Source: Candidatus Saccharimonadota bacterium | GTDB lineage: Bacteria; Patescibacteriota; Microgenomatia; UBA1406; GWC2-37-13 | Assembly: GCA_016699265.1 (NCBI GenBank) | Contig: CP064967.1 | Coordinates: 570,001 to 602,000, forward strand | Length of the DNA: 32,000 bases | Reading direction: 5' to 3' | In this document: in pieces, positions 1 to 32,000 of the stretch | Layout of the letters: each line of letters begins with the position of its first letter | How positions within the stretch are numbered: the first letter of the stretch is position 1 | Made by a program: the position numbers and the translations under genes | Notes under the pieces: generated by a model | Databases searched by the model: none | Told to the model about the DNA's origin: nothing | Seen by the model: only the letters and a program-made list of their open reading frames with translations

Positions 1-76
1 CCTGTTGATATCGTCCTCGTGTAGCCTCCGCTCTACGGTTAGGGGTTTGATCTATGCGACGCTCTATAACAGCCAT
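1..76 (-). CDS. 5' end of an unidentified CDS running off the window edge (MAVIERRIDQTPNRRAEATRGRYQQ...)
   Basis: ATG at 76-74 (minus) stays open to position 1. TATAAT (reverse complement of 84-89) lies 7 nt upstream, the same promoter-to-ATG spacing as other first genes here. Too short to assign a family. Confidence 0.35.
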   Translation of the reverse strand, partial: MAVIERRIDQTPNRRAEATRGRYQQ

Positions 77-156
77 GAGGGAGATTATACAGGATTTAGT
101 TTAGGTAGTGACACTTCTTGTCACACCTCGCTCTTCGAGCTACGAGGAACGTGCGA

Positions 157-2919
157 TTAATTTGGGTAATGACAACGCTTGTACTTCTTTCCTGAACCGC
201 AGTGACATGGATCATTTCTACCCGGTTTACCCTTGACCGCCGTAGCTTTAGCGACGGCTGGCTTGCTCGACGTTTTAGCTTTCGCCTTTGGCTCAGCAAA
301 CTGAGCAGTCTCAACAGGACCGGAAAGTACTAATTCTTTTCGCCCAGAGGGCGATCCCCCTTTGGGGGATTCTTGCCCAGCCGCATGAATATGCTCATGC
401 GCTTCGATCTGAACACTGAACATTCTTCTGGTTGCCTCGAAGTACATTCCCTGAATTAATCTCTCAAATAACTTAAAGGCCTCATTTTTATATTCAGCAA
501 GTGGCTGCACATTCGCATATCCCCTCAGACCAATCCCCTGTCTAAGGTCGTCAATTGAGCTAAGATGTTGAGAGAAGTACATATCTATCACCGATAGAAA
601 TATGAATCTAACAACGCCACGCCAGACACCATTGCTTGTCTCTTTTTCACGTTTTGCGTACTCCTTTTTTGCAGTAGAAACCAAGTAGTCTCGAAGACCC
701 GTCTGGTTACGCTCCTCAATAAAGGTTTGAACAGTCTTCTCTGAAACAGGAAGTAACAATCTAAGCTCTCGAAGTGTCGTTGAATTCATCTCGGCAGTCT
801 CATTGCCCAAATCAAAAGTAAACATGTTCGAGTGCATCTCAAGCTGCTCATCCACAACCGCAAGGATAGTTTCTTTGAAGGCACTATCGTCCTTATCTGC
901 CTGCATGAGAATGTTTCTTCTCAGGTCATAGATAATTTCACGTTGCTTGTTCAATACGTCGTCGTACTCAACCGTATTTTTTCTCATGTCAAAGTTTCTT
1001 CCCTCGACCTTTACCTGAGCTTGTTCAATTGCTTTAGTTACCATTGAGTGAGTGAGTGGTTGGTCCTCAGGAAGATTAAAGAAGGTCATGAGCTTTGCAA
1101 TCTGTTCACCACCAAAAATTCTCATGAGATCGTCTTCAAGCGAGACGAAGAATCTTGACTCACCAGGATCACCTTGACGACCAGCTCTACCTCTGAGCTG
1201 ATTATCAATTCTTCTGGACTCATGGCGCTCGGTTCCGATAATGTATAAACCACCTAACTCGAGAACTTTTTTATGCTCATCATCCCACCCTCCTCCAGAG
1301 GAGGATCCCCCTTTGGATGTCTTTCTAACGTCCTTTTCTTTAGTCTTTAGATTTGCATCAGGATCTCCTCCTAAGATAATATCAACTCCTCGTCCAGCCA
1401 TATTCGTTGCAACTGTAACTGCATTGATTCTTCCGGCAGAGGCTATAATCTGAGCTTCCTGTTCATGATTTTTTGCGTTGAGAAGATTGTGCTGAATTCC
1501 TCTTTGTCTCAACATCTTTGACAATAGCTCATTCTTATCAATTGAGGTGGTACCTATGAGAACCGGTCGACCAGTCTTGTTAACCGCAGCTACTTCCTCA
1601 ACAACTGCCTTAAATTTGCCAATTTCAGTTTTGTAGATAAGATCCGATTCATCCTTTCGAATCATGTTGTTATGAGTCGGCACAATGAGAATCTCGCAGC
1701 CGTATATCTTGTGAAACTCTTCAGCTTCCGTCGCTGCAGTTCCGGTCATTCCAGAGAGGATTGCGTACTTTCTAAAGTAGTTTTGAAGGGAAATAGTTGC
1801 GAGAGTTTTCGATTCCTTTTGAATTGGCTGTCCTTCTTTTGCCTCAACTGCCTGGTGAATTCCTTCTGACCAGCGTCGACCGTACTGGAGTCTTCCGGTA
1901 AACTCATCAACGATGATTATTTCTGCGTCTTTTACAATGTAGTCCTTCTCTTTCTTAAATAAAGTCTCGGCCTTCAATGCCGCCTCAAGATGAAATACTG
2001 CCTCGAAGTCCTTCTCATATAAATTATCTATGCCAAGCATCTTCTCGACTTTTGAAAGCCCTTTTTCGGTCATATTTGCCGATCTCTCCTTTTCATCAAC
2101 TACATAGTCCTCTGGCTGAAGTTTCTTTACCACCTGTGCATACTGATAGTACCTCGAGGTGTCCTCTTCATTTGGGGCTGAAATTATATGAGGGGTTCGT
2201 GCTTCATCAATAAGAACGGAGTCCGCCTCATCAATAATCGCAAAGTAGTACCCTCGTTGGCGAAGCTCTGCAGGATCCTGGACCATATTATCTCGAAGAT
2301 AATCAAAACCAAACTCACTGTTGATTCCGTATGTAATGTCTGCAAGATATGCTTCTCGTCGAGCAACTGGCTTCAGATGTTGTAGTCTCCAGTCTGTAGT
2401 ATTTTCGTCGTTATACTTCGCATCGTAGATAAAGGATCTTTCAGATATGTTCGCAGAGGTGGTCATTCCAAGAAAGTTAAAAACACCACCCATCCATCCT
2501 GCATCGCGTCTTGCGAGATAGTCATTGACCGTAACTAAGTGGGAGCCTTTCCCGGTTAATGCATGAAGGTAGAGCGCAGTAGTTGCTGAGAGCGTCTTTC
2601 CTTCTCCTGTTTTTTGCTCGGTAATCTTTCCGTCAGAAAGTGCAAGTCCTGCCATGAGCTGAACATCAAAATGTCTTATCCTAAGGACTCTTCGAGCGGC
2701 TTCCCTCACCAGTGCGAACGCCCAGGGACGAACCTCTTTTAGTACCTCAGGAGAACCTTTGGAGACTTTTTCTTTGAGCTTCTCAGTTTCCTTTATAAAA
2801 TCGCTGTCCTTAAGTTTTCGTGCCTTCTCATCCAACTCATTAATCTGTGCAACAACTATCTTATATTCATCGATTTGCTTCTGGTTGTAGTCTAGGAATT
2901 TTTTGAAAAAGTTAAGCAT
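157..2919 (-). CDS. secA: Preprotein translocase ATPase SecA
   Basis: 920-aa ORF with SecA motor motifs (TGEGKTL, MAGRGVDI, GTERHESRRIDNQLRGRAGRQGDPG) and the C-terminal zinc-binding tail CHCGSGKKYKRCH. Confidence 0.97.
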   Translation of the reverse strand: MLNFFKKFLDYNQKQIDEYKIVVAQINELDEKARKLKDSDFIKETEKLKEKVSKGSPEVLKEVRPWAFALVREAARRVLRIRHFDVQLMAGLALSDGKITEQKTGEGKTLSATTALYLHALTGKGSHLVTVNDYLARRDAGWMGGVFNFLGMTTSANISERSFIYDAKYNDENTTDWRLQHLKPVARREAYLADITYGINSEFGFDYLRDNMVQDPAELRQRGYYFAIIDEADSVLIDEARTPHIISAPNEEDTSRYYQYAQVVKKLQPEDYVVDEKERSANMTEKGLSKVEKMLGIDNLYEKDFEAVFHLEAALKAETLFKKEKDYIVKDAEIIIVDEFTGRLQYGRRWSEGIHQAVEAKEGQPIQKESKTLATISLQNYFRKYAILSGMTGTAATEAEEFHKIYGCEILIVPTHNNMIRKDESDLIYKTEIGKFKAVVEEVAAVNKTGRPVLIGTTSIDKNELLSKMLRQRGIQHNLLNAKNHEQEAQIIASAGRINAVTVATNMAGRGVDIILGGDPDANLKTKEKDVRKTSKGGSSSGGGWDDEHKKVLELGGLYIIGTERHESRRIDNQLRGRAGRQGDPGESRFFVSLEDDLMRIFGGEQIAKLMTFFNLPEDQPLTHSMVTKAIEQAQVKVEGRNFDMRKNTVEYDDVLNKQREIIYDLRRNILMQADKDDSAFKETILAVVDEQLEMHSNMFTFDLGNETAEMNSTTLRELRLLLPVSEKTVQTFIEERNQTGLRDYLVSTAKKEYAKREKETSNGVWRGVVRFIFLSVIDMYFSQHLSSIDDLRQGIGLRGYANVQPLAEYKNEAFKLFERLIQGMYFEATRRMFSVQIEAHEHIHAAGQESPKGGSPSGRKELVLSGPVETAQFAEPKAKAKTSSKPAVAKATAVKGKPGRNDPCHCGSGKKYKRCHYPN
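340..370 (-). repeat. In-frame 30-nt double-hairpin element, copy 1 (encodes SPKGGSPSGR in the SecA C-terminal linker)
   Basis: Plus strand CGCCC-AGA-GGGCG (341-353) directly followed by ATCCCCC-TTT-GGGGGAT (354-370). 26/30 identical to the carB copy, and all 4 differences are compensatory stem pairs. Confidence 0.8.
1291..1318 (-). repeat. In-frame double-hairpin element, copy 2, partly decayed (encodes SKGGSSSGGG in a SecA surface loop)
   Basis: TCCTCC-AGA-GGAGGA (1291-1305), then ATCCCCC-TTT-GG..AT (1305-1318). The second 3' arm lacks GGG, an in-frame 3-nt loss. Hairpin 1 has a third stem sequence that still pairs. Confidence 0.65.
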
Positions 2920-2928
2920 TGTTATATT

Positions 2929-3026
2929 TCGTCATTCCGAGTCCCGATGAAATCGAGGACGAGGAATCTAGCGTTAGCGCTCCTTAAGTCGCTGGATCCT
3001 TCGCTGCTCTCAGGACGACCTTCGCC
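2929..3026 (-). repeat. GC-rich structured intergenic element between the 251-aa ORF and secA
   Basis: Long imperfect hairpin 2934-2967: ATTCC-GA-GTCC-CGAT / GAA loop / ATCG-A-GGAC-GA-GGAAT, with tandem G.A mismatches. Followed by GC-rich sequence carrying the direct repeat CCTTCGC (2997-3003 and 3020-3026). Much more GC-rich than its surroundings. Confidence 0.6.
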
Positions 3027-3782
3027 TTATTTCTGAAAATACTCTTGAGGGATGATCAGCAATTTTTGGGCTGAGTAGCGATTTTTTTCTTTTTCCTTAC
3101 CGGAAACGGTGAGGACAAAATGAACGGCATCACCTTCTTTTATCTTAGAAAACCCAGCACTTTCCAACTCAAGAGTTTTACTGTCAAGCAAAGATATCTT
3201 CGTTGCCGACTCTATATCAATTGTATACCGTTCATGAGTAAAACTGTTGACGACAAGAGAGAAATCTGTCTTGTCTACCGTCGCTACAGTACCTGAGCCA
3301 ACAAGAACCTGAGTGTCGATGTAAATTGAGTTCGCCGAAACCTTTGTATCATTTACTACTCCTGCAACGATCACGTAGTCACCCTTTGAGACATCACTCT
3401 TTTCAAGGTCTTTTTTGGACCCACTTTTAAGTGAATAATATTTAGTTACCACCTCATCGAGCGAAACAGTGAATACAGTCGAATCTTCGGCAGTCACCTT
3501 TATACTGGTCTTACCTACCTCAGTAACTTTACCAACAACCACTCTTAGTTCCTTTTTCTGGATCTGTGCAACTTTATTAACTAAATTTTCTTTGAGTTTT
3601 TGAACCTCTTTTGAAATGCTTGAAGAACTCGTTGCCTCAACCTGACCAGCACTGTCCGTGGCTATAGGAGTAATAGCCTGCACAACAAATGAAGCTGACA
3701 TGAACACAAAGGCAAGTAATACGAAATACGTTATACGGTATACCTGTCTGCCGGCAGGCATGGCGATATACGATCTTCTCAT
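3027..3782 (-). CDS. Hypothetical secreted or membrane-anchored protein
   Basis: 251-aa ORF with an N-terminal hydrophobic signal/anchor (YFVLLAFVFMSASFVVQA). Its ATG overlaps the upstream stop (ATGA at 3779-3782). No family recognised. Confidence 0.6.
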   Translation of the reverse strand: MRRSYIAMPAGRQVYRITYFVLLAFVFMSASFVVQAITPIATDSAGQVEATSSSSISKEVQKLKENLVNKVAQIQKKELRVVVGKVTEVGKTSIKVTAEDSTVFTVSLDEVVTKYYSLKSGSKKDLEKSDVSKGDYVIVAGVVNDTKVSANSIYIDTQVLVGSGTVATVDKTDFSLVVNSFTHERYTIDIESATKISLLDSKTLELESAGFSKIKEGDAVHFVLTVSGKEKEKNRYSAQKLLIIPQEYFQK

Positions 3783-4207
3783 TTCTGCAGATTATAAACT
3801 TTTATAATTTTTTCCTGGGTTCTAACCGTCTTATCTTCAGGATACATTGTAATAGAAATGACGTTTTCTCCAACTATAATGGGTAGCTTAATTGAGAAGT
3901 CACTTTTATTACCGAGCTTCATTACGCTGTCCTTTGCTGTGGATTGAAAAACAAGGAATGATTTACTTTGAGCTTTTCCCTTTATAGTAATTGAGCTCTG
4001 GTCTACAACGGCATCTGTTGATGGCTCAGAAATTTCGAGGTTTTGCGCATTCTGTGACGTTGTGGAGAGCTGTAATTTGCCGGAGTTAGTTTTTATCTGA
4101 GCACCCTTATCTATCTCCATTTCATGGATCTGTCGTACCATCACAAAAGCAACGATAAGACCAAGTCCTACTCCGCATACGATGGCAACAAGTACTTCTT
4201 TCTTCAT
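3779..4207 (-). CDS. Hypothetical membrane-anchored protein
   Basis: 142-aa ORF with an N-terminal TM helix (VLVAIVCGVGLGLIVAFVMV). ATGA overlaps on both sides (4204-4207 and 3779-3782). Confidence 0.6.
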   Translation of the reverse strand: MKKEVLVAIVCGVGLGLIVAFVMVRQIHEMEIDKGAQIKTNSGKLQLSTTSQNAQNLEISEPSTDAVVDQSSITIKGKAQSKSFLVFQSTAKDSVMKLGNKSDFSIKLPIIVGENVISITMYPEDKTVRTQEKIIKVYNLQK

Positions 4208-5051
4208 AGAAAAAGCGAATTAACTACCTTGGGGATTGTATCAAGGATATCTGAGTTATTATACCAGTATCCTCTATCTAAAAAAAGAGCCTCGGCTGTT
4301 TTCTTAAGAATATATGAGGAACACACGCAGCTAGATACAGGATCAGAATGAGTGGTTAACCCTGCAACCAGACCGGCAAGAATGTCACCTGTTCCGCCTT
4401 TGGTAAGACCTTGATTACCACCGTCGATCAGTATCACATCTTTCCGTCGGAAACGAAGTCGGTTATCGCCTTCAGGAGAATAATGCAATGGTACTTCGAG
4501 GCCATCTCCTGAACTACCTTTGCCTTTTCCTCTGTAGATTTATCGGTTATCGAAATCCCAAAGAGCTGTTCGAATTCCTGTTGGTGAGGGGTGACAATGG
4601 CCGGCCTCTTAAGCGTTGCAAGCATCTCCGGCTTCATCATCTGCAGAGATCCTGCATCGATAACAAGCTGCTTGTTCTGTGCTTTGAGAAGAACACGTTT
4701 CGTAAGTTTTTTAGTCTCGTCATTTCGCTCCAGACCTGGCCCAATCAAAATCACGTCGTCCTCAGTTAAATAAGCATCGAGTTGATCTCGATGAACGACA
4801 ATGCCATTTCTAAACTTGGTTTTAAGAGACAAAAAGATCTCATTATTCTCTTCCGTAGAGCAGTAATGCACCATGTCTGCAAAATGCGAGACAACTTCCG
4901 CGGACCACAACGAAGCGGAATGAAATAACTGCGATCCTCCAATAATAAGCACCTTTCCATTTTGACCTTTATGGCTATTTTGCTCAGGTAGATTGATCTT
5001 GCTAAGGAATGTTTGGATGCCTTCTAGTGAGTCTGTACTGACGGTTTTCAA
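4204..5051 (-). CDS. nnrD: ADP-dependent NAD(P)H-hydrate dehydratase (YjeF C-terminal domain type), with one apparent frame break
   Basis: Fragments 4434..5051 and 4204..4488 together give HKGQNGKVLIIGGS ... VTPHQQEF ... ILLKAITDFVSDGK|DVILIDGGNQGLTKGGTGDILAGLVAGL. They join with a 1-nt correction at T-run 4441-4443. TTG start. Confidence 0.8.
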
Positions 5052-5141
5052 TTTTTACTTTTTAATTTTTAATTTTTATTTAATTTTCAAAAAATATTCA
5101 TTTAATACAAATTACGAAATACGAATTACAAATTCCTTGCG

Positions 5142-5150
5142 TGCTATAAT
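5142..5150 (+). promoter_or_regulatory. Extended -10 promoter element for alaS
   Basis: TGC-TATAAT (TATAAT at 5145-5150) ends 8 nt before the alaS ATG at 5159. Lies in an AT-rich divergent intergenic region. Confidence 0.5.
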
Positions 5151-5158
5151 TTTACATC

Positions 5159-6959
5159 ATGATGACTCATTTAGAGCTTAGGAAACAGTTTAAGAACTTC
5201 TGGGAAAGCAAAGGACATAAAGAGGTGCCGCCAATCCCGCTCGTTCCACAGAACGATCCAACCACTCTCTTTACTGGATCCGGCATGCAGCAGCTCGTGC
5301 CAAATCTTCTAGGGGAACCCCACCCTTTAGGAACCAGACTTTACAACGCTCAACGCTCATTCAGATCGCAGGATATTGAAGAGATCGGAGACAACCGACA
5401 CACCACGATGTTTGAAATGATGGGTAACTGGTCGCTAGGCGACTACTTCAAGGAGGAACAGCTCTCTTGGTTTTATGAATTTCTTACAAAGCAACTTTCA
5501 TTACATTCTGAAAATCTCCATGTGACAATTTTTAAGGGCGGCTCTGGTGTTCCTCAGGATCTAGATTCAAAGAATATTTGGCTGAAGCTTGGCATTTCCG
5601 AGGATCGAATATATGAATATGATGATAAGAAAAACTGGTGGTCTCGTGCTGGTTCCATTACCAATATGCCAGTCGGTGAGATTGGCGGACCGGACTCCGA
5701 GGTATTCTTTGAGTTCAAACAGGTAGTCCATGATCCTGCCTTCGGTGAGAACTGTCATCCGAACTGTGACTGCGGAAGATTCCTAGAGATCGGCAACAAT
5801 GTTTTTATTCAGTACAAGAAAGAAGAGAACGGCTCCCTCACCGAACTTCCAAGTAAAAATGTGGACTTCGGAGGCGGTCTCGAAAGGCTCCTTGCTGCAG
5901 CAAATAATAACCCGGATGTTTTCCAGACCAACGTCTTTATTTCGATTATTCAATTAATCGAAGCAATCACCGGAAGAAAATACAGTGACCCTGCTGCACA
6001 AAACAGATTCGTGTTATCGCGGACCATATTAAGGCGGCGGTCTTTCTCATCAAGGATGGCGTTCGACCTCAAACAAAGAACAAGGATATGTGCTCCGTAG
6101 ACTTCTGCGAAGATCGGCAGTAAAGTATCGATCTTTGGTAAGTGCGTTTAATCCTGCAGATATCGCTAATGTTGCCAAGGGCGTAATCGATACGTACGAG
6201 GGAATTTACTTCGATGGTAAGGTCGATACTCCCGAGATTTCATCGTTTATTAAAGATGAGATGGATCGCTTCGGAAAAACGCTTGAGAAGGGACTTCGAG
6301 AAGCAGAGAAAATACAACAGATCGATGGTTCAAAGGCCTTTGATCTCTATCAGACCTTTGGCTTTCCTCTTGAAGTTACCGAAGAGTTGTTTAAAGAAAA
6401 GGGACAGAATATTGACCATGTTCAGTTTAGGACTCAGTTTGATAAACATAAGGATCTTTCTCGATCTGCATCTGCAGGTAAATTCAAGGGAGGTCTTGCC
6501 GACCACTCGGATCAAGTTCTTAAATACCATACTGCAACTCATCTTCTCCATCAGGCGCTGTTTGATGTATTTGGAAATGATGTTCGTCAGGAAGGGTCGA
6601 ACATCACCGGCGAACGTCTCCGATTTGATTTTTACTGCAAGATAAAACCTACAGAGGAACAAACTAATAAAATTGAGTCAATTATTAATGAAAAAATTAT
6701 GGAAGCTCTCCCGATGCGTTTTAAGCTCATGCAAAAAGAAGATGCTCTAAAGGTCGGCGCTCGTTCATTTTTTAGGGAAAAGTACCCAGATCAGGTTAAG
6801 GTATATTATATAGGAGGCACCGATGACCAACCCGAGACGGCTTACTCAAAGGAGTTCTGTGGAGGACCTCATGTGAAAAACACAAAGGAGATTGGATCGC
6901 TCACAATCTTTAAACTCGAAACAATCGGAAGCAACCTATTTCGAATATATGCGAAGTAA
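5159..6959 (+). CDS. alaS: Alanyl-tRNA synthetase, short form (catalytic, tRNA-recognition and editing domains, no C-Ala domain), with two apparent frame breaks
   Basis: HTTMFEMMGNWSLGDYF and the GGGLERL core. The stretch QIRVIADHIKAAVFLIKDGVRP is readable only in the third frame, between A-run 6000-6003 and about 6067-6069. Then SNKEQGYVLRRLLRR follows, and editing motifs HTATHLLHQAL and CGGPHV. Track fragments are 5159..6100 and 6090..6959. Confidence 0.9.
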
Positions 6960-7001
6960 TTTCAAAGCTCAAAGATTAAATGTCAAACAAAGTCAAAAGT
7001 A

Positions 7002-7022
7002 CAAAACTCAAGTTTTGATTTT
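7002..7022 (+). terminator. Weak hairpin plus T-tract downstream of alaS
   Basis: CAAAAC (7002-7007) / GTTTTG (7012-7017) followed by ATTTT. The stem is AT-rich, so support is modest. Confidence 0.3.
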
Positions 7023-7059
7023 GGATTTGGAACTTTATTTGATATTGGGATTTTGATAT

Positions 7060-7088
7060 TTGACATTAGTAAAATTATTAGCTATTAT
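7060..7088 (+). promoter_or_regulatory. Sigma70-like promoter of the DsbA-like gene
   Basis: TTGACA (7060-7065), 17-nt spacer, TATTAT (7083-7088). The ATG at 7098 is 9 nt downstream. Confidence 0.55.
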
Positions 7089-7097
7089 TTCTGAACT

Positions 7098-7907
7098 ATG
7101 GCAACAAAAAGAAAAACGGTACGAAAGGCTTCTGTTACTTCCTCTTCACGAAAAAAGGTCACACGAAAAGCACCTGTTGATCAAATGGAGACATATCAAA
7201 TGCAACCACAACGATCTGGACCTTCTATGGTGCTCGTACTACTTCTAATTGCTATTTCATTCTTTACTGGATTCCTTTTCTTCAAGGTCCAGAGTCTTGA
7301 AAAAGGTGGGGGCGCTGCACAGCAGTTAGGCCAACAACAACAGGCAGCAAGACCAACTGAGCTTAAAATCGCCAAACCATCAACCAGCGAACACTGGAGA
7401 GGATCTAAGGATGCTAAGTTTGTTCTCGTTGAGTACACGGATCTAGAATGCCCATTTTGTAAGCAGGCTCACCCAACATTGCAGAAATTACTTTCTGAGA
7501 ATGAAGGAAAGATGGCGTGGGTACTAAGACACTTCCCTCTTTCCTTCCATCCTAAAGCACAAAAATCTGCTGAAGCAGTCGAGTGCGCAGCTGAACAAGG
7601 TGGAGATGAAGCTTTCTGGAAGATGACCGATGCTATCTACGAAAAAATGCCGGATCTTGAGCTCACCGGTTTAGCAGGAGTTGCGACGAGTGTTGGACTT
7701 GACGGCTCAGCACTTCAGTCATGCATGGACAGCGGTAAGTTCGCACAAAAAATAAAGGATGAGCAGGCCGAAGGAGCCAAGGCAGGAGTGCAGGCTACTC
7801 CCTCGAATGTAATCTACAATCTGACAACGGGAAAAACGCTTCTCGTGGAAGGTGCTCTTCCTTACGACCAGTTTAAGACACAGCTCGACGCCTTTCTTGC
7901 TAAATAA
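7098..7907 (+). CDS. DsbA-family thiol:disulfide oxidoreductase, membrane anchored
   Basis: 269-aa ORF with a basic N-terminus, a TM helix (MVLVLLLIAISFFTGFLFF) and a thioredoxin-fold CPFC active site (YTDLECPFCKQAHP). Confidence 0.8.
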   Translation: MATKRKTVRKASVTSSSRKKVTRKAPVDQMETYQMQPQRSGPSMVLVLLLIAISFFTGFLFFKVQSLEKGGGAAQQLGQQQQAARPTELKIAKPSTSEHWRGSKDAKFVLVEYTDLECPFCKQAHPTLQKLLSENEGKMAWVLRHFPLSFHPKAQKSAEAVECAAEQGGDEAFWKMTDAIYEKMPDLELTGLAGVATSVGLDGSALQSCMDSGKFAQKIKDEQAEGAKAGVQATPSNVIYNLTTGKTLLVEGALPYDQFKTQLDAFLAK

Positions 7908-7998
7908 TGAATCTTTCTCTTATCGAGGGTGAAGGATCTCATCGTATAATATTGAAGTGTTTCTATCTCTAATAGATCAAGGCACAAACAAAAAACTG

Positions 7999-8069
7999 TG
8001 ACCCTACGGGAATCGAACCCCGGTTTGCAGGATGAGAACCTGCCGTCCTAACCTCTAGACGATAAGGCC
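7999..8069 (-). tRNA. tRNA-Glu (anticodon CUC), no encoded CCA
   Basis: The reverse complement folds as a cloverleaf. Acceptor is GGCCTTA/TAGGGTC. The D arm is GTCT-AGAGGTTA-GGAC, typical of tRNA-Glu. Anticodon stem is GCAGG/CCTGC with loop TTCTCAT. The T arm is CGGGG-TTCGATT-CCCG, where the 3' strand is one C short. Confidence 0.85.
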
Positions 8070-8163
8070 ATTTTAGATCCGTTGTTTGACAAAAACAGAC
8101 CTGTCTAGTACCATTTTAGCACATCCCCAAGGCATGATCGGGGATTTATTTTTTATAACATAT

Positions 8164-8634
8164 ATGAAAGCACATCAACTAAAGATACAGCTAACTCAGG
8201 ATGGATTTGAGAAACTGCAAGCAGAGTTGAAGGATCTTAAAGAAAACAAAAAGCCTGCGGCAGTAGCACGATTATCCAAAGCAAGGTCCATGGGAGATCT
8301 CTCTGAGAATAGTGAATATCACGCAGCAAAGGAAGAGCTCGCCTATGCAGCGGGTCGTGTGAGTGAGGTTGAGACGATACTGAAGTATGCGAAGGTGGTT
8401 GCAGCGACAGGCTCTAAGCACAAAATTTCGTTGGGATCAAAGGTAAAAGTGATGACAGAAAATGGTGAGGAAGAATATGAAATTGTTGGAGAGTTTGAGG
8501 CAAACCCTGTTGAACGGAAGTTGTCTGCAACCTCCCCTATCGGTAAGGCTCTTCTCAATAAAGCGGTTGGAGAGACCGCAGATATCTCTGTTCCAGCAGG
8601 AACAAAGACCTACACTGTTGTTGATATTAACTGA
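8164..8634 (+). CDS. greA: Transcription elongation factor GreA
   Basis: MKAHQLKIQLTQDGFEKLQAELKDL ... GDLSENSEYHAAKEE, of GreA length when started at ATG 8164. The track's 8086 start is an upstream TTG extension. Confidence 0.9.
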   Translation: MKAHQLKIQLTQDGFEKLQAELKDLKENKKPAAVARLSKARSMGDLSENSEYHAAKEELAYAAGRVSEVETILKYAKVVAATGSKHKISLGSKVKVMTENGEEEYEIVGEFEANPVERKLSATSPIGKALLNKAVGETADISVPAGTKTYTVVDIN

Positions 8635-8648
8635 TCGTTTGCTATACT
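8621..8648 (+). promoter_or_regulatory. Sigma70-like promoter of the T-box leader
   Basis: TTGATA (8621-8626), 16-nt spacer, TATACT (8643-8648). Overlaps the greA 3' end. Confidence 0.5.
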
Positions 8649-8654
8649 CATTTC

Positions 8655-8884
8655 TTAAATACGTAGCGAACTAAGAATCGCATTGCTTGATTATCCGCCA
8701 AGAAGCGTACAAGCACGTAGCAGGAAGAAAAGGCCCACCATCTCCGCCCACGGCGAGATTTGACGAGCCGTAGTAGAACCTGACGGGTATAAGCCCGTAA
8801 CAGCAGTTAAGAGAAGTAATCAGGGTGGTACCACGCTTCATTCAATGAAACGTCCTTGAAAATAATATTTTCCAAGGATTTTAT
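8655..8884 (+). promoter_or_regulatory. T-box leader (tRNA-sensing riboswitch), putatively tRNA-Lys specific
   Basis: T-box sequence TAATCAGGGTGGTACCACG (8817-8835). The antiterminator is AGGG 8822-8825 / CCTT 8854-8857 plus ACG 8833-8835 / CGT 8851-8853, flanking a 7-nt TGGTACC bulge (8826-8832). A mutually exclusive terminator follows, and the leader lies upstream of an aaRS gene. Confidence 0.85.
8853..8882 (+). terminator. Intrinsic terminator of the T-box expression platform
   Basis: TCCTTGAAAAT (8853-8863) pairs with ATTTT-C-CAAGGA (8867-8878, one bulged C) and is followed by TTTT (8879-8882). The 3' arm contains the AAGGA Shine-Dalgarno of the next ORF. Confidence 0.75.
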
Positions 8885-9175
8885 ATGGTCGAACATAGAG
8901 AACATAAAGGTAGACATGTGCGTACAATCATTGTAAGAACACCCACCGAAGTTGAATTTATAACGGTTCAGTCTAGGCTGTCTATTGTCCCAGGTACAAA
9001 AACAACTTCCTTTACTTGGGGAGATCAGTCGGGCCTTCTATTGAATGGTCATCCAACAGAAATACGACACCTGTATGGAACTGTAAAATTTGGAGAACTT
9101 GATCCGGATGGATACGTTAGACTAATATTAACAACTCCGCATCTAACTGCGGTAATATATAACGCACATTTATGA
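8885..9175 (+). CDS. Hypothetical 96-aa protein, first gene downstream of the T-box
   Basis: Intact ORF with AAGGA 6 nt upstream of its ATG. Its stop overlaps the reconstructed lysK ATG (ATGA at 9172-9175). No family recognised. Confidence 0.55.
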   Translation: MVEHREHKGRHVRTIIVRTPTEVEFITVQSRLSIVPGTKTTSFTWGDQSGLLLNGHPTEIRHLYGTVKFGELDPDGYVRLILTTPHLTAVIYNAHL

Positions 9176-11500
9176 TCTGGGTAGATAGAGAAGTTAAAAA
9201 ATCAAAGAACTCAACCTTCCACAGGTGTGGATCGATGATATGAAGACGCCATCTGGTCGTGTGCATGTTGGCGCTCTTCGTGGTGTTGTGATTCACGATC
9301 TTTTATATAAAGCTTTTACCGAGCAGGATGATGATGTGAATTTTAGCTATGTCTTCAACAACATGGATCAGATGGATGCTATTCCCTCATACCTTGACTA
9401 TGAGAAATGGGAAAAATATGCAGGAATGCCTCTTTACAAAATTCCATCACCAGAACAAGGATTTGCTAACTTTGCAGAGTTCTATGCTAAGGAGTTTATA
9501 ACGGTTTTTGAATCAATCAACTGCCATCCGAAAATCATCTGGTCATCGGACCTATATGAGTCTGGTAAGATGAATGACGTTATTCGAGAAGCTCTCGACA
9601 AAGCAGCTAAAATCAGAGAACTCTACAAAACGATCTCAAAATCTGTGAGGCCTGACAACTGGTATCCATTTCAAATAATCTGTGAGAACTGTGGAAAAGT
9701 TGGAACAACTTCTGTTACGGGTTGGGATGGAACAAATGTTACCTATGTCTGTAATCCTGAGATGGTAGCCTGGGCAGAGGGATGTGGTAACAAGGTTCTA
9801 GAAGTCCATTCGATGGAAATGGCAAACTTCATGGAAGGTGGACTGGCCAGCACATTGGAAAAAATTGGCGTAACTATTGAAGGATCTGGAAAGATCATAT
9901 GTCTGCTGGAGGCTCGTACGACCTCTCATCATCGATAGCACGTGAGGCTCTTGGTTACGAAGCACCGTACGCACCCGCATATGAATGGTTTACAATAGGT
10001 GGGGCAAAAATGTCCTCTTCAAAAGGAATTGGAACCTCGGCAAAGGACGCTGCTGCAATTCTACCTCCCGATATCTTAAGATTTTTACTCGTGCGAACTC
10101 CTATCGAACGGTCTATTGACTTCAATCCCTTTGGAGATACTATTCCAAATATCTTCGATGACTACGATCGCTGTTTTTCTGCTTACTTTGACAAACTAGA
10201 AAATAAAGTACCAGAAGGTAAACAAGGCGAGGTAATTGAGGACTTTGCACGAATTGCAGAACTTTCACAGGTTAGACCTCTCCCAATGACAAGAATGTTT
10301 CTGCCAAGATTCAGAACTATCGTTAATCTTTTAAAAACGAGAGTTGAGATACTTGAATTTTTTGAAAAACAAAAAGGATCCGCATTAAATGATTATGAAA
10401 AAGAACTACTTGAGGAAAGAATAATTTACGCAGAAGGATATCTCAAAGCCTACGCAGAGGATGCGGATAAGGTAGAGCTTCTCGAGTCATTACCTGACGG
10501 TCTTGCACTTACCGAAAGTCAAAAAACGTTCTTACAGCTTCTCGGCACCGAACTTAAAAAACTAGCGACCGATGATAGAATGGCAATTCAGGACATTGTT
10601 TTTACAATTCTAAAAGAAAATAATCTTCAGGCTAAAGAAGTTTTCAAGGCATTTTATCAGATCCTTATTGGTAAGGAGTTCGGACCCAAGGCAGCAGATC
10701 TCATACTTGAGTTTGGTGTGAAAACAGTAATCTCTCGAATCGACAAAGTATTTGAGGAAAAAAATATTGATCATCCCGATAAGATAGATTCACTCTTCCC
10801 TATCTTAAAAGACTCTGACCTTTTTTCCATCGACGATTCAGTTCTTAGCAAATTCTCGTCTATTACTGTCGGAGTTGCAGTAATCAAGGGAGTAACGATA
10901 GGTAAATCGCCTCCTGAACTACAGAAGGAGATCGACGATTTTCTAACTCAGATGGGCATCCTTACTACAGAAATGATAAGTAGTTATCCTGAGATAAAAA
11001 GCTACCGAAAGCTATATAAGGCTACCGGTGTCGACTGGCATTCTCGAAGGCCATCACCTGAAGCCTTGCTCAGACGCTACGCCTTAAAAAAGGAGATACC
11101 GTCTATTAATTCATGTGTCGGTGCCTATAACCTGATCGTGATGAAACATAGAATTTCTGTTGGAGCGTTTGATCTTGATCAATTAAGTCTACCGACGATA
11201 CTTAGATTTGCAAAGGAAGGCGAGGATATTCATTTACTTGGGGATGTAGAGCCAACTAAGTATGGGGCAGGTGAATTGGCCTACTTCGATCAGCTCGGGG
11301 GATACAATATTGATTTTAATTACCGCGACTCCAAGCACTCAGCCGTTACTGAAAGAACGAGAGATATCTTAATAAATACGGAGGGTGTATTCGACATATC
11401 TCCAAAGCAGGTTGAGCAAGTGTTGAAGGAGACGATTGAGATTATCACAAAGTACTGTGGTGGTACCGTAGAGAAGGTCGGCATCGTCACCGAAACTTGA
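9172..11500 (+). CDS. lysK: Class I lysyl-tRNA synthetase fused to a C-terminal B3/4 (PheRS-beta-like) domain, with five apparent frame breaks
   Basis: Reconstructed product: MIWVDREVKK|IKELNLPQVWIDDMKTPSGRVHVGALRG ... GCGNK|GSRSPFDGNGKL|WKVDWPAHWKK|IGVTIEGSGK|DHMSAGGSYD ... KMSSSKG (KMSKS-type). Corrections are needed near 9196-9201, 9792-9795, 9830, 9859-9864 and 9893. The last ~230 aa match the solo B3/4 family pattern (RPSPEALLRRYALKKEIPSINSCVGAYNLIVMKHRISVGAFDLD). Confidence 0.85.
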
Positions 11501-11505
11501 CACAT

Positions 11506-12072
11506 ATGATTACACGAGATAAAGCTCTAGAGATCGTTAACTCTAAACTAACTACGAAGAATTTAATCAGTCATTGTCTAGCTACTGAAGCTTCTATGAG
11601 GGCTCTAGCTAAACACTTCAATGAAGATCCGGACAGGTGGGGACTTGTAGGCCTTATGCATGATGCTGACTGGGATGTCACCCGAAACGATATCGACCAA
11701 CATACTCACGAAACAGTAAAGTGGCTTAAAGAGGCAGGAGAAGATGATGAGTCTGTGCTTCAGGCAATTCTGTCACATAATTACAAGAACAATGGAGCAA
11801 ACCCCCCACAAAATAATATGGAGTGGTCTCTCTATTGTTGCGATGAACTTACTGGCTTTATTGTTGCAGTTGCGCTTATTCGACCCGAAAAGAAGTTGGA
11901 GTTAGTAGAAGTGAAATCGATTCTCAAGCGCTTTCCTCAAAAGGCGTTTGCTGCAGGGGTGCATCGGGAACAAATTCAACTCTGTGAAGAAAAACTAGGA
12001 ATCAAACTCGAAGAATTCGTTACCCTCACACTAAATGCAATGAAAGAAATCTCTCCCTCAATCGGCCTTTAA
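11506..12072 (+). CDS. HD-domain metal-dependent phosphohydrolase
   Basis: The H...HD signature (ISHCLATEA ... GLMHDADWD) in an all-helical small protein. ATG 11506 is preferred over the TTG at 11497 that overlaps the lysK stop. Confidence 0.7.
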   Translation: MITRDKALEIVNSKLTTKNLISHCLATEASMRALAKHFNEDPDRWGLVGLMHDADWDVTRNDIDQHTHETVKWLKEAGEDDESVLQAILSHNYKNNGANPPQNNMEWSLYCCDELTGFIVAVALIRPEKKLELVEVKSILKRFPQKAFAAGVHREQIQLCEEKLGIKLEEFVTLTLNAMKEISPSIGL

Positions 12073-12076
12073 CCGT

Positions 12077-12105
12077 ACTTCATTATTATATAAAAATGAA
12101 GTTTT
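12077..12105 (+). terminator. Hairpin plus T-tract between the convergent HD gene and pyrF
   Basis: ACTTCAT (12077-12083) / ATGAAGT (12096-12102) with a 12-nt AT loop, followed by TTT. Confidence 0.45.
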
Positions 12106-12868
12106 AACGATACCAATTGATTTGATCACGCAGCATCATTGCTTCACGTCGTGGATTTTCAGCAAATATTATTCCTCTTGAGGAGTTAATTATTAACCCT
12201 GCTCCCTTTGAGTTTTTCCCAGCTTCTACAAACTCCTGCACGTTTCCACCTTGCGCACCAACTCCAGGAACCAACATAGTCATGTCGTCAACTATCTTTC
12301 TCATCTGAACTAATTCATTTGCGAAGGTGGCACCCATAAAAATCATTGTATTTGGATTTTTTCCGTGAGCCTTCACCAAGTTTCTTGCAACTAAGTGATA
12401 TAGTGGCATACCATTTACCTTCTGTTCCTGAAACTCCTTACTACCAGGATTTGAGGAATGACAGCCCACAATAAGCCCCTTATCAATGTTTTTGAAAAAA
12501 ACATCTAGCGATTCTATACCCATGTATGGCATGATTGTCATAGCATCTGCCTCTAAATACTTAAAGGCATATGACGCATAGCCCTCATTCGTATTTCCAA
12601 TATCCCCTCTCTTTGCGTCAAGAATCACAGGTATCATTGGATATTTTTTATGTATGTAATCAATTGTTTTTTTTAACTCTACTACTCCCTTAGCGCCATA
12701 AGCTTCGTAAAAAGCTGGGTTAGGTTTAAATGCACAGACCAAGTCATGAGTTTGGTCTATGATTTTTTTATTGAAAGAAAATAAAGGAGTCTTTACCGGA
12801 TCCAAACCCACACAAAGTAAAGAATTATTTTGGGATATTGCTTTTTTAAGCTTTTGATGAAAACTCAT
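12104..12868 (-). CDS. pyrF: Orotidine 5'-phosphate decarboxylase
   Basis: 254-aa ORF with LCVGLDP and DAKRGDIGNT motifs. ATGA overlap with pyrE at 12865-12868. Confidence 0.9.
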   Translation of the reverse strand: MSFHQKLKKAISQNNSLLCVGLDPVKTPLFSFNKKIIDQTHDLVCAFKPNPAFYEAYGAKGVVELKKTIDYIHKKYPMIPVILDAKRGDIGNTNEGYASYAFKYLEADAMTIMPYMGIESLDVFFKNIDKGLIVGCHSSNPGSKEFQEQKVNGMPLYHLVARNLVKAHGKNPNTMIFMGATFANELVQMRKIVDDMTMLVPGVGAQGGNVQEFVEAGKNSKGAGLIINSSRGIIFAENPRREAMMLRDQINWYR

Positions 12869-13491
12869 AGTCCTTTGCGTTCTCTATCTATTGCTTTTTG
12901 CTGATCCTTAGATAGATTGCTCCAGATTATATCAATAAGCTCATCTCTTGTGATGAGATAGTGAGTTTCGAATGTGCTCTCTTTGGGTTGTCGAATAAAT
13001 CCTACAAAGATTTGTACATCCTTAATTTTATGAAATGTCCCTCTAACCAAATCACCAACATTCTTTGCAGTTCCATCTCCCCCGGTCATCACATCATCGG
13101 GGATTGCCACCGGCAAATTCCAATTTAAATCTCCTGACAGCTGCTGTTGCTCACCCTTTTCTACTGCTGTTAATTCTTTTGATTTAAAAATAATTTGTGG
13201 TTTATCTAGTTTATAGGCCAGTGATCCAACCAACTGAGCACTTATTTTAGAATCGACATTACAAAGAATGAATTCTTTATGACCATACTCCTCAATCAAT
13301 AAATATGAAATACCATCAATAAACGCTTTATAAGCCTTTGAAGAAGAAGCAAGCTTACGCTGATCCAGATACATGTAAGATTTTTTTCCGCCTCTCAGTG
13401 TGTATGGATTTTCCTTGACAGATTTAACGAGAAATGAATCAGTTGCCAATAGCCCCTCAATATATTGTTTCTTAACATCATCAAATATCAT
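12865..13491 (-). CDS. pyrE: Orotate phosphoribosyltransferase-like type I PRTase
   Basis: YTLRGGKKSYMYLDQRKL N-terminal pattern and the PRPP loop VAIPDDVMTGGDGTAKNV. Translationally coupled to pyrF. Confidence 0.7.
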   Translation of the reverse strand: MIFDDVKKQYIEGLLATDSFLVKSVKENPYTLRGGKKSYMYLDQRKLASSSKAYKAFIDGISYLLIEEYGHKEFILCNVDSKISAQLVGSLAYKLDKPQIIFKSKELTAVEKGEQQQLSGDLNWNLPVAIPDDVMTGGDGTAKNVGDLVRGTFHKIKDVQIFVGFIRQPKESTFETHYLITRDELIDIIWSNLSKDQQKAIDRERKGL

Positions 13492-13526
13492 TGTGATATT
13501 TTACTTTATATAGTATTATTTTGCTC
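13492..13526. promoter_or_regulatory. Compact bidirectional promoter region (pyrE-pyrF leftward, EamA-pyrD rightward)
   Basis: Rightward: TTGTGA (13491-13496), 17 nt, TATTAT (13514-13519), 7 nt, ATG 13527. Leftward: TAAAAT (reverse complement of 13498-13503), 6 nt before the pyrE ATG at 13491. Confidence 0.45.
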
Positions 13527-13961
13527 ATGCTTGAAAGTTGGAAAATCATTGCGGTACTAACTCCCATCGCATTCGTTGTATACCAATCACTCTCAAAAAT
13601 GCTTCCGAAAAATGTACCTGTGTTTCTAGTTACCGCATATGCATCTTTAATCGGAGCGCTCGTTATGTTTTCGATTCATCTTGTAACCTCATCCAACAAA
13701 TCTCTAAACTTAACAGGGAAAAGCCTAGCCCTAGCATTACTCATCGGATTATTTATCGTCTCAGGAAATTTTCTTATCGTGAAAGCGTATTCTCTTGGAG
13801 CACCTCAGTCTACCTTTACCGCAATGTTTTACCCGGTCCTTATCATTCTTGGAGTTCTGGCTGGAGTAGTAATTTGGCATGAAAAATTAAATGCTCTTCA
13901 GGTACTCGGTATGGCATTATCAGTCGTTGGTGTAGTTCTCATTAGCTATTTCAGAAAATAA
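13527..13961 (+). CDS. Small EamA/DMT-superfamily membrane transporter (single EamA repeat)
   Basis: About 144 aa with four or five hydrophobic helices and the C-terminal pattern WHEKLNALQVLGMALSVVGVVLI, typical of EamA domains. The TTG at 13521 is an alternative start. Confidence 0.65.
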   Translation: MLESWKIIAVLTPIAFVVYQSLSKMLPKNVPVFLVTAYASLIGALVMFSIHLVTSSNKSLNLTGKSLALALLIGLFIVSGNFLIVKAYSLGAPQSTFTAMFYPVLIILGVLAGVVIWHEKLNALQVLGMALSVVGVVLISYFRK

Positions 13962-13962
13962 T

Positions 13963-15049
13963 ATGTTAAAAATGCCTTTTTACGATCCCACTATTTCTTA
14001 TGAGGATAACTATGAACTCGGCCCCTTTGGTGATTTTGCAAACGATAAAGTTTATAAGCATAAAGGTAAACCTAAAGCAGTTTTTTTAAAACAAAAAAGT
14101 TTATCTTCCATTTGGAATCCCCCCTGGTCCTGTTCTTAACAGTAGATACGTCAAAAGCTCATTTGAGAAAAGGGTTCGATATTGTCGTCAAGGTACAAAA
14201 CCGTACGCAGCAGCTATTACCCTTGCCATCCCTACCCAAACGTTCTTCCTCTCCAGCTTAATGGAGATCTCACACTCAAGAAAGCCTCTGGAAAACTCAA
14301 AATCAAAAAGAATATGGTAATCCTCTCTCGATTACCAACTCATTTGGAGTTCCATCTAAAGGATCCGTATTTTTGGCAAGCAGACGTAAAGCGTTCACTT
14401 TCCTATGCTGGAGAAGGTCAAGTTCTTGTCTTGAGCTTTATGGAACAGTCAAGAAAGATCAGACCGAGCGAGAATTTGTTTCAGACTTTGCACATACTGC
14501 TCGAATGTCATATGAAACAGGAGCAAAGGTTCTCGAGGTAAACCTGTCATGCCCGAATGTAGAAACGAGGGGCTTGTATGCTATAACCTAGCTGTTACTG
14601 CAAAAATTCTGAAAGCAATTCGAGGTGAAATTGGAAATCGATCACTCATCGTGAAGGTCGGCTATTATAAAGAGATCGCAGTTCTTGAGAAGATGGCTGA
14701 GATCGTAAATGAATATGCAGACGATATTGCAGGAATCAATACCATCCCTGCGGAAGTAATAAACGTGAAGGGTGAACAGGCACTTCCTGGACCAAATAGG
14801 CTGAAGAGTGGCGTATGTGGGCATGCAATTAAATGGGCGGCTCTCGAAACCTCAGTTTCAAATCTTAAGGAAATTAAAGAGACCTCGAAACTTTAAGTTC
14901 TCCATTACAGGTGTGGGAGGAGTAACCATTCCGAAGGACTATTTTGAGTTTAGATGAAAGCTGGAGCAGACGTCGTAATGAGTGCGACCGGAGCAATGTG
15001 GAATCCATTACTTGCTCAGCAGATAAAAGCGAAACTTAAGAAGAAATAA
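13963..15049 (+). pseudogene. pyrD: Class 1-type dihydroorotate dehydrogenase, readable only across about nine frame switches
   Basis: Conceptual product stitched from all three frames: VYLPFGIPPGPVLNS ... GFDIVV.YKTVRS ... YGNPLSITNSFGVPSK ... DPYFWQADV ... AKVLEVNLSCPNV ... IVKVGYY ... FSITGVGGV ... KAGADVVMSATGAMWNP. I saw no in-frame stops once the frames are corrected. Confidence 0.75.
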
Positions 15050-16104
15050 TCTTTCCAGAACCTCGTTTTGCTAACATCTTCCCGTCTTTATATACTTCCT
15101 TTCCTCGCAGTACAACCCGTTGTACTTTTCCTCTCGCCTTCCATCCATTGAACGGAGACCAACCGCACTTAGTAAATAGATTCGTATTTCGTATGACGTA
15201 TTCAATATCTCGTATCTCGATGTATGTGTTTTTTTGTTCAGGTAGATTAAATATCCTTTTAGGGTTGTCGTGGCACTTCTCAATAATCTGCTTCAAAGGT
15301 TATTCTCTTTTTATACATTGACGTAAGTAGTAATGGGAGCGTTGTCTCTACACCAGGAACCCCAAATGGAGGGGTAACCGAGCGCTTTTCCTTTAGCGTA
15401 TGAGGTGCGTGGTCTGATTCAATGACATCAATATATTTGAGATTTTTCCAGAGGAATTTTTGATCTGATTTTGTTTTTAATGATGGCTTCATTAACCCGA
15501 GTGCACCCAACCTCTTCACATCCGATGTGGAGAGAAATAAATGATGCGGACATACTCCACAGGTGATTGGCAATCCTTTATTCTTTGCCTTGATGATCGG
15601 TTCCAATTCAGCTTGAGATGAGATATGGCAGATATGAGTGGGGTGTTTGATCTCTTTTAAGACCTTCGTGACATCTCCCATAACATCCTCCTCAGCGTGT
15701 AGAAGTATTGGTTTAGTTTTTGTTAGTCTATGCCATGCTTTATAGATCTTTTTCATAGCGGCAACATCGATAATAAAACCACCCGTTGTTTGATTGAGAT
15801 ACAGCTTAAGCCCAACGACCTTTTTGTATATCTTGCCTAATTCATCAAAATCATTGCCCAAAGAGCCTAAATGGAATCCTATATCACAAACAGCTTTAGA
15901 CTTTGCACTTTTGATTTTCGACTTTAATGCTCGACGCGATACGATCGGATCGGCATTGTTCGGCATATCGAGAACCATCGTGTAACCTCCAGCAAGCGAG
16001 GCAGCAGTACCTGTAAAGAAGTCTTCCTTATGAGTCTGTCCTGGATCGCGAAAGTGAACATGCACGTCTATCAATCCTGGTAATCTCAGTTGACTGCTTT
16101 TCAT
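15036..16104 (-). CDS. pyrC: Dihydroorotase, with one apparent frame break
   Basis: LPGLIDVHVHFRDPG metal-binding start, DMPNN and SDHAPH. Fragments 15280..16104 and 15036..15296 join as KKRITLKQIIEKCHDNP if one base is removed from the run at 15295-15297. Confidence 0.88.
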
Positions 16105-16805
16105 AAAAGTTGCTCGGTTGCTCTTCTTGCCTCCTCGGGAGTAATGGGTCTTCTTTGGACCTGAAATGGCCTCTTTTCCCCTACGATCATGACCGTTGTA
16201 TCGTACCCGTATGACAAAGAGTCCAAGACTAAGGTGGCGGTAAGTTGGTCGGTTGGAATGGTTGGGATATGGAAAACACCATGTGGTATTTCATGAGTCT
16301 CACCCTCTACCCTTATTCTTTCTTCAACTCTCTCAACAGTACACAGCGTACCATCTGTATCAAAGGTATCTAGACCATCGGTTTTATATCGCAACTTGAA
16401 TGGCCTTAAGACCTCAGACCCGTCATCTTCAGTGAAGTTACTATTAGCAACTCTCTGTATGCTATCAGAATAAGTACCCGCCAAAACAAAAGAGGCAAGA
16501 TCCCACGCATGGTTGTGTATATGGGGTCCTCGCTCACTCGTTGGACGTCCTCCCTCCGGCCAGATGTGCAACCTTAAAGATTGACCATGCTTATCGACAC
16601 CAAGATGATAGACCATAAACCCAAGTGGATGCCATTTTCCACTTAATCTATCCAAACTTGGAATTATTTCGTTCATCACGGGGCGAACCAATTTTTCAAG
16701 ACTTATCTTAGCGTCTTCAAAAAATCTAGCAGCCTCAACCGGTACCCCGACTCTTAAATGACCTTCATCATGAGTTTTTGGGCTAAATTCTTTTAGTTGA
16801 CTCAT
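16101..16805 (-). CDS. Hypothetical cupin-like protein embedded in the pyrimidine operon
   Basis: 234-aa ORF. The LRLHIWP ... GPHIHNHAWDLASFVLAG pattern resembles a cupin/CDO-like His cluster, a weak assignment made from memory. ATGA overlaps at both ends (16802-16805 and 16101-16104). Confidence 0.6.
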   Translation of the reverse strand: MSQLKEFSPKTHDEGHLRVGVPVEAARFFEDAKISLEKLVRPVMNEIIPSLDRLSGKWHPLGFMVYHLGVDKHGQSLRLHIWPEGGRPTSERGPHIHNHAWDLASFVLAGTYSDSIQRVANSNFTEDDGSEVLRPFKLRYKTDGLDTFDTDGTLCTVERVEERIRVEGETHEIPHGVFHIPTIPTDQLTATLVLDSLSYGYDTTVMIVGEKRPFQVQRRPITPEEARRATEQLL

Positions 16806-16942
16806 TGTTTTTTGAAGTACTCGTCGGATGATTTTACCTTAAGATCCTCTATGGTCTTTGAATGTACCGACTTAATGAATAACTGTGCTTTTCTTAAATT
16901 CGTCATTATATGAACATTGAAATCAACAGCAGCTCTTCTCAT
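16802..16942 (-). CDS. Possible 46-aa micro-ORF (MRRAAVDFNVHIMTNLRKAQLFIKSVHSKTIEDLKVKSSDEYFKKQ)
   Basis: Not in the supplied track because it is under 60 aa. ATG at 16942. Its TGA overlaps the ATG of the cupin-like ORF (ATGA at 16802-16805). It fills most of the otherwise unexplained 196-nt gap after carB. Confidence 0.35.
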   Translation of the reverse strand: MRRAAVDFNVHIMTNLRKAQLFIKSVHSKTIEDLKVKSSDEYFKKQ

Positions 16943-17001
16943 TATCGTATGATCATCAAGATCTTTTTTTATGTTGATATCCGTAATACTAATTACAAGA
17001 T

Positions 17002-20000
17002 CTACTTTTTCTGTTCAAATAGGGTTAGGATGTTTGGCGTTTTGTTTTCCTGTATTTTATGAATAACTCGTGTGTGGACACCACTACTTTTTAAAAATTT
17101 GTGAGTATTGGCTGTCGCAAATATCGGAATTCCCATTTGCTTCAGACGGAATGCTGTTGTAAATATTGACATTTTATTTTCCATACCATTTACAGTTAAA
17201 AATACACCTATGCGAGGGGCTCGCTCTCCAACACTTAATATAGCTTTATAAAATGCTTCATATACATCGTCCCCAAATGCAGCGGCCTCACCGGTTGAGG
17301 ACATCTCTACGTGAAGAACCGGATCTGCGCCATTAAGCTTGGCAAATGAGAATTGCGCAGCTTTCACAAGAACATGCTCTGGCGGTAAAATCTGAACTTT
17401 TTACCGTTATTATAATAGGCATCAACTATTGTTCTTGCGAAGTTATGAGAGGTTCCTCTTGATATAAAGGGGAAAGTGCGGGATGCTCTCGCATTCATCT
17501 CGATGATAAACACGTCGCTGCTAAGTCCTAAAAACTGCATATTAAATGGTCCAGTTATGTTAAGCTTTTTAACGAGTTTCTCAGCATTTGTCATAATTCG
17601 TTTTTCTGTAAGGAGATAGACCCGCTGAGCGGGATAAATAATAGAGGCGTCTCCAGAATGTACACCTGCATCCTCTACATGTTCGCTGAGTGCGCTTACC
17701 AAAATCTCACCATTTTGAGCTACTCCATCTAGCTCAATCTCTTTTGCATACATGAAGAACTTAGAAATTGCGATTGGATGTTCTTTCCCAAGAATTGTTG
17801 CTTTTGTAATATATGTTTCAAGTTCTTCCGCAGTGTTACATACGCTCATTGCGGCTCCTGAGAGAACGTATGAAGGTCGTATCAATACCGGAAACTTAAC
17901 TTTTGTAGCAAACACCACTGCATCTTTCATAGAGTTCACCTTTCGCCATGATGGCTGCTGAATTCCAAGATCATCGCATAGTGCGGAAAACTTCGTTCTA
18001 TCCTCGACCATATCGATTTGTTTTGGTTGAGTTCCAAGAATATGAACACCTTCTCCTGCGAGCTTTTGCAAAATATTATGTGGCGCCTGACCTCCCACTG
18101 ATGCGATTACTCCTTGAGATTTCTCAAATTCGTAAATATCGGTCACGCTTTCGAATGTTAGTTCTTCAAAATAAAGTCGGTCTGACATGTCGTAGTCGGT
18201 AGATACAGTCTCTGGATTACAGTTGATGATGATTGATTTTTTATGATATTTCTTTAAAGCCAATGCTGTATTTACACAAGTCCAGTCAAATTCTACAGAC
18301 GAGCCAATTCTGTACGGACCTGACCCCAACACCATCACTCCTTGTTTTCCTAACGGATCAACATCATGATGCGCACCGTTATATGTGAGATAAAGATAAT
18401 TTGTTTTTGCCGGAACCTCTCCTGCCAATGTATCTACACGAAACACAGATGGACGTATACCCAACTTCTTTCTCAACGATCTTATATTGCTTTCTGTTTT
18501 TTTTACCACTTTTCCAATACGTCTATCAGAAAAGCCAAGCTCTTTGAGATTGAGCATCGTCTTCTTTTTATTTATCTTTCTTGCCTGCGCTCTCAGCTTC
18601 TTCTCAGTAAGAACTATGTTCTCAATTCTGTAGAGAAACCAAGGATCGATACCAGTTAGCTTATGTACTTTCCCAACGGTAAAATTTTTCTTGAACGCTT
18701 CAACAAGAGCAAATAATCTTCTTGTTGTTGGCGTTGTAAGATGATGTATTAATTCCTTCCCCGTTTCTGGTGTGCGGTAGTCTGTGATTCCATCACGACC
18801 AAGATCGAGCATTCGAACTGCTTTTTGTATAGCCTCTTCAAACTTTCTTCCAATTGCCATCACCTCTCCTACCGACTTCATACTTGATCCAAGCTTGTTT
18901 TCCACACCTCTAAACTTTTCGAGATCCCAACGAGGAAGTTTAACTACGAGATAGTCCAGTGCTGGCTCGAAGAACGCTTTTGTTACCTGAGTCACTTTAT
19001 TATCAATCTCTATTAGTGATTTTCCTAAAATGAGTTTGGCTGCAATATATGCGAGAGGGTATCCGGTTGCCTTTGATGCTAAGGCTGAAGATCTGGACAG
19101 ACGTGGATTAAGTTCGATTACGTAGTATTCAAGTTCTTGCTGTGGATTTCGACCAGAGGTCGATCGCCCTTTGGGCGATAGCGCAAACTGCACATTACAC
19201 TCTCCGACAATGTTGAGACTACGAACAATTTGTATAGCTACTGCACGAAGATGATGATACTCAAAGTTTGTGAGAGTCTGACTAGGAGCAACAACAATTG
19301 AGTCGCCTGTATGAATTCCCAATGGATCCATATTCTCCATATTACAAACAGCCACACAGTTGTCATAACTATCCCTCACAATCTCGTACTCAATCTCCTT
19401 AAAATGATGAAGATACTTCTCGATTAAAACCTGGGGTGAGAATGCAAAGACTTCCTTAATCATTTTTTCAAACTGCGTCTTGTCATGGGCTACTCCCGAC
19501 TTCTGTCCGCCAAGGGCAAATCCAGCTCGTATCATAATCGGAAATCCTATTTGCTTAAGTGCTGTTCTAGCAGAATCGATTGACGAAACGGCAATACTGT
19601 TTGGAGTAGGAACATTCATTCCATGCAGGTGTTTAGAAAAAAGCTTTCTGTCTTCTGAGATACTTATTGATGGGACAGAAGTGCCCAGCACCTCTACGTT
19701 ATACTTTTCAAATACTCCTTTCTTGCCAAGATTCATTGCGCAGTTTAAGGCAGTCTGTCCTCCAAACGATAGAGCTATAGAGTCAACTTTTTCTTTTTTT
19801 ATTATCTCTTCGACAAAGTGATCGTTAATTGGGAGGTAGTAGACCTTATCTGCCAGTCCTTCAGACGTTTGGTAAGTTGCAATGTTAGGATTTATCAGTA
19901 CTACTTTGTGTCCCTCTTCCTTAAAGGCCTTAATTGCCTGTGAACCTGAGTAATCAAACTCGCCTGCCTGTCCAATTTTCAATGCGCCTGACCCTAAAAG

Positions 20001-20024
20001 TAAAATTTTTCTATTTTTTTTCAT
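17002..20024 (-). CDS. carB: Carbamoyl-phosphate synthase large subunit, with one apparent frame break
   Basis: Two ATP-grasp halves (GSGALKIGQAGEFDYSGSQA; GSGPYRIGSSVEFDW; NPRLSRSSALASKATGYPLA). Fragments 17364..20024 and 17002..17367 join as NNGKKVQILPPEHVLVKAAQFSF if one T is added to run 17398-17402. Confidence 0.95.
19149..19179 (-). repeat. In-frame 30-nt double-hairpin element, copy 3 (encodes SPKGRSTSGR inside CarB)
   Basis: CGACC-AGA-GGTCG (19150-19162) then ATCGCCC-TTT-GGGCGAT (19163-19179). It interrupts the conserved NVQFAL|NP..VIELNPR segment. Confidence 0.8.
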
Positions 20025-21054
20025 TTATTTTTTTCAAAAAATAATCAAATATCCACTCAGTATCGATCGGCCCTGGATTTGCTTCAGGATGAAACTGGAC
20101 AGACATTATTGGTAGGTTTTTGTGAATTAGACCTTCATTTGTCCGATCGTTTGCATTTATAAACCACTGATTAAACCCATTGGGAACATTTGAAACTACG
20201 AACCCATGGTTCTGAGTTGTCAAGAAACATCGTTTAGTTCCAACTAATATACAAGGTTGATTCTGTCCTCTATGCCCGAACTTGAGCTTCTTAGTTTTGC
20301 CACCCGCCGCTAGAGCAATTATTTGGTTTCCTAAACATATACCCAACATAGGAACCTTCTTGTTCATTAGCTCCTGAACATTTTTTATTGTCTGTGGGAC
20401 CATAGTTGGGTCTCCCGGTCCATTTGAGACAAGCACCGCATCGAATTTTTCCTTTAGATGTAGCGGGTTCATATCCCATGGCACAGTTATTACCCGTACA
20501 TTTCTTTTAGTTAGACAGTTAGAAATATTTCTTTTTGTGCCACAGTCTATCTGCACAATTGTTCTCTTTCCCGTTCCTTCATACGTTACATTTCTTTGAG
20601 AGACTTTAGAAACAAGGTTTTCTTTGTTCGGATCTGAGAAGGATATATTCTCGCCAACTATGATTTTACCAAGAAGCGCTCCATGCATTCGTATTTTTTT
20701 TGTCAGTAGTCTAGTATCTCTCACCTCAAGAGCTGGAATCCTTTCTTTTATCAACCACTCTTGAAGAGTCATTCTGGATTGATAATGTGAAGGAGTGCTG
20801 TTGTATGTAGAGACGATAAGACCTGAGATCTGAATTTTATTTGACTCCCAATATTTTTTGTCAGGTACTCCATAGCTTCCAACTATCGGATAGGTCATAA
20901 CCAGTATCTGTCCTGCAAATGAAGGGTCGGTAAAGGCTTCGGGGTATCCGGTCATTCCGGTGGCAAACACAACCTCGCCAGAAATAGATGAGCGATGCCC
21001 AAAAGAATTTCCTTCAAACGAGGTTCCATCCTCAAGCACTAACTTGGTATTCAT
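20011..21054 (-). CDS. carA: Carbamoyl-phosphate synthase small (glutaminase) subunit
   Basis: 347-aa ORF with GICLGNQ (catalytic Cys) and VQFHPEA. 14-nt overlap with the carB start and ATGA overlap with the pyrB stop. Confidence 0.93.
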   Translation of the reverse strand: MNTKLVLEDGTSFEGNSFGHRSSISGEVVFATGMTGYPEAFTDPSFAGQILVMTYPIVGSYGVPDKKYWESNKIQISGLIVSTYNSTPSHYQSRMTLQEWLIKERIPALEVRDTRLLTKKIRMHGALLGKIIVGENISFSDPNKENLVSKVSQRNVTYEGTGKRTIVQIDCGTKRNISNCLTKRNVRVITVPWDMNPLHLKEKFDAVLVSNGPGDPTMVPQTIKNVQELMNKKVPMLGICLGNQIIALAAGGKTKKLKFGHRGQNQPCILVGTKRCFLTTQNHGFVVSNVPNGFNQWFINANDRTNEGLIHKNLPIMSVQFHPEANPGPIDTEWIFDYFLKKINEKK

Positions 21055-21992
21055 ATTTTTTTCAACACTAATGCGAGAAGTGCCATGCGTACATACATAC
21101 CGTTTTTTGCCTGCTCAAAATAAACTGATCGAGGATCAGAATCAACCTCTATTGATATCTCATCAATTCGCGGAAGAGGATTCATAATTATCAGTTTTTT
21201 ATTGCCGTATTTCTTAAGAAAAGATGGAGTTACGACAAAAGACTCTTTAATTTTTTTCGCTTCTTTGCGAGATACAAACCGTTCCTTCTGTATCCTATTC
21301 CAATACCAAATGTGGGCATCCAACGGCATATCCTTTTCATTAAATATTTCCTCTACCTTTAATCCCTTTTTTTTAAGTTGAGCAAACAAATCTCGAGACA
21401 AACTTAATTTTTTTGGTGAAAGAAAGTATACGGTATTGTTTGAATATAGAGATAAACCTAATGCTAATGAACGCATTGCTCTACTGTGCAAAGGATCTCC
21501 TCCGATAACTACTTTAAGGTTGGACAATCTTCCAAATTTAGATTTAATAGTATATAAGTCCAACAAAGTTTGAGTTGGATGCTCGTTACCTCCATCACCC
21601 GCATTCAGAACCGGAACATTCGCAACCACTGCAGCTCTTGCTGCAGATCCCGATTCAGGATGCCGAATTACAATCAAGTCTGAGTATCCATTATAAATTC
21701 TGATCGTGTCCTCGAAAGTCTCTCCCTTTACCATTGAAGTTACAGAGATATCGCGTAGTCCAATTACTCCTGCGCCGAGTCTCTGTGCAGCACTTGAAAA
21801 TGAGTTATATGTTCTCGTCGATGGTTCAAAAAAAAGGAGAGCAATTATGCTCCCCTTAAGTAGATTACTGCACTTATTTTTATTACTAAGAGCTATTATT
21901 TTCTTAGTTGAGTGGAGAATTTTATCAATCGACTTTCTATCAAATTGTGCAAGTGAAAGTATATCTTTACCCGCGTATAGACCCTTACTCAT
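21051..21992 (-). CDS. pyrB: Aspartate carbamoyltransferase catalytic subunit
   Basis: 313-aa ORF with FFEPSTRT, HPTQ and PLPR motifs. First gene of the pyrB-carA-carB-...-pyrC unit. Confidence 0.93.
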   Translation of the reverse strand: MSKGLYAGKDILSLAQFDRKSIDKILHSTKKIIALSNKNKCSNLLKGSIIALLFFEPSTRTYNSFSSAAQRLGAGVIGLRDISVTSMVKGETFEDTIRIYNGYSDLIVIRHPESGSAARAAVVANVPVLNAGDGGNEHPTQTLLDLYTIKSKFGRLSNLKVVIGGDPLHSRAMRSLALGLSLYSNNTVYFLSPKKLSLSRDLFAQLKKKGLKVEEIFNEKDMPLDAHIWYWNRIQKERFVSRKEAKKIKESFVVTPSFLKKYGNKKLIIMNPLPRIDEISIEVDSDPRSVYFEQAKNGMYVRMALLALVLKKI

Positions 21993-22004
21993 ATTATGCC
22001 TAAC

Positions 22005-22032
22005 AGTCTAGCAGAGTAACTTTAAAATGCAA
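22005..22032 (-). promoter_or_regulatory. Sigma70-like promoter of the pyr operon
   Basis: On the minus strand: TTGCAT (22032-22027), 16 nt, TAGACT (22010-22005). The ATG at 21992 is 12 nt downstream. Confidence 0.45.
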
Positions 22033-22048
22033 TGCAAAAAACGCGAAC

Positions 22049-22076
22049 TTGAAAACTTTATTTTGTTACGTATAAT
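22049..22076 (+). promoter_or_regulatory. Sigma70-like promoter of guaB
   Basis: TTGAAA (22049-22054), 16 nt, TATAAT (22071-22076). The ATG at 22082 is only 5 nt downstream. Confidence 0.55.
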
Positions 22077-22081
22077 AGATC

Positions 22082-23227
22082 ATGGTAGACAAAATAAAAT
22101 CTACTGGCATTACCTTCGACGACGTTCTTCTTGTTCCCGGTTATAGCGACTTTAGTAGAGCCGATATTTCGTTGAAAACAAGGATCTCAAAAAGAATTTC
22201 TATTGATATTCCATTCACCTCAGCTCCCATGGACACGGTCACCGAAAGCACACTATCAATAGCGCTTGGTTCAGTTGGTGGTTTAGGAATTATTCATAGA
22301 AATCTTTCTGTAGAAAACCAAGCGAAGGAAGTTGAAAAAGTTAAAAAATTGAAACTCAAGGTTGGAGCTGCCATTGGAACGAGCAAAGGATTTGAAGATA
22401 GGGTTAAAGCATTAATAAATGCTGGAGCAGATCTCATTGCCTTAGATAGTGCGCATGGATTTACTTCATCTCTCATTAAGGCACTTAAATTTATCAAAAA
22501 ACAGTATCCTAAAGTTGATGTAATGGCTGGAAACATCGCTACATCTGATGGTGCGCGTGCTCTAATTCTTGCGGGAGCTGATAGTTTGCGTGTTGGAATG
22601 GGACCAGGTGCAATCTGTACAACTCGAATTGTTTCAGGTATGGGAATTCCCCAGATTACCGCTATCCTGGAAACATCACGTGCCGCCGCCAAATCTGGAG
22701 TTCCTGTAATCGCAGATGGTGGTATTAAGTTTTCCGGTGACATTACAAAGGCACTAGCAGCTGGAGCGAGTGCATGTATGATGGGGAGTTTTTTTGCGTC
22801 CTGCGAAGAGGCGCCAGGCCAAACTTACAGACTCTCCCCTGCACAGATTCCTGCACGCTTTAAAAGCATTATCGGAAAAAATCCCAAGGCCACATATTTA
22901 TTCAAATCATACCGAGGAATGGGTTCTGTTGGAGCAATGAAAAAAGGTGAAAAAATTAAATCGGAGGACGAGTACCATGGAAAAAATTATAGTGACCGCG
23001 TTCTCGTTGCAGAAGGCGTAGAAGGTTTAGTTCCGGTAAAGGGCTCGGTAAAGCAAGTGATCGATCAGGCAATCGGAGGAATAACATCCGGTATGTATTA
23101 TGTAGGAGTTAGGTCAATTTTAGAGCTACAGAAAAAATCTTCTTTTATACAGATCACACACGCATCCCTTACTGAAAGTCATCCGCATAATATTCTCGTA
23201 ACAAATCCGGGAGAAAATTATGTCTAA
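22082..23227 (+). CDS. guaB: IMP dehydrogenase lacking the CBS (Bateman) subdomain
   Basis: 381-aa ORF with [20 protein letters not shown], the catalytic loop [11 protein letters not shown], and [15 protein letters not shown] runs straight into LKVGAAIG, where the ~120-aa CBS pair normally sits. Confidence 0.88.
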
Positions 23228-23831
23228 ACTTCTCATCGCAACACATAATAAAGCGAAGTTTGAAGAAATCAAACACTTTCTTGGCTTGCTTCTACCACAA
23301 GCGCAGATAATTTCATTATCAGATCTCAACATAACTTATGAACCAGACGAAACTGGGAAAACTTTTTTTGATAACGCAAAAATCAAGGCAGAATACTATG
23401 GTAAGATCTCTCTCCTACCAACACTAGCTGACGATGGAGGTCTGGTCATAGATTCTCTTGGCGGGGAACCTGGTGTGAAATCAAACAGATGGCCAGGCCA
23501 TCGAGGATCTGACAAGGAACTAATTACTTATTGCATGGACAGAATGAAGAAAATAGAAAAGCAAAATCGAACTGCACGGTTCGAGACCTGTCTTTATTTC
23601 TATGATCATTTAAATAAACGTAGTACTTTCGCTTCAGGTGCTGTTGAAGGTATTATCTCAGAACGTTCTACAAAGAATTTTGTTCTCGGATACCCTTACA
23701 GATCGGTATTTATAGTCGATGGATTTAATAAGTTTTATACCGATCTTTCTGAAGAAGAACATGAAAAAATCAACCATCGACTCAAAGCACTGAATCAAAT
23801 AGCTCAGAAGCTAAAGACTTGGTACAATTAG
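23220..23831 (+). CDS. rdgB: Non-canonical purine NTP pyrophosphatase (RdgB/HAM1 family)
   Basis: LLIATHNKAKFEEIK and GGEPGVKSNRW motifs. GGGAG Shine-Dalgarno (23209-23213) 6 nt upstream. 8-nt overlap with guaB. Confidence 0.85.
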   Translation: MSKLLIATHNKAKFEEIKHFLGLLLPQAQIISLSDLNITYEPDETGKTFFDNAKIKAEYYGKISLLPTLADDGGLVIDSLGGEPGVKSNRWPGHRGSDKELITYCMDRMKKIEKQNRTARFETCLYFYDHLNKRSTFASGAVEGIISERSTKNFVLGYPYRSVFIVDGFNKFYTDLSEEEHEKINHRLKALNQIAQKLKTWYN

Positions 23832-23834
23832 GGT

Positions 23835-25130
23835 ATGTTATCTATAGACTTCATTCGGGAGAACAAACAAAAAGTTGCAGATGCGGCGAAACATAAAAAC
23901 CGCGTCGTAGAGCTAGATACAATTTTGTCATATGATGAAGAACGTAAGCAACTCATTCACAAGATACAGAAACTTCGTGAACAGCGAAATACTCAGTCAG
24001 AAGCTAAACCCGATGATTCGGTCATCGCACAAGGAAAAAAAATTAAGGAAGAGCTGAAGACATTAGAATCTCGGTTACTTGAGATAGATACCAAACTTCA
24101 AGCACTTCTACTTCAGATACCAAATGTTCCATTGGACCGAGTTCCGGTTGGAAAGGATGAGAAGGATAATGTTCGTGAACGACTTTGGGGAAAGGTACCA
24201 GAGTTTTCTTTCAAGTCGAAATCTCATATCGAGCTCGCAGAGGACCTTGATTTGGTTGATTTTGTCAGAGGATCTAAAGTTTCGGGATATAGAGGATACT
24301 TCCTTAAAAACGAGCTTGCCCAACTTCATATCGGAGTCCTTATGTTTGCCTACCAAACATTGATAAAAAATGGTTTTACTCCTCTAATTGCTCCATCATT
24401 AGTAAAGGCTTTTGCTCTCGAAGGAACGGGTCAGTTTCCATGGGGTAAGGAAGAGGTCTATGAGACAAATGACACCGATACATATCTTTCTGGTACCGCT
24501 GAGGTTCCGGTTACAGCACTTCACTCAGGCGATATTCTTGCGGAGTCAGATCTGCCAAAAAAGTATGTTGCGCTTTCCCCATGTTTTAGAAAAGAAGCTG
24601 GCTCTTATGGTAAAGATACAAAGGGCCTGTATCGTGTTCACGAATTTTGGAAAATAGAACAGGTAGTTTTAGCCAAAAATGATCCCGCTGAAGGACTCGC
24701 TATTCATGAGGAACTTATGAAAAATGCTGAGGAAATTCTTCAAGGTTTGGAGCTGCCTTACGAAGTAATGTTGATGTGTACCGGAGATATGGGCGAACCT
24801 CAACAGTATAAACACGATATTAATACCTGGATGCCATCTCGAAACGCATACTCGGAGACTATGTCAAACTCACTCATGGGCGATTTCCAAGCACGTCGTC
24901 TCAACCTAAAGTATCGAACCAAGGATGGTAAAACGCAATACTGTTACACACTAAACAATACCTGCATAGCTTCCCCACGCATACTCATAGCTCTTCTCGA
25001 AAATCATCAACAGGAAGATGGATCAGTCAAGATTCCAAAAGCTCTCCAGCCCTTTGCAGGTTTTAAAGAAATAAGAAATAAGTCCCGATTCTTCAGAATC
25101 GCGGATCCCGATCGTATATCGGGAAACTAA
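23835..25130 (+). CDS. serS: Seryl-tRNA synthetase
   Basis: 431-aa ORF with an N-terminal coiled-coil arm, GTAEVP, CFRKEAGSYGKDTKGLYRVHEF (motif 2) and the class II core. The last ~15 aa (SRFFRIADPDRISGN) are encoded by GC-rich hairpins. Confidence 0.93.
   Translation: MLSIDFIRENKQKVADAAKHKNRVVELDTILSYDEERKQLIHKIQKLREQRNTQSEAKPDDSVIAQGKKIKEELKTLESRLLEIDTKLQALLLQIPNVPLDRVPVGKDEKDNVRERLWGKVPEFSFKSKSHIELAEDLDLVDFVRGSKVSGYRGYFLKNELAQLHIGVLMFAYQTLIKNGFTPLIAPSLVKAFALEGTGQFPWGKEEVYETNDTDTYLSGTAEVPVTALHSGDILAESDLPKKYVALSPCFRKEAGSYGKDTKGLYRVHEFWKIEQVVLAKNDPAEGLAIHEELMKNAEEILQGLELPYEVMLMCTGDMGEPQQYKHDINTWMPSRNAYSETMSNSLMGDFQARRLNLKYRTKDGKTQYCYTLNNTCIASPRILIALLENHQQEDGSVKIPKALQPFAGFKEIRNKSRFFRIADPDRISGN
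25082..25124. terminator. Tandem GC-rich hairpins inside the serS 3' end, a likely terminator for the convergent PBP gene
   Basis: CGATTC (25086-25091) / GAATCG (25096-25101) and TCCCGAT (25106-25112) / ATCGGGA (25118-25124). Read on the minus strand, they are followed by a T-rich run. Confidence 0.5.
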
Positions 25131-25134
25131 GAAC

Positions 25135-27378
25135 TTATGGTGTTGGAGTTGGGGATGCTGGTATTCTACAGTTTACAGAGTTTTCTGTTCCGGCCATAAA
25201 GTATTCTACCTTACCGCCAATACAAGGCTTACTAACTACAGATTCTGGCTTATTAAACCAAGTATTTTGAGTACTGTAGTTCTTAAGAAGCATAGACATA
25301 ACTCGGTTCCAGATAGGCGCTGCTCCTGTAACTCCGGACGCTAATGCAGGATTCATTGGCGAATTATTGTTGTTTCCTACCCATACCGAAACCAGGAATT
25401 CAGGAGTGTATCCTATCGTCCAGTTGTCTTTTTTACTATCTGTTGTTCCAGTCTTAACTGCCACTTTGTATCCGGGTATCTCAAGTTGAGAATTTGGACC
25501 GAATGCTGACTGTCGTGCTACATTATCAGAAAGTATATCGGTAATCACATATGCGGATGCTGAACTAAGTACAGGTCTTTTTTTTGGTTCATGTTCGTAA
25601 AGTTTGTCACTATCTAAACTTAATACGGAGTTAATCGGGTCTAGATCAACACGATAGCCAAGGTTTGCAAAGGTTCCATACGATCTAGCCATATCCAACA
25701 TAGTAACCTCACCACCACCAAGAGTTAAGGACAGACCGTACTGCGACGAATCAATCCATGTGGAAATTCCCAGTTGTCTCGCATGTTCTATAAAGGAATT
25801 TACTCCTAACTGATTTAAGGTTTTAACAGCTGGAATATTATAAGAATTTGCAAGCGCCGATCTCAGAGTCACTCTACCGTGAAATCTGCCGTCATAGTTT
25901 ACCGGACTGTATGATTCCGTATCAGAGATTCTAAAAACTACAGGTGAATCATCTATGGTAGTTGCGGCCGTCATGCCTTTTTCAAGTGCTAGGGAGTACA
26001 TTAACGGCTTAATCGAACTACCCGGCTGTCTTAGTGCTGTGGTGACATTAAAGGCACCGTTTGGAGAATTGAAATAGTCGATCGAGCCTACCATCGCTAT
26101 GATCTCGCCAGTTGAAGGTCTCGTGACAATTACAGCTCCATTCGTAACATTCAGTCCCGCAACCTTAGCAATTTCCTCTTGCAAAATATTCTGTACCTCA
26201 TCCTGAATAGACAGATCTAGAGATGTGTTGACCCTCAGACCTCCTTCCTCTACTGTTCTAATTCCAAATTTCTTTTCAAGTTCTCCCTTTACGTAAAATA
26301 CGAAATGGGGGGCATGTATAGATGTGGTGGAAGAAAAATTAGGCAGCGATTCTTGTTCGGCTGCGTTATACTGCTCTTTGGTAATATAAGACTGCTCAAG
26401 CATCTTTTTGAGCACCTCATTCCTTCTCTCAAAAGCAAACTTCGGGTTTGAAAAAGGTGAGTATATAGAAGGAGCTTGTGGTAATCCAGCTAAAAGCGCA
26501 GCTTCACTTAATTTAAGATCCTTTGCAGACTTACCAAAATATGCTTTTGAAGCCTCCTCTATTCCGTAGGCTGATCCGCCATACGCAACTTGATTTAGAT
26601 ACATCTCTAGAATTTTATCTTTCCCGTACAACCTCTCGGTCCATAGCGCCAATATCATTTCCTTGATCTTTCGTTCTATTGTGCGGTCCGGGCTGAGCAG
26701 TGCCGTTTTTACGAGTTGCTGAGTTATGGTTGATCCACCTTGCACCTGCTTAGTGAGGACAAACTCTTTAAAGGCACGAGCAATTCCTCCAATTGGAGAC
26801 ACGCCATTATGAGTAAAGAAGTCTTTATCCTCAATGGCAATTGATGCTTGATATACGTACGGTTTAAGTTCTTTAAGCTTCACGGGCGTTCTGTTTTGAT
26901 CTCTATAAAATTCATATAAAATCTTTCCGTTTCGATCGTAGATATGTGTTGATAGTGGGTAGTTTACCTTACCAATACTTCTCGGTGATGGGAGGGATTT
27001 TACCAGTAGATACGACTGATAGAACATGGTAAGAATTCCAGCGGTTAAAAAACCAATCAAGAAGAATCGTAGTTTGAGAAACGGAATCTGCTCCCCAGCA
27101 ATAGACCGTCTCACAATCTTTTTTTTTAGCTTGGTAAAGGTTTTTTTCTTTTTAGTGAATATTAGAAAGCTGGCAAATCTAAAGTGAGGCACCTTTATGC
27201 TAAAGTTTGGAAGTTTGGGGCTGTGAATGGTTCGTAGGATAGCTTGCCAAGCTCTCACACAGTATCGACCAAGAAAGTTTAGAAACTTGAAGGGCGCAAC
27301 TAAAATATATCGCGTTACATCGCCGATTAAGATGAAGAAATTGATCAGGCCGAATAGTATATAGTAAGTTAGCTTCAT
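25135..27378 (-). CDS. Class A penicillin-binding protein (GT51 transglycosylase plus transpeptidase)
   Basis: 747-aa ORF with EDKDFFTHNG, GGSTITQQL and RKIKE (GT51), and SSIKP, SYN and KTGTT (transpeptidase). The N-terminal region is hydrophobic. Confidence 0.93.
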   Translation of the reverse strand: MKLTYYILFGLINFFILIGDVTRYILVAPFKFLNFLGRYCVRAWQAILRTIHSPKLPNFSIKVPHFRFASFLIFTKKKKTFTKLKKKIVRRSIAGEQIPFLKLRFFLIGFLTAGILTMFYQSYLLVKSLPSPRSIGKVNYPLSTHIYDRNGKILYEFYRDQNRTPVKLKELKPYVYQASIAIEDKDFFTHNGVSPIGGIARAFKEFVLTKQVQGGSTITQQLVKTALLSPDRTIERKIKEMILALWTERLYGKDKILEMYLNQVAYGGSAYGIEEASKAYFGKSAKDLKLSEAALLAGLPQAPSIYSPFSNPKFAFERRNEVLKKMLEQSYITKEQYNAAEQESLPNFSSTTSIHAPHFVFYVKGELEKKFGIRTVEEGGLRVNTSLDLSIQDEVQNILQEEIAKVAGLNVTNGAVIVTRPSTGEIIAMVGSIDYFNSPNGAFNVTTALRQPGSSIKPLMYSLALEKGMTAATTIDDSPVVFRISDTESYSPVNYDGRFHGRVTLRSALANSYNIPAVKTLNQLGVNSFIEHARQLGISTWIDSSQYGLSLTLGGGEVTMLDMARSYGTFANLGYRVDLDPINSVLSLDSDKLYEHEPKKRPVLSSASAYVITDILSDNVARQSAFGPNSQLEIPGYKVAVKTGTTDSKKDNWTIGYTPEFLVSVWVGNNNNSPMNPALASGVTGAAPIWNRVMSMLLKNYSTQNTWFNKPESVVSKPCIGGKVEYFMAGTENSVNCRIPASPTPTP

Positions 27379-27384
27379 CCGCAG

Positions 27385-27413
27385 ATTATAACATAATTAG
27401 CCTCGAAATTCAA
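27385..27413 (-). promoter_or_regulatory. Sigma70-like promoter of the PBP gene
   Basis: On the minus strand: TTGAAT (27413-27408), 17 nt, TATAAT (27390-27385). The ATG at 27378 is 6 nt downstream. Confidence 0.55.
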
Positions 27414-27457
27414 TTATCAAGCTTAATAAAGAGTATATAGTATTGAGTATGTAGTAA

Positions 27458-28213
27458 TTAATCTCGAAGCTGATCAGGCGTCGATTTTAGCTTCGCCCTC
27501 ACCACTAGACGATTCCACCATGTGCCTGGTGGAACGCAGGTAACGAGGGTCAAAATAGACGAATCAGTAGTCTGATTGAGAACCGAGACCTGATCTGGCT
27601 TCACCACAAACATCTCGCTTACCACATAGTCGTAGGTTGTGTTTTGAAGATTTACCTTAATTACATCTCCCTCATTAAGAGATGGCAGGAAGGTGAAGAT
27701 TGTTTTGTAGTTGTTAACATTAAATAATTGCGGGAGACTCGAGTGACCGAAGATGACGGTATTCCCCACAGAACCAGGCATCGAAACTGGTTGGTAATGA
27801 ACTAGGCTCTTTGAAAGATCCTCTCCCCCTACACTCACCTTCGCATCGTAAATATTTATTTTAGGTATTGAAATACTGTAAGCTTTTGAAGGAGTCGTTG
27901 CAGAACTTACAACCTTTGCTACTGAAGGAAACCAAAGACTGGCTTGTGTGAAGTCTCTAAGATTATTGGAATACTTCGTGGAACTCCCGAGAACCTCATT
28001 ATCAAATCCTTGTGCTGTTATTCCCATCGATAACGGAACTGGCGAAGCTGAAATGTTGGGAAGAAAAAATCTAGAATAAATCTCAAAAGAGATAACTGGA
28101 TAAAAAGCCCAGAAAAGAATGAGCGTTCCAGTAGTAAGGGTGATATAAGAAATCATCTGCATAGCACGACGGGTTTTCGTTTTCTTTTCTTTTACATATT
28201 TATATAGAGCCAT
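27458..28213 (-). CDS. Sortase-family transpeptidase
   Basis: 251-aa ORF with an N-terminal TM helix, the catalytic His context VIFGHSS, the TLVTC Cys motif and a downstream Arg (RLVVRAK). Confidence 0.85.
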   Translation of the reverse strand: MALYKYVKEKKTKTRRAMQMISYITLTTGTLILFWAFYPVISFEIYSRFFLPNISASPVPLSMGITAQGFDNEVLGSSTKYSNNLRDFTQASLWFPSVAKVVSSATTPSKAYSISIPKINIYDAKVSVGGEDLSKSLVHYQPVSMPGSVGNTVIFGHSSLPQLFNVNNYKTIFTFLPSLNEGDVIKVNLQNTTYDYVVSEMFVVKPDQVSVLNQTTDSSILTLVTCVPPGTWWNRLVVRAKLKSTPDQLRD

Positions 28214-28218
28214 GTAAG

Positions 28219-30378
28219 TTATGGATAAAGCAGTCTTAACTTAATGTTGTTCGAGAACGGAGGTAGAATATTCTTAAATAAAGCAATTGGATGTTCAACC
28301 ACAAACTCCACACTTTGGGCATGATACCTATCTTTTGCAAGCTCCTGTAAAGCGCTAGTAGTCTTCCCTACCATCGAGCTTATCATTTCCTTTTCACCAT
28401 CGGGTGGCACTGCGCGCACTGTCGCTTTGATTAAAAGCTGAGTGACTCCATTTTTATTAGTAACACTGAGTATCTTGTAACTCAAATTTTTAGACTCAAC
28501 TACCAATCCTTTTTGAACCTTTGGCAGTAGTACCTTGATTAAGGAGAGCTTCAGTTTTTCTTTGCTTACATATGAATAAGTAACTACAACTTCTGCCTTC
28601 ACGGTTACCGACTCCGCCTCCGTCCCAACCGCCTTGTCAGCATTTTTGGACTGAATATCAATACCAGTTAAGGAACTGAGAAGTAATGCGTCTGAAGTGA
28701 GAGACTTTGCCACCTTATCTTTTGCAAACTGACGTGCTTTCTCTTTAATCTGCTCCTCAGATTTAGCTATATCTTTGTCCGAAACTACCTGGATCTGAGT
28801 TTTGGTACCTCCAGTAAAACTGCCATCATTCTTTGCTATTACAGATGAACCGGATTCATCGGCAACCGAAAATTTAGTACCTGAAGCAAGGTTTGATTCT
28901 GGTCCAATTACAGATGCTGTCACTGCAGACTTAACGGTACTAGACACAATATCTGCCGCATCTCCTGATGCAGAGGCTATTTTGACATCGGCATCAAGTG
29001 TAAAAGAAAGGTTTCCTGGTCCATTAATTACGGTGCCCTTGGAAAAGTTTTTACCCTGACTTAGACTACTGTTGTAGATAGTTACGGTACCTTTTGCAGG
29101 TTGCCCTATATTCTTTATTCCTGTGGCTGCTACCCGAGTGTCAAATTTAGCCGTTTCTGTCGCTACCAAAATGCCTACTGCGGTCGCATCAAACGATTTT
29201 GAAATCTCAAGTTTTTGGGACGGCAAAGTCATCGTGATAACGGCAGTATGCAGATTTAATTCCATTAAAAATGCGCCTATTAGAATAAGTAATATACCGA
29301 TAATTATTGAAGAATGTATAAAAAGTCTTCTGGACCGGAAAACCTTCAGCTTACTTAAGTGGGTAGAAATCTCAGAAAACTTCAGAAGAGCAGATCGTAC
29401 TAAACTCTCTACTGGGTTTCTGAATGCCGATTTTAGTAACTCTGATCGGCTTACTTCTTCTGAGTCTTCTCGATCTACTCCACCTATCTCAAATCCCATA
29501 CGTTCAGAAATGGTCGAGGTTGGAGCGCTTCTCGCTTCAGGTATATTTGTAGACTGGTCGAGCGCAAGTTCTTCGTCTAAATCTCCATCTTCAGATCCTT
29601 CAAGCTCACTCTTATTTTCCTGTCTCTGTGTAGGGCGATCCATTGGGACAGTTTGCATCTGTGTAGCGAAGGCATAAACAAGACCCTTTATCATATTGTC
29701 CTCAGTGGCGAGTGTAATGGAAGGTTGATGATTGAAGAGCCTGTCGTCCCAGGTATGCTCGACAAGATCTGCTCCCTCCTGATGATCTGTTGATGGAAGC
29801 ATAACTATTCGCGATGGAAGTACGTGACTTTCCTTAATCGATGCTAAGGTCTCGTTAAGGTCGTGGAGAAAGCTTTTCTTTCTCATTGTAGAAACCTGAG
29901 CTATGAGTTTTCCTGATTGATATATAAAAACAGTAAGGTTAGTCCGATCTGATTCTATTAGGAGTGCTGTTAACCCTTGATGATCTTTATCAAATAGATA
30001 CTTTAAATATGCTTCATGTACCTCTATGAATCCCATAGGTTTGAGCTCCATACTTTTTACAAGATTTTTAATGCTAGATAAATGTTGCTTCTTCAACTCA
30101 TGAGTTTCTGGTTCTACCAGATGCGAGTAAACAAAGAAGATGATATCATCAAAGGTTTTTTTAGTTCTTACCTCAAGTTTATACAAAGCATCGTCAACAT
30201 CATCTGCAAGATGATCCCATCTATTTGTTAGCGTAAACTTTTCGCTGTCAATCTTCACTAGATTTGAAGAATCCGAGTCTGACTCTAGGTACATAATTAC
30301 GCCATCGTTTTCACGAAGGAGAAGACCTATAAATCCTTTACTAGTTTTTTTTAAAAACGAAAACGGATTAAGGTTCAT
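28219..30378 (-). CDS. Hypothetical bitopic membrane protein (cytoplasmic N-domain, acidic linker, one TM helix, beta-rich extracellular C-domain)
   Basis: 719-aa ORF with an acidic linker (ELEGSEDGDLDEELALD), a TM helix (SSIIIGILLILIGAFLMEL), and a repetitive V/T/S-rich C-terminal half. It vaguely recalls baseplate-J-like domains annotated in CPR genomes, which I did not verify. Confidence 0.7.
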   Translation of the reverse strand: MNLNPFSFLKKTSKGFIGLLLRENDGVIMYLESDSDSSNLVKIDSEKFTLTNRWDHLADDVDDALYKLEVRTKKTFDDIIFFVYSHLVEPETHELKKQHLSSIKNLVKSMELKPMGFIEVHEAYLKYLFDKDHQGLTALLIESDRTNLTVFIYQSGKLIAQVSTMRKKSFLHDLNETLASIKESHVLPSRIVMLPSTDHQEGADLVEHTWDDRLFNHQPSITLATEDNMIKGLVYAFATQMQTVPMDRPTQRQENKSELEGSEDGDLDEELALDQSTNIPEARSAPTSTISERMGFEIGGVDREDSEEVSRSELLKSAFRNPVESLVRSALLKFSEISTHLSKLKVFRSRRLFIHSSIIIGILLILIGAFLMELNLHTAVITMTLPSQKLEISKSFDATAVGILVATETAKFDTRVAATGIKNIGQPAKGTVTIYNSSLSQGKNFSKGTVINGPGNLSFTLDADVKIASASGDAADIVSSTVKSAVTASVIGPESNLASGTKFSVADESGSSVIAKNDGSFTGGTKTQIQVVSDKDIAKSEEQIKEKARQFAKDKVAKSLTSDALLLSSLTGIDIQSKNADKAVGTEAESVTVKAEVVVTYSYVSKEKLKLSLIKVLLPKVQKGLVVESKNLSYKILSVTNKNGVTQLLIKATVRAVPPDGEKEMISSMVGKTTSALQELAKDRYHAQSVEFVVEHPIALFKNILPPFSNNIKLRLLYP

Positions 30379-30387
30379 AGGTATAGT

Positions 30388-31824
30388 CTACTTTGCTGAG
30401 GAAGGTAAAATCTTAAAATTCGTTAACACCTGATTTACCCCAGTCTCAGCAGTATTTAGCGCCTGCTCGTATGAGACTCCTTTAATTGTTTCATTAATTG
30501 CATTCTGCACATATCCAGATATCGAGTCGTTTAACCCTGAATCGTAGGTCCGAGTAATCATTGGAACTGAACGGAACACCCCTTCCCCCTGCGCTTGTTT
30601 AATTACAGCACCTAAATATTCATGTTTTACAAGAAGATCACCAAGATCCTGTCGAGAGTATGCTGTTCCGAAAAATCGCACCTTAGACTGGAGCTCAAAT
30701 ATCTTCGTTTCCGATTCCTTTTCAGATAGATACTTTAAAAACTTCCAAGCTTCAATTTGGTTTTTACTATACCTCGATACTCCCTCAACCCAGTAAGAAG
30801 CTATCGAAAGTGGCTTACTTCCTGGTATTACCGGTACAGGAACTACCTTCATAGAAAGATCGGGATTCATTGATTTAATCGTTAGGGCTTCCCAAGACGG
30901 GGCTATAATCATGGCTACTTTCTCCTGAGAGAATGCCTGAACTGAGTTTGGCATCTGCTCATCCCACGTTGCAGTATCTGACTCTGCAAATCGTCTATAG
31001 CTTTCCAGTGCTCCCGCAGCCTCTGGCCTGCTCAACTGAGCTACATCTCCGCCGTTTTGAGCAAGAAAAAGTCCAAAGATGTCTGAGTAGTGTTCTACAT
31101 TCGATGCAGTTCCTAATGCAATACCTGAGGTTACAATTCTTCCTGTTTGATTCTTAACGGTTAGCTTAGAGACGTCATCTAAAATATCTTCCCAACTTAC
31201 TGGTCCGGAAGCAATGCCTGCTTTTCTGAACAACTCCTGGTTGTACATTAAGACAAGTCCATCTACGCTTAATGGCATTCCATATGCACTGTCACTTATT
31301 ATAAGATCGCTACTATGTATGGGATAAAACAACTTCTTAAACTCACTTACAGACATGATGGTATTTGGCAATGGACTGAGAATGTCACGCATCTCTGGCA
31401 CCCAAGTGTTGTGAAAACGAAATATGTCTGGACCACTCCCATTTTTACTTCTTGCTACAACCTTTTCTCGATAGTCTGTCGGAACCATTTTCGTATATGT
31501 AATGGTTACGTTTGGGTTTTTTTTCTTATAGTCATCGATAAGAGGCTGCATAACATTCCTATCCTCCCACAGTCCCCAGTAACTCAGTGCAATAGCCTTT
31601 TCTGATCCAGACCCTTTCAGAAAGAAGCTAAGAAGCAGTCCAAAAATGACCACAAAAAATAGAACAGATCCTCCCACAATTACATATTTAATACCATGAT
31701 CAGAGTGCGGTTCAGGCATGGGAGCTGTTAAAGGAGATGCAGTCGGTTTTTGAATTGGTGGGACAAGCTCGGCAGGTACCTCCTCAGCTTGCAAAGGCTG
31801 TGGATTTATTTTATCATCAACCAT
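30388..31824 (-). CDS. ABC-transporter extracellular solute-binding protein (family 1-like), TM-anchored
   Basis: 478-aa ORF with an N-terminal Pro-rich segment and a TM helix (VIVGGSVLFFVVIFGLLLSFFL). The pattern LSYWGLWE ... YKKKNPNVTITY ... GSGPDIFRFHNTWVPE is typical of sugar-type SBPs. Confidence 0.75.
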   Translation of the reverse strand: MVDDKINPQPLQAEEVPAELVPPIQKPTASPLTAPMPEPHSDHGIKYVIVGGSVLFFVVIFGLLLSFFLKGSGSEKAIALSYWGLWEDRNVMQPLIDDYKKKNPNVTITYTKMVPTDYREKVVARSKNGSGPDIFRFHNTWVPEMRDILSPLPNTIMSVSEFKKLFYPIHSSDLIISDSAYGMPLSVDGLVLMYNQELFRKAGIASGPVSWEDILDDVSKLTVKNQTGRIVTSGIALGTASNVEHYSDIFGLFLAQNGGDVAQLSRPEAAGALESYRRFAESDTATWDEQMPNSVQAFSQEKVAMIIAPSWEALTIKSMNPDLSMKVVPVPVIPGSKPLSIASYWVEGVSRYSKNQIEAWKFLKYLSEKESETKIFELQSKVRFFGTAYSRQDLGDLLVKHEYLGAVIKQAQGEGVFRSVPMITRTYDSGLNDSISGYVQNAINETIKGVSYEQALNTAETGVNQVLTNFKILPSSAK

Positions 31825-31831
31825 ACGATTT

Positions 31832-32000
31832 ATGATACCAAATCAAGAGGCCGAACGCTCTCTCTATTATCATTCTGCAATGGCATTTGCACTGGTCGTT
31901 GTCGGAACAATGGGACTTATTGCTGCGTTTACTGTTTTAATGACCCAAAGAGTCGGATCGCGTATCTACCCAAACGTCTACATTAACTCATATAACGTGG
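31832..32000 (+). CDS. 5' end of a membrane-anchored protein running off the window (possibly VanW-like)
   Basis: ATG at 31832 opens a frame to the window end: MIPNQEAERSLYYHSAMAFALVVVGTMGLIAAFTVLMTQRVGSRIYPNVYINSYNV. It has a clear TM helix. The family is a guess from the RIYPNVYIN pattern. Confidence 0.45.
   Translation, partial: MIPNQEAERSLYYHSAMAFALVVVGTMGLIAAFTVLMTQRVGSRIYPNVYINSYNV

Follow-up and report, generated by a model that had tools for sequence, protein, structure and literature searches.

A Putative 30-Nucleotide Double-Hairpin Insertion Element in the secA and carB Genes of a Candidatus Saccharimonadota Bacterium

Introduction

Why should the genes for two housekeeping proteins, SecA and CarB, carry similar short palindromes in the same orientation and the same reading frame? 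The question arises from a 32,000-nt stretch of contig CP064967.1 (hereafter the window), in which three copies of a 30-nt element were located: two in secA (340–369 and 1291–1320) and one in carB (19149–19178). The original prediction, made from the DNA letters of the window, interpreted the conservation of pairing, rather than of sequence, between copies as a sign of selection, or of a generating mechanism, acting on nucleic-acid structure within coding sequence. Here, we describe the element, its host genes, its wider family and its insertion history, and then weigh the explanations that could account for it.

Results

Architecture of the Element

The element consists of two abutting 15-nt hairpins, each following the design TC-NN-CC / 3-nt loop / GG-NN-GA, in which a 6-bp stem closes a loop of 3 nt. 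All three predicted double-hairpin copies were recovered, with the best register lying one base to the left of that first proposed (340–369, 19149–19178). The plus-strand copy at 340–369 (TCGCCCAGAGGGCGA followed by TCCCCCTTTGGGGGA; TCGCCC-AGA-GGGCGA + TCCCCC-TTT-GGGGGA; covariance model E = 1.7e-10) and that at 19149–19178 (TCGACCAGAGGTCGA followed by TCGCCCTTTGGGCGA; TCGACC-AGA-GGTCGA + TCGCCC-TTT-GGGCGA; plus strand; E = 3.7e-10) were intact, pairing at 12/12 stem positions. Both folded as a double hairpin, with energies of -11.2 and -11.7 kcal/mol, the latter for 340–369 (z = -3.8 to -5.3). The two differed at 4/30 positions (4, 12, 18 and 28), and these differences amount to two compensated stem pairs, one changing from C:G to A:T and the other from C:G to G:C, exactly as had been predicted. 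The remaining plus-strand copy, at 1291–1320 (TCCTCCAGAGGAGGA followed by TCCCCCTTTGGATGT; TCCTCC-AGA-GGAGGA + TCCCCC-TTT-GGATGT; E = 1.5e-7), is an older, half-decayed one. Its hairpin 1 was perfect but differed from hairpin 1 of the other copies, in line with the prediction; its hairpin 2 had decayed, and the first hairpin alone was kept in folding.

The copies had a GC content of 57–70%, against 41% for the window, whose host is a Woesebacteria/Microgenomates bacterium. The core pattern never occurred when the window was dinucleotide-shuffled 100 times, and the family covariance model detected the three sites only (E = 2e-10 to 2e-7), with nothing else at E < 1. The probability of 12/12 pairs, given the encoded peptide and the window's own codon usage, was ≤1e-5; the copies employ the rarest codons (CCC, GGG, CGA and TCG). 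The double-hairpin element is not a chance pattern, and the shuffling and codon-usage outcomes therefore dispose of the concern, raised with the original prediction, that composition or codon choice alone might explain it. A CRISPR repeat was also considered and rejected: the window copies are single and dispersed, three in 32 kb and in different genes, with no regular array.

With the copy in uvrD, which lies just outside the window, four copies are known in this genome, and their stems all differ. Such diversity would not be expected had one master copy recently given rise to them all.

Host Genes and Encoded Peptides

Both host genes are on the minus strand, whereas the AGA and TTT loops of the three copies are read on the plus strand, and all three copies share one frame. 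The secA gene (157–2919) encodes 920 aa and holds two copies. The carB gene, as assembled, spans 17364–20024 and holds one; its ORF is shortened by two homopolymer frameshifts, and the intact gene extends to about 16805.

On the coding strand, the 340–369 copy reads TCC CCC AAA GGG GGA TCG CCC TCT GGG CGA, which encodes SPKGGSPSGR in the C-terminal linker of SecA (..QE SPKGGSPSGR KE..). The 1291–1320 copy encodes (T)SKGGSSSGG (..KT SKGGSSSGG GW..) in a SecA region immediately preceding the conserved GGL..GTERHESRRIDNQLRGR motif; this region is variable, also among solved SecA structures. An example of a SecA peptide spanning an insert is ...QESPKGGSPSGRK... In carB, 19149–19178 encodes SPKGRSTSGR in a loop of the first ATP-grasp domain (..AL SPKGRSTSGR NP..), and this decapeptide falls within an 11-residue gap relative to human CPS1 in the PDB alignment.

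In the species-level SecA and CarB clusters, every member covering the sites had the peptides unchanged. No insert polymorphism was seen within these clusters, and this counts against the proposed selfish element as far as recent mobility in this genome goes.

Family Size, Spread and Conservation of Pairing

Pattern scans of other genomes, which the original prediction had proposed, yielded about 200 further copies in Patescibacteria, Saprospiraceae and other Bacteroidota. The element was present at 49 loci of reference genomes and at at least 120 loci among the metagenome matches listed. The 1.27 Mb of DNA retrieved contained 196 distinct copies, and shuffled controls contained none. Identical 30-mers were common to Patescibacteria and Saprospiraceae. 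Across phyla, the loops (AGA, TTT) and the inner CC/GG pairs were near-invariant; together with TC/GA as the outer pairs, they are the only fixed parts of the element. The unit order and the 30-nt length were constant over hundreds of copies from unrelated genomes, and the units used a limited set of stem types. As judged from these matches, the element belongs to a large family that is widespread in Patescibacteria and some other uncultivated lineages.

The search pattern left four stem positions free, and at these positions full Watson–Crick pairing was found in 119/153 copies. Paired cells amounted to 97.1%, compared with 80.4% in shuffles and ≤48% with slid partners, and 144 double-change cells were observed against 48.5 in shuffles. 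These values support the view that pairing, rather than sequence, is the feature conserved across the family. The original interpretation holds in this respect but not in its appeal to selection on structure within coding sequence, of which there was no sign: orthologous copies decay where they can be compared. The covariation in the window is a feature of the large and diversified family as a whole and does not reflect compensatory changes within these coding loci.

As the original prediction had noted, no described family could be named, and this one is apparently undescribed. Literature searches, which included the encoded peptides, found no description; Rfam 15 at the gathering threshold gave no match on the element in the window and 14 loci, and a permissive Rfam search of 200–1500 returned nothing on the 340–369 copy at E ≤ 10. 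A sub-threshold match to SNORD124 (21.1 bits, where the gathering score is 40) spans 1290–1380, over the decayed copy. Three further associations were rejected. GATC is not a conserved feature, as an outer-pair change from T:A to C:G turns the centre into GGCC, GGTC or GACC. Several copies abut tRNA-like sequence, yet ARAGORN places the tRNAs beside the elements and not across them. A phage association was dismissed on a single match in 2.9 million viral contigs.

Insertion Sites and Decay in Orthologues

Orthologue alignments, also proposed at the outset, revealed that the ten codons are missing from the most closely related orthologues of SecA and CarB. SecA orthologues at 80–87% identity were without the 340–369 insert. 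At 1291–1320, there was an exact 30-nt gap in two relatives (L054 and L055), and 300/300 nt aligned gap-free once the element was removed. Another exact 30-nt gap separated locus L146 from L092, where the empty site reads tta/gaa (the slash marks the insertion point here and below), and a UvrA copy corresponded to an exact 10-residue gap relative to 3PIH, between FSFN[V/L] and KGGRCEAC. No duplicated bases were found in the comparisons of filled with empty sites. The flanks favoured T-N/N-A, with T at -2 in 129/163 copies and A at +2 in 122/163, a bias that is inverted (T..A) and not direct. In these alignments, the copies are clean 30-nt insertions that occur without target duplication and prefer T-N/N-A.

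The uvrD copy was present in L001 and L054 and missing from L055. The carB copy was carried by three lineages and missing from their sisters: the sister orthologue P0122/L178 lacks it, P0124/L177 has it, and in P0127/L179 it is decayed. For both genes, the lineages with the insert are not monophyletic, a pattern that calls for several losses, several gains at one position, or recombination. Pairing was lost after insertion in comparable orthologous copies at the 1291–1320 site of secA, in uvrD (L001 versus L054) and in carB (L177, L179), while some copies remained perfect as their orthologues decayed. A recombination tract around the carB insert was sought; beyond the element and 15 nt on its 3′ side, divergence is too high for one to be detected. 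An 8-residue insert at the second secA site of L054 could not be demonstrated to be a decayed copy.

Genomic Location, Orientation and Reading Frame

More than half of the family copies were intergenic, and about 35–45% lay in long ORFs. In several genomes, the intergenic copies were frequently a module of larger genome-specific repeats, and the unit that moves may at times be larger than the 30-mer. The intergenic copies exhibited no orientation bias relative to neighbouring genes (29/26 and 28/33), and a replication- or transcription-linked insertion strand bias of the kind known from IS200/IS605 was accordingly rejected for them. No preference for the 5′ or 3′ ends of genes was seen.

Genic copies, by contrast, had a strand ratio of 52:18. 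The strand and frame of the window copies, with the peptide S-x-K-G-G/R-S-x-S-G-G/R, accounted for 24 copies, against 13, 5, 4, 4 and 3 in the others. Besides secA, carB and uvrD, in-frame copies were found in uvrA, uvrB, dnaK, recG, alaS and purL. Other frames are also occupied, as in the uvrD copy, and give peptides such as PPKADQPLA and NRLKGDRPLGE. The commonest intergenic stem was TCA..TGA, whose TGA is a stop in the S-P-K-G frame. The frame bias and the in-frame avoidance of this variant indicate read-through translation; most likely, the element is translated, adding ten residues to SecA (twice) and to CarB. The predicted uniformity of orientation and frame within genes was thus true of the three window copies, but it does not extend to the uvrD copy, to the other genic frames or to the intergenic majority. 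The shared in-frame setting in housekeeping genes is a survivorship filter.

Candidate Mobilising Enzyme

The window and its 10-kb extension yielded no transposase gene, and among the loci examined none was tightly and repeatedly linked to the element. Of about 170 loci with an element, 7 also had a Y1_Tnp gene, as did a close relative (L179), whose Y1 gene is an IS200-like insertion missing from the window. At one locus (L167), an element lies 15 nt past the stop codon of a Y1_Tnp gene; at another (L106), the Y1_Tnp gene is flanked by 15-nt hairpins with the same 6+3+6 geometry. These occurrences hint weakly at an HUH/Y1 transposase, IS200-like or RAYT-like, as a candidate mobiliser. Against it, the Y1_Tnp genes examined near copies bear their own, different hairpins.

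Discussion

Proposed Explanation

We consider it probable, with some reserve, that each of the three sites holds a copy of a selfish 30-nt insertion element, miniature and non-autonomous, whose insertions in genes are filtered through their products. Copies would be made and inserted in trans by an enzyme recognising the folded hairpins on single-stranded DNA, and propagation restricted to paired variants would produce the family-wide covariation. Because 30 nt equal ten codons, the reading frame is kept. Genic insertions would persist only where they contain no stop codon, fall in surface loops or linkers that tolerate them and specify a peptide that is flexible and hydrophilic. The S-x-K-G-G/R-S-x-S-G-G/R strand and frame would be the best tolerated, which would explain the common orientation and frame of the window copies.

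A stronger version may be advanced tentatively, as a possibility that we judge somewhat short of even. Here, the 30-nt element would itself be mobile, without cargo or target duplication, moving to T-N/N-A sites by means of a structure-specific candidate enzyme, spreading across phyla and writing Ser/Gly linkers into SecA, CarB, UvrA, UvrB, DnaK, RecG and AlaRS. If true, it would be among the smallest mobile DNAs known in prokaryotes and would show the lower size limit for a mobile or propagating DNA unit. It would also represent a force in protein evolution, like that of the Rickettsia palindromic elements, over a large part of the bacterial tree.

Alternative Explanations

The near-invariance of the loops and inner pairs across phyla, with the same 30-mers in Patescibacteria and Saprospiraceae, would also fit a host-functional nucleic-acid motif. 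In such a case, the element would be bound or recognised by a conserved protein; nucleoid proteins, DNA-uptake receptors and repair or replication factors are examples. Selection, or a bias in uptake and recombination, would then retain it wherever it inserts. The unbiased orientation of intergenic copies, the lack of target duplication, the failure to find a linked transposase in the window or loci examined and the perfection of certain copies beside decayed orthologues agree with this, and the patchy, non-monophyletic distribution would fit spread by uptake and recombination. However, copies originate as clean 30-nt insertions and not by point mutation, the same sites are empty in close relatives, several orthologous copies decay freely and gene ends are not preferred. 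A mechanism for the origin of each insertion is still needed, and we regard this explanation as unlikely.

Template switching or hairpin-primed synthesis at breaks, copying arm 1 into arm 2, could yield perfect, variable stems without transposition of an existing copy. The four copies of this genome, whose stems differ although the intact ones pair perfectly, and the absence of target duplication are compatible with such local generation. It is nevertheless quite improbable: hundreds of copies from unrelated genomes agree in loops, inner pairs, unit order and length, an agreement that a local process would not reproduce, and the units are drawn from a limited set of stem types.

There is little likelihood that the hairpins act in the transcript, through mRNA stability, regulation, translational pausing, or removal or bypass. 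Their stability and the 52:18 strand bias relative to transcription point in that direction, but intergenic copies have no such bias, the frame bias and avoidance of the TGA variant suggest read-through translation, and Rfam families gave no match. The flanks, T-rich upstream and A-rich downstream on both strands, are the reverse of what an intrinsic terminator would have, whichever strand is read; with the window copies inside ORFs, a terminator was rejected. Finally, the recurrence of one decapeptide in many proteins might suggest a functional linker or short linear motif, S-x-K-G-G-S-x-S-G-G/R, with incidental palindromic coding, yet this is effectively refuted by the palindrome probability given the peptide, the non-coding location of over half of the copies, the unrelated peptides from other frames and the close orthologues that lack it.

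Implications

The selfish-element explanation has practical consequences. In annotation, it accounts for recurrent SxKGGSxSGG and PPKADQPLAE-like segments in predicted proteins, as well as for spurious small ORFs, in uncultivated bacteria. In phylogenetics, the inserts provide presence/absence markers, and they call for caution with trees built from these proteins. For genome scanning, covariation in coding sequence can stem from a family-level propagation constraint and not from local RNA structure. For enzyme discovery, the family offers a clean substrate of 30 nt, with defined hairpins and a T-N/N-A target.

Comparison With Known Systems

MITEs measure roughly 50–500 bp, generate target-site duplications and end in inverted repeats that match a parent IS. 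The present element resembles them as a small, non-autonomous repeat that is at times inside genes; it differs in lacking target-site duplication, in being below their size range and in that the whole element is two self-paired units, not termini around a core; no parent IS was identified for it. The small dispersed repeats (SDRs) of heterocystous cyanobacteria are said to be hairpin-forming sequences of 21–27 nt that insert cleanly, are often nested in other repeats, encode no function and have no mobilising enzyme described for them; reportedly, they are single hairpins and essentially intergenic. Very small size, clean insertion and nesting in larger repeats are shared, whereas the taxa and sequences are different, and in-frame occupancy of essential genes is not known to be an SDR feature.

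REPs are short (about 20–40 nt), GC-rich hairpins present in many dispersed, non-autonomous copies mobilised by RAYT (Y1/HUH) transposases; they are extragenic, two inverted REPs form one long hairpin in a REPIN, and the hallmark of the system is a RAYT gene flanked by its own REPs (PMC3116915). Our element is likewise a short, GC-rich palindrome with many dispersed copies and no target duplication. Its covariation is matched in REPs, where pairing is kept since the enzyme recognises structure, and Y1_Tnp genes are found in relatives and in some element-bearing loci. Unlike REPs, the three window copies and the uvrD copy are intragenic; unlike a REPIN, the units stand in tandem and each pairs with itself. 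A cognate RAYT was not identified in the window, the 10-kb extension or the Y1 loci examined.

As far as the account in PMC10085805 goes, the double-hairpin elements (DHEs; Paquin and Lang) of fungal mitochondria are GC-rich sequences of about 35 nt in AT-rich genomes, thought to be mobile, located in intergenic regions and rRNA genes and identical across species. They share with our element a GC-rich sequence folding into two adjacent hairpins in a host genome of lower GC. DHEs are mitochondrial and eukaryotic, with none placed in protein-coding genes by that account (PMC10085805), whereas the 30-nt element is in bacterial DNA (secA, carB, tRNA). The sequences are apparently unrelated as far as we can tell.

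Rickettsia palindromic elements (RPEs) are reportedly hairpin-forming selfish repeats of about 100–150 bp, restricted to Rickettsia; they are said to be both intergenic and in frame in essential genes, where the surface peptide is tolerated, and to decay after insertion. To our knowledge, Rickettsia has until now been the one curious case of selfish DNA sitting in frame within essential genes. Both families are palindromic, intergenic as well as genic and decaying after insertion, and in both the ORF is kept (here in secA twice, carB and uvrD; elsewhere in uvrA, uvrB, dnaK, recG, alaS and purL). The present element differs in length (30 nt, from the exact gaps in orthologues, not about 100–150 bp), in design, as two tandem 15-nt hairpins, and in hosts, across Patescibacteria and other phyla. 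The phenomenon known from RPEs is seen here in an element of far smaller size, which occurs widely both within the Candidate Phyla Radiation and outside it.

Architecture of the element in the window

The window, from a Woesebacteria/Microgenomates bacterium, with a GC content of 41% and ~92% coding sequence, contained three plus-strand copies of a 30-nt element built from two abutting 15-nt units. Each unit follows the form TC-NN-CC/3-nt loop/GG-NN-GA, which gives a 6-bp stem and a 3-nt loop. The copies were located at 340–369 (TCGCCC-AGA-GGGCGA and TCCCCC-TTT-GGGGGA), 19149–19178 (TCGACC-AGA-GGTCGA and TCGCCC-TTT-GGGCGA) and 1291–1320, where the second unit was decayed. The sequences at these sites were as described in the original prediction, although the natural register lies one base further left than the one it used. 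As it had also stated, the first two copies differ at four positions (4, 12, 18 and 28 in the present register), which form two compensatory pairs, and the third carries yet another first-hairpin stem, perfectly paired (TCCTCC/GGAGGA). All three copies showed the loops AGA/TTT on the plus strand and share one orientation and frame relative to their minus-strand host genes, encoding the peptides SPKGGSPSGR and (T)SKGGSSSGG in secA (157–2919) and SPKGRSTSGR in carB (17364–20024).

When the window was shuffled 100 times, the core pattern never matched. A covariance model derived from an alignment of 74 distinct family members matched these three sites (E from 2e-10 to 2e-7), and with filters off no other site in the window scored below E = 1. 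The intact copies (340–369 and 19149–19178) folded as a double hairpin at -11.2 and -11.7 kcal/mol, with z = -3.8 to -5.3. The possibility that Gly/Ser/Pro codons alone explain the pairing, raised with the original prediction, was rejected by sampling synonymous codons for the peptide from the usage of the window; the probability of 12/12 pairs given the peptide was ≤1e-5. The codons that the copies use (CCC, GGG, CGA, TCG) are the rarest in the genome.

The window carB was broken by two minus-strand frameshifts (17395–17403 and 17005–17012), each falling in a stretch of five A (TTTTT on the plus strand). An intact 1074-aa CarB is encoded by every other full-length member of the species cluster, and the break probably reflects a homopolymer error in the assembly, not a pseudogene. 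A 719-aa ORF beside a sortase gene (28219–30378) gave a weak Baseplate_J-like match (E = 7e-5).

A dispersed family with conserved pairing

Many copies were found beyond the window. With one genome per species, 49 loci matched the exact pattern, whose 19 specified bases lead to an expectation of ~4 chance matches in the 596 Gb scanned; the unpaired locus L047 looks like one of these. The matches were mostly from Patescibacteria (Jacksonbacteria, Kuenenbacteria, Komeilibacteria, Moranbacteria, Roizmanbacteria, Berkelbacteria and Saccharibacteria), and paired copies also occurred in a Saprospiraceae chromosome of 7 Mb and in MAGs of other Bacteroidota and of Ignavibacteria. Relaxing the pattern identified at least 120 loci in metagenomes, and viral contigs gave one match. 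The fetched DNA (1.27 Mb) held 196 distinct copies, versus 0 in shuffled controls. A search of Rfam returned no family match.

The four stem positions left free by the pattern were fully Watson-Crick in 119 of 153 copies. Across the 74 distinct sequences, 97.1% of cells were paired (80.4% in shuffles) and 144 had changed on both sides (48.5 in shuffles), while sliding the partners by 1–3 columns reduced pairing to at most 48%. The outer T:A pairs also switch to C:G; the central GATC was therefore rejected as a conserved site and is a by-product of pairing.

Insertion into secA, carB and uvrD

Comparison of SecA and CarB orthologues revealed close relatives without the inserts. Both SecA decapeptides were absent from orthologues at 80–87% identity. 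At the 1291–1320 site, which falls in a region variable among solved SecA structures, the DNA of two relatives showed an exact 30-nt gap, and with the element removed 300/300 nt aligned gap-free. At the position of the 340–369 copy, the secA gene of relative L054 (P0004; about 6600–6640) carries an 8-residue insert of another sequence, QKPFSIAQ, which contains ATCGC and may be either a copy in advanced decay or unrelated to the element.

The CarB insert, which falls in an 11-residue gap in a loop when aligned to human CPS1, was absent from the sister orthologue (P0122, locus L178) and most relatives. It was present with a decayed second unit in P0124 (L177), and as 30 heavily decayed nt at the same place in P0127 (L179). 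In the orthologue P0129, the loop of window 19149–19178 is occupied by an insert (..NPNPKGIKNHESGIKGKNHNSKFLLHNSSQR..) that is long and unrelated to the element. This loop is open to insertions of several kinds. Between carA and carB, L178 holds a small gene with 23S_rRNA_IVP/bAvd-like domains (9590–9958) that is absent from the window; the same locus has no carB insert.

A fourth genic copy, decayed, was located just beyond the window start (14149–14178 of L001, the same genome) in a UvrD-like helicase gene. It is perfect in L054 (7705–7734; TCGCCCAAAGGGCGATCGCCTTTTAGGCGA), with loops AAA/TTT and one inner pair switched to T:A, is absent from L055, and is read in a different frame from the window copies (NRLKGDRPLGEN).

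Insertion site

No duplicated bases were observed between filled and empty sites, either at the 1291–1320 secA site or between loci L146 and L092 (tta/30 nt/aaa versus tta/gaa). The flanks of 163 copies had T at -2 in 129, A at +2 in 122, T at -1 in 94 and A at +1 in 82; only 4 had neither flank base. In UvrA, the flank bases belong to conserved host codons (gtc/aag), and T-N/N-A is therefore a target preference. A terminator layout was rejected, being the reverse of these T-upstream/A-downstream flanks.

Genomic location, orientation and frame

Approximately 35–45% of copies lay in long ORFs (53/153 for ORFs ≥600 nt; 70/168 for ≥450 nt) and the remainder were intergenic, which would represent a strong intergenic excess if coding density elsewhere matches the window's 92%. 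Genic hosts included DnaK, UvrB, RecG, PurL, AlaRS, AsnB, HsdS, a T9SS-tailed peptidase and UvrA, where the decapeptide falls precisely at the junction of FSFN[V/L] and KGGRCEAC in the solved T. maritima structure. The densest locus seen (L137, 1–7692) had six copies in 7.7 kb, five in frame. Its gas-vesicle-like cluster comprises GvpL/F-like, CDC48-like AAA and Hsp20-like genes, with two of the in-frame copies in one Hsp20-like gene and two in one GvpL-like gene.

Genic copies were biased 52:18 to the orientation of the window copies, and 24 used their frame versus 13, 5, 4, 4 and 3 in the others; intergenic copies were oriented without bias with respect to the genes beside them (29/26, 28/33). 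With the commonest intergenic stem, TCA...TGA, the S-x-K-G frame would contain a stop codon, and genic copies in that frame have G or C at this position. The most plausible reading is that the shared orientation and frame reflect filtering of the translated product and are not a property of insertion.

Several genomes have the 30-mer as a module within a larger repeat specific to that genome; the one in Jacksonbacteria splits ...gtcgagg/gatccct... of a larger palindromic repeat. Such genomes are L017, L021, L025, L031, L044, L046 and L048 (Jacksonbacteria), L033, L040 and L043, and L011, L029, L053 and L028. The Jacksonbacteria double hairpin lies inside gtcatYccgagc..gtcgagg/gatccct.., a motif with an inverted partner downstream, and one LBTZ01 copy is without an 18-nt segment found in the other two. 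Intergenic copies at L008 (1–70) and L036 (about 800–880) adjoin tRNA-like fragments, one example being half of a tRNA-like sequence that directly precedes the element on its 5' side. Interruption of tRNA genes was rejected, as intact tRNA genes near elements were uninterrupted.

Fate after insertion

Inserts were unchanged in every member of the species-level SecA and CarB clusters covering the sites. Pairing was lost in orthologous copies of some lineages (secA at 1291–1320, uvrD in L001, carB in L177 and L179). The covariation between copies described in the original prediction therefore reflects diversity within the family and not compensatory change at these coding loci.

Neighbour-joining trees showed that the insert-bearing lineages of carB and uvrD are not monophyletic, and the window and L177 share 15 nt 3' of the carB copy that L178 does not have. 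Repeated loss, gain at the same site or recombination would be needed to account for this distribution; divergence around the carB insert was too high for recombination-tract analysis.

Mode of propagation

The clean unit-length insertions, many copies, cross-phylum spread, structural covariation, target preference, lack of duplication and neutral decay lead us to infer a non-autonomous element copied in trans. An enzyme would recognise the folded hairpins and copy the element, and propagation would thereby select for pairing. The main rival is that the double hairpin serves the host as a binding or uptake site, which fits the invariant loops and the absence of a linked transposase but leaves both the clean insertions and the free decay unexplained.

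For copying in trans, an HUH/Y1 enzyme is a candidate mobiliser. No Y1 transposase is encoded in the window; Y1-like genes were present in seven element-bearing loci. In L167 the element lies 15 nt past the stop codon of such a gene. In L106, a 253-codon open frame (6509–7345) for a Y1-like (RAYT-like) protein has on both sides the 15-nt hairpin AAGGAT-GCG-ATCCTT, one inverted upstream, with the 6+3+6 geometry of the element's units. Separately, the close relative L179 carries an IS200-like insertion (4139–4919), syntenic with window 25130–25135, in which a 218-aa Y1_Tnp gene lies between PBP and serS genes, flanked on both sides by its own 21-nt hairpin (AACACACCG-GGG-CGGTGTGTT); neither gene nor hairpin occurs in the window.

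Comparison with known systems

No description of this double-hairpin family was found in the literature. The element behaves like known in-frame selfish palindromes, the Rickettsia palindromic elements. It differs from the Rickettsia elements in being three to five times shorter and in occupying other phyla. REP/REPIN sequences are of similar size and share the principle of structural covariation, but the element departs from their extragenic location and inverted-pair arrangement, and no cognate RAYT was found in the window or its 10-kb extension. The size and nesting of cyanobacterial small dispersed repeats are similar to those of the element, and fungal mitochondrial double-hairpin elements have the same shape.

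What the first reader, a model, noticed from the sequence alone, without database searches (positions are those of the whole stretch)
8655..8884. T-box riboswitch upstream of a class I lysyl-tRNA synthetase operon in a CPR-like genome
- **Conserved core:** the 3' half is textbook. It has the T-box sequence TAATCAGGGTGGTACCACG and an antiterminator with the 7-nt UGGUACC bulge. UGGU would pair with an ACCA 3' end that has discriminator A, as in tRNA-Lys.
- **Switch:** a mutually exclusive terminator (8853-8878 plus U-tract) follows.
- **Dual control:** the terminator's 3' arm also sequesters the AAGGA ribosome-binding site of the next ORF, so control could be both transcriptional and translational.
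- **Context:** T-box control of a class I lysK has been described in the Bacillus cereus group. I am not aware that it is established for Patescibacteria-type genomes.
Basis: partly seen in the sequence, partly recalled or inferred. Interest (0 to 1): 0.7.

Follow-up and report, generated by a model that had tools for sequence, protein, structure and literature searches.

The report
Stripped-down lysine T-box riboswitch in CPR
The 230-base leader is a real but unusually pared-down tRNA-sensing "T-box" RNA switch, specific for lysine tRNA, that controls the lysyl-tRNA synthetase operon of a candidate-phyla-radiation bacterium; the standard Rfam model misses every member of its lineage tested here at its curated threshold.

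Summary
Window 8655-8884 is the leader between greA and a small ORF (ORF96) that overlaps the start of a class I lysK. It has its own promoter.

- **Core:** a perfect T-box core is present, with a 7-nt UGGUACC bulge between helices A1 and A2. A mutually exclusive hairpin (8853-8878) buries the AAGGA ribosome-binding site.
- **Database score:** Rfam scores it 25.8 bits against a gathering score of 93.
- **Relatives:** 18 other distinct homologous leaders from Microgenomates lysK loci share one architecture with strong covariation. A profile built without the window's clade finds the window at E = 5e-8 and 2e-6.
- **Specificity:** the specifier is AAG followed by A (lysine), or AAA followed by G in one relative.
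- **What is missing:** in the window's clade Stem I has shrunk to a 4-bp hairpin with the codon in its terminal loop. The tRNA-elbow platform, K-turn and Stem III are absent.
- **Expression platform:** distant relatives have strong terminators (U7) with the ribosome-binding site in the 3' arm. The window's hairpin is weak (-8.5 kcal/mol, U4), so control here is probably mainly translational.

Verdict: a new variant of a known kind. The tRNA-Lys discriminator base could not be checked. lysK is frameshifted in the window only, most likely through assembly errors.

The parts
8621..8648 (+). Promoter: TTGATA (8621-26), 16-nt spacer, extended -10 TGcTATACT (-10 hexamer 8643-48), overlapping the end of greA
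   Evidence: 10 of 12 matches with TG before the -10. A -10-like hexamer lies in the same position in all 19 homologous leaders. The first helix (P0) starts 14-17 nt after the start of the -10 hexamer in 17 of the 19 leaders (22 in L053; the larger L163 figure reflects my choice of an upstream TATACT).
8660..8719 (+). Base helix P0 (UACGU 8660-64 with ACGUA 8715-19). It encloses Stem I and hairpin B.
   Evidence: All 5 pairs show changes on both sides across the 19 leaders: UACG/CGUA, AAGCC/GGCUU, AGAC/GUCU, ACGCG/CGCGU (helix 1). RNAalifold predicts it independently on 7 close leaders.
8666..8681 (+). Ultrashort Stem I: 4-bp hairpin GCGA/UCGC with an 8-nt terminal loop ACUAAGAA. The specifier codon AAG is at 8673-75 and the conserved purine A at 8676.
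   Evidence: UAAGA is invariant in the 7 leaders of the close clade, and the stem changes C-G to U-A. It aligns with the 3' side of the specifier loop (C-AAG-A) of relatives that keep a distal Stem I.
8685..8714 (+). Hairpin B, a variable insertion between Stem I and the 3' strand of P0
   Evidence: GCUUG/CAAGC in the window corresponds to GUCCG/CGGAC in L002. It folds in every leader that has it and is absent in 7 of the 19.
8721..8782 (+). Stem II: lower helix CAGG 8721-24 with CCUG 8779-82; S-turn-type purine motifs AAGAAAA 8725-31 and AGUAGAA 8772-78; variable distal hairpin 8732-69
   Evidence: Three of 4 pairs show changes on both sides (helix 3). GAA...AGUA matches the Stem II consensus of RF00230. 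A related motif (GAGAAA ... AUAGAAA) is seen in the Ser T-box of L076, so it is structural and not a codon.
8784..8804 (+). Stem IIA (CGGG 8784-87 with CCCG 8794-97) and F-box-like CCGUAA (8795-8800), followed by the conserved CAGC
   Evidence: The helix is 96% paired, with C-G changed to U-A in L087 (helix 4). Distant relatives carry the canonical F-box CCGUUA. Rfam aligns this stretch to its IIA positions. IIB pairing is not established.
8805..8821 (+). Purine-rich 17-nt linker in place of Stem III
   Evidence: No structure is predicted (0.0 kcal/mol) in the window, L163, L002, L166 and L165. L084 and L085 have one hairpin here and distant relatives have two.
8818..8859 (+). T-box sequence and antiterminator/antisequestrator: A1 8822-25 with 8854-57 (extendable to 8820 with 8859), bulge UGGUACC 8826-32 (UGGU 8826-29), A2 8833-35 with 8851-53 plus an upper hairpin
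   Evidence: -9.7 kcal/mol for 8818-8860. A1 and A2 are 100% paired in the 19 leaders, with A-U/G-U alternation.
8853..8884 (+). Sequestrator / weak terminator hairpin 8853-8878, SD AAGGA 8874-78 in its 3' arm, UUUU 8879-82, 6-nt spacer to AUG 8885
   Evidence: -8.5 to -8.8 kcal/mol, with 3 G-C pairs. In relatives the homologous hairpin is -19 to -36 kcal/mol and is followed by U7.
8885..9175 (+). ORF96, the first regulated gene: a conserved small protein of unknown function. Its stop codon overlaps the lysK start (ATGA).
   Evidence: 28-55% identity in L163, L034, L031. No Pfam or NCBIfam match.
9172..11500 (+). lysK: class I lysyl-tRNA synthetase with a C-terminal B3_4 domain (777 aa in relatives). 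In the window it is broken by five single-base deletions.
   Evidence: 95% identity to P0001. One search lists the deletions at 9195, 9790, 9831, 9858 and 9889. At the three sites that could be compared (9195, 9831, 9858), four other assemblies of the same or a closely related species each carry the extra base.
11497..12072 (+). HD-domain gene overlapping the lysK stop by 4 nt; probably the last gene of the operon
   Evidence: The arrangement is the same in L001, L162, L165 and L166.

Best explanation
Window 8655-8884 is the 5' leader of an ORF96-lysK-HD operon. It is a lysine-specific T-box riboswitch of reduced architecture.

**Shown.**
- It carries a T-box core and a mutually exclusive downstream hairpin.
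- It is homologous to a family of T-box leaders found at lysK loci in Microgenomates.
- The Lys codon AAG plus a purine sits at the specifier position.
- Stem II with an S-turn-type motif and Stem IIA with an F-box-like sequence are kept.
- The Stem I distal platform, the K-turn and Stem III are missing.

**Inferred mechanism.** The anticodon of tRNA-Lys (CUU, or UUU with wobble) pairs with AAG, which is presented in the terminal loop of a 4-bp Stem I. The Stem II purines buttress this pairing. If the tRNA is uncharged, its 3' ACCA end pairs with UGGU (8826-29) and stabilises helices A1 and A2. That holds CCUU(GA) 8854-59 away from the ribosome-binding site AAGGA (8874-78). ORF96 is then translated and, through the ATGA overlap, lysK as well. 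If the tRNA is charged or absent, 8853-58 pairs with 8873-78 and buries the ribosome-binding site.

The hairpin is weak, has only four U after it, and is nearly iso-energetic with the antiterminator. In this organism the switch therefore probably acts mainly on translation initiation, with at most leaky termination. In distant relatives the same hairpin is also a strong intrinsic terminator.
For: - **Anatomy:**
- **Rfam:** T-box is the only family hit on the leader (E = 7.6e-4). Homologous leaders in relatives score higher: L053 73.7 bits (E = 3.6e-14), L015 47.3, L087 44.1, L007 40.9, L166 33.5.
- **Shared plan:** 19 distinct leaders parse into one architecture.
- **Covariation:** on that alignment 94.4% of cells are paired, against 25-48% when partners are slid. 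16 of 27 pairs change on both sides. 0 of 500 shuffles reach any of the five measures.
- **Independent fold:** RNAalifold recovers P0, the Stem I hairpin, hairpin B and IIA on the 7 leaders of the close clade.
- **Leave-clade-out HMM:** E = 4.8e-8 and 2.3e-6, with no other significant hit in the window.
- **Specifier:** AAG+A in 18 leaders and AAA+G in one, always next to the 3' strand of the Stem I helix.
- **Operon content:** lysK is always present. In Roizmanbacteria the operon also holds an ArgE/DapE-type deacylase, a lysine-pathway family.
- **UGGN tracks the amino acid:** the bulge is UGGU in all Lys leaders and UGGC in a Ser-type T-box before serS in CPR3.
- **Ribosome-binding site:** it lies in the hairpin's 3' arm in 15 of 19 leaders.
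- **Energetics:** hairpin -8.5 to -8.8 and antiterminator -9.7 kcal/mol. TBDB means for Lys T-boxes are terminator -21.0 +/- 5.9 and antiterminator -7.4 +/- 2.2.
- **Literature:** near-balanced conformers and short Stem I are described as traits of translational T-boxes (PMC7583486).
Against: - The Rfam score is far below the gathering score (25.8 against 93). It is only E = 0.049 window-wide.
- Three elements regarded as important in canonical T-boxes are absent: the elbow-binding platform, the K-turn and Stem III.
- A 4-bp Stem I is thermodynamically marginal.
- The covariation alignment (A3) was curated by hand to the proposed structure, with variable hairpins removed. It therefore leans towards that structure.
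- No tRNA-Lys gene from this or a related genome could be obtained. The anticodon and discriminator are assumed from general bacterial tRNA-Lys knowledge.
- IIB pseudoknot pairing was not found.
- Close relatives with the same ultrashort Stem I (L002, L166, L084, L085) have strong terminators. The translational reading therefore does not hold for the whole clade.
- There are no expression or binding data.
Confidence: 0.85

Rival explanations
1. It is a classical transcription-attenuating T-box. The hairpin 8853-8878 plus the U-run is a conditional intrinsic terminator, and burial of the ribosome-binding site is incidental.
For: The homologous hairpins of relatives are convincing terminators, at -19 to -36 kcal/mol followed by U7. 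L084 and L085 have a terminator with no ribosome-binding site in it and no ORF for about 130 nt. The window keeps UUUUAU after the stem.
Against: The window's stem is -8.5 kcal/mol with 3 G-C pairs. It has lost the G-C base pairs present in relatives and has only 4 U. That is about 2 SD weaker than TBDB Lys terminators. The + strand scan did not call it a terminator. L165 and L082, in the same clade, have no U-tract at all and the hairpin abuts the lysK AUG.
Confidence: 0.2
2. It is a decaying, no longer regulatory relic of a T-box. Loss of the Stem I platform, K-turn and Stem III, together with a weak hairpin, gives constitutive expression.
For: Several canonical modules are absent and the OFF hairpin is weak. 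The T-box is patchy among lysK loci: the leader HMM hit about two dozen of 166 loci, and many have none.
Against: UAAGA, the T-box and the F-box region are invariant, and the stems carry compensatory changes. The leader is 99-100% identical in six other assemblies of the same or a near-identical strain. Antiterminator and sequestrator remain mutually exclusive and energetically balanced.
Confidence: 0.07
3. It is a T-box specific for a tRNA other than Lys. Candidates are Glu (GAA inside GGAAGAA at 8723-29, with a tRNA-Glu gene 600 nt upstream), or Gln/Arg from the neighbouring reading frames CAA and AGA of the specifier loop.
For: GGAAGAA is invariant. tRNA-Glu(CUC) is syntenic upstream of greA in 58 loci. 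The frames CAA and AGA overlap AAG in the distant relatives.
Against: GAAGAA is the 5' half of the Stem II S-turn motif. It pairs in register with AGUAGAA between covarying helix strands and matches the Rfam Stem II consensus. A related motif (GAGAAA ... AUAGAAA) occurs in a Ser-type T-box. The syntenic tRNA-Glu reads GAG, not GAA. In the window's clade the loop reads UAAGA, so CAA is absent. In L087 the loop reads CAAAG, so AGA is absent. Only a Lys codon is present in all 19. The regulated gene is lysK.
Confidence: 0.03
4. It is a chance resemblance to the T-box consensus within an ordinary intergenic region.
For: The Rfam score is below the gathering score.
Against: 0 of 100 shuffles match the core pattern. 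The leave-clade-out HMM gives E = 5e-8 and 2e-6. Covariation is strong. The position after greA and before lysK is conserved.
Confidence: 0.01

Closest known systems
Canonical transcriptional T-box riboswitch (Rfam RF00230; B. subtilis tyrS and glyQS type)
   Same: - T-box sequence with a 7-nt UGGNACC bulge between helices A1 and A2.
- A competing downstream hairpin.
- A specifier codon followed by a purine.
- Stem II with a GAA/AGUA S-turn motif.
- Stem IIA and an F-box.
- Location in the leader of an aminoacyl-tRNA synthetase gene.
   Different: - No long Stem I with an AG bulge and distal loop (elbow platform).
- No K-turn and no Stem III.
- The hairpin is weak, has only four U, and contains the ribosome-binding site.
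- The score is 25.8 bits against the gathering score of 93.
- The A1 3' strand is CCUU rather than CCC, so it doubles as an anti-SD.
T-box controlling class I lysK in the Bacillus cereus group (Foy et al. 2010, PMC2916919)
   Same: A Lys T-box upstream of a class I LysRS. It is one of very few cases of T-box control of LysRS.
   Different: - It is a Firmicute element described as a canonical transcription antiterminator.
- There lysK is a second, accessory LysRS beside a class II enzyme. The paper stresses that T-box-regulated LysRS is 'invariably accompanied by a second' LysRS.
- In the window the LysRS is a B3_4 fusion in a CPR genome. Whether a second LysRS exists could not be checked.
- The architecture here is reduced.
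- Sequence homology between the two leaders was not tested.
Ultrashort-Stem-I translational T-boxes of actinobacterial ileS (M. tuberculosis and M. smegmatis; Sherwood 2015 as cited in PMC7583486 and bioRxiv 10.1101/2023.02.28.530422)
   Same: - The specifier is presented in the terminal loop of a very short Stem I.
- There is no elbow platform.
- Stem II with an S-turn and the IIA/B region are retained.
- The ribosome-binding site is sequestered by the alternative hairpin.
   Different: - That class is stated to regulate only ileS and to respond to tRNA-Ile. Here the gene is lysK and the codon is AAG.
- The host is a CPR bacterium, not an actinobacterium.
- The ileS elements keep Stem III. 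The window lacks it.
- Close relatives with the same ultrashort Stem I carry strong U7 terminators.
- The reduction can be traced within one orthologous locus, from long (L087, L053) through intermediate (Roizmanbacteria) to ultrashort. This suggests an independent origin.

Membership tests
T-box riboswitch (RF00230) | T-box sequence forming a 7-nt bulge 5'-UGGN-ACC-3' between helices A1 and A2 | tested here: met
   UGGUACC lies at 8826-32. It is flanked by A1 (8822-25 with 8854-57) and A2 (8833-35 with 8851-53). Both helices are 100% paired in the 19 leaders.
T-box riboswitch (RF00230) | A mutually exclusive terminator or sequestrator that uses the 3' strand of the antiterminator | tested here: met
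   Hairpin 8853-8878 reuses 8853-58. Energies are -8.8 against -9.7 kcal/mol.
T-box riboswitch (RF00230) | A specifier codon followed by a purine at the 3' end of the Stem I specifier loop, matching the amino acid of the regulated gene | tested here: met
   AAG is at 8673-75 and A at 8676. The position is homologous to C-AAG-A of relatives, and L087 has AAA-G. The regulated gene is lysK.
T-box riboswitch (RF00230) | A long Stem I with an AG bulge and distal loop (interdigitated T-loops) that docks the tRNA elbow | tested here: not met
   Stem I is a 4-bp hairpin with nothing above the specifier. The platform motifs (AGAGA, GGUGA) are present in the homologous leaders L087, L053 and L042.
T-box riboswitch (RF00230) | A K-turn (GA motif) at the base of Stem I | tested here: not met
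   There are no tandem G-A pairs between P0 and Stem I in the window. The junction is three-way, joining P0, Stem I and hairpin B. L053 keeps a K-turn-like UGAUG...GGA. This was judged by sequence inspection only.
T-box riboswitch (RF00230) | Stem II with an S-turn (loop E) motif | tested here: met
   AAGAAAA and AGUAGAA lie between the covarying strands CAGG and CCUG (helix 3). They agree with the GAA...AGUA of the Rfam consensus. The three-dimensional motif itself is inferred.
T-box riboswitch (RF00230) | Stem IIA/B pseudoknot containing the F-box (CCGUUA) | tested here: inconclusive
   The IIA helix and CCGUAA (one mismatch) are present, and relatives have CCGUUA. No conserved IIB pairing was identified.
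T-box riboswitch (RF00230) | Stem III preceding the T-box sequence | tested here: not met
   A 17-nt unstructured purine-rich linker occupies 8805-21 (0.0 kcal/mol). Stem III is present in L084 and L085 and in all distant relatives.
T-box riboswitch (RF00230) | A score at or above Rfam's gathering threshold | tested here: not met
   The window scores 25.8 bits against 93. None of 15 related loci reaches the threshold either; the best is 73.7 bits.
T-box riboswitch (RF00230) | N of UGGN is complementary to the discriminator base of the cognate tRNA of the same genome | not testable with these tools
   No tRNA-Lys gene is in the window or in the 178 fetched loci. Indirect support: UGGU occurs in all Lys leaders and UGGC in a Ser-type T-box of CPR3. 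This fits A73 for tRNA-Lys and G73 for tRNA-Ser, which is general knowledge.
T-box riboswitch (RF00230) | Binding of uncharged cognate tRNA switches the expression platform | not testable with these tools
   This needs binding, transcription and translation assays.
Ultrashort-Stem-I translational T-box class | The specifier lies in the terminal loop of a short helix that replaces Stem I, and the elbow platform is missing | tested here: met
   The hairpin is GCGA[ACUAAGAA]UCGC at 8666-81. The class definition is taken from bioRxiv 10.1101/2023.02.28.530422.
Ultrashort-Stem-I translational T-box class | Regulates ileS and responds to tRNA-Ile (stated for all known members) | tested here: not met
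   The regulated operon contains lysK and the codon is AAG.
Ultrashort-Stem-I translational T-box class | A sequestrator hairpin that occludes the Shine-Dalgarno sequence, rather than a terminator | tested here: inconclusive
   AAGGA lies in the 3' arm and the hairpin is weak, which fits. However, UUUU follows the stem, and clade members L002, L166, L084 and L085 have strong U7-U8 terminators.
Rho-independent terminator | A stable G+C-rich stem directly followed by a run of about 6-8 U | tested here: not met
   The stem is -8.5 kcal/mol with 3 G-C pairs. The tail is UUUUAUAU. It was not called on the + strand.

The most novel reading that the evidence does not exclude
Microgenomates (CPR) carry their own lineage of lysine T-boxes in which one hairpin serves as both intrinsic terminator and Shine-Dalgarno sequestrator. 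In this lineage Stem I was progressively dismantled at one orthologous locus, from long through intermediate to a terminal-loop specifier, while strong terminators were kept.

If so, T-boxes without the tRNA-elbow platform can still make a co-transcriptional decision. In the window's subclade they also lack the K-turn and Stem III. This runs against the current view that transcriptional T-boxes need the platform. It would also put the cell's possibly only LysRS under T-box control.
Probability: 0.35. Interest if true: 0.72.

Novelty: new variant of a known kind. Interest (0 to 1): 0.6.

Why it matters
- **Annotation gap.** T-boxes have not been described for CPR/Patescibacteria in the literature I could search: 0 papers combine the terms. 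All 15 related loci tested fall below Rfam's gathering score. Annotation that relies on that threshold would therefore miss them.
- **A natural deletion series.** One orthologous locus shows a full-length Stem I, an intermediate one, and a 4-bp hairpin with the codon in its loop. Stem III is also lost in one subclade. This shows how little RNA a working T-box may need.
- **A wider class.** The 'ultrashort' design was said to be confined to actinobacterial ileS. This extends it to lysK and to another phylum.
- **A test of current thinking.** Relatives that combine short Stem I with strong terminators are test cases for the idea that the elbow platform is essential for transcriptional T-boxes.
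- **A rare target.** LysRS is rarely T-box controlled (four species in Foy 2010). AAG specifiers are 22 of 23,535 entries in TBDB.
- **Limits.** The kind of element is well known. None of this is experimentally tested here.

Tried and rejected
- **GGAAGAA as specifier.** I first considered GGAAGAA (8723-29) as the specifier region (AAG+A or GAA). I rejected it once relatives showed it to be the 5' half of the Stem II S-turn motif between covarying strands.
- **Rfam's own alignment.** Rfam's placement of Stem II and of an 18-nt 'Stem I' in the window has non-canonical pairs. The comparative model supersedes it.
- **Programmed frameshifting.** Both N-terminal breaks in lysK fall at Lys codons, so I considered programmed -1 frameshifting. 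I rejected it because at the three sites that could be compared (9195, 9831, 9858) four other assemblies of the same or a closely related species each carry the extra base, two of them in A runs. The window also has indels in alaS and tRNA-Glu.
- **Search for tRNA-Lys.** ARAGORN on the window, on 166 loci and on 12 further loci reaching 10 kb beyond both window ends found only tRNA-Glu.
- **IIB pseudoknot and a mini Stem III.** I looked for a IIB partner of the IIA loop and for a small Stem III in 8805-21. Nothing conserved turned up (plus inspection).
- **Covariance model not built.** HMM and pair counts answered the question.
Full report
**Setting.** The finding lies between greA (8086-8634) and a 96-codon ORF (8885-9175). 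The stop codon of that ORF overlaps the start of a class I lysyl-tRNA synthetase gene through an ATGA overlap at 9172-9175. An HD-domain gene overlaps the synthetase's stop codon.

The synthetase carries a C-terminal B3_4 domain. It is 95% identical to a 777-aa protein annotated from a Microgenomates MAG. Hundreds of homologues come from Roizmanbacteria and other Microgenomates. The 'CPR-like genome' and 'class I lysK operon' parts of the finding are therefore correct.

A sigma-70-type promoter with an extended -10 sits at the end of greA: TTGATA, 16 nt, TGcTATACT at 8621-8648.

**Check of the observation.**
- The T-box sequence is at 8817-8835.
- The 7-nt bulge UGGUACC (8826-32) lies between A1 (AGGG 8822-25 with CCUU 8854-57) and A2 (ACG 8833-35 with CGU 8851-53).
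- A competing hairpin at 8853-8878 has a 3' arm that contains AAGGA (8874-78), 6 nt before AUG 8885.

The composite core pattern occurs once in the window and in none of 100 shuffles.

There is no hit at the gathering score. A T-box alignment reaches 25.8 bits against 93. E is 7.6e-4 for a 500-nt search and 0.049 for the whole window. The model deletes nearly all of Stem I and all of Stem III.

**Comparative evidence.** I collected lysK loci from genomes and metagenomes and by exact-protein look-ups.
- The window's leader is identical in L001, L083 and L178.
L082 and L162 add partial copies.
- Twelve more distant Microgenomates carry an evidently homologous leader directly after greA. Ten of these are Roizmanbacteria-type, L087 is one more, and L053 is from Gottesmanbacteria.
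- Rfam recognises several of these as T-box with good E-values but still below the gathering score: L053 73.7 bits (3.6e-14), L015 47.3, L087 44.1, L007 40.9, L166 33.5.

All 19 distinct leaders parse into the same order of elements:
- base helix P0;
- Stem I with a specifier loop;
- an optional hairpin B;
- Stem II with AAGAAA and AGUAGAA purine motifs;
- Stem IIA with the F-box;
- a variable Stem III region;
- the T-box and antiterminator;
- a terminator-like hairpin.

I built an alignment of the alignable strands, with variable hairpins removed. It was curated by hand, so it leans towards the model. On it, 94.4% of cells are paired, against 25-48% when partners are slid. 16 of 27 pairs change on both sides, and no shuffle reaches the observed values.

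Two unbiased checks agree with this model.
- RNAalifold on the seven leaders of the close clade recovers P0, the Stem I hairpin, hairpin B and IIA.
- An HMM built only from the twelve distant leaders finds the window at 8695-8807 (E = 4.8e-8) and 8816-8876 (E = 2.3e-6), with no other significant hit in the window.

**Specificity.** In the distant relatives the 3' side of the specifier loop reads C-AAG-A immediately before the 3' strand of the Stem I helix. L087 reads C-AAA-G. In the window's clade the loop reads U-AAG-A. A lysine codon followed by a purine is the only reading common to all 19.
- The regulated operon always contains lysK.
- In Roizmanbacteria the operon also encodes an ArgE/DapE-type M20 deacylase, a family that includes lysine-pathway enzymes.
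- The invariant GGAAGAA, which I first suspected, belongs to the Stem II S-turn motif. It matches the Rfam Stem II consensus, and a related motif is seen in a Ser-type T-box.
- The bulge is UGGU in every Lys leader. It is UGGC in a T-box preceding a serB-like gene and serS in a CPR3 genome. This fits discriminators A73 and G73, which is general tRNA knowledge.
No tRNA-Lys gene is present in the window, in 166 related loci, or in 12 loci extending 10 kb beyond the window.

**What is unusual.** Three things stand out.
- **A series of Stem I reduction.**
  - L087, L053 and L042 keep a long Stem I with AGAGA and GGUGA platform motifs. L053 also keeps a K-turn-like base.
  - The Roizmanbacteria type keeps only a 4-8 bp hairpin above the specifier loop.
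  - The window's clade has nothing above it. The codon sits in the 8-nt terminal loop of a 4-bp hairpin at 8666-81.
  - This is the 'ultrashort' design, described as confined to translational ileS T-boxes (bioRxiv 10.1101/2023.02.28.530422; PMC7583486).
- **No Stem III.** The window and four of its relatives have a 17-nt purine-rich linker in its place.
- **Ribosome-binding site inside the hairpin.**
  - GAGGA or AAGGA lies in the 3' arm of the terminator-like hairpin in 15 of 19 leaders.
  - In 13 leaders the hairpin is -19 to -36 kcal/mol and is followed by U7. In 12 of these the start codon comes directly after the U-run. The exception, L014, has a separate ribosome-binding site and AUG further downstream.
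  - The T-box 3' strand CCUU thus acts as an anti-SD.
  - These relatives combine platform-less Stem I with convincing terminators. This is at odds with the generalisation that transcriptional T-boxes need the platform.

**The window's expression platform.**
- The hairpin is the weakest of the family, at -8.5 to -8.8 kcal/mol.
- It has lost the G-C base of the stem and is followed by UUUUAU.
- The antiterminator (8818-8860) is -9.7 kcal/mol. With the antiterminator enforced, the platform is only 3.5 kcal/mol above the minimum free energy.
- TBDB gives -21.0 +/- 5.9 and -7.4 +/- 2.2 kcal/mol for the terminators and antiterminators of Lys T-boxes.
- Two clade members (L165, L082) have no U-run at all, and the hairpin abuts the lysK AUG.

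I therefore favour translational control in the window: tRNA-dependent release of the ribosome-binding site of ORF96, passed on to lysK by the ATGA overlap. Any termination is probably leaky. This step is inference.

**State of the gene.** In the window lysK is interrupted by five single-base deletions, at 9195, 9790, 9831, 9858 and 9889. alaS is split, and tRNA-Glu lacks a G. At the three sites that could be compared (9195, 9831, 9858), four other assemblies of the same or a closely related species each carry the extra base, two of them in A runs. These are most likely errors of this assembly and not pseudogenisation. The leader itself is unaffected.

**Comparison with what is known.** T-box control of a class I lysK is established for the B. 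cereus group. LysRS T-boxes were found in only four species, always beside a second LysRS (PMC2916919). TBDB lists 170 Lys T-boxes of 23,535, and only 22 have AAG. No paper in the searchable library combines 'T-box' with Patescibacteria or candidate phyla radiation. This does not exclude database entries.

The element is a member of the T-box kind by its core, its specifier logic, Stem II/IIA and homology. It fails four canonical features: the elbow platform, the K-turn, Stem III and the Rfam threshold. It also fails the ileS criterion of the ultrashort class. I file it as a new variant of a known kind.

**Verdict.** Confidence that this is a functional Lys T-box is about 0.85. Confidence in the mainly translational mode for this window is about 0.5-0.6. 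Interest is 0.6.

Noticed in passing
window 9172-11500 (sites 9195, 9790, 9831, 9858, 9889); also 6090-6100 and 8007: lysK is broken by five single-base deletions. alaS is split into 313 + 289 aa, and tRNA-Glu lacks one G. At the three lysK sites that could be compared, other assemblies of the same or a closely related species carry the extra base. These look like homopolymer errors of this assembly.
   Followed up: yes
window 8885-9175; L163 2721-3017; L034 3708-4004; L031 3714-4004: ORF96 is a conserved small protein (28-55% identity) with no Pfam or NCBIfam match. It always overlaps the lysK start. In L031 and L034 it is present without any T-box.
   Followed up: partly
L002 3954-4004; L166 781-831: In two relatives ORF96 is replaced by a 16-codon ORF (MQNYCFKLNTNLEYLI). 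It starts right after the terminator's U7 and still overlaps the lysK start by ATGA, as if kept only for translational coupling.
   Followed up: no
window about 10900-11500 (C-terminal third of lysK): The class I LysRS is fused to a B3_4 domain, the fold of the PheRS beta subunit. The 777-aa fusion is shared by the >2000 proteins with E <= 1e-20, judging from the 120 listed hits, which are mostly about 770-790 aa and all carry B3_4.
   Followed up: no
window 10500-10820: This is a hypervariable stretch inside lysK. 77 of the 170 differences to the 98%-identical L083 cluster here, and the segment is replaced by a shorter one in L173.
   Followed up: no
L015 1846-3994; L087 1157-2993: In Roizmanbacteria the Lys T-box precedes a three-gene operon. 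It encodes an unknown or weakly GNAT-like protein, an ArgE/DapE-type M20 deacylase, and lysK.
   Followed up: partly
L076 7540-7740: A CPR3 genome has a T-box with a UGGC bulge and a U7 terminator upstream of a HAD (serB-like) gene and serS. The CPR T-boxes seen here are thus not limited to lysine.
   Followed up: partly
L002, L007, L008, L010, L014, L015, L016, L025, L028, L053, L084, L087, L145, L148, L166: None of the T-boxes in these 15 CPR loci reaches Rfam's gathering score of 93 bits (best 73.7). Annotation pipelines that rely on that threshold would miss them.
   Followed up: yes
window 7998-8070 (- strand) and 58 related loci: tRNA-Glu(CUC) is conserved just upstream of greA. In L175 synteny with the window ends at about 8001, the 3' end of this tRNA. 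An AlbA_2/Schlafen-like gene lies beyond, which may be an insertion or rearrangement point.
   Followed up: no
L042 150-520: This genome, labelled Paceibacterota, has a T-box with a long Stem I (AGAGA, GGUGAAA) and a UGGU bulge about 2.8 kb upstream of lysK. Its specifier was not determined.
   Followed up: no

Follow-up and report, generated by a model that had tools for sequence, protein, structure and literature searches.

A CtdA-type B3/4 domain fused to the class I lysyl-tRNA synthetase of Microgenomates, a probable tethered editor of mischarged tRNA(Lys)

In a 32,000-nucleotide stretch of the Candidatus Saccharimonadota bacterium contig CP064967.1 (the window), we identified a gene that joins the class I lysyl-tRNA synthetase (LysRS) of Microgenomates (CPR) to a CtdA-type B3/4 module of about 230 aa, which probably serves as a tethered editor of mischarged tRNA(Lys). 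The LysRS-B3/4 architecture itself is real and is conserved across hundreds of genomes. The features of the gene and of its downstream neighbour are given below, with residues numbered as in the protein of the nearest relative (P0001/L001).

9172..11500, + strand: whole class I LysRS-B3/4 gene, 777 codons once frame-corrected (tblastn and DNA alignment with P0001/L001, 98% amino acid identity)
9172..10750, + strand: LysRS body, comprising the Rossmann-fold catalytic domain (HVGA as the HIGH motif; KMSSS from 10007) and the C-terminal anticodon-binding helices
9195..9889, + strand: five single-base deletions relative to L001, within the first 245 codons (DNA alignment)
9899..11500, + strand: unbroken 533-codon ORF in which KMSSS, the anticodon-binding domain and the B3/4 domain are physically joined
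10751..10810, + strand: flexible linker of poor conservation (P0001 residues about 529–548)
10811..11497, + strand: CtdA-type B3/4 domain, about 229 aa (Pfam B3_4 match at 11003–11461)
11120..11122, + strand: GGT (Gly), D652G in P0001 numbering, replacing the otherwise invariant Asp of V-D-x-Y-N
11129..11131, + strand: invariant Asn N655, equivalent to CtdA N105 and PheRS N254, which positions the catalytic water (alignments)
11162..11170, + strand: G-A-F, with Gly equivalent to CtdA G116 (which must be small) and Phe in place of CtdA E118
11306..11329, + strand: N-I-D-F-N-Y-R-D, with N714 for CtdA C166, D716 for R168 and D721 for Q173
11375..11377, + strand: Asn N737 for CtdA I189, invariant across the fused family
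11497..12072, + strand: HD (HDIG) hydrolase gene, 191 aa, with a 4-nt overlap with the LysRS stop (Pfam HD, E 3e-9)

The synthetase part was assigned to class I, as residues 3–527 of P0001 matched the TIGR00467 lysS_arch model with 356.7 bits (cut-off 147.55) and the P0001 model superposed on the P. horikoshii LysRS 1irx (E 1e-34, TMt 0.78). The HIGH-type motif PSGRVHVGALRG and KMSSSKG were both readable directly in the sequence. Pfam matches to PF01921 were obtained on both ORF pieces (E 8e-39 and 1e-22), with a match to PF19269 as well, and the ORF at 9899–11500 contained tRNA-synt_1f (aa 2–103, including KMSSSKG), Anticodon_2 (aa 204–284) and B3_4 (PF03483, aa 369–521). Canonical class I LysRSs (1irx; TIGR00467) share with the gene the body residues 1–528, the HIGH-type and KMSSS motifs and the alpha-helical anticodon-binding domain, but they stop after the anticodon-binding helices without an editing domain, whereas the window gene adds the B3/4 domain. 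The linker showed no conservation across homologues, its residues 531–540 had a pLDDT below 50 in the full-length AF2 model, and relatives without the domain end exactly at this linker. A preliminary description made from the sequence had placed a B3/4 domain at 10790–11500, after a complete LysRS body. These coordinates agree with the domain and are here refined into linker and domain proper, every peptide string quoted was found in the sequence, and the fusion was borne out, with no stop between the synthetase body and the B3/4 domain in the window or in 74 of 80 related loci. The body is complete only after frame correction, as that description had implied, while the first 245 codons (about one third) are broken into four frames as they stand.

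The C-terminal domain matched Pfam B3_4 (PF03483) over positions 2–174 of the 174-position profile (74 bits, cut-off 29.3, E 1.4e-20). Its structure predicted alone with AF2 was a confident B3/4 fold (pLDDT 96, pTM 0.92), and the top 35 Foldseek matches of this model were all CtdA, PheRS beta or other B3/4-domain proteins. The model aligned with CtdA (9f7e and 9mkl) over the full length with TM of 0.80–0.83 and E 1e-16, with the CtdA-specific helical insert present (TMq 0.80, TMt 0.82 over 234 columns), and with PheRS beta with a TMq of about 0.6. Searches with a domain profile gave E 3.2e-36 for 9f7e, 1.6e-34 for 9mkl and 9e-12 for PheRS beta, and the PheRS editing domain was rejected as the nearest relative because CtdA was far closer. 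The Pfam search and the structure prediction, both proposed as checks in the preliminary description, thus concurred with the fold search on its call of a B3/4 domain, and the profile searches agreed with the resemblance it had seen to the solo B3/4 family rather than to PheRS beta proper.

A survey of class I LysRS architectures, also suggested there, found PF01921 and PF03483 together in all 120 homologues listed of 944 matches, each of about 770 aa. Relatives were encoded in 443 GTDB species genomes, and the domain lay in the same ORF in 74 of the best 80; these 74 were mostly Microgenomates, and the fusion was also found in Anaerolineae, Aggregatilineales and Gracilibacteria (Chloroflexota and Gracilibacteria). 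That the fusion is an artefact, either because a sequencing error merged two neighbouring genes or because the HMM match arose by chance, has a negligible probability: indel errors do occur upstream in the window, but the single ORF recurs in these independent genomes and in every homologue listed, and the Pfam match spans the full profile and comes with a high-confidence fold. Chance or mis-assembly was rejected as the origin of the fusion on this recurrence. The six close relatives without the domain among the best 80 genomes had cores 62–78% identical, and an alignment of fused enzymes with these six yielded no core LysRS positions that consistently separated the two groups; the domain is therefore dispensable for aminoacylation, a point that weighs against the editing reading. 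The accessible parts of the literature on CtdA, tRNA-deacylase mining, release-factor origin and mistranslation, where ‘B3/B4’ is unsearchable as a term, held no mention of any fusion of B3/4 to LysRS or another synthetase, and the LysRS-B3/4 arrangement has apparently never been described before.

The broken reading frame in the window results from deletions after 9195 (A7 to A6), 9790 (CC to C), 9831 (TT to T), 9858 (A7 to A6) and 9889 (loss of T) relative to L001, and a sixth deletion lies in the tRNA-Glu gene. Assembly error, rather than decay, is the most likely source of the five frameshifts, because codon changes relative to L001 were 79 synonymous and 11 non-synonymous overall and the AlaRS and NAD(P)HX dehydratase genes in the same stretch are likewise split. 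There is a small chance that the gene was recently inactivated in this genome and is now a pseudogene, in which case the frameshifts and the Asp loss would be real and nothing functional would be encoded. This would fit the five 1-nt deletions inside 700 nt, of which together with the sixth only three sit in runs of at least four bases, and the D652G change, as the Asp was kept in 74 of 77 related domains and Gly at this position was unique to the window. It is opposed, however, by the 16 synonymous changes to 1 non-synonymous change in the frameshifted 245 codons, by the fact that all indels relative to L001 are deletions on the window side, one even in a tRNA gene, and by the splitting of nearby genes, since a reduced genome would hardly have lost AlaRS as well as LysRS. 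The window's own copy, frameshifted and with an Asp-to-Gly change three residues before the key Asn, could be defective.

Both the essential Asn (N105) and the small Gly (G116) of CtdA were kept and were invariant in 65 homologues. The N105A mutant of CtdA is inactive, C166 is strictly conserved in CtdA-1, and mutational data exist for N105, G116, Q173 and C166 (PMC12449066). The CtdA specificity residues E118, C166, Q/E173 and I189 were replaced by F, N, D and N, so the domain is no CtdA orthologue in specificity, and within the LysRS-fused family this set is equally invariant. Conservation of the B3/4 domain equalled that of the synthetase core; its invariant residues include R628, P629, S630, P631, E632, N655, G666, F668, N714, R720, D721 and N737, and the basic motif W-H-S-R-R-P-S-P-E-A-L-L-R-R was invariant in fused domains. 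The editing-site residues of E. coli PheRS are R244, N254, H265, G318 and E334 (PMC12449066), of which only the Asn is common to both, H265 being Gly in the window domain. As judged from the alignments, the specificity residues of the pocket are neither PheRS-like nor CtdA-like. The proofreading idea of the preliminary description survives as the best-supported reading, but not with a PheRS-like pocket.

In bacterial PheRS beta, the B3/B4 region is a domain that edits in cis, hydrolysing Tyr-tRNA(Phe) or m-Tyr-tRNA(Phe). It shares the B3/4 fold, PF03483 and the conserved Asn with the window domain (3pco, 1pys), but it is embedded between B1/2 and B5, is packed on the alpha subunit and has inserts unlike those of the window domain, which is terminal and flexibly linked. 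CtdA shares the full-length fold, the size of about 230 aa, N105, G116 and the R..P.S.EAL..R motif, but it is a free-standing canavanyl-tRNA(Arg) deacylase acting in trans (PMC10018355, PMC12449066), whereas the window domain is covalently fused to LysRS. Its R167-R168-W169 are I-D-F in the window domain, and the identity is only 15–19%; some relatives of the window domain are, like CtdA, free-standing. As the partner is LysRS and not ArgRS, the substrate would be expected to differ from that of CtdA.

We propose that the domain hydrolyses tRNA(Lys) bearing a near-cognate or non-protein amino acid by post-transfer editing and would leave Lys-tRNA(Lys) intact, where the amino acids of candidate substrates may be ornithine, thialysine, Arg-like analogues, Ser or Thr. 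This reading is favoured because the CtdA Asn and Gly are kept, the domain is strongly conserved, the same sub-type occurs on class II LysRS and ArgRS fusions offer a precedent. Its position counts against editing, as the domain is attached to LysRS1 where the anticodon binds, and the CCA end of a tRNA bound to the same polypeptide lies far away. The full-length AF2 model (pTM 0.58) had no fixed interface and no reliable inter-domain geometry. Given the flexible linker at the anticodon-binding end, the domain would probably act like a tethered trans-type editor that recaptures released aminoacyl-tRNA, as opposed to one served by a fixed shuttling channel.

The same location, beside the anticodon-binding domain and on a flexible linker, would also suit a module without catalytic activity that binds tRNA, or just the 3' end, and makes LysRS1 bind tRNA(Lys) more tightly. 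Class I LysRS requires tRNA for lysine activation, so such a role could matter. Other points in its favour are the invariant basic motif, the annotation of B3/4 as a tRNA-binding domain and the non-conservative replacement of three of the four CtdA specificity residues. We nevertheless regard this explanation as unlikely, as neither the hydrolysis-essential Asn nor the small Gly varies, the pocket is as invariant as a catalytic site would be, close relatives without the domain have no change that would make up for its absence and the same sub-type is also free-standing. Moreover, some B3/4 fusions (P0145, P0171) additionally carry a separate, dedicated tRNA_bind domain, which argues against B3/4 as a mere tRNA binder.

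The link of the proposed editing to lysine comes from a comparison with other synthetase fusions. The signature NGFD-N[ILM]D[FY]-D-N was found in 16 cluster representatives, namely 8 LysRS1-fused, 6 LysRS2-fused, 1 likely fragment and 1 free-standing protein (P0125/L082), the last of which speaks for an autonomous module. The class II LysRS partners exceeded the lysS_bact cut-off and carried B3/4 at either the N- or the C-terminus, and the LysRS1- and LysRS2-fused domains interleaved in a neighbour-joining tree. ArgRS-fused B3/4 domains, on the other hand, bear the CtdA signature NGED-CRRW-E; the specificity residues therefore vary with the synthetase to which the domain is fused, and these fusions provide a precedent for a module carried by the very synthetase that it corrects. 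YbaK-like and B3/4 modules were also observed together on TyrRS and TrpRS (P0251, P0240). An exact 17-member clade of the first neighbour-joining tree was recovered in 5 of 60 bootstraps and was dropped as not robust, and the larger Lys-associated clades reached bootstraps of only 47–49%, which counts against the lysine-editing reading. Because of these weak bootstraps, the case rests on signatures and architectures and not on monophyly.

An active deacylase could also be directed at something other than errors on tRNA(Lys), such as general trans-editing, canavanyl-tRNA(Arg) hydrolysis by an enzyme carried on LysRS only for co-expression, or regulatory hydrolysis of Lys-tRNA(Lys). The CtdA family works in trans (PMC10018355, PMC12449066), and the flexible tether and the N- or C-terminal placement in LysRS2 fusions show that the domain need not be held in a set geometry relative to the synthetic site. 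We consider such a target improbable, however, because the Lys-type signature occurs almost exclusively on LysRS of either class, and the retention of the CtdA signature by ArgRS-fused copies shows that the specificity residues follow the partner.

The HD protein encoded downstream has the HD fold with the H...HD...H ligands H26, H55, D56 and H94 invariant, and it matched the HD domain that follows B3/4 in the P0145 fusion over the full length (36% identity, E 1e-30). An HD gene was found downstream of or fused to LysRS-B3/4 in 21 of 81 loci, while the protein is mostly a free-standing and widespread 188-aa CPR protein. Its nearest solved relatives are the YqeK Ap4A hydrolases (8jja, E 3e-6; 8wmy, E 5e-5), matched over about 50–110 residues only. 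Judging from gene order and sequence comparison, its link with LysRS is real but partial, and the HD hydrolase is a possible functional partner of LysRS-B3/4. Upstream, a 96-aa ORF (8885–9175) was found conserved only in L001 and is therefore probably no partner, and Rfam and tRNA scans of the window gave nothing beyond tRNA-Glu. Taking the fusions together, we give roughly even chances to the broader proposition that a lysine-specific CtdA-like B3/4 clade, repeatedly fused to both LysRS classes (in CPR, Chloroflexota and an Asgard archaeon) and in several lineages accompanied by a YqeK-like HD or DUF2000 domain, is an unrecognised LysRS proofreading module.

To our knowledge, LysRS is the sole synthetase that occurs in two unrelated classes, and descriptions of it include no post-transfer editing domain. 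Its proofreading is of the pre-transfer kind. In a 2024 review, LysRS appears with the synthetases that proofread but is absent from the list of those that have an editing domain (PMC11415595). The INS-superfamily trans-editing factors (ProXp-ST1/ST2, YbaK) set a precedent for the post-transfer clearing of LysRS errors by a separate hydrolase (PMC11415595), but their fold is unrelated to B3/4 and they are not fused to LysRS. The LysRS-fused B3/4 domain is predicted to be an enzyme that should remove mis-acylated tRNA(Lys); if so, lysine would for the first time have a domain dedicated to post-transfer editing. The fusion would then also exemplify a broader rule, as yet undescribed, by which CtdA-type modules are carried in cis on the synthetases whose errors they correct (ArgRS, LysRS, TyrRS and TrpRS), and the CtdA family would extend from canavanine and Arg to synthetase-linked specificities legible at four pocket positions. 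N655, F668, N714, D721 and N737 are defined residues for mutants. The conservation of a hydrolytic-type module on class I LysRS, together with the same pocket signature on class II LysRS, implies that fitness in these lineages really does suffer from some species of mis-acylated tRNA(Lys). Many CPR bacteria rely on scavenged metabolites, and for them the fusion suggests that amino-acid analogues exert selection on translation.

Judged by the 777-aa homologue P0001 (98% identical) and its contig L001, the LysRS gene of the window should span 9172-11500; it comprises the following parts.

Parts of the LysRS-B3/4 gene (domains from Pfam)
9899-11500, + strand: LysRS-B3/4 ORF, 533 aa, unbroken
aa 2-103 of ORF 9899-11500, + strand: PF01921, C-terminal part of the class I LysRS catalytic domain, with KMSSSKG
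aa 204-284 of ORF 9899-11500, + strand: PF19269, anticodon-binding domain
aa 369-521 of ORF 9899-11500, + strand: PF03483 (B3_4), complete, profile positions 2-174 of 174
upstream ORF 9225-9938, + strand: N-terminal part of PF01921, in a different frame

The full-profile B3_4 match scored 74 bits (gathering score 29.3; E 1.4e-20), far above chance, and confirmed the B3/4 tail that the preliminary description had read at 10790-11500; its coordinates and peptide strings were right, the ORF being continuous. The B3/4 family, LysRS and the concept of a cis editing domain are already known, and Pfam annotations imply the architecture; we found no description of it in the searchable literature, including the CtdA papers, which also do not mention B3/4 fusions to ArgRS, TrpRS or TyrRS. 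In a review, LysRS appears in the list of synthetases that proofread, but is absent from the list of those that have an editing domain (PMC11415595).

Relative to P0001 and L001, five single bases are missing from the gene (after 9195, 9790, 9831, 9858 and 9889). All six indels against L001 are deletions on the window's side, one of them within a tRNA gene, and two other genes nearby are split into successive pieces in different frames.

Other disrupted genes near LysRS
7998-8070: tRNA-Glu, one G missing near 8007 relative to L001
5159-6100 and 6090-6959, + strand: AlaRS, split
4437-5051 and 4207-4488, - strand: NAD(P)HX dehydratase, split

Taken at face value, the frameshifts would make the gene a pseudogene in this genome, which we consider quite improbable. 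The frame-corrected gene differs from L001 by 79 synonymous and 11 non-synonymous codons, and its first 245 codons, the frameshifted part, by 16 and 1, respectively; purifying selection has therefore acted on it almost until the present. It is also implausible that AlaRS and LysRS should be decaying at the same time. The split genes and the tRNA-Glu deletion point to a locally error-rich assembly at ∼4.4-9.9 kb, and assembly error is the likely origin of the LysRS frameshifts, as far as the sequence tells. The GGT at 11120-11122 calls for the same caution: it encodes Gly three residues ahead of the catalytic-type Asn, where 74 of 77 related domains carry Asp in a V-D-x-Y-N motif, and is either an error or a damaging variant.

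A mosaic patch at 10555-10820, covering the last LysRS helices, the linker and the beginning of the B3/4 domain, differs from the otherwise 99.5% identical L001 by ∼30%, with nearly all changes in third codon positions, and resembles a tract acquired by recombination with a diverged strain. A 96-aa ORF (8885-9175) overlapping the LysRS start by 4 nt had no family match and was conserved in the nearest relative L001 only.

That the fusion itself is an artefact is extremely unlikely. The junction sits within the intact portion of the gene, outside the frameshifts, and PF01921 and PF03483 occurred together in all of the 120 homologues listed out of 944 matches to the ORF. Of these, 117 were 750-805 aa long and three were shorter, two being named partial by the source; the named ones were plain ‘lysine--tRNA ligase’ from Microgenomates, Roizmanbacteria or Patescibacteria. 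Among GTDB contigs (one genome per species), relatives were encoded in 443 genomes, and 74 of the 80 best loci had the synthetase core and B3/4 in a single ORF, with taxon-named titles mostly of Roizman-, Gottesman-, Levy- or Daviesbacteria and single ones of CPR3 or other groups. Anaerolineae, Aggregatilineales and Gracilibacteria contributed fusions of greater divergence, with 28-35% domain identity. Many MAG records clearly carrying Microgenomates genes (L002, L003, L005 and others) are titled ‘uncultured Gammaproteobacteria bacterium’, which look like placeholder or wrong labels.

Across 65 sequences, the B3/4 domain matched the catalytic core in its degree of conservation and had ∼30 invariant positions. 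Yet in six close relatives with 62-78% identical cores (L030, L031, L034, L063, L064 and L073) the class I LysRS stops cleanly after the last helix, exactly where the linker starts, and no core residue tracked the presence or absence of the domain between the fused proteins and these six. The domain is therefore a modular, dispensable but selected accessory. One Roizmanbacteria locus (L036, 3905-7231) encodes a LysRS with two tandem B3/4 domains, the first with a divergent pocket signature, and another (L011, 4595-4780) has an additional partial B3/4 ORF ∼1 kb downstream of the LysRS gene.

To our knowledge, CtdA is the sole free-standing B3/4 protein with a characterised function, which is the hydrolysis of canavanyl-tRNA(Arg) (PMC10018355; PMC12449066). 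While single-sequence searches were marginal for both PheRS beta (E 5e-3) and CtdA (E 0.34), a profile of 28 family members matched CtdA of P. canavaninivorans (9f7e, E 3.2e-36) and S. enterica (9mkl, 1.6e-34) ahead of PheRS beta (9e-12). The isolated domain model (pLDDT 96, pTM 0.92) superposed on CtdA along its full length (TM 0.80-0.83, E 1e-16), whereas PheRS beta B3/4 domains reached a TMq of only ∼0.6. In the full-length model (pLDDT 87, pTM 0.58), the body fitted P. horikoshii LysRS (1irx) and linker residues 531-540 were disordered.

CtdA pocket residues and their counterparts in the window (numbering fixed by HMMER alignments to 9mkl; chain numbering is native + 2)
N105: N, 11129
G116: G, 11162
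E118: F, 11168
C166: N, 11306
Q173: D, 11327
I189: N, 11375

In CtdA, N105A is inactive, the PheRS counterpart Asn positioning the catalytic water; a small residue is obligatory at G116, Q173 is needed with Glu tolerated, and C166 tunes specificity (PMC12449066). The counterparts of N105 and G116 are kept and the other pocket residues replaced, and thus the Lys-fused family combines a catalytic scaffold with an invariant specificity set of its own: it lacks the E118 and R-R pair of CtdA and gains Phe, Asn and two Asp. The signature NGFD-N[ILM][DY]F-D-N was present in 69 of 77 domain copies from the related loci and the window, most others being one position off. With the catalytic scaffold retained, a non-catalytic tRNA-binding module is an unlikely reading of the domain.

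We then searched the domain against 1.84 billion cluster representatives, which gave 1,756 matches, and, taking the best 150, sorted 124 full-length domains by architecture.

Architectures of the 124 classified domains
Class I LysRS fusions: 23
Class II LysRS fusions: 14
ArgRS fusions: 5
TyrRS and TrpRS fusions, each with a YbaK-like domain: 2
With tRNA_bind: 2
B3/4-DUF2000 (probable class II LysRS fusion fragment): 1
Free-standing: 77

The class II LysRS partners, one from a Promethearchaeota MAG, exceeded the lysS_bact cut-off and carry B3/4 C-terminally in most cases and N-terminally in one. Two of them (P0139, P0138) have an extra C-terminal DUF2000 (PF09391), presumably of peptidyl-tRNA-hydrolase-like fold. 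The TrpRS and TyrRS fusions are P0240 and P0251.

The exact Lys-type signature was found in 16 representatives: eight fused to LysRS1, six to LysRS2, one likely fragment and one truly free-standing protein (P0125, 229 aa), whose contig L082 has no LysRS nearby. Domains from LysRS1 and LysRS2 fusions interleaved in an NJ tree, the enclosing clades having just 47-49% bootstrap. Other LysRS fusions had the signatures NAYD-C.D.-D and NGDD-CRRW-E, so fusion arose more than once. ArgRS-fused domains (P0215, P0220, P0225, P0228 and P0239), located at the ArgRS N-terminus and once in tandem, had NGED-CRRW-E, the CtdA signature with the Glu variant reported for the active C. perfringens enzyme (PMC12449066). 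The specificity residues therefore follow the partner synthetase, which is the strongest argument that the LysRS-fused module would act on LysRS products; a deacylase directed at something other than Lys, or serving regulation, appears rather improbable.

A 191-aa HD (HDIG) hydrolase gene (11497-12072) overlaps the LysRS stop. Along its entire length, its product shares 36% identity (E 1e-30) with the HD domain following B3/4 in P0145 (LysRS2-tRNA_bind-B3/4-HD); P0133 is LysRS2-B3/4-HD. Of 81 loci, 18 had an HD homologue downstream of LysRS and three more (L048, L076 and L078) a LysRS1-B3/4-HD fusion, the protein being otherwise widespread free-standing in CPR. The family profile best matched YqeK Ap4A hydrolases (8jja, 3e-6), weakly and over partial length only; that the HD protein may hydrolyse Ap4A, or adenylates that LysRS produces, is a lead rather than a finding.

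Candidate substrates of the B3/4 domain include ornithine, thialysine, Arg-like analogues, homocysteine or homoserine, and Ser or Thr. Charging with Ser and with Thr has been reported as an error of LysRS that INS-family factors clear (PMC11415595). The linker is flexible, the domain is attached at the anticodon-binding end, its place in class II fusions varies between the N- and the C-terminus, and it also exists as a free-standing protein, all of which fits an autonomous tethered module that would re-sample released aminoacyl-tRNA instead of using a fixed CCA-shuttling channel. In sum, the LysRS B3/4 domain is probably a CtdA-like deacylase on a tether, which clears tRNA(Lys) of a non-cognate amino acid; this is the most likely of the readings considered.

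Follow-up and report, generated by a model that had tools for sequence, protein, structure and literature searches.

The carB gene in the analysed window, a 32,000-nucleotide (32-kb) stretch of DNA, carries ten codons that read SPKGRSTSGR and form two hairpins, and the question raised by this locus is what this segment is and how it came to lie in an essential gene. A first-pass annotation had placed it at 19149-19179, in the reading NVQFAL-SPKGRSTSGR. We found it present and in frame on the minus strand, but with a true end at 19178; base 19179 lies outside the 30 nt and merely extends one stem by an A-T pair. The features at this site are as follows.

17364..20024, minus strand: carB, encoding the carbamoyl-phosphate synthase large subunit, host of the element; ends at residue 886 at a 1-nt deletion in an A-run.
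17002..17367, minus strand: continuation of carB in another frame, a 121-aa open reading frame (ORF) ended by a second 1-nt deletion in an A-run.
19149..19178, minus strand, sense to carB: the double-hairpin element (EL), CarB copy, 30 nt, TCGCCCAAAGGGCGA followed by TCGACCTCTGGTCGA.
19178..19164, minus strand: unit 1 of the CarB copy, TCGCCC-AAA-GGGCGA, translated as SPKGR.
19163..19149, minus strand: unit 2 of the CarB copy, TCGACC-TCT-GGTCGA, translated as STSGR.
19134..19148, minus strand: remainder of the CarB loop, directly 3′ of EL, AAT CCA CAG CAA GAA (NPQQE).

On the coding strand, from 19178 to 19149, the CarB copy reads TCG CCC AAA GGG CGA TCG ACC TCT GGT CGA and consists of two adjoining perfect hairpins, each with a 6-bp stem and a 3-nt loop, which meet at a GA-TC junction. 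The TCG start, the TCGA end and the CGATCG at the unit junction, all described earlier, are present in the 30-nt sequence, and the two-hairpin anatomy is genuine and recurs at other loci. The copy lies in phase 0 of the carB ORF, contains no stop codon, and places SPKGRSTSGR between ...ECNVQFAL and NP, the universal NP coming right after the insert. The expectation for the exact 30-mer and its near variants, as estimated from shuffles, was 0.00. Folded as single-stranded DNA, the segment formed exactly both hairpins, at −11.2 kcal/mol compared to −5.4 kcal/mol in shuffles (z = −3.0), and it matched the covariance model of the family described below with 48.7 bits (E 1.3e-14). A sensitive Rfam scan returned no match over 19050-19280 at E ≤ 10, the only match in the window being one tRNA.

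The host protein scored 942 bits to human CPS1 (5dot) and 737 bits to E. coli CarB (1bxr), and Pfam assigned CPSase_L_D1/D2/D3 and MGS to its intact version (1074 aa; protein P0001 on contig L001), which is found in many assemblies. CarB comprises two ATP-grasp halves, an oligomerisation domain and an MGS-like domain, and is similar over its full length to solved CPS structures. The carB of the window differs from that of L001 by 15 substitutions, 2 of which alter the protein, and the gene, to judge from its sequence, is still under purifying selection. The insertion had been thought to interrupt a conserved motif in an ATP-grasp core segment. Instead, EL sits at the first position of a loop that ranges from 4 to 60 aa among 120 CarB homologues and is modelled as disordered: in the AlphaFold2 model it is flanked by beta strands 274-282 and 300-306, residues 283-299 are coil, and pLDDT falls below 50 at 288-295. 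The E. coli motif given in the first-pass annotation proved correct in the 1bxr/1ce8 alignment. Its claim that removal of the 30 nt restores the usual spacing held in part: the 5 residues left (NPQQE) are inside the family range, but match neither the 9 of the closest relatives nor the 6 of E. coli. It had also supposed that a comparable loop in all orthologues would speak against an insertion. The closest relatives have no such loop, but this caution is half borne out in spirit because other, unrelated long inserts occupy the same site in many distant CarB orthologues.

An identical insert was present in the independent JGI contig L001, which is 99.5% identical to the window, and in 13/13 site-covering members of the 90% CarB protein cluster; the members were drawn from assemblies of NCBI, JGI, Logan and ENA, and their listed contig counts sum to >30. 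At the level of assemblies, the segment is therefore not a chimera. The window assembly does have 14 gap openings relative to L001 in 16.5 kb, at homopolymer indels, two of which break carB. The nearest CarB relatives without the insert, P0002 (88% identical), P0003 (84%) and P0005 (81%), read QFAL-NPK..K.K.-(I/L)(D/E)YY, which bears out the view that the segment is an insertion and not an ancestral linker. In P0002 and P0003 this loop contains NPKPPKG, which includes CCC AAA GGG in L006. On the gene tree, the CarB copy occurs in P0001, P0004 and, in decayed form, P0007, but is missing from the sisters P0002 and P0005; in locus L003 the copy has decayed while the gene is retained. L129 has an empty CarB site at the DNA level, GCC CTC^AAT CCA.

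Compared to the sister sequences, the window has a 45-nt segment (EL plus AATCCACAGCAAGAA) in place of 27 nt encoding the NPKxxKxKx loop, and because 45 nt stand for 27, the clean restoration noted earlier is approximate only. L002, a member of another CarB clade, has the same 45-nt patch: 41/45 nt and 12/14 codons are identical, compared to 42% identical codons gene-wide, and the immediate flanks are divergent. The first hairpin is nucleotide-identical in the two despite saturated synonymous sites in the flanks; in unit 2, the window has a compensated A-T pair whereas L002 has uncompensated changes. No insertion model simply explains such a patch, shared across CarB clades with divergent close flanks. 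An ancestral insert of both clades with several later losses was rejected because outgroups share the 9-residue NPKxxKxKx loop. Neighbouring genes are mosaic among these lineages, SerRS being 82% identical to that of L003 and 69% identical to that of L004.

The window contains three EL copies, one in carB and two in secA, all in frame and in the same orientation.

157..2919, minus strand: secA, host of two EL copies.
340..369, minus strand: EL copy 2, in the C-terminal region of secA, TCCCCCAAAGGGGGA followed by TCGCCCTCTGGGCGA (SPKGG-SPSGR); 49.3 bits with the covariance model.
1291..1320, minus strand: EL copy 3, in mid-secA, ACATCCAAAGGGGGA followed by TCCTCCTCTGGAGGA (TSKGG-SSSGG); 29.6 bits with the covariance model.

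Both secA copies were absent from 39/39 nearest SecA relatives, including those at 87% identity. At secA site 1, locus L130 provides an empty site at the DNA level (AAG AAA AAA^GGT TGG), and copy 3, whose unit 1 is damaged in its 5′ arm, adds exactly 30 nt between AAG and GGG. Neither the carB site nor secA site 1 shows a target-site duplication. The secA target sites, AAG^GGG and GAA^AAA, are unlike a T-loop. Hairpins of the TC...GA type are more numerous in the window than chance predicts. Those at 584, 9584, 30107 and 30200 were not counted as EL; they are in phase 2, AT-richer and without a match to the family model.

We searched contigs of one genome per species with a degenerate 30-nt pattern, TCNNCCAAAGGNNGATCNNCCTCTGGNNGA, and at least 120 loci matched, compared to a chance expectation that we estimate at ∼0.07. 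The CarB insert is thus one copy of a small two-hairpin DNA element that is scattered in genes of many uncultured bacteria. The listed loci span Patescibacteria, Ignavibacteria, Gammaproteobacteria MAGs, Elusimicrobia, Omnitrophota, Zixibacteria, Planctomycetota, Verrucomicrobiota, Melainabacteria and others, and every family match listed came from a MAG or SAG. The consensus is two tandem 15-nt units, T-C/G-NN-CC-loop-GG-N′N′-G/C-A, usually with loops AAA and then TCT and with a GA-TC junction; the CarB copy has the same loop order as the 121 listed pattern matches. Although the pattern leaves the N positions unconstrained, 97/121 listed matches pair 6/6 in both hairpins, with compensatory changes. 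Overall, 97% of cells were paired, and the covariation score of 0.311, compared to 0.063 in shuffles, was reached by 0/500 of these; the signal vanished when partner columns were slid. The stems in the window (TCGCCC, TCGACC, TCCCCC and TCCTCC) are rare variants among the matches listed. A single EL match was found among 2.9 million viral contigs, on which count phage carriage was rejected.

The flanks of EL show T (66%) and T/C on the left and A (66%), A (86%) and A (54%) on the right, with no direct repeat. The CarB junction CTA^AAT, also without a repeat, fits these family traits: no target-site duplication and a T/A-rich, TTY^RAA-like junction. EL copies also occur in intergenic DNA and in pseudo-tRNA fragments. 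Those in ORFs (n = 75 among the matches listed) occupy every frame and both orientations, 53 sense and 22 antisense, and 38/75 of them are in sense frame 0 (SAKGGSASGG). No copy among those examined needed splicing or bypass of an in-frame stop. Recurrent TTY^AAY targets include one point of a conserved C-terminal motif, ...LYQNYPNPF^N..., hit in both orientations in large, secreted-looking proteins; we take this motif to resemble a T9SS sorting domain.

At least 17 of the 120 listed loci had an EL unit ≤130 nt from a tRNA gene, compared to ∼2 expected by our estimate, and EL often interrupts the D- or T-loop of a partial second copy of that tRNA. To test the nuclease link starting from the protein, we used a GIY-YIG protein (PF01541) as the sole criterion for choosing 80 metagenomic loci; the query was a single protein, and one sub-family was thus sampled. 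A same-strand tRNA lay ≤400 nt from the GIY-YIG gene in 70/80 loci. Hairpin units numbered 101 in 63 kb near the gene and 10 in 258 kb far from it, a ∼41-fold difference in density that includes some anticodon-arm positions of tRNA-like sequences among the near units. The covariance-model count is the cleaner statistic, and by this count ∼3 of ∼52 sites were >450 nt from a GIY-YIG gene. Of the best 38 model sites, 24-27 lay exactly in a T-loop, GGTTC^EL^GAATCC, in both orientations. The cassettes consist of a small free-standing GIY-YIG gene and an intact tRNA copy, bracketed by tRNA-gene fragments, and tRNA-derived direct repeats flank the gene in 59/77 loci. The nuclease itself, ∼80 aa long, is a GIY-YIG domain and nothing more; lacking a DNA-binding domain, it does not stand out as a site-specific enzyme.

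When 131 double elements were cleanly excised in silico, none of the excisions gave back a complete tRNA, and an intron-like tRNA insert was rejected; copies embedded in tRNA sequence therefore lie in fragments and not in tRNAs with introns. A GIY-YIG ORF was found in ∼9 of the 120 listed element-selected loci, most solo copies having no cassette within 8 kb. Since neither the 32-kb window nor the relatives' loci L001-L007 and L129-L131 contain a GIY-YIG gene or an EL-bearing tRNA fragment, the nuclease link in this genome is by family membership only. T-loop mimicry as a general targeting rule was rejected, (A/G)A(A/T)TCC-type flanks being present in just 8/120 listed solo copies. The T-loop-like right flank of the CarB site (AATCCA) may be a weak lead in this direction.

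With the anatomy, covariation, insertion polymorphism, wide distribution and tRNA/T-loop/GIY-YIG association observed here, we propose that the CarB insert is probably one solo, translated copy of a non-autonomous element linked to GIY-YIG cassettes that target tRNAs. The main home of the family would be the T-loop and, less often, the D-loop of the tRNA-gene fragments that bracket these cassettes. The GIY-YIG nuclease may cut either T-loop-like sites or the base of extruded hairpins, and EL would then enter the breaks by copying or ligation and serve there as the end of a cassette or as an insert that disrupts the target. It would also land elsewhere in the genome, in either orientation, at short T-T-Y^R-A-A-like sites; within genes, the survivors would be insertions in tolerant loops and tolerable frames, read through because 30 nt preserves the frame. 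In carB, entry would have been between a Leu and an Asn codon (CTA^AAT CCA), where the right flank is like a T-loop 3′ half, at the start of a hypervariable, presumably disordered surface loop of the first ATP-grasp domain, with a gain of SPKGRSTSGR. The copy now appears fixed in its Microgenomates/Woesebacteria-like species, would have become patchily common to other lineages by repeated insertion or short-tract gene conversion, and seems to be decaying by point substitution in one other lineage. More tentatively, EL could be a mobile or att-like module of unrecognised cross-phylum selfish elements that combine a GIY-YIG nuclease with a spare tRNA and target tRNA T-/D-loops, the hairpin pair marking cassette junctions and being also sprinkled at TTY^RAA sites genome-wide.

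Several other explanations were weighed against this one. Moved in trans by an HUH (Y1) transposase (RAYT/TnpA), EL would be a REP- or IS200/IS605-like single-strand hairpin element, whose sole conserved cis feature, the hairpins with their stem covariation, would be as seen here, together with the absence of target-site duplication, the weak 5′-flank specificity and the sense bias in ORFs among the matches listed; a Y1_Tnp gene is even inserted in the relative L003. The family model had no matches near that gene, however, and Y1_Tnp relatives occurred in 1/120 listed element-selected loci, on which count we rejected the link. EL also lacks a GTAG/CGTC-type tag, is mostly intragenic, occurs in both orientations in one T-loop target, unlike strand-specific ssDNA insertion, and is strongly associated with GIY-YIG and tRNA instead, and we regard a transposase of this kind as decidedly improbable. 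It is unlikely, too, that EL has no dedicated mobility machinery and is a neutral indel spread passively by recombination or transformation, its palindromes kept by template-switch correction of quasi-palindromes. The 45-nt patch between CarB clades does resemble short-tract gene conversion, and the mosaic neighbouring genes such as SerRS and the compensated pair of window unit 2, set against the uncompensated changes of L002, point the same way, but passive spread leaves unaccounted for the near-identical 30-mers in unrelated genes of many phyla, the exact 30-nt secA insertions and the ∼40- to 50-fold concentration at GIY-YIG/tRNA cassettes.

Maintenance of structure by covariation, and a first hairpin that stays identical in the window and L002 amid saturated synonymous sites, would also be expected of a host-selected signal and not selfish DNA, be it a protein-binding or uptake sequence, a translation-slowing mRNA structure or a processing site. 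We hold this to be very improbable: EL is found in every frame and on either strand, as well as between genes and in pseudo-tRNA fragments, the window has a density of just 3 copies per 32 kb, the L003 copy decayed without gene loss, and Rfam gave no match. The relatives' hypervariable, P/K/G-rich loop, including the CCC AAA GGG within NPKPPKG in L006, could suggest a low-complexity S/P/K/G/R linker that evolved in place, its palindromy coincidental or due to local slippage. Selection on the peptide is not expected to give two perfect 6-bp hairpins in ten codons, and the same 30-nt architecture recurs twice in secA and at no fewer than 120 further loci; we give this reading hardly any credence, and family membership effectively refutes it. 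The chance of an assembly or sequencing artefact is negligible. Homopolymer indels in the window assembly, two of them breaking carB, and a listed family drawn wholly from MAGs and SAGs would leave room for one, but the identical insert comes from many independent assemblies of four sources, diverged and decayed versions occupy the orthologous site in other species, and ORF copies preserve the reading frame.

If the family is as it appears, it would account for odd 10-residue S/A/P/K/G inserts (SAKGGSASGG, PPKADPPLAE, SARGGSAFGG) in conserved MAG proteins, which upset alignments and annotation, and would make in-frame selfish DNA of the Rickettsia type a cross-phylum matter, not confined to one genus. 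It would connect a very short hairpin element with the numerous small GIY-YIG genes beside tRNA genes, whose function is, to our knowledge, uncharacterised, and offer a directly testable system in which one ∼80-aa nuclease is paired with a 30-nt substrate and a T-loop as the defined target, as well as a possible new route for tRNA-gene duplication, replacement and pseudogenisation. In CarB, it would mark out a loop that accepts arbitrary insertions. Were the att-like-module reading true, no smaller transposable or homing-associated element would be known from bacteria, and EL would steadily supply essential proteins of Patescibacteria and other uncultured lineages with 10-residue insertions.

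EL is apparently undescribed; we found no description of it in the searched literature, which took in few subscription journals. Rickettsia palindromic elements (RPEs; Ogata et al. 2000) are palindromic selfish repeats found in frame in unrelated housekeeping genes and, as summarised in a review of MITEs (PMC10969869), are ∼100-150 bp long, restricted to Rickettsia and endowed with conserved family-specific peptides. EL is like an RPE in being in frame, translated as an extra peptide, located at structurally tolerant sites and patchy among related species, but differs in its 30 nt, its two 15-nt hairpins, its many phyla and its concentration at tRNA/GIY-YIG cassettes. The two have no sequence relationship, and the host of EL here belongs to Patescibacteria (Microgenomates/Woesebacteria), not Rickettsia. 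REP/REPIN sequences are short (20-40 nt), GC-rich, multicopy, non-autonomous palindromes whose stems covary within each family; REPs lie outside genes, bear a GTAG or CGTC tag and are associated with a Y1 (RAYT) gene (PMC3733652). EL shares the short palindromes, the many copies, the stem covariation and the non-autonomy, but is intragenic and untagged, with Y1_Tnp relatives in the one listed locus mentioned above. Double-hairpin and repetitive hairpin-forming elements of fungal and sponge mitochondria are dispersed and thought mobile (PMC10085805, PMC2800124). They are likewise tiny, with two adjoining GC-rich hairpins in AT-richer genomes; unlike EL, they are organellar, mostly intergenic or intronic, different in sequence and without a reported link to nuclease/tRNA cassettes. 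MITEs, too, are short, repeated and non-autonomous, and EL, like them, may come from a parent element that carries genes, or rely on one. A MITE is 50-500 bp long, ends in inverted repeats that match a parent IS and creates target-site duplications, whereas EL has no duplication, no IS parent, 30 nt, and palindromes internal to each unit.

The T4 insert in gene 60 has a target-protection role. The insert, a 50-nt hairpin lodged in an essential gene, moves together with a homing endonuclease as the mobA/gene 60 cassette (10.1101/2022.08.31.505936), and SegB, also of T4, is a free-standing GIY-YIG homing endonuclease in a tRNA region (PMC2330249). EL cassettes differ from these systems in their bare ∼80-aa GIY-YIG domain, with a predicted nuclease activity, and in residing in cellular genomes, not phage; unlike the gene 60 insert, EL is repeated, dispersed, 30 nt long and, in genes, translated and not bypassed. 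A nuclease gene adjacent to the insert was seen for T-loop family members, not for the CarB copy. EL cassettes resemble the T4 systems in the small nuclease gene beside tRNA genes and the duplicated tRNA segments at their borders. As in mobA/gene 60, a short hairpin-forming insert splits a conserved target, in this case the T-loop, and the 45-nt patch in CarB is like the short co-conversion-like patches of T4 homing systems.

Across the 32 kb, a covariance model built on members of the element family located three element sites, each on the minus strand and in sense orientation to its host gene.

Element copies in the window and the carB host gene, with covariance-model scores
17364 to 20024, minus strand: carB ORF, host of the CarB element copy
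19178 to 19149 in coding sense, minus strand: element in carB, TCG CCC AAA GGG CGA then TCG ACC TCT GGT CGA, 48.7 bits
340 to 369, minus strand: element in the C-terminal region of secA, TCCCCCAAAGGGGGA then TCGCCCTCTGGGCGA, encoding SPKGG-SPSGR, 49.3 bits
1291 to 1320, minus strand: element in mid-secA, ACATCCAAAGGGGGA then TCCTCCTCTGGAGGA, encoding TSKGG-SSSGG, 29.6 bits

In the CarB copy, both 15-nt halves are perfect hairpins with a 6-bp stem and a 3-nt loop, and the GA and TC where they meet give CGATCG. The copy is in phase 0 and encodes SPKGR-STSGR directly after ...ECNVQFAL. As single-stranded DNA it folds into exactly two hairpins (-11.2 kcal/mol, z = -3.0), and shuffled windows gave 0.00 expected occurrences of this 30-mer or any variant with up to 3 mismatches. 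Unit 2 contains a compensated A-T pair at positions 4 and 12; at those positions the fetched locus L002 has third-position changes that are uncompensated. The mid-secA copy has a damaged 5′ arm in its first unit. Both secA inserts were found in all members of the species cluster, and neither is carried by any of the 39 nearest SecA relatives, even at 87% identity. The empty mid-secA site of one relative (L130) reads AAG AAA AAA^GGT TGG, so this insertion comprised exactly 30 nt without target duplication. Four more perfect TC-N4-N3-N4′-GA hairpins lie within ORFs (584-598, 9584-9598, 30107-30121, and 30200-30214); we rejected them as element copies because they lie in phase 2, have a higher AT content, and are missed by the family model. 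With the five true units they bring the window's TC...GA hairpins to 9 versus 0.61 expected, and the extra four represent a mild excess over chance.

The CarB insert is real DNA and no assembly artifact. The first-pass annotation had named a chimera as one outcome that would undo its reading, but the identical insert is present in independent assemblies from NCBI, JGI, Logan, and ENA. The same 30 nt occur in a JGI metagenome contig (L001) with 99.5% identity to the window, and SPKGRSTSGRNPQQELE is present in 13/13 site-covering members of the 90%-identity CarB cluster, whose members come from these four sources with listed contig counts totaling >30. Source names for the organism are Microgenomates group or Candidatus Woesebacteria, i.e., Patescibacteria. 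Compared with L001, the window carB carries two single-A deletions in A5/A6 runs near 17402 and 17010 that split it into ORFs of 886 and 121 aa; the JGI version is intact at 1074 aa, and the 16.5-kb alignment contains 14 gap openings. This suggests that the frameshifts are homopolymer-length assembly errors and that carB is not a true pseudogene. The two versions differ by 15 substitutions, only 2 of which alter the protein, indicative of purifying selection on the insert-bearing gene. The protein encoded at 17364-20024 scores 942 bits to human mitochondrial CPS1 versus 737 to E. coli CarB.

The annotation had also placed the insert correctly to within one base (the 30 nt are 19149-19178), quoted the E. 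coli CarB motif accurately (1bxr/1ce8), and proposed an insertion into a conserved ATP-grasp core motif. That it is an insertion is borne out by the insert-free nearest relatives, NPKPPKGME (P0002, 88%), NPKPPKGTD (P0003), and NPRAVKNKQ (P0005), whose 9-residue NPKxxKxKx loop is also common to outgroups; the window has 45 nt here (the 30-nt element plus AAT CCA CAG CAA GAA) versus 27 nt in the sisters. The site does not lie within a conserved motif. Among 120 CarB homologues, the segment from ECNVQFAL to (I/L)(D/E)YYVIE(L/V)N(P/A)R varies from 4 to 60 residues, nearly always starting with NP; E. coli has 6 residues (NPKNGR), and the human CPS1 alignment shows an 11-residue gap facing the insert. 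An AlphaFold2 model of the intact CarB (mean pLDDT, 82; pTM, 0.84) has strands at 274-282 and 300-306 with coil at 283-299 and pLDDT <50 at 288-295, so the insert is predicted to come first in a disordered stretch linking two core strands, at the start of a hypervariable loop. In other Patescibacteria, this loop after QFAL holds further long inserts, unrelated to the element and up to 60 aa in length (P0009, P0027, P0060, P0084, P0093, P0103, and others), some of them Arg/Pro/Gly-rich or internally repetitive (e.g., SPLLRGVPRRGEV, TGPVSP motifs). The loop looks like a general insertion hot spot, possibly with other small elements among its inserts. A 23S_rRNA_IVP/bAvd-family gene lies directly upstream of carB in L004 (9590-9958), L005 (6962-7330), and L129 (104-493), between carA and carB in the first two, and is absent from the window lineage.

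In a neighbor-joining CarB tree, the window protein (P0001) groups with P0002 and P0003; another clade holds P0004, paired with P0005, and also P0007. P0001, P0004, and P0007 carry the insert, and the sisters P0002 and P0005 lack it. In P0004 (SPKGR SPSGR NPQQE) hairpin 1 is nucleotide-identical to the window's and hairpin 2 pairs at 4/6 positions; in P0007 (SPKGR LNSNR NQKLN) the length is retained, with substitutions in both decayed hairpins. Across the 45-nt patch, the window and L002 are identical at 41 nt and at 12/14 codons, against a gene-wide codon identity of 42%, and they differ at synonymous sites just outside it. The patchy distribution and this shared patch reflect either reacquisition at the same site or very-short-tract transfer between lineages; simple vertical descent does not fit. 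Among the genes around carB, L004 is nearest to L001, in broad agreement. Neighboring genes (SerRS, IMPDH, and GreA) have conflicting nearest relatives when L001 is compared with L003 and L004: SerRS of L001 is 82% identical to L003 versus 69% to L004, and IMPDH is 90% identical to L004 versus 73.5% to L003. These conflicts indicate recombination among these Microgenomates lineages.

We scanned the pattern TCNNCCAAAGGNNGATCNNCCTCTGGNNGA, with 22 specified bases, against one genome per species (596 Gb) and recovered at least 120 loci versus an estimated ∼0.07 expected by chance. All listed matches are from MAGs or SAGs, and they span many Patescibacteria classes, Ignavibacteria, Bacteroidota, Gammaproteobacteria, Elusimicrobia, Omnitrophota, Zixibacteria, Planctomycetota, Verrucomicrobiota, Kiritimatiellia, Melainabacteria, Margulisiibacteriota, KSB1, and others. 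There was 1 match in 2.9 million viral contigs, and no Rfam family matched the element. Both hairpins are fully paired in 97 of the 121 listed matches, though 8 N positions were free to vary. The stems among these matches are TCCGCC (64), TCAGCC (27), TCGGCC, TCTGCC, TCGTCC, and TCCCCC, with the window's own stems being rare variants. Across 45 distinct sequences, 97% of cells are paired and the covariation score is 0.311 versus 0.063 when shuffled (0/500 shuffles as high), a signal lost once the 3′ partner is slid by 1 to 3 columns. As a structured module of 30 nt, the element keeps its stems through compensatory change. New sites acquire it as an insertion of exactly 30 nt, with no duplication and in either orientation, and it prefers TTY^RAA-like junctions: among the listed matches, the flank logo reads T(66%) T/C before the element and A(66%) A(86%) A(54%) after it and shows no direct repeat. 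Of the listed matches, 75 fall within spans that run for at least 100 codons without a stop, in every frame and orientation.

Reading frames of the 75 listed matches in stop-free spans
Sense frame 0, SAKGGSASGG: 38/75
Sense frame 2, PPKADPPLAE: 12/75
Antisense frame 0, SARGGSAFGG: 9/75
Antisense frame 2: 8/75
Frame 1: 8/75

Variants that would give TGA in frame 0 occur in other frames or between genes; within genes, the element is translated through and then decays neutrally. In large, secreted-looking proteins (L111 and L127, also L033, L080, and L088), elements recur at one point of a conserved motif near the C terminus, ...LYQNYPNPF^N.... Copies in different genomes have opposite orientations, SAKGGSASGG versus SARGRSAFGG, which implies independent insertions into a single TTY^AAY target. 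This motif looks similar to a T9SS sorting domain. At L089 (4043-4116), two double elements separated by 14 nt lie in different frames of one long ORF (SAKGGSASGGKDQKSPPKADQP). L101 has identical copies at 5528-5557 and 5878-5907; their flanks are repeated and they lie 350 nt apart, suggesting a local tandem duplication that took in the element; this locus also holds GIY-YIG gene fragments.

In at least 17 of the 120 element-selected loci, a tRNA gene lies no more than 130 nt from a unit, versus an estimated ∼2 by chance, and many of these elements sit within a partial duplicate of that tRNA. Insertions are found in the D-loop (e.g., GCGCCTGTAGCTCAATT^GGATAGA in L091, GGGCCCATAGCT^CAATGG in L102) and the T-loop (e.g., GGTTC^GAATCC in L069, GGGTTC^AAATCCC in L044). 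Clean excision in silico restored a whole tRNA in 0/131 cases, so the hosts are tRNA fragments and not intron-bearing genes. All-against-all ORF clustering of these loci revealed small GIY-YIG ORFs (∼80 to 100 aa) adjoining elements, with a Pfam PF01541 match in 6/6 aligned examples. A Y1 (HUH) transposase is a rival candidate for the element's enzyme: L003 contains a Y1_Tnp gene (PF01797, IS200/RAYT-like; 4233-4889) inserted between the PBP and SerRS genes, a spot where L001 and L004 lack it. However, just 1 of the 120 element-selected loci contains a relative of this gene, and no element matches lie near the L003 gene itself.

For the converse test of the GIY-YIG association, metagenome contigs were searched with one GIY-YIG protein, yielding 80 loci (43 to 78% identity) picked independently of hairpins. 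In 70/80, a tRNA gene lies within 400 nt, always on the same strand, and usually ends 19 to 30 nt before the start codon or starts 2 to 34 nt after the stop. The 63 kb near the GIY-YIG gene contain 101 perfect hairpin units, versus 10 in 258 kb elsewhere, a ∼41-fold difference in density. The covariance model found ∼52 sites at E < 0.01 in 36 of these loci, only ∼3 of them >450 nt from the gene, and the tRNA-gene T-loop arrangement AGGTTC^element^GAATCC is exact in 24 to 27 of the best 38 sites, in both orientations. In 59/77 loci, tRNA-derived direct repeats that match exactly over at least 14 nt flank the gene.

Anatomy of a typical cassette (L140, L142, L069), in order
Part 1: 5′ part of the resident tRNA, ending ...GGTTC
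Part 2: element, then GAATCC
Part 3: spacer
Part 4: intact tRNA copy and GIY-YIG gene, in variable order
Part 5: GGTTC, second element, GAATCC
Part 6: 3′ end of the resident tRNA and terminator

The element is massively concentrated in T-loops bordering these GIY-YIG-plus-tRNA cassettes, and its family-level link to them is strong. The CarB insert is a solo copy of this widespread double-hairpin element; no cassette was found in the 32-kb window or the fetched relatives. Single units (TCCGCC-TTA-GGCGGA and TCCGCC-TGC-GGCGGA) take the place of the anticodon arm in tRNA-like sequences beside GIY-YIG genes (L140 2784-2798; L171, L207-L209), some of which ARAGORN calls tRNA-Ala(tgc) with a noncanonical loop. 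These may be pseudo-tRNAs or a clue to the unit's origin.

We propose that the cassette nuclease makes the breaks; SLX1-type bare GIY-YIG domains are structure-specific. T4 SegB is a precedent for GIY-YIG homing enzymes in tRNA clusters (PMC2330249). The element would then be copied or ligated from the cassette junction into the break, and once inserted would split the T-loop target. The T4 gene 60 insert shields its gene from cleavage. The mobA/gene 60 cassette of T4 is a parallel: its hairpin-forming insert of 50 nt lies within an essential gene and moves together with a homing endonuclease (10.1101/2022.08.31.505936). T-loop-like junctions elsewhere could be occasional off-targets, at which only insertions with a permissive loop and a benign frame would persist. 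The empty CarB sites, CTA^AAC CCA (L004, L006) and CTC^AAT CCA (L129), resemble the T-loop junction TTC^(A/G)AATCC, a weak lead from sequence likeness; the AAYCC right flank recurs at some other element sites, not generally, and is missing at both secA sites. Short co-conversion in break repair could have carried the 45-nt patch across CarB clades.

The double-hairpin element is apparently undescribed. A literature text search found neither its DNA, its peptides, nor a GIY-YIG/tRNA/hairpin cassette; most subscription journals lay outside its scope, so an earlier description may exist. We rate the element as belonging with in-frame palindromic selfish DNA, and we lean against, while considering possible, the view that it represents a new category of mobile system. 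REP/RAYT systems have their hairpin logic in common with the element but do not match it in location, tag, or enzyme (PMC3733652), and MITEs differ from it in target duplication and length. Mitochondrial double-hairpin elements are organellar, anatomical look-alikes. In function, the CarB copy comes nearest to the Rickettsia palindromic element, which is selfish palindromic DNA of 100 to 150 bp, in-frame and translated, in one genus only (PMC10969869).
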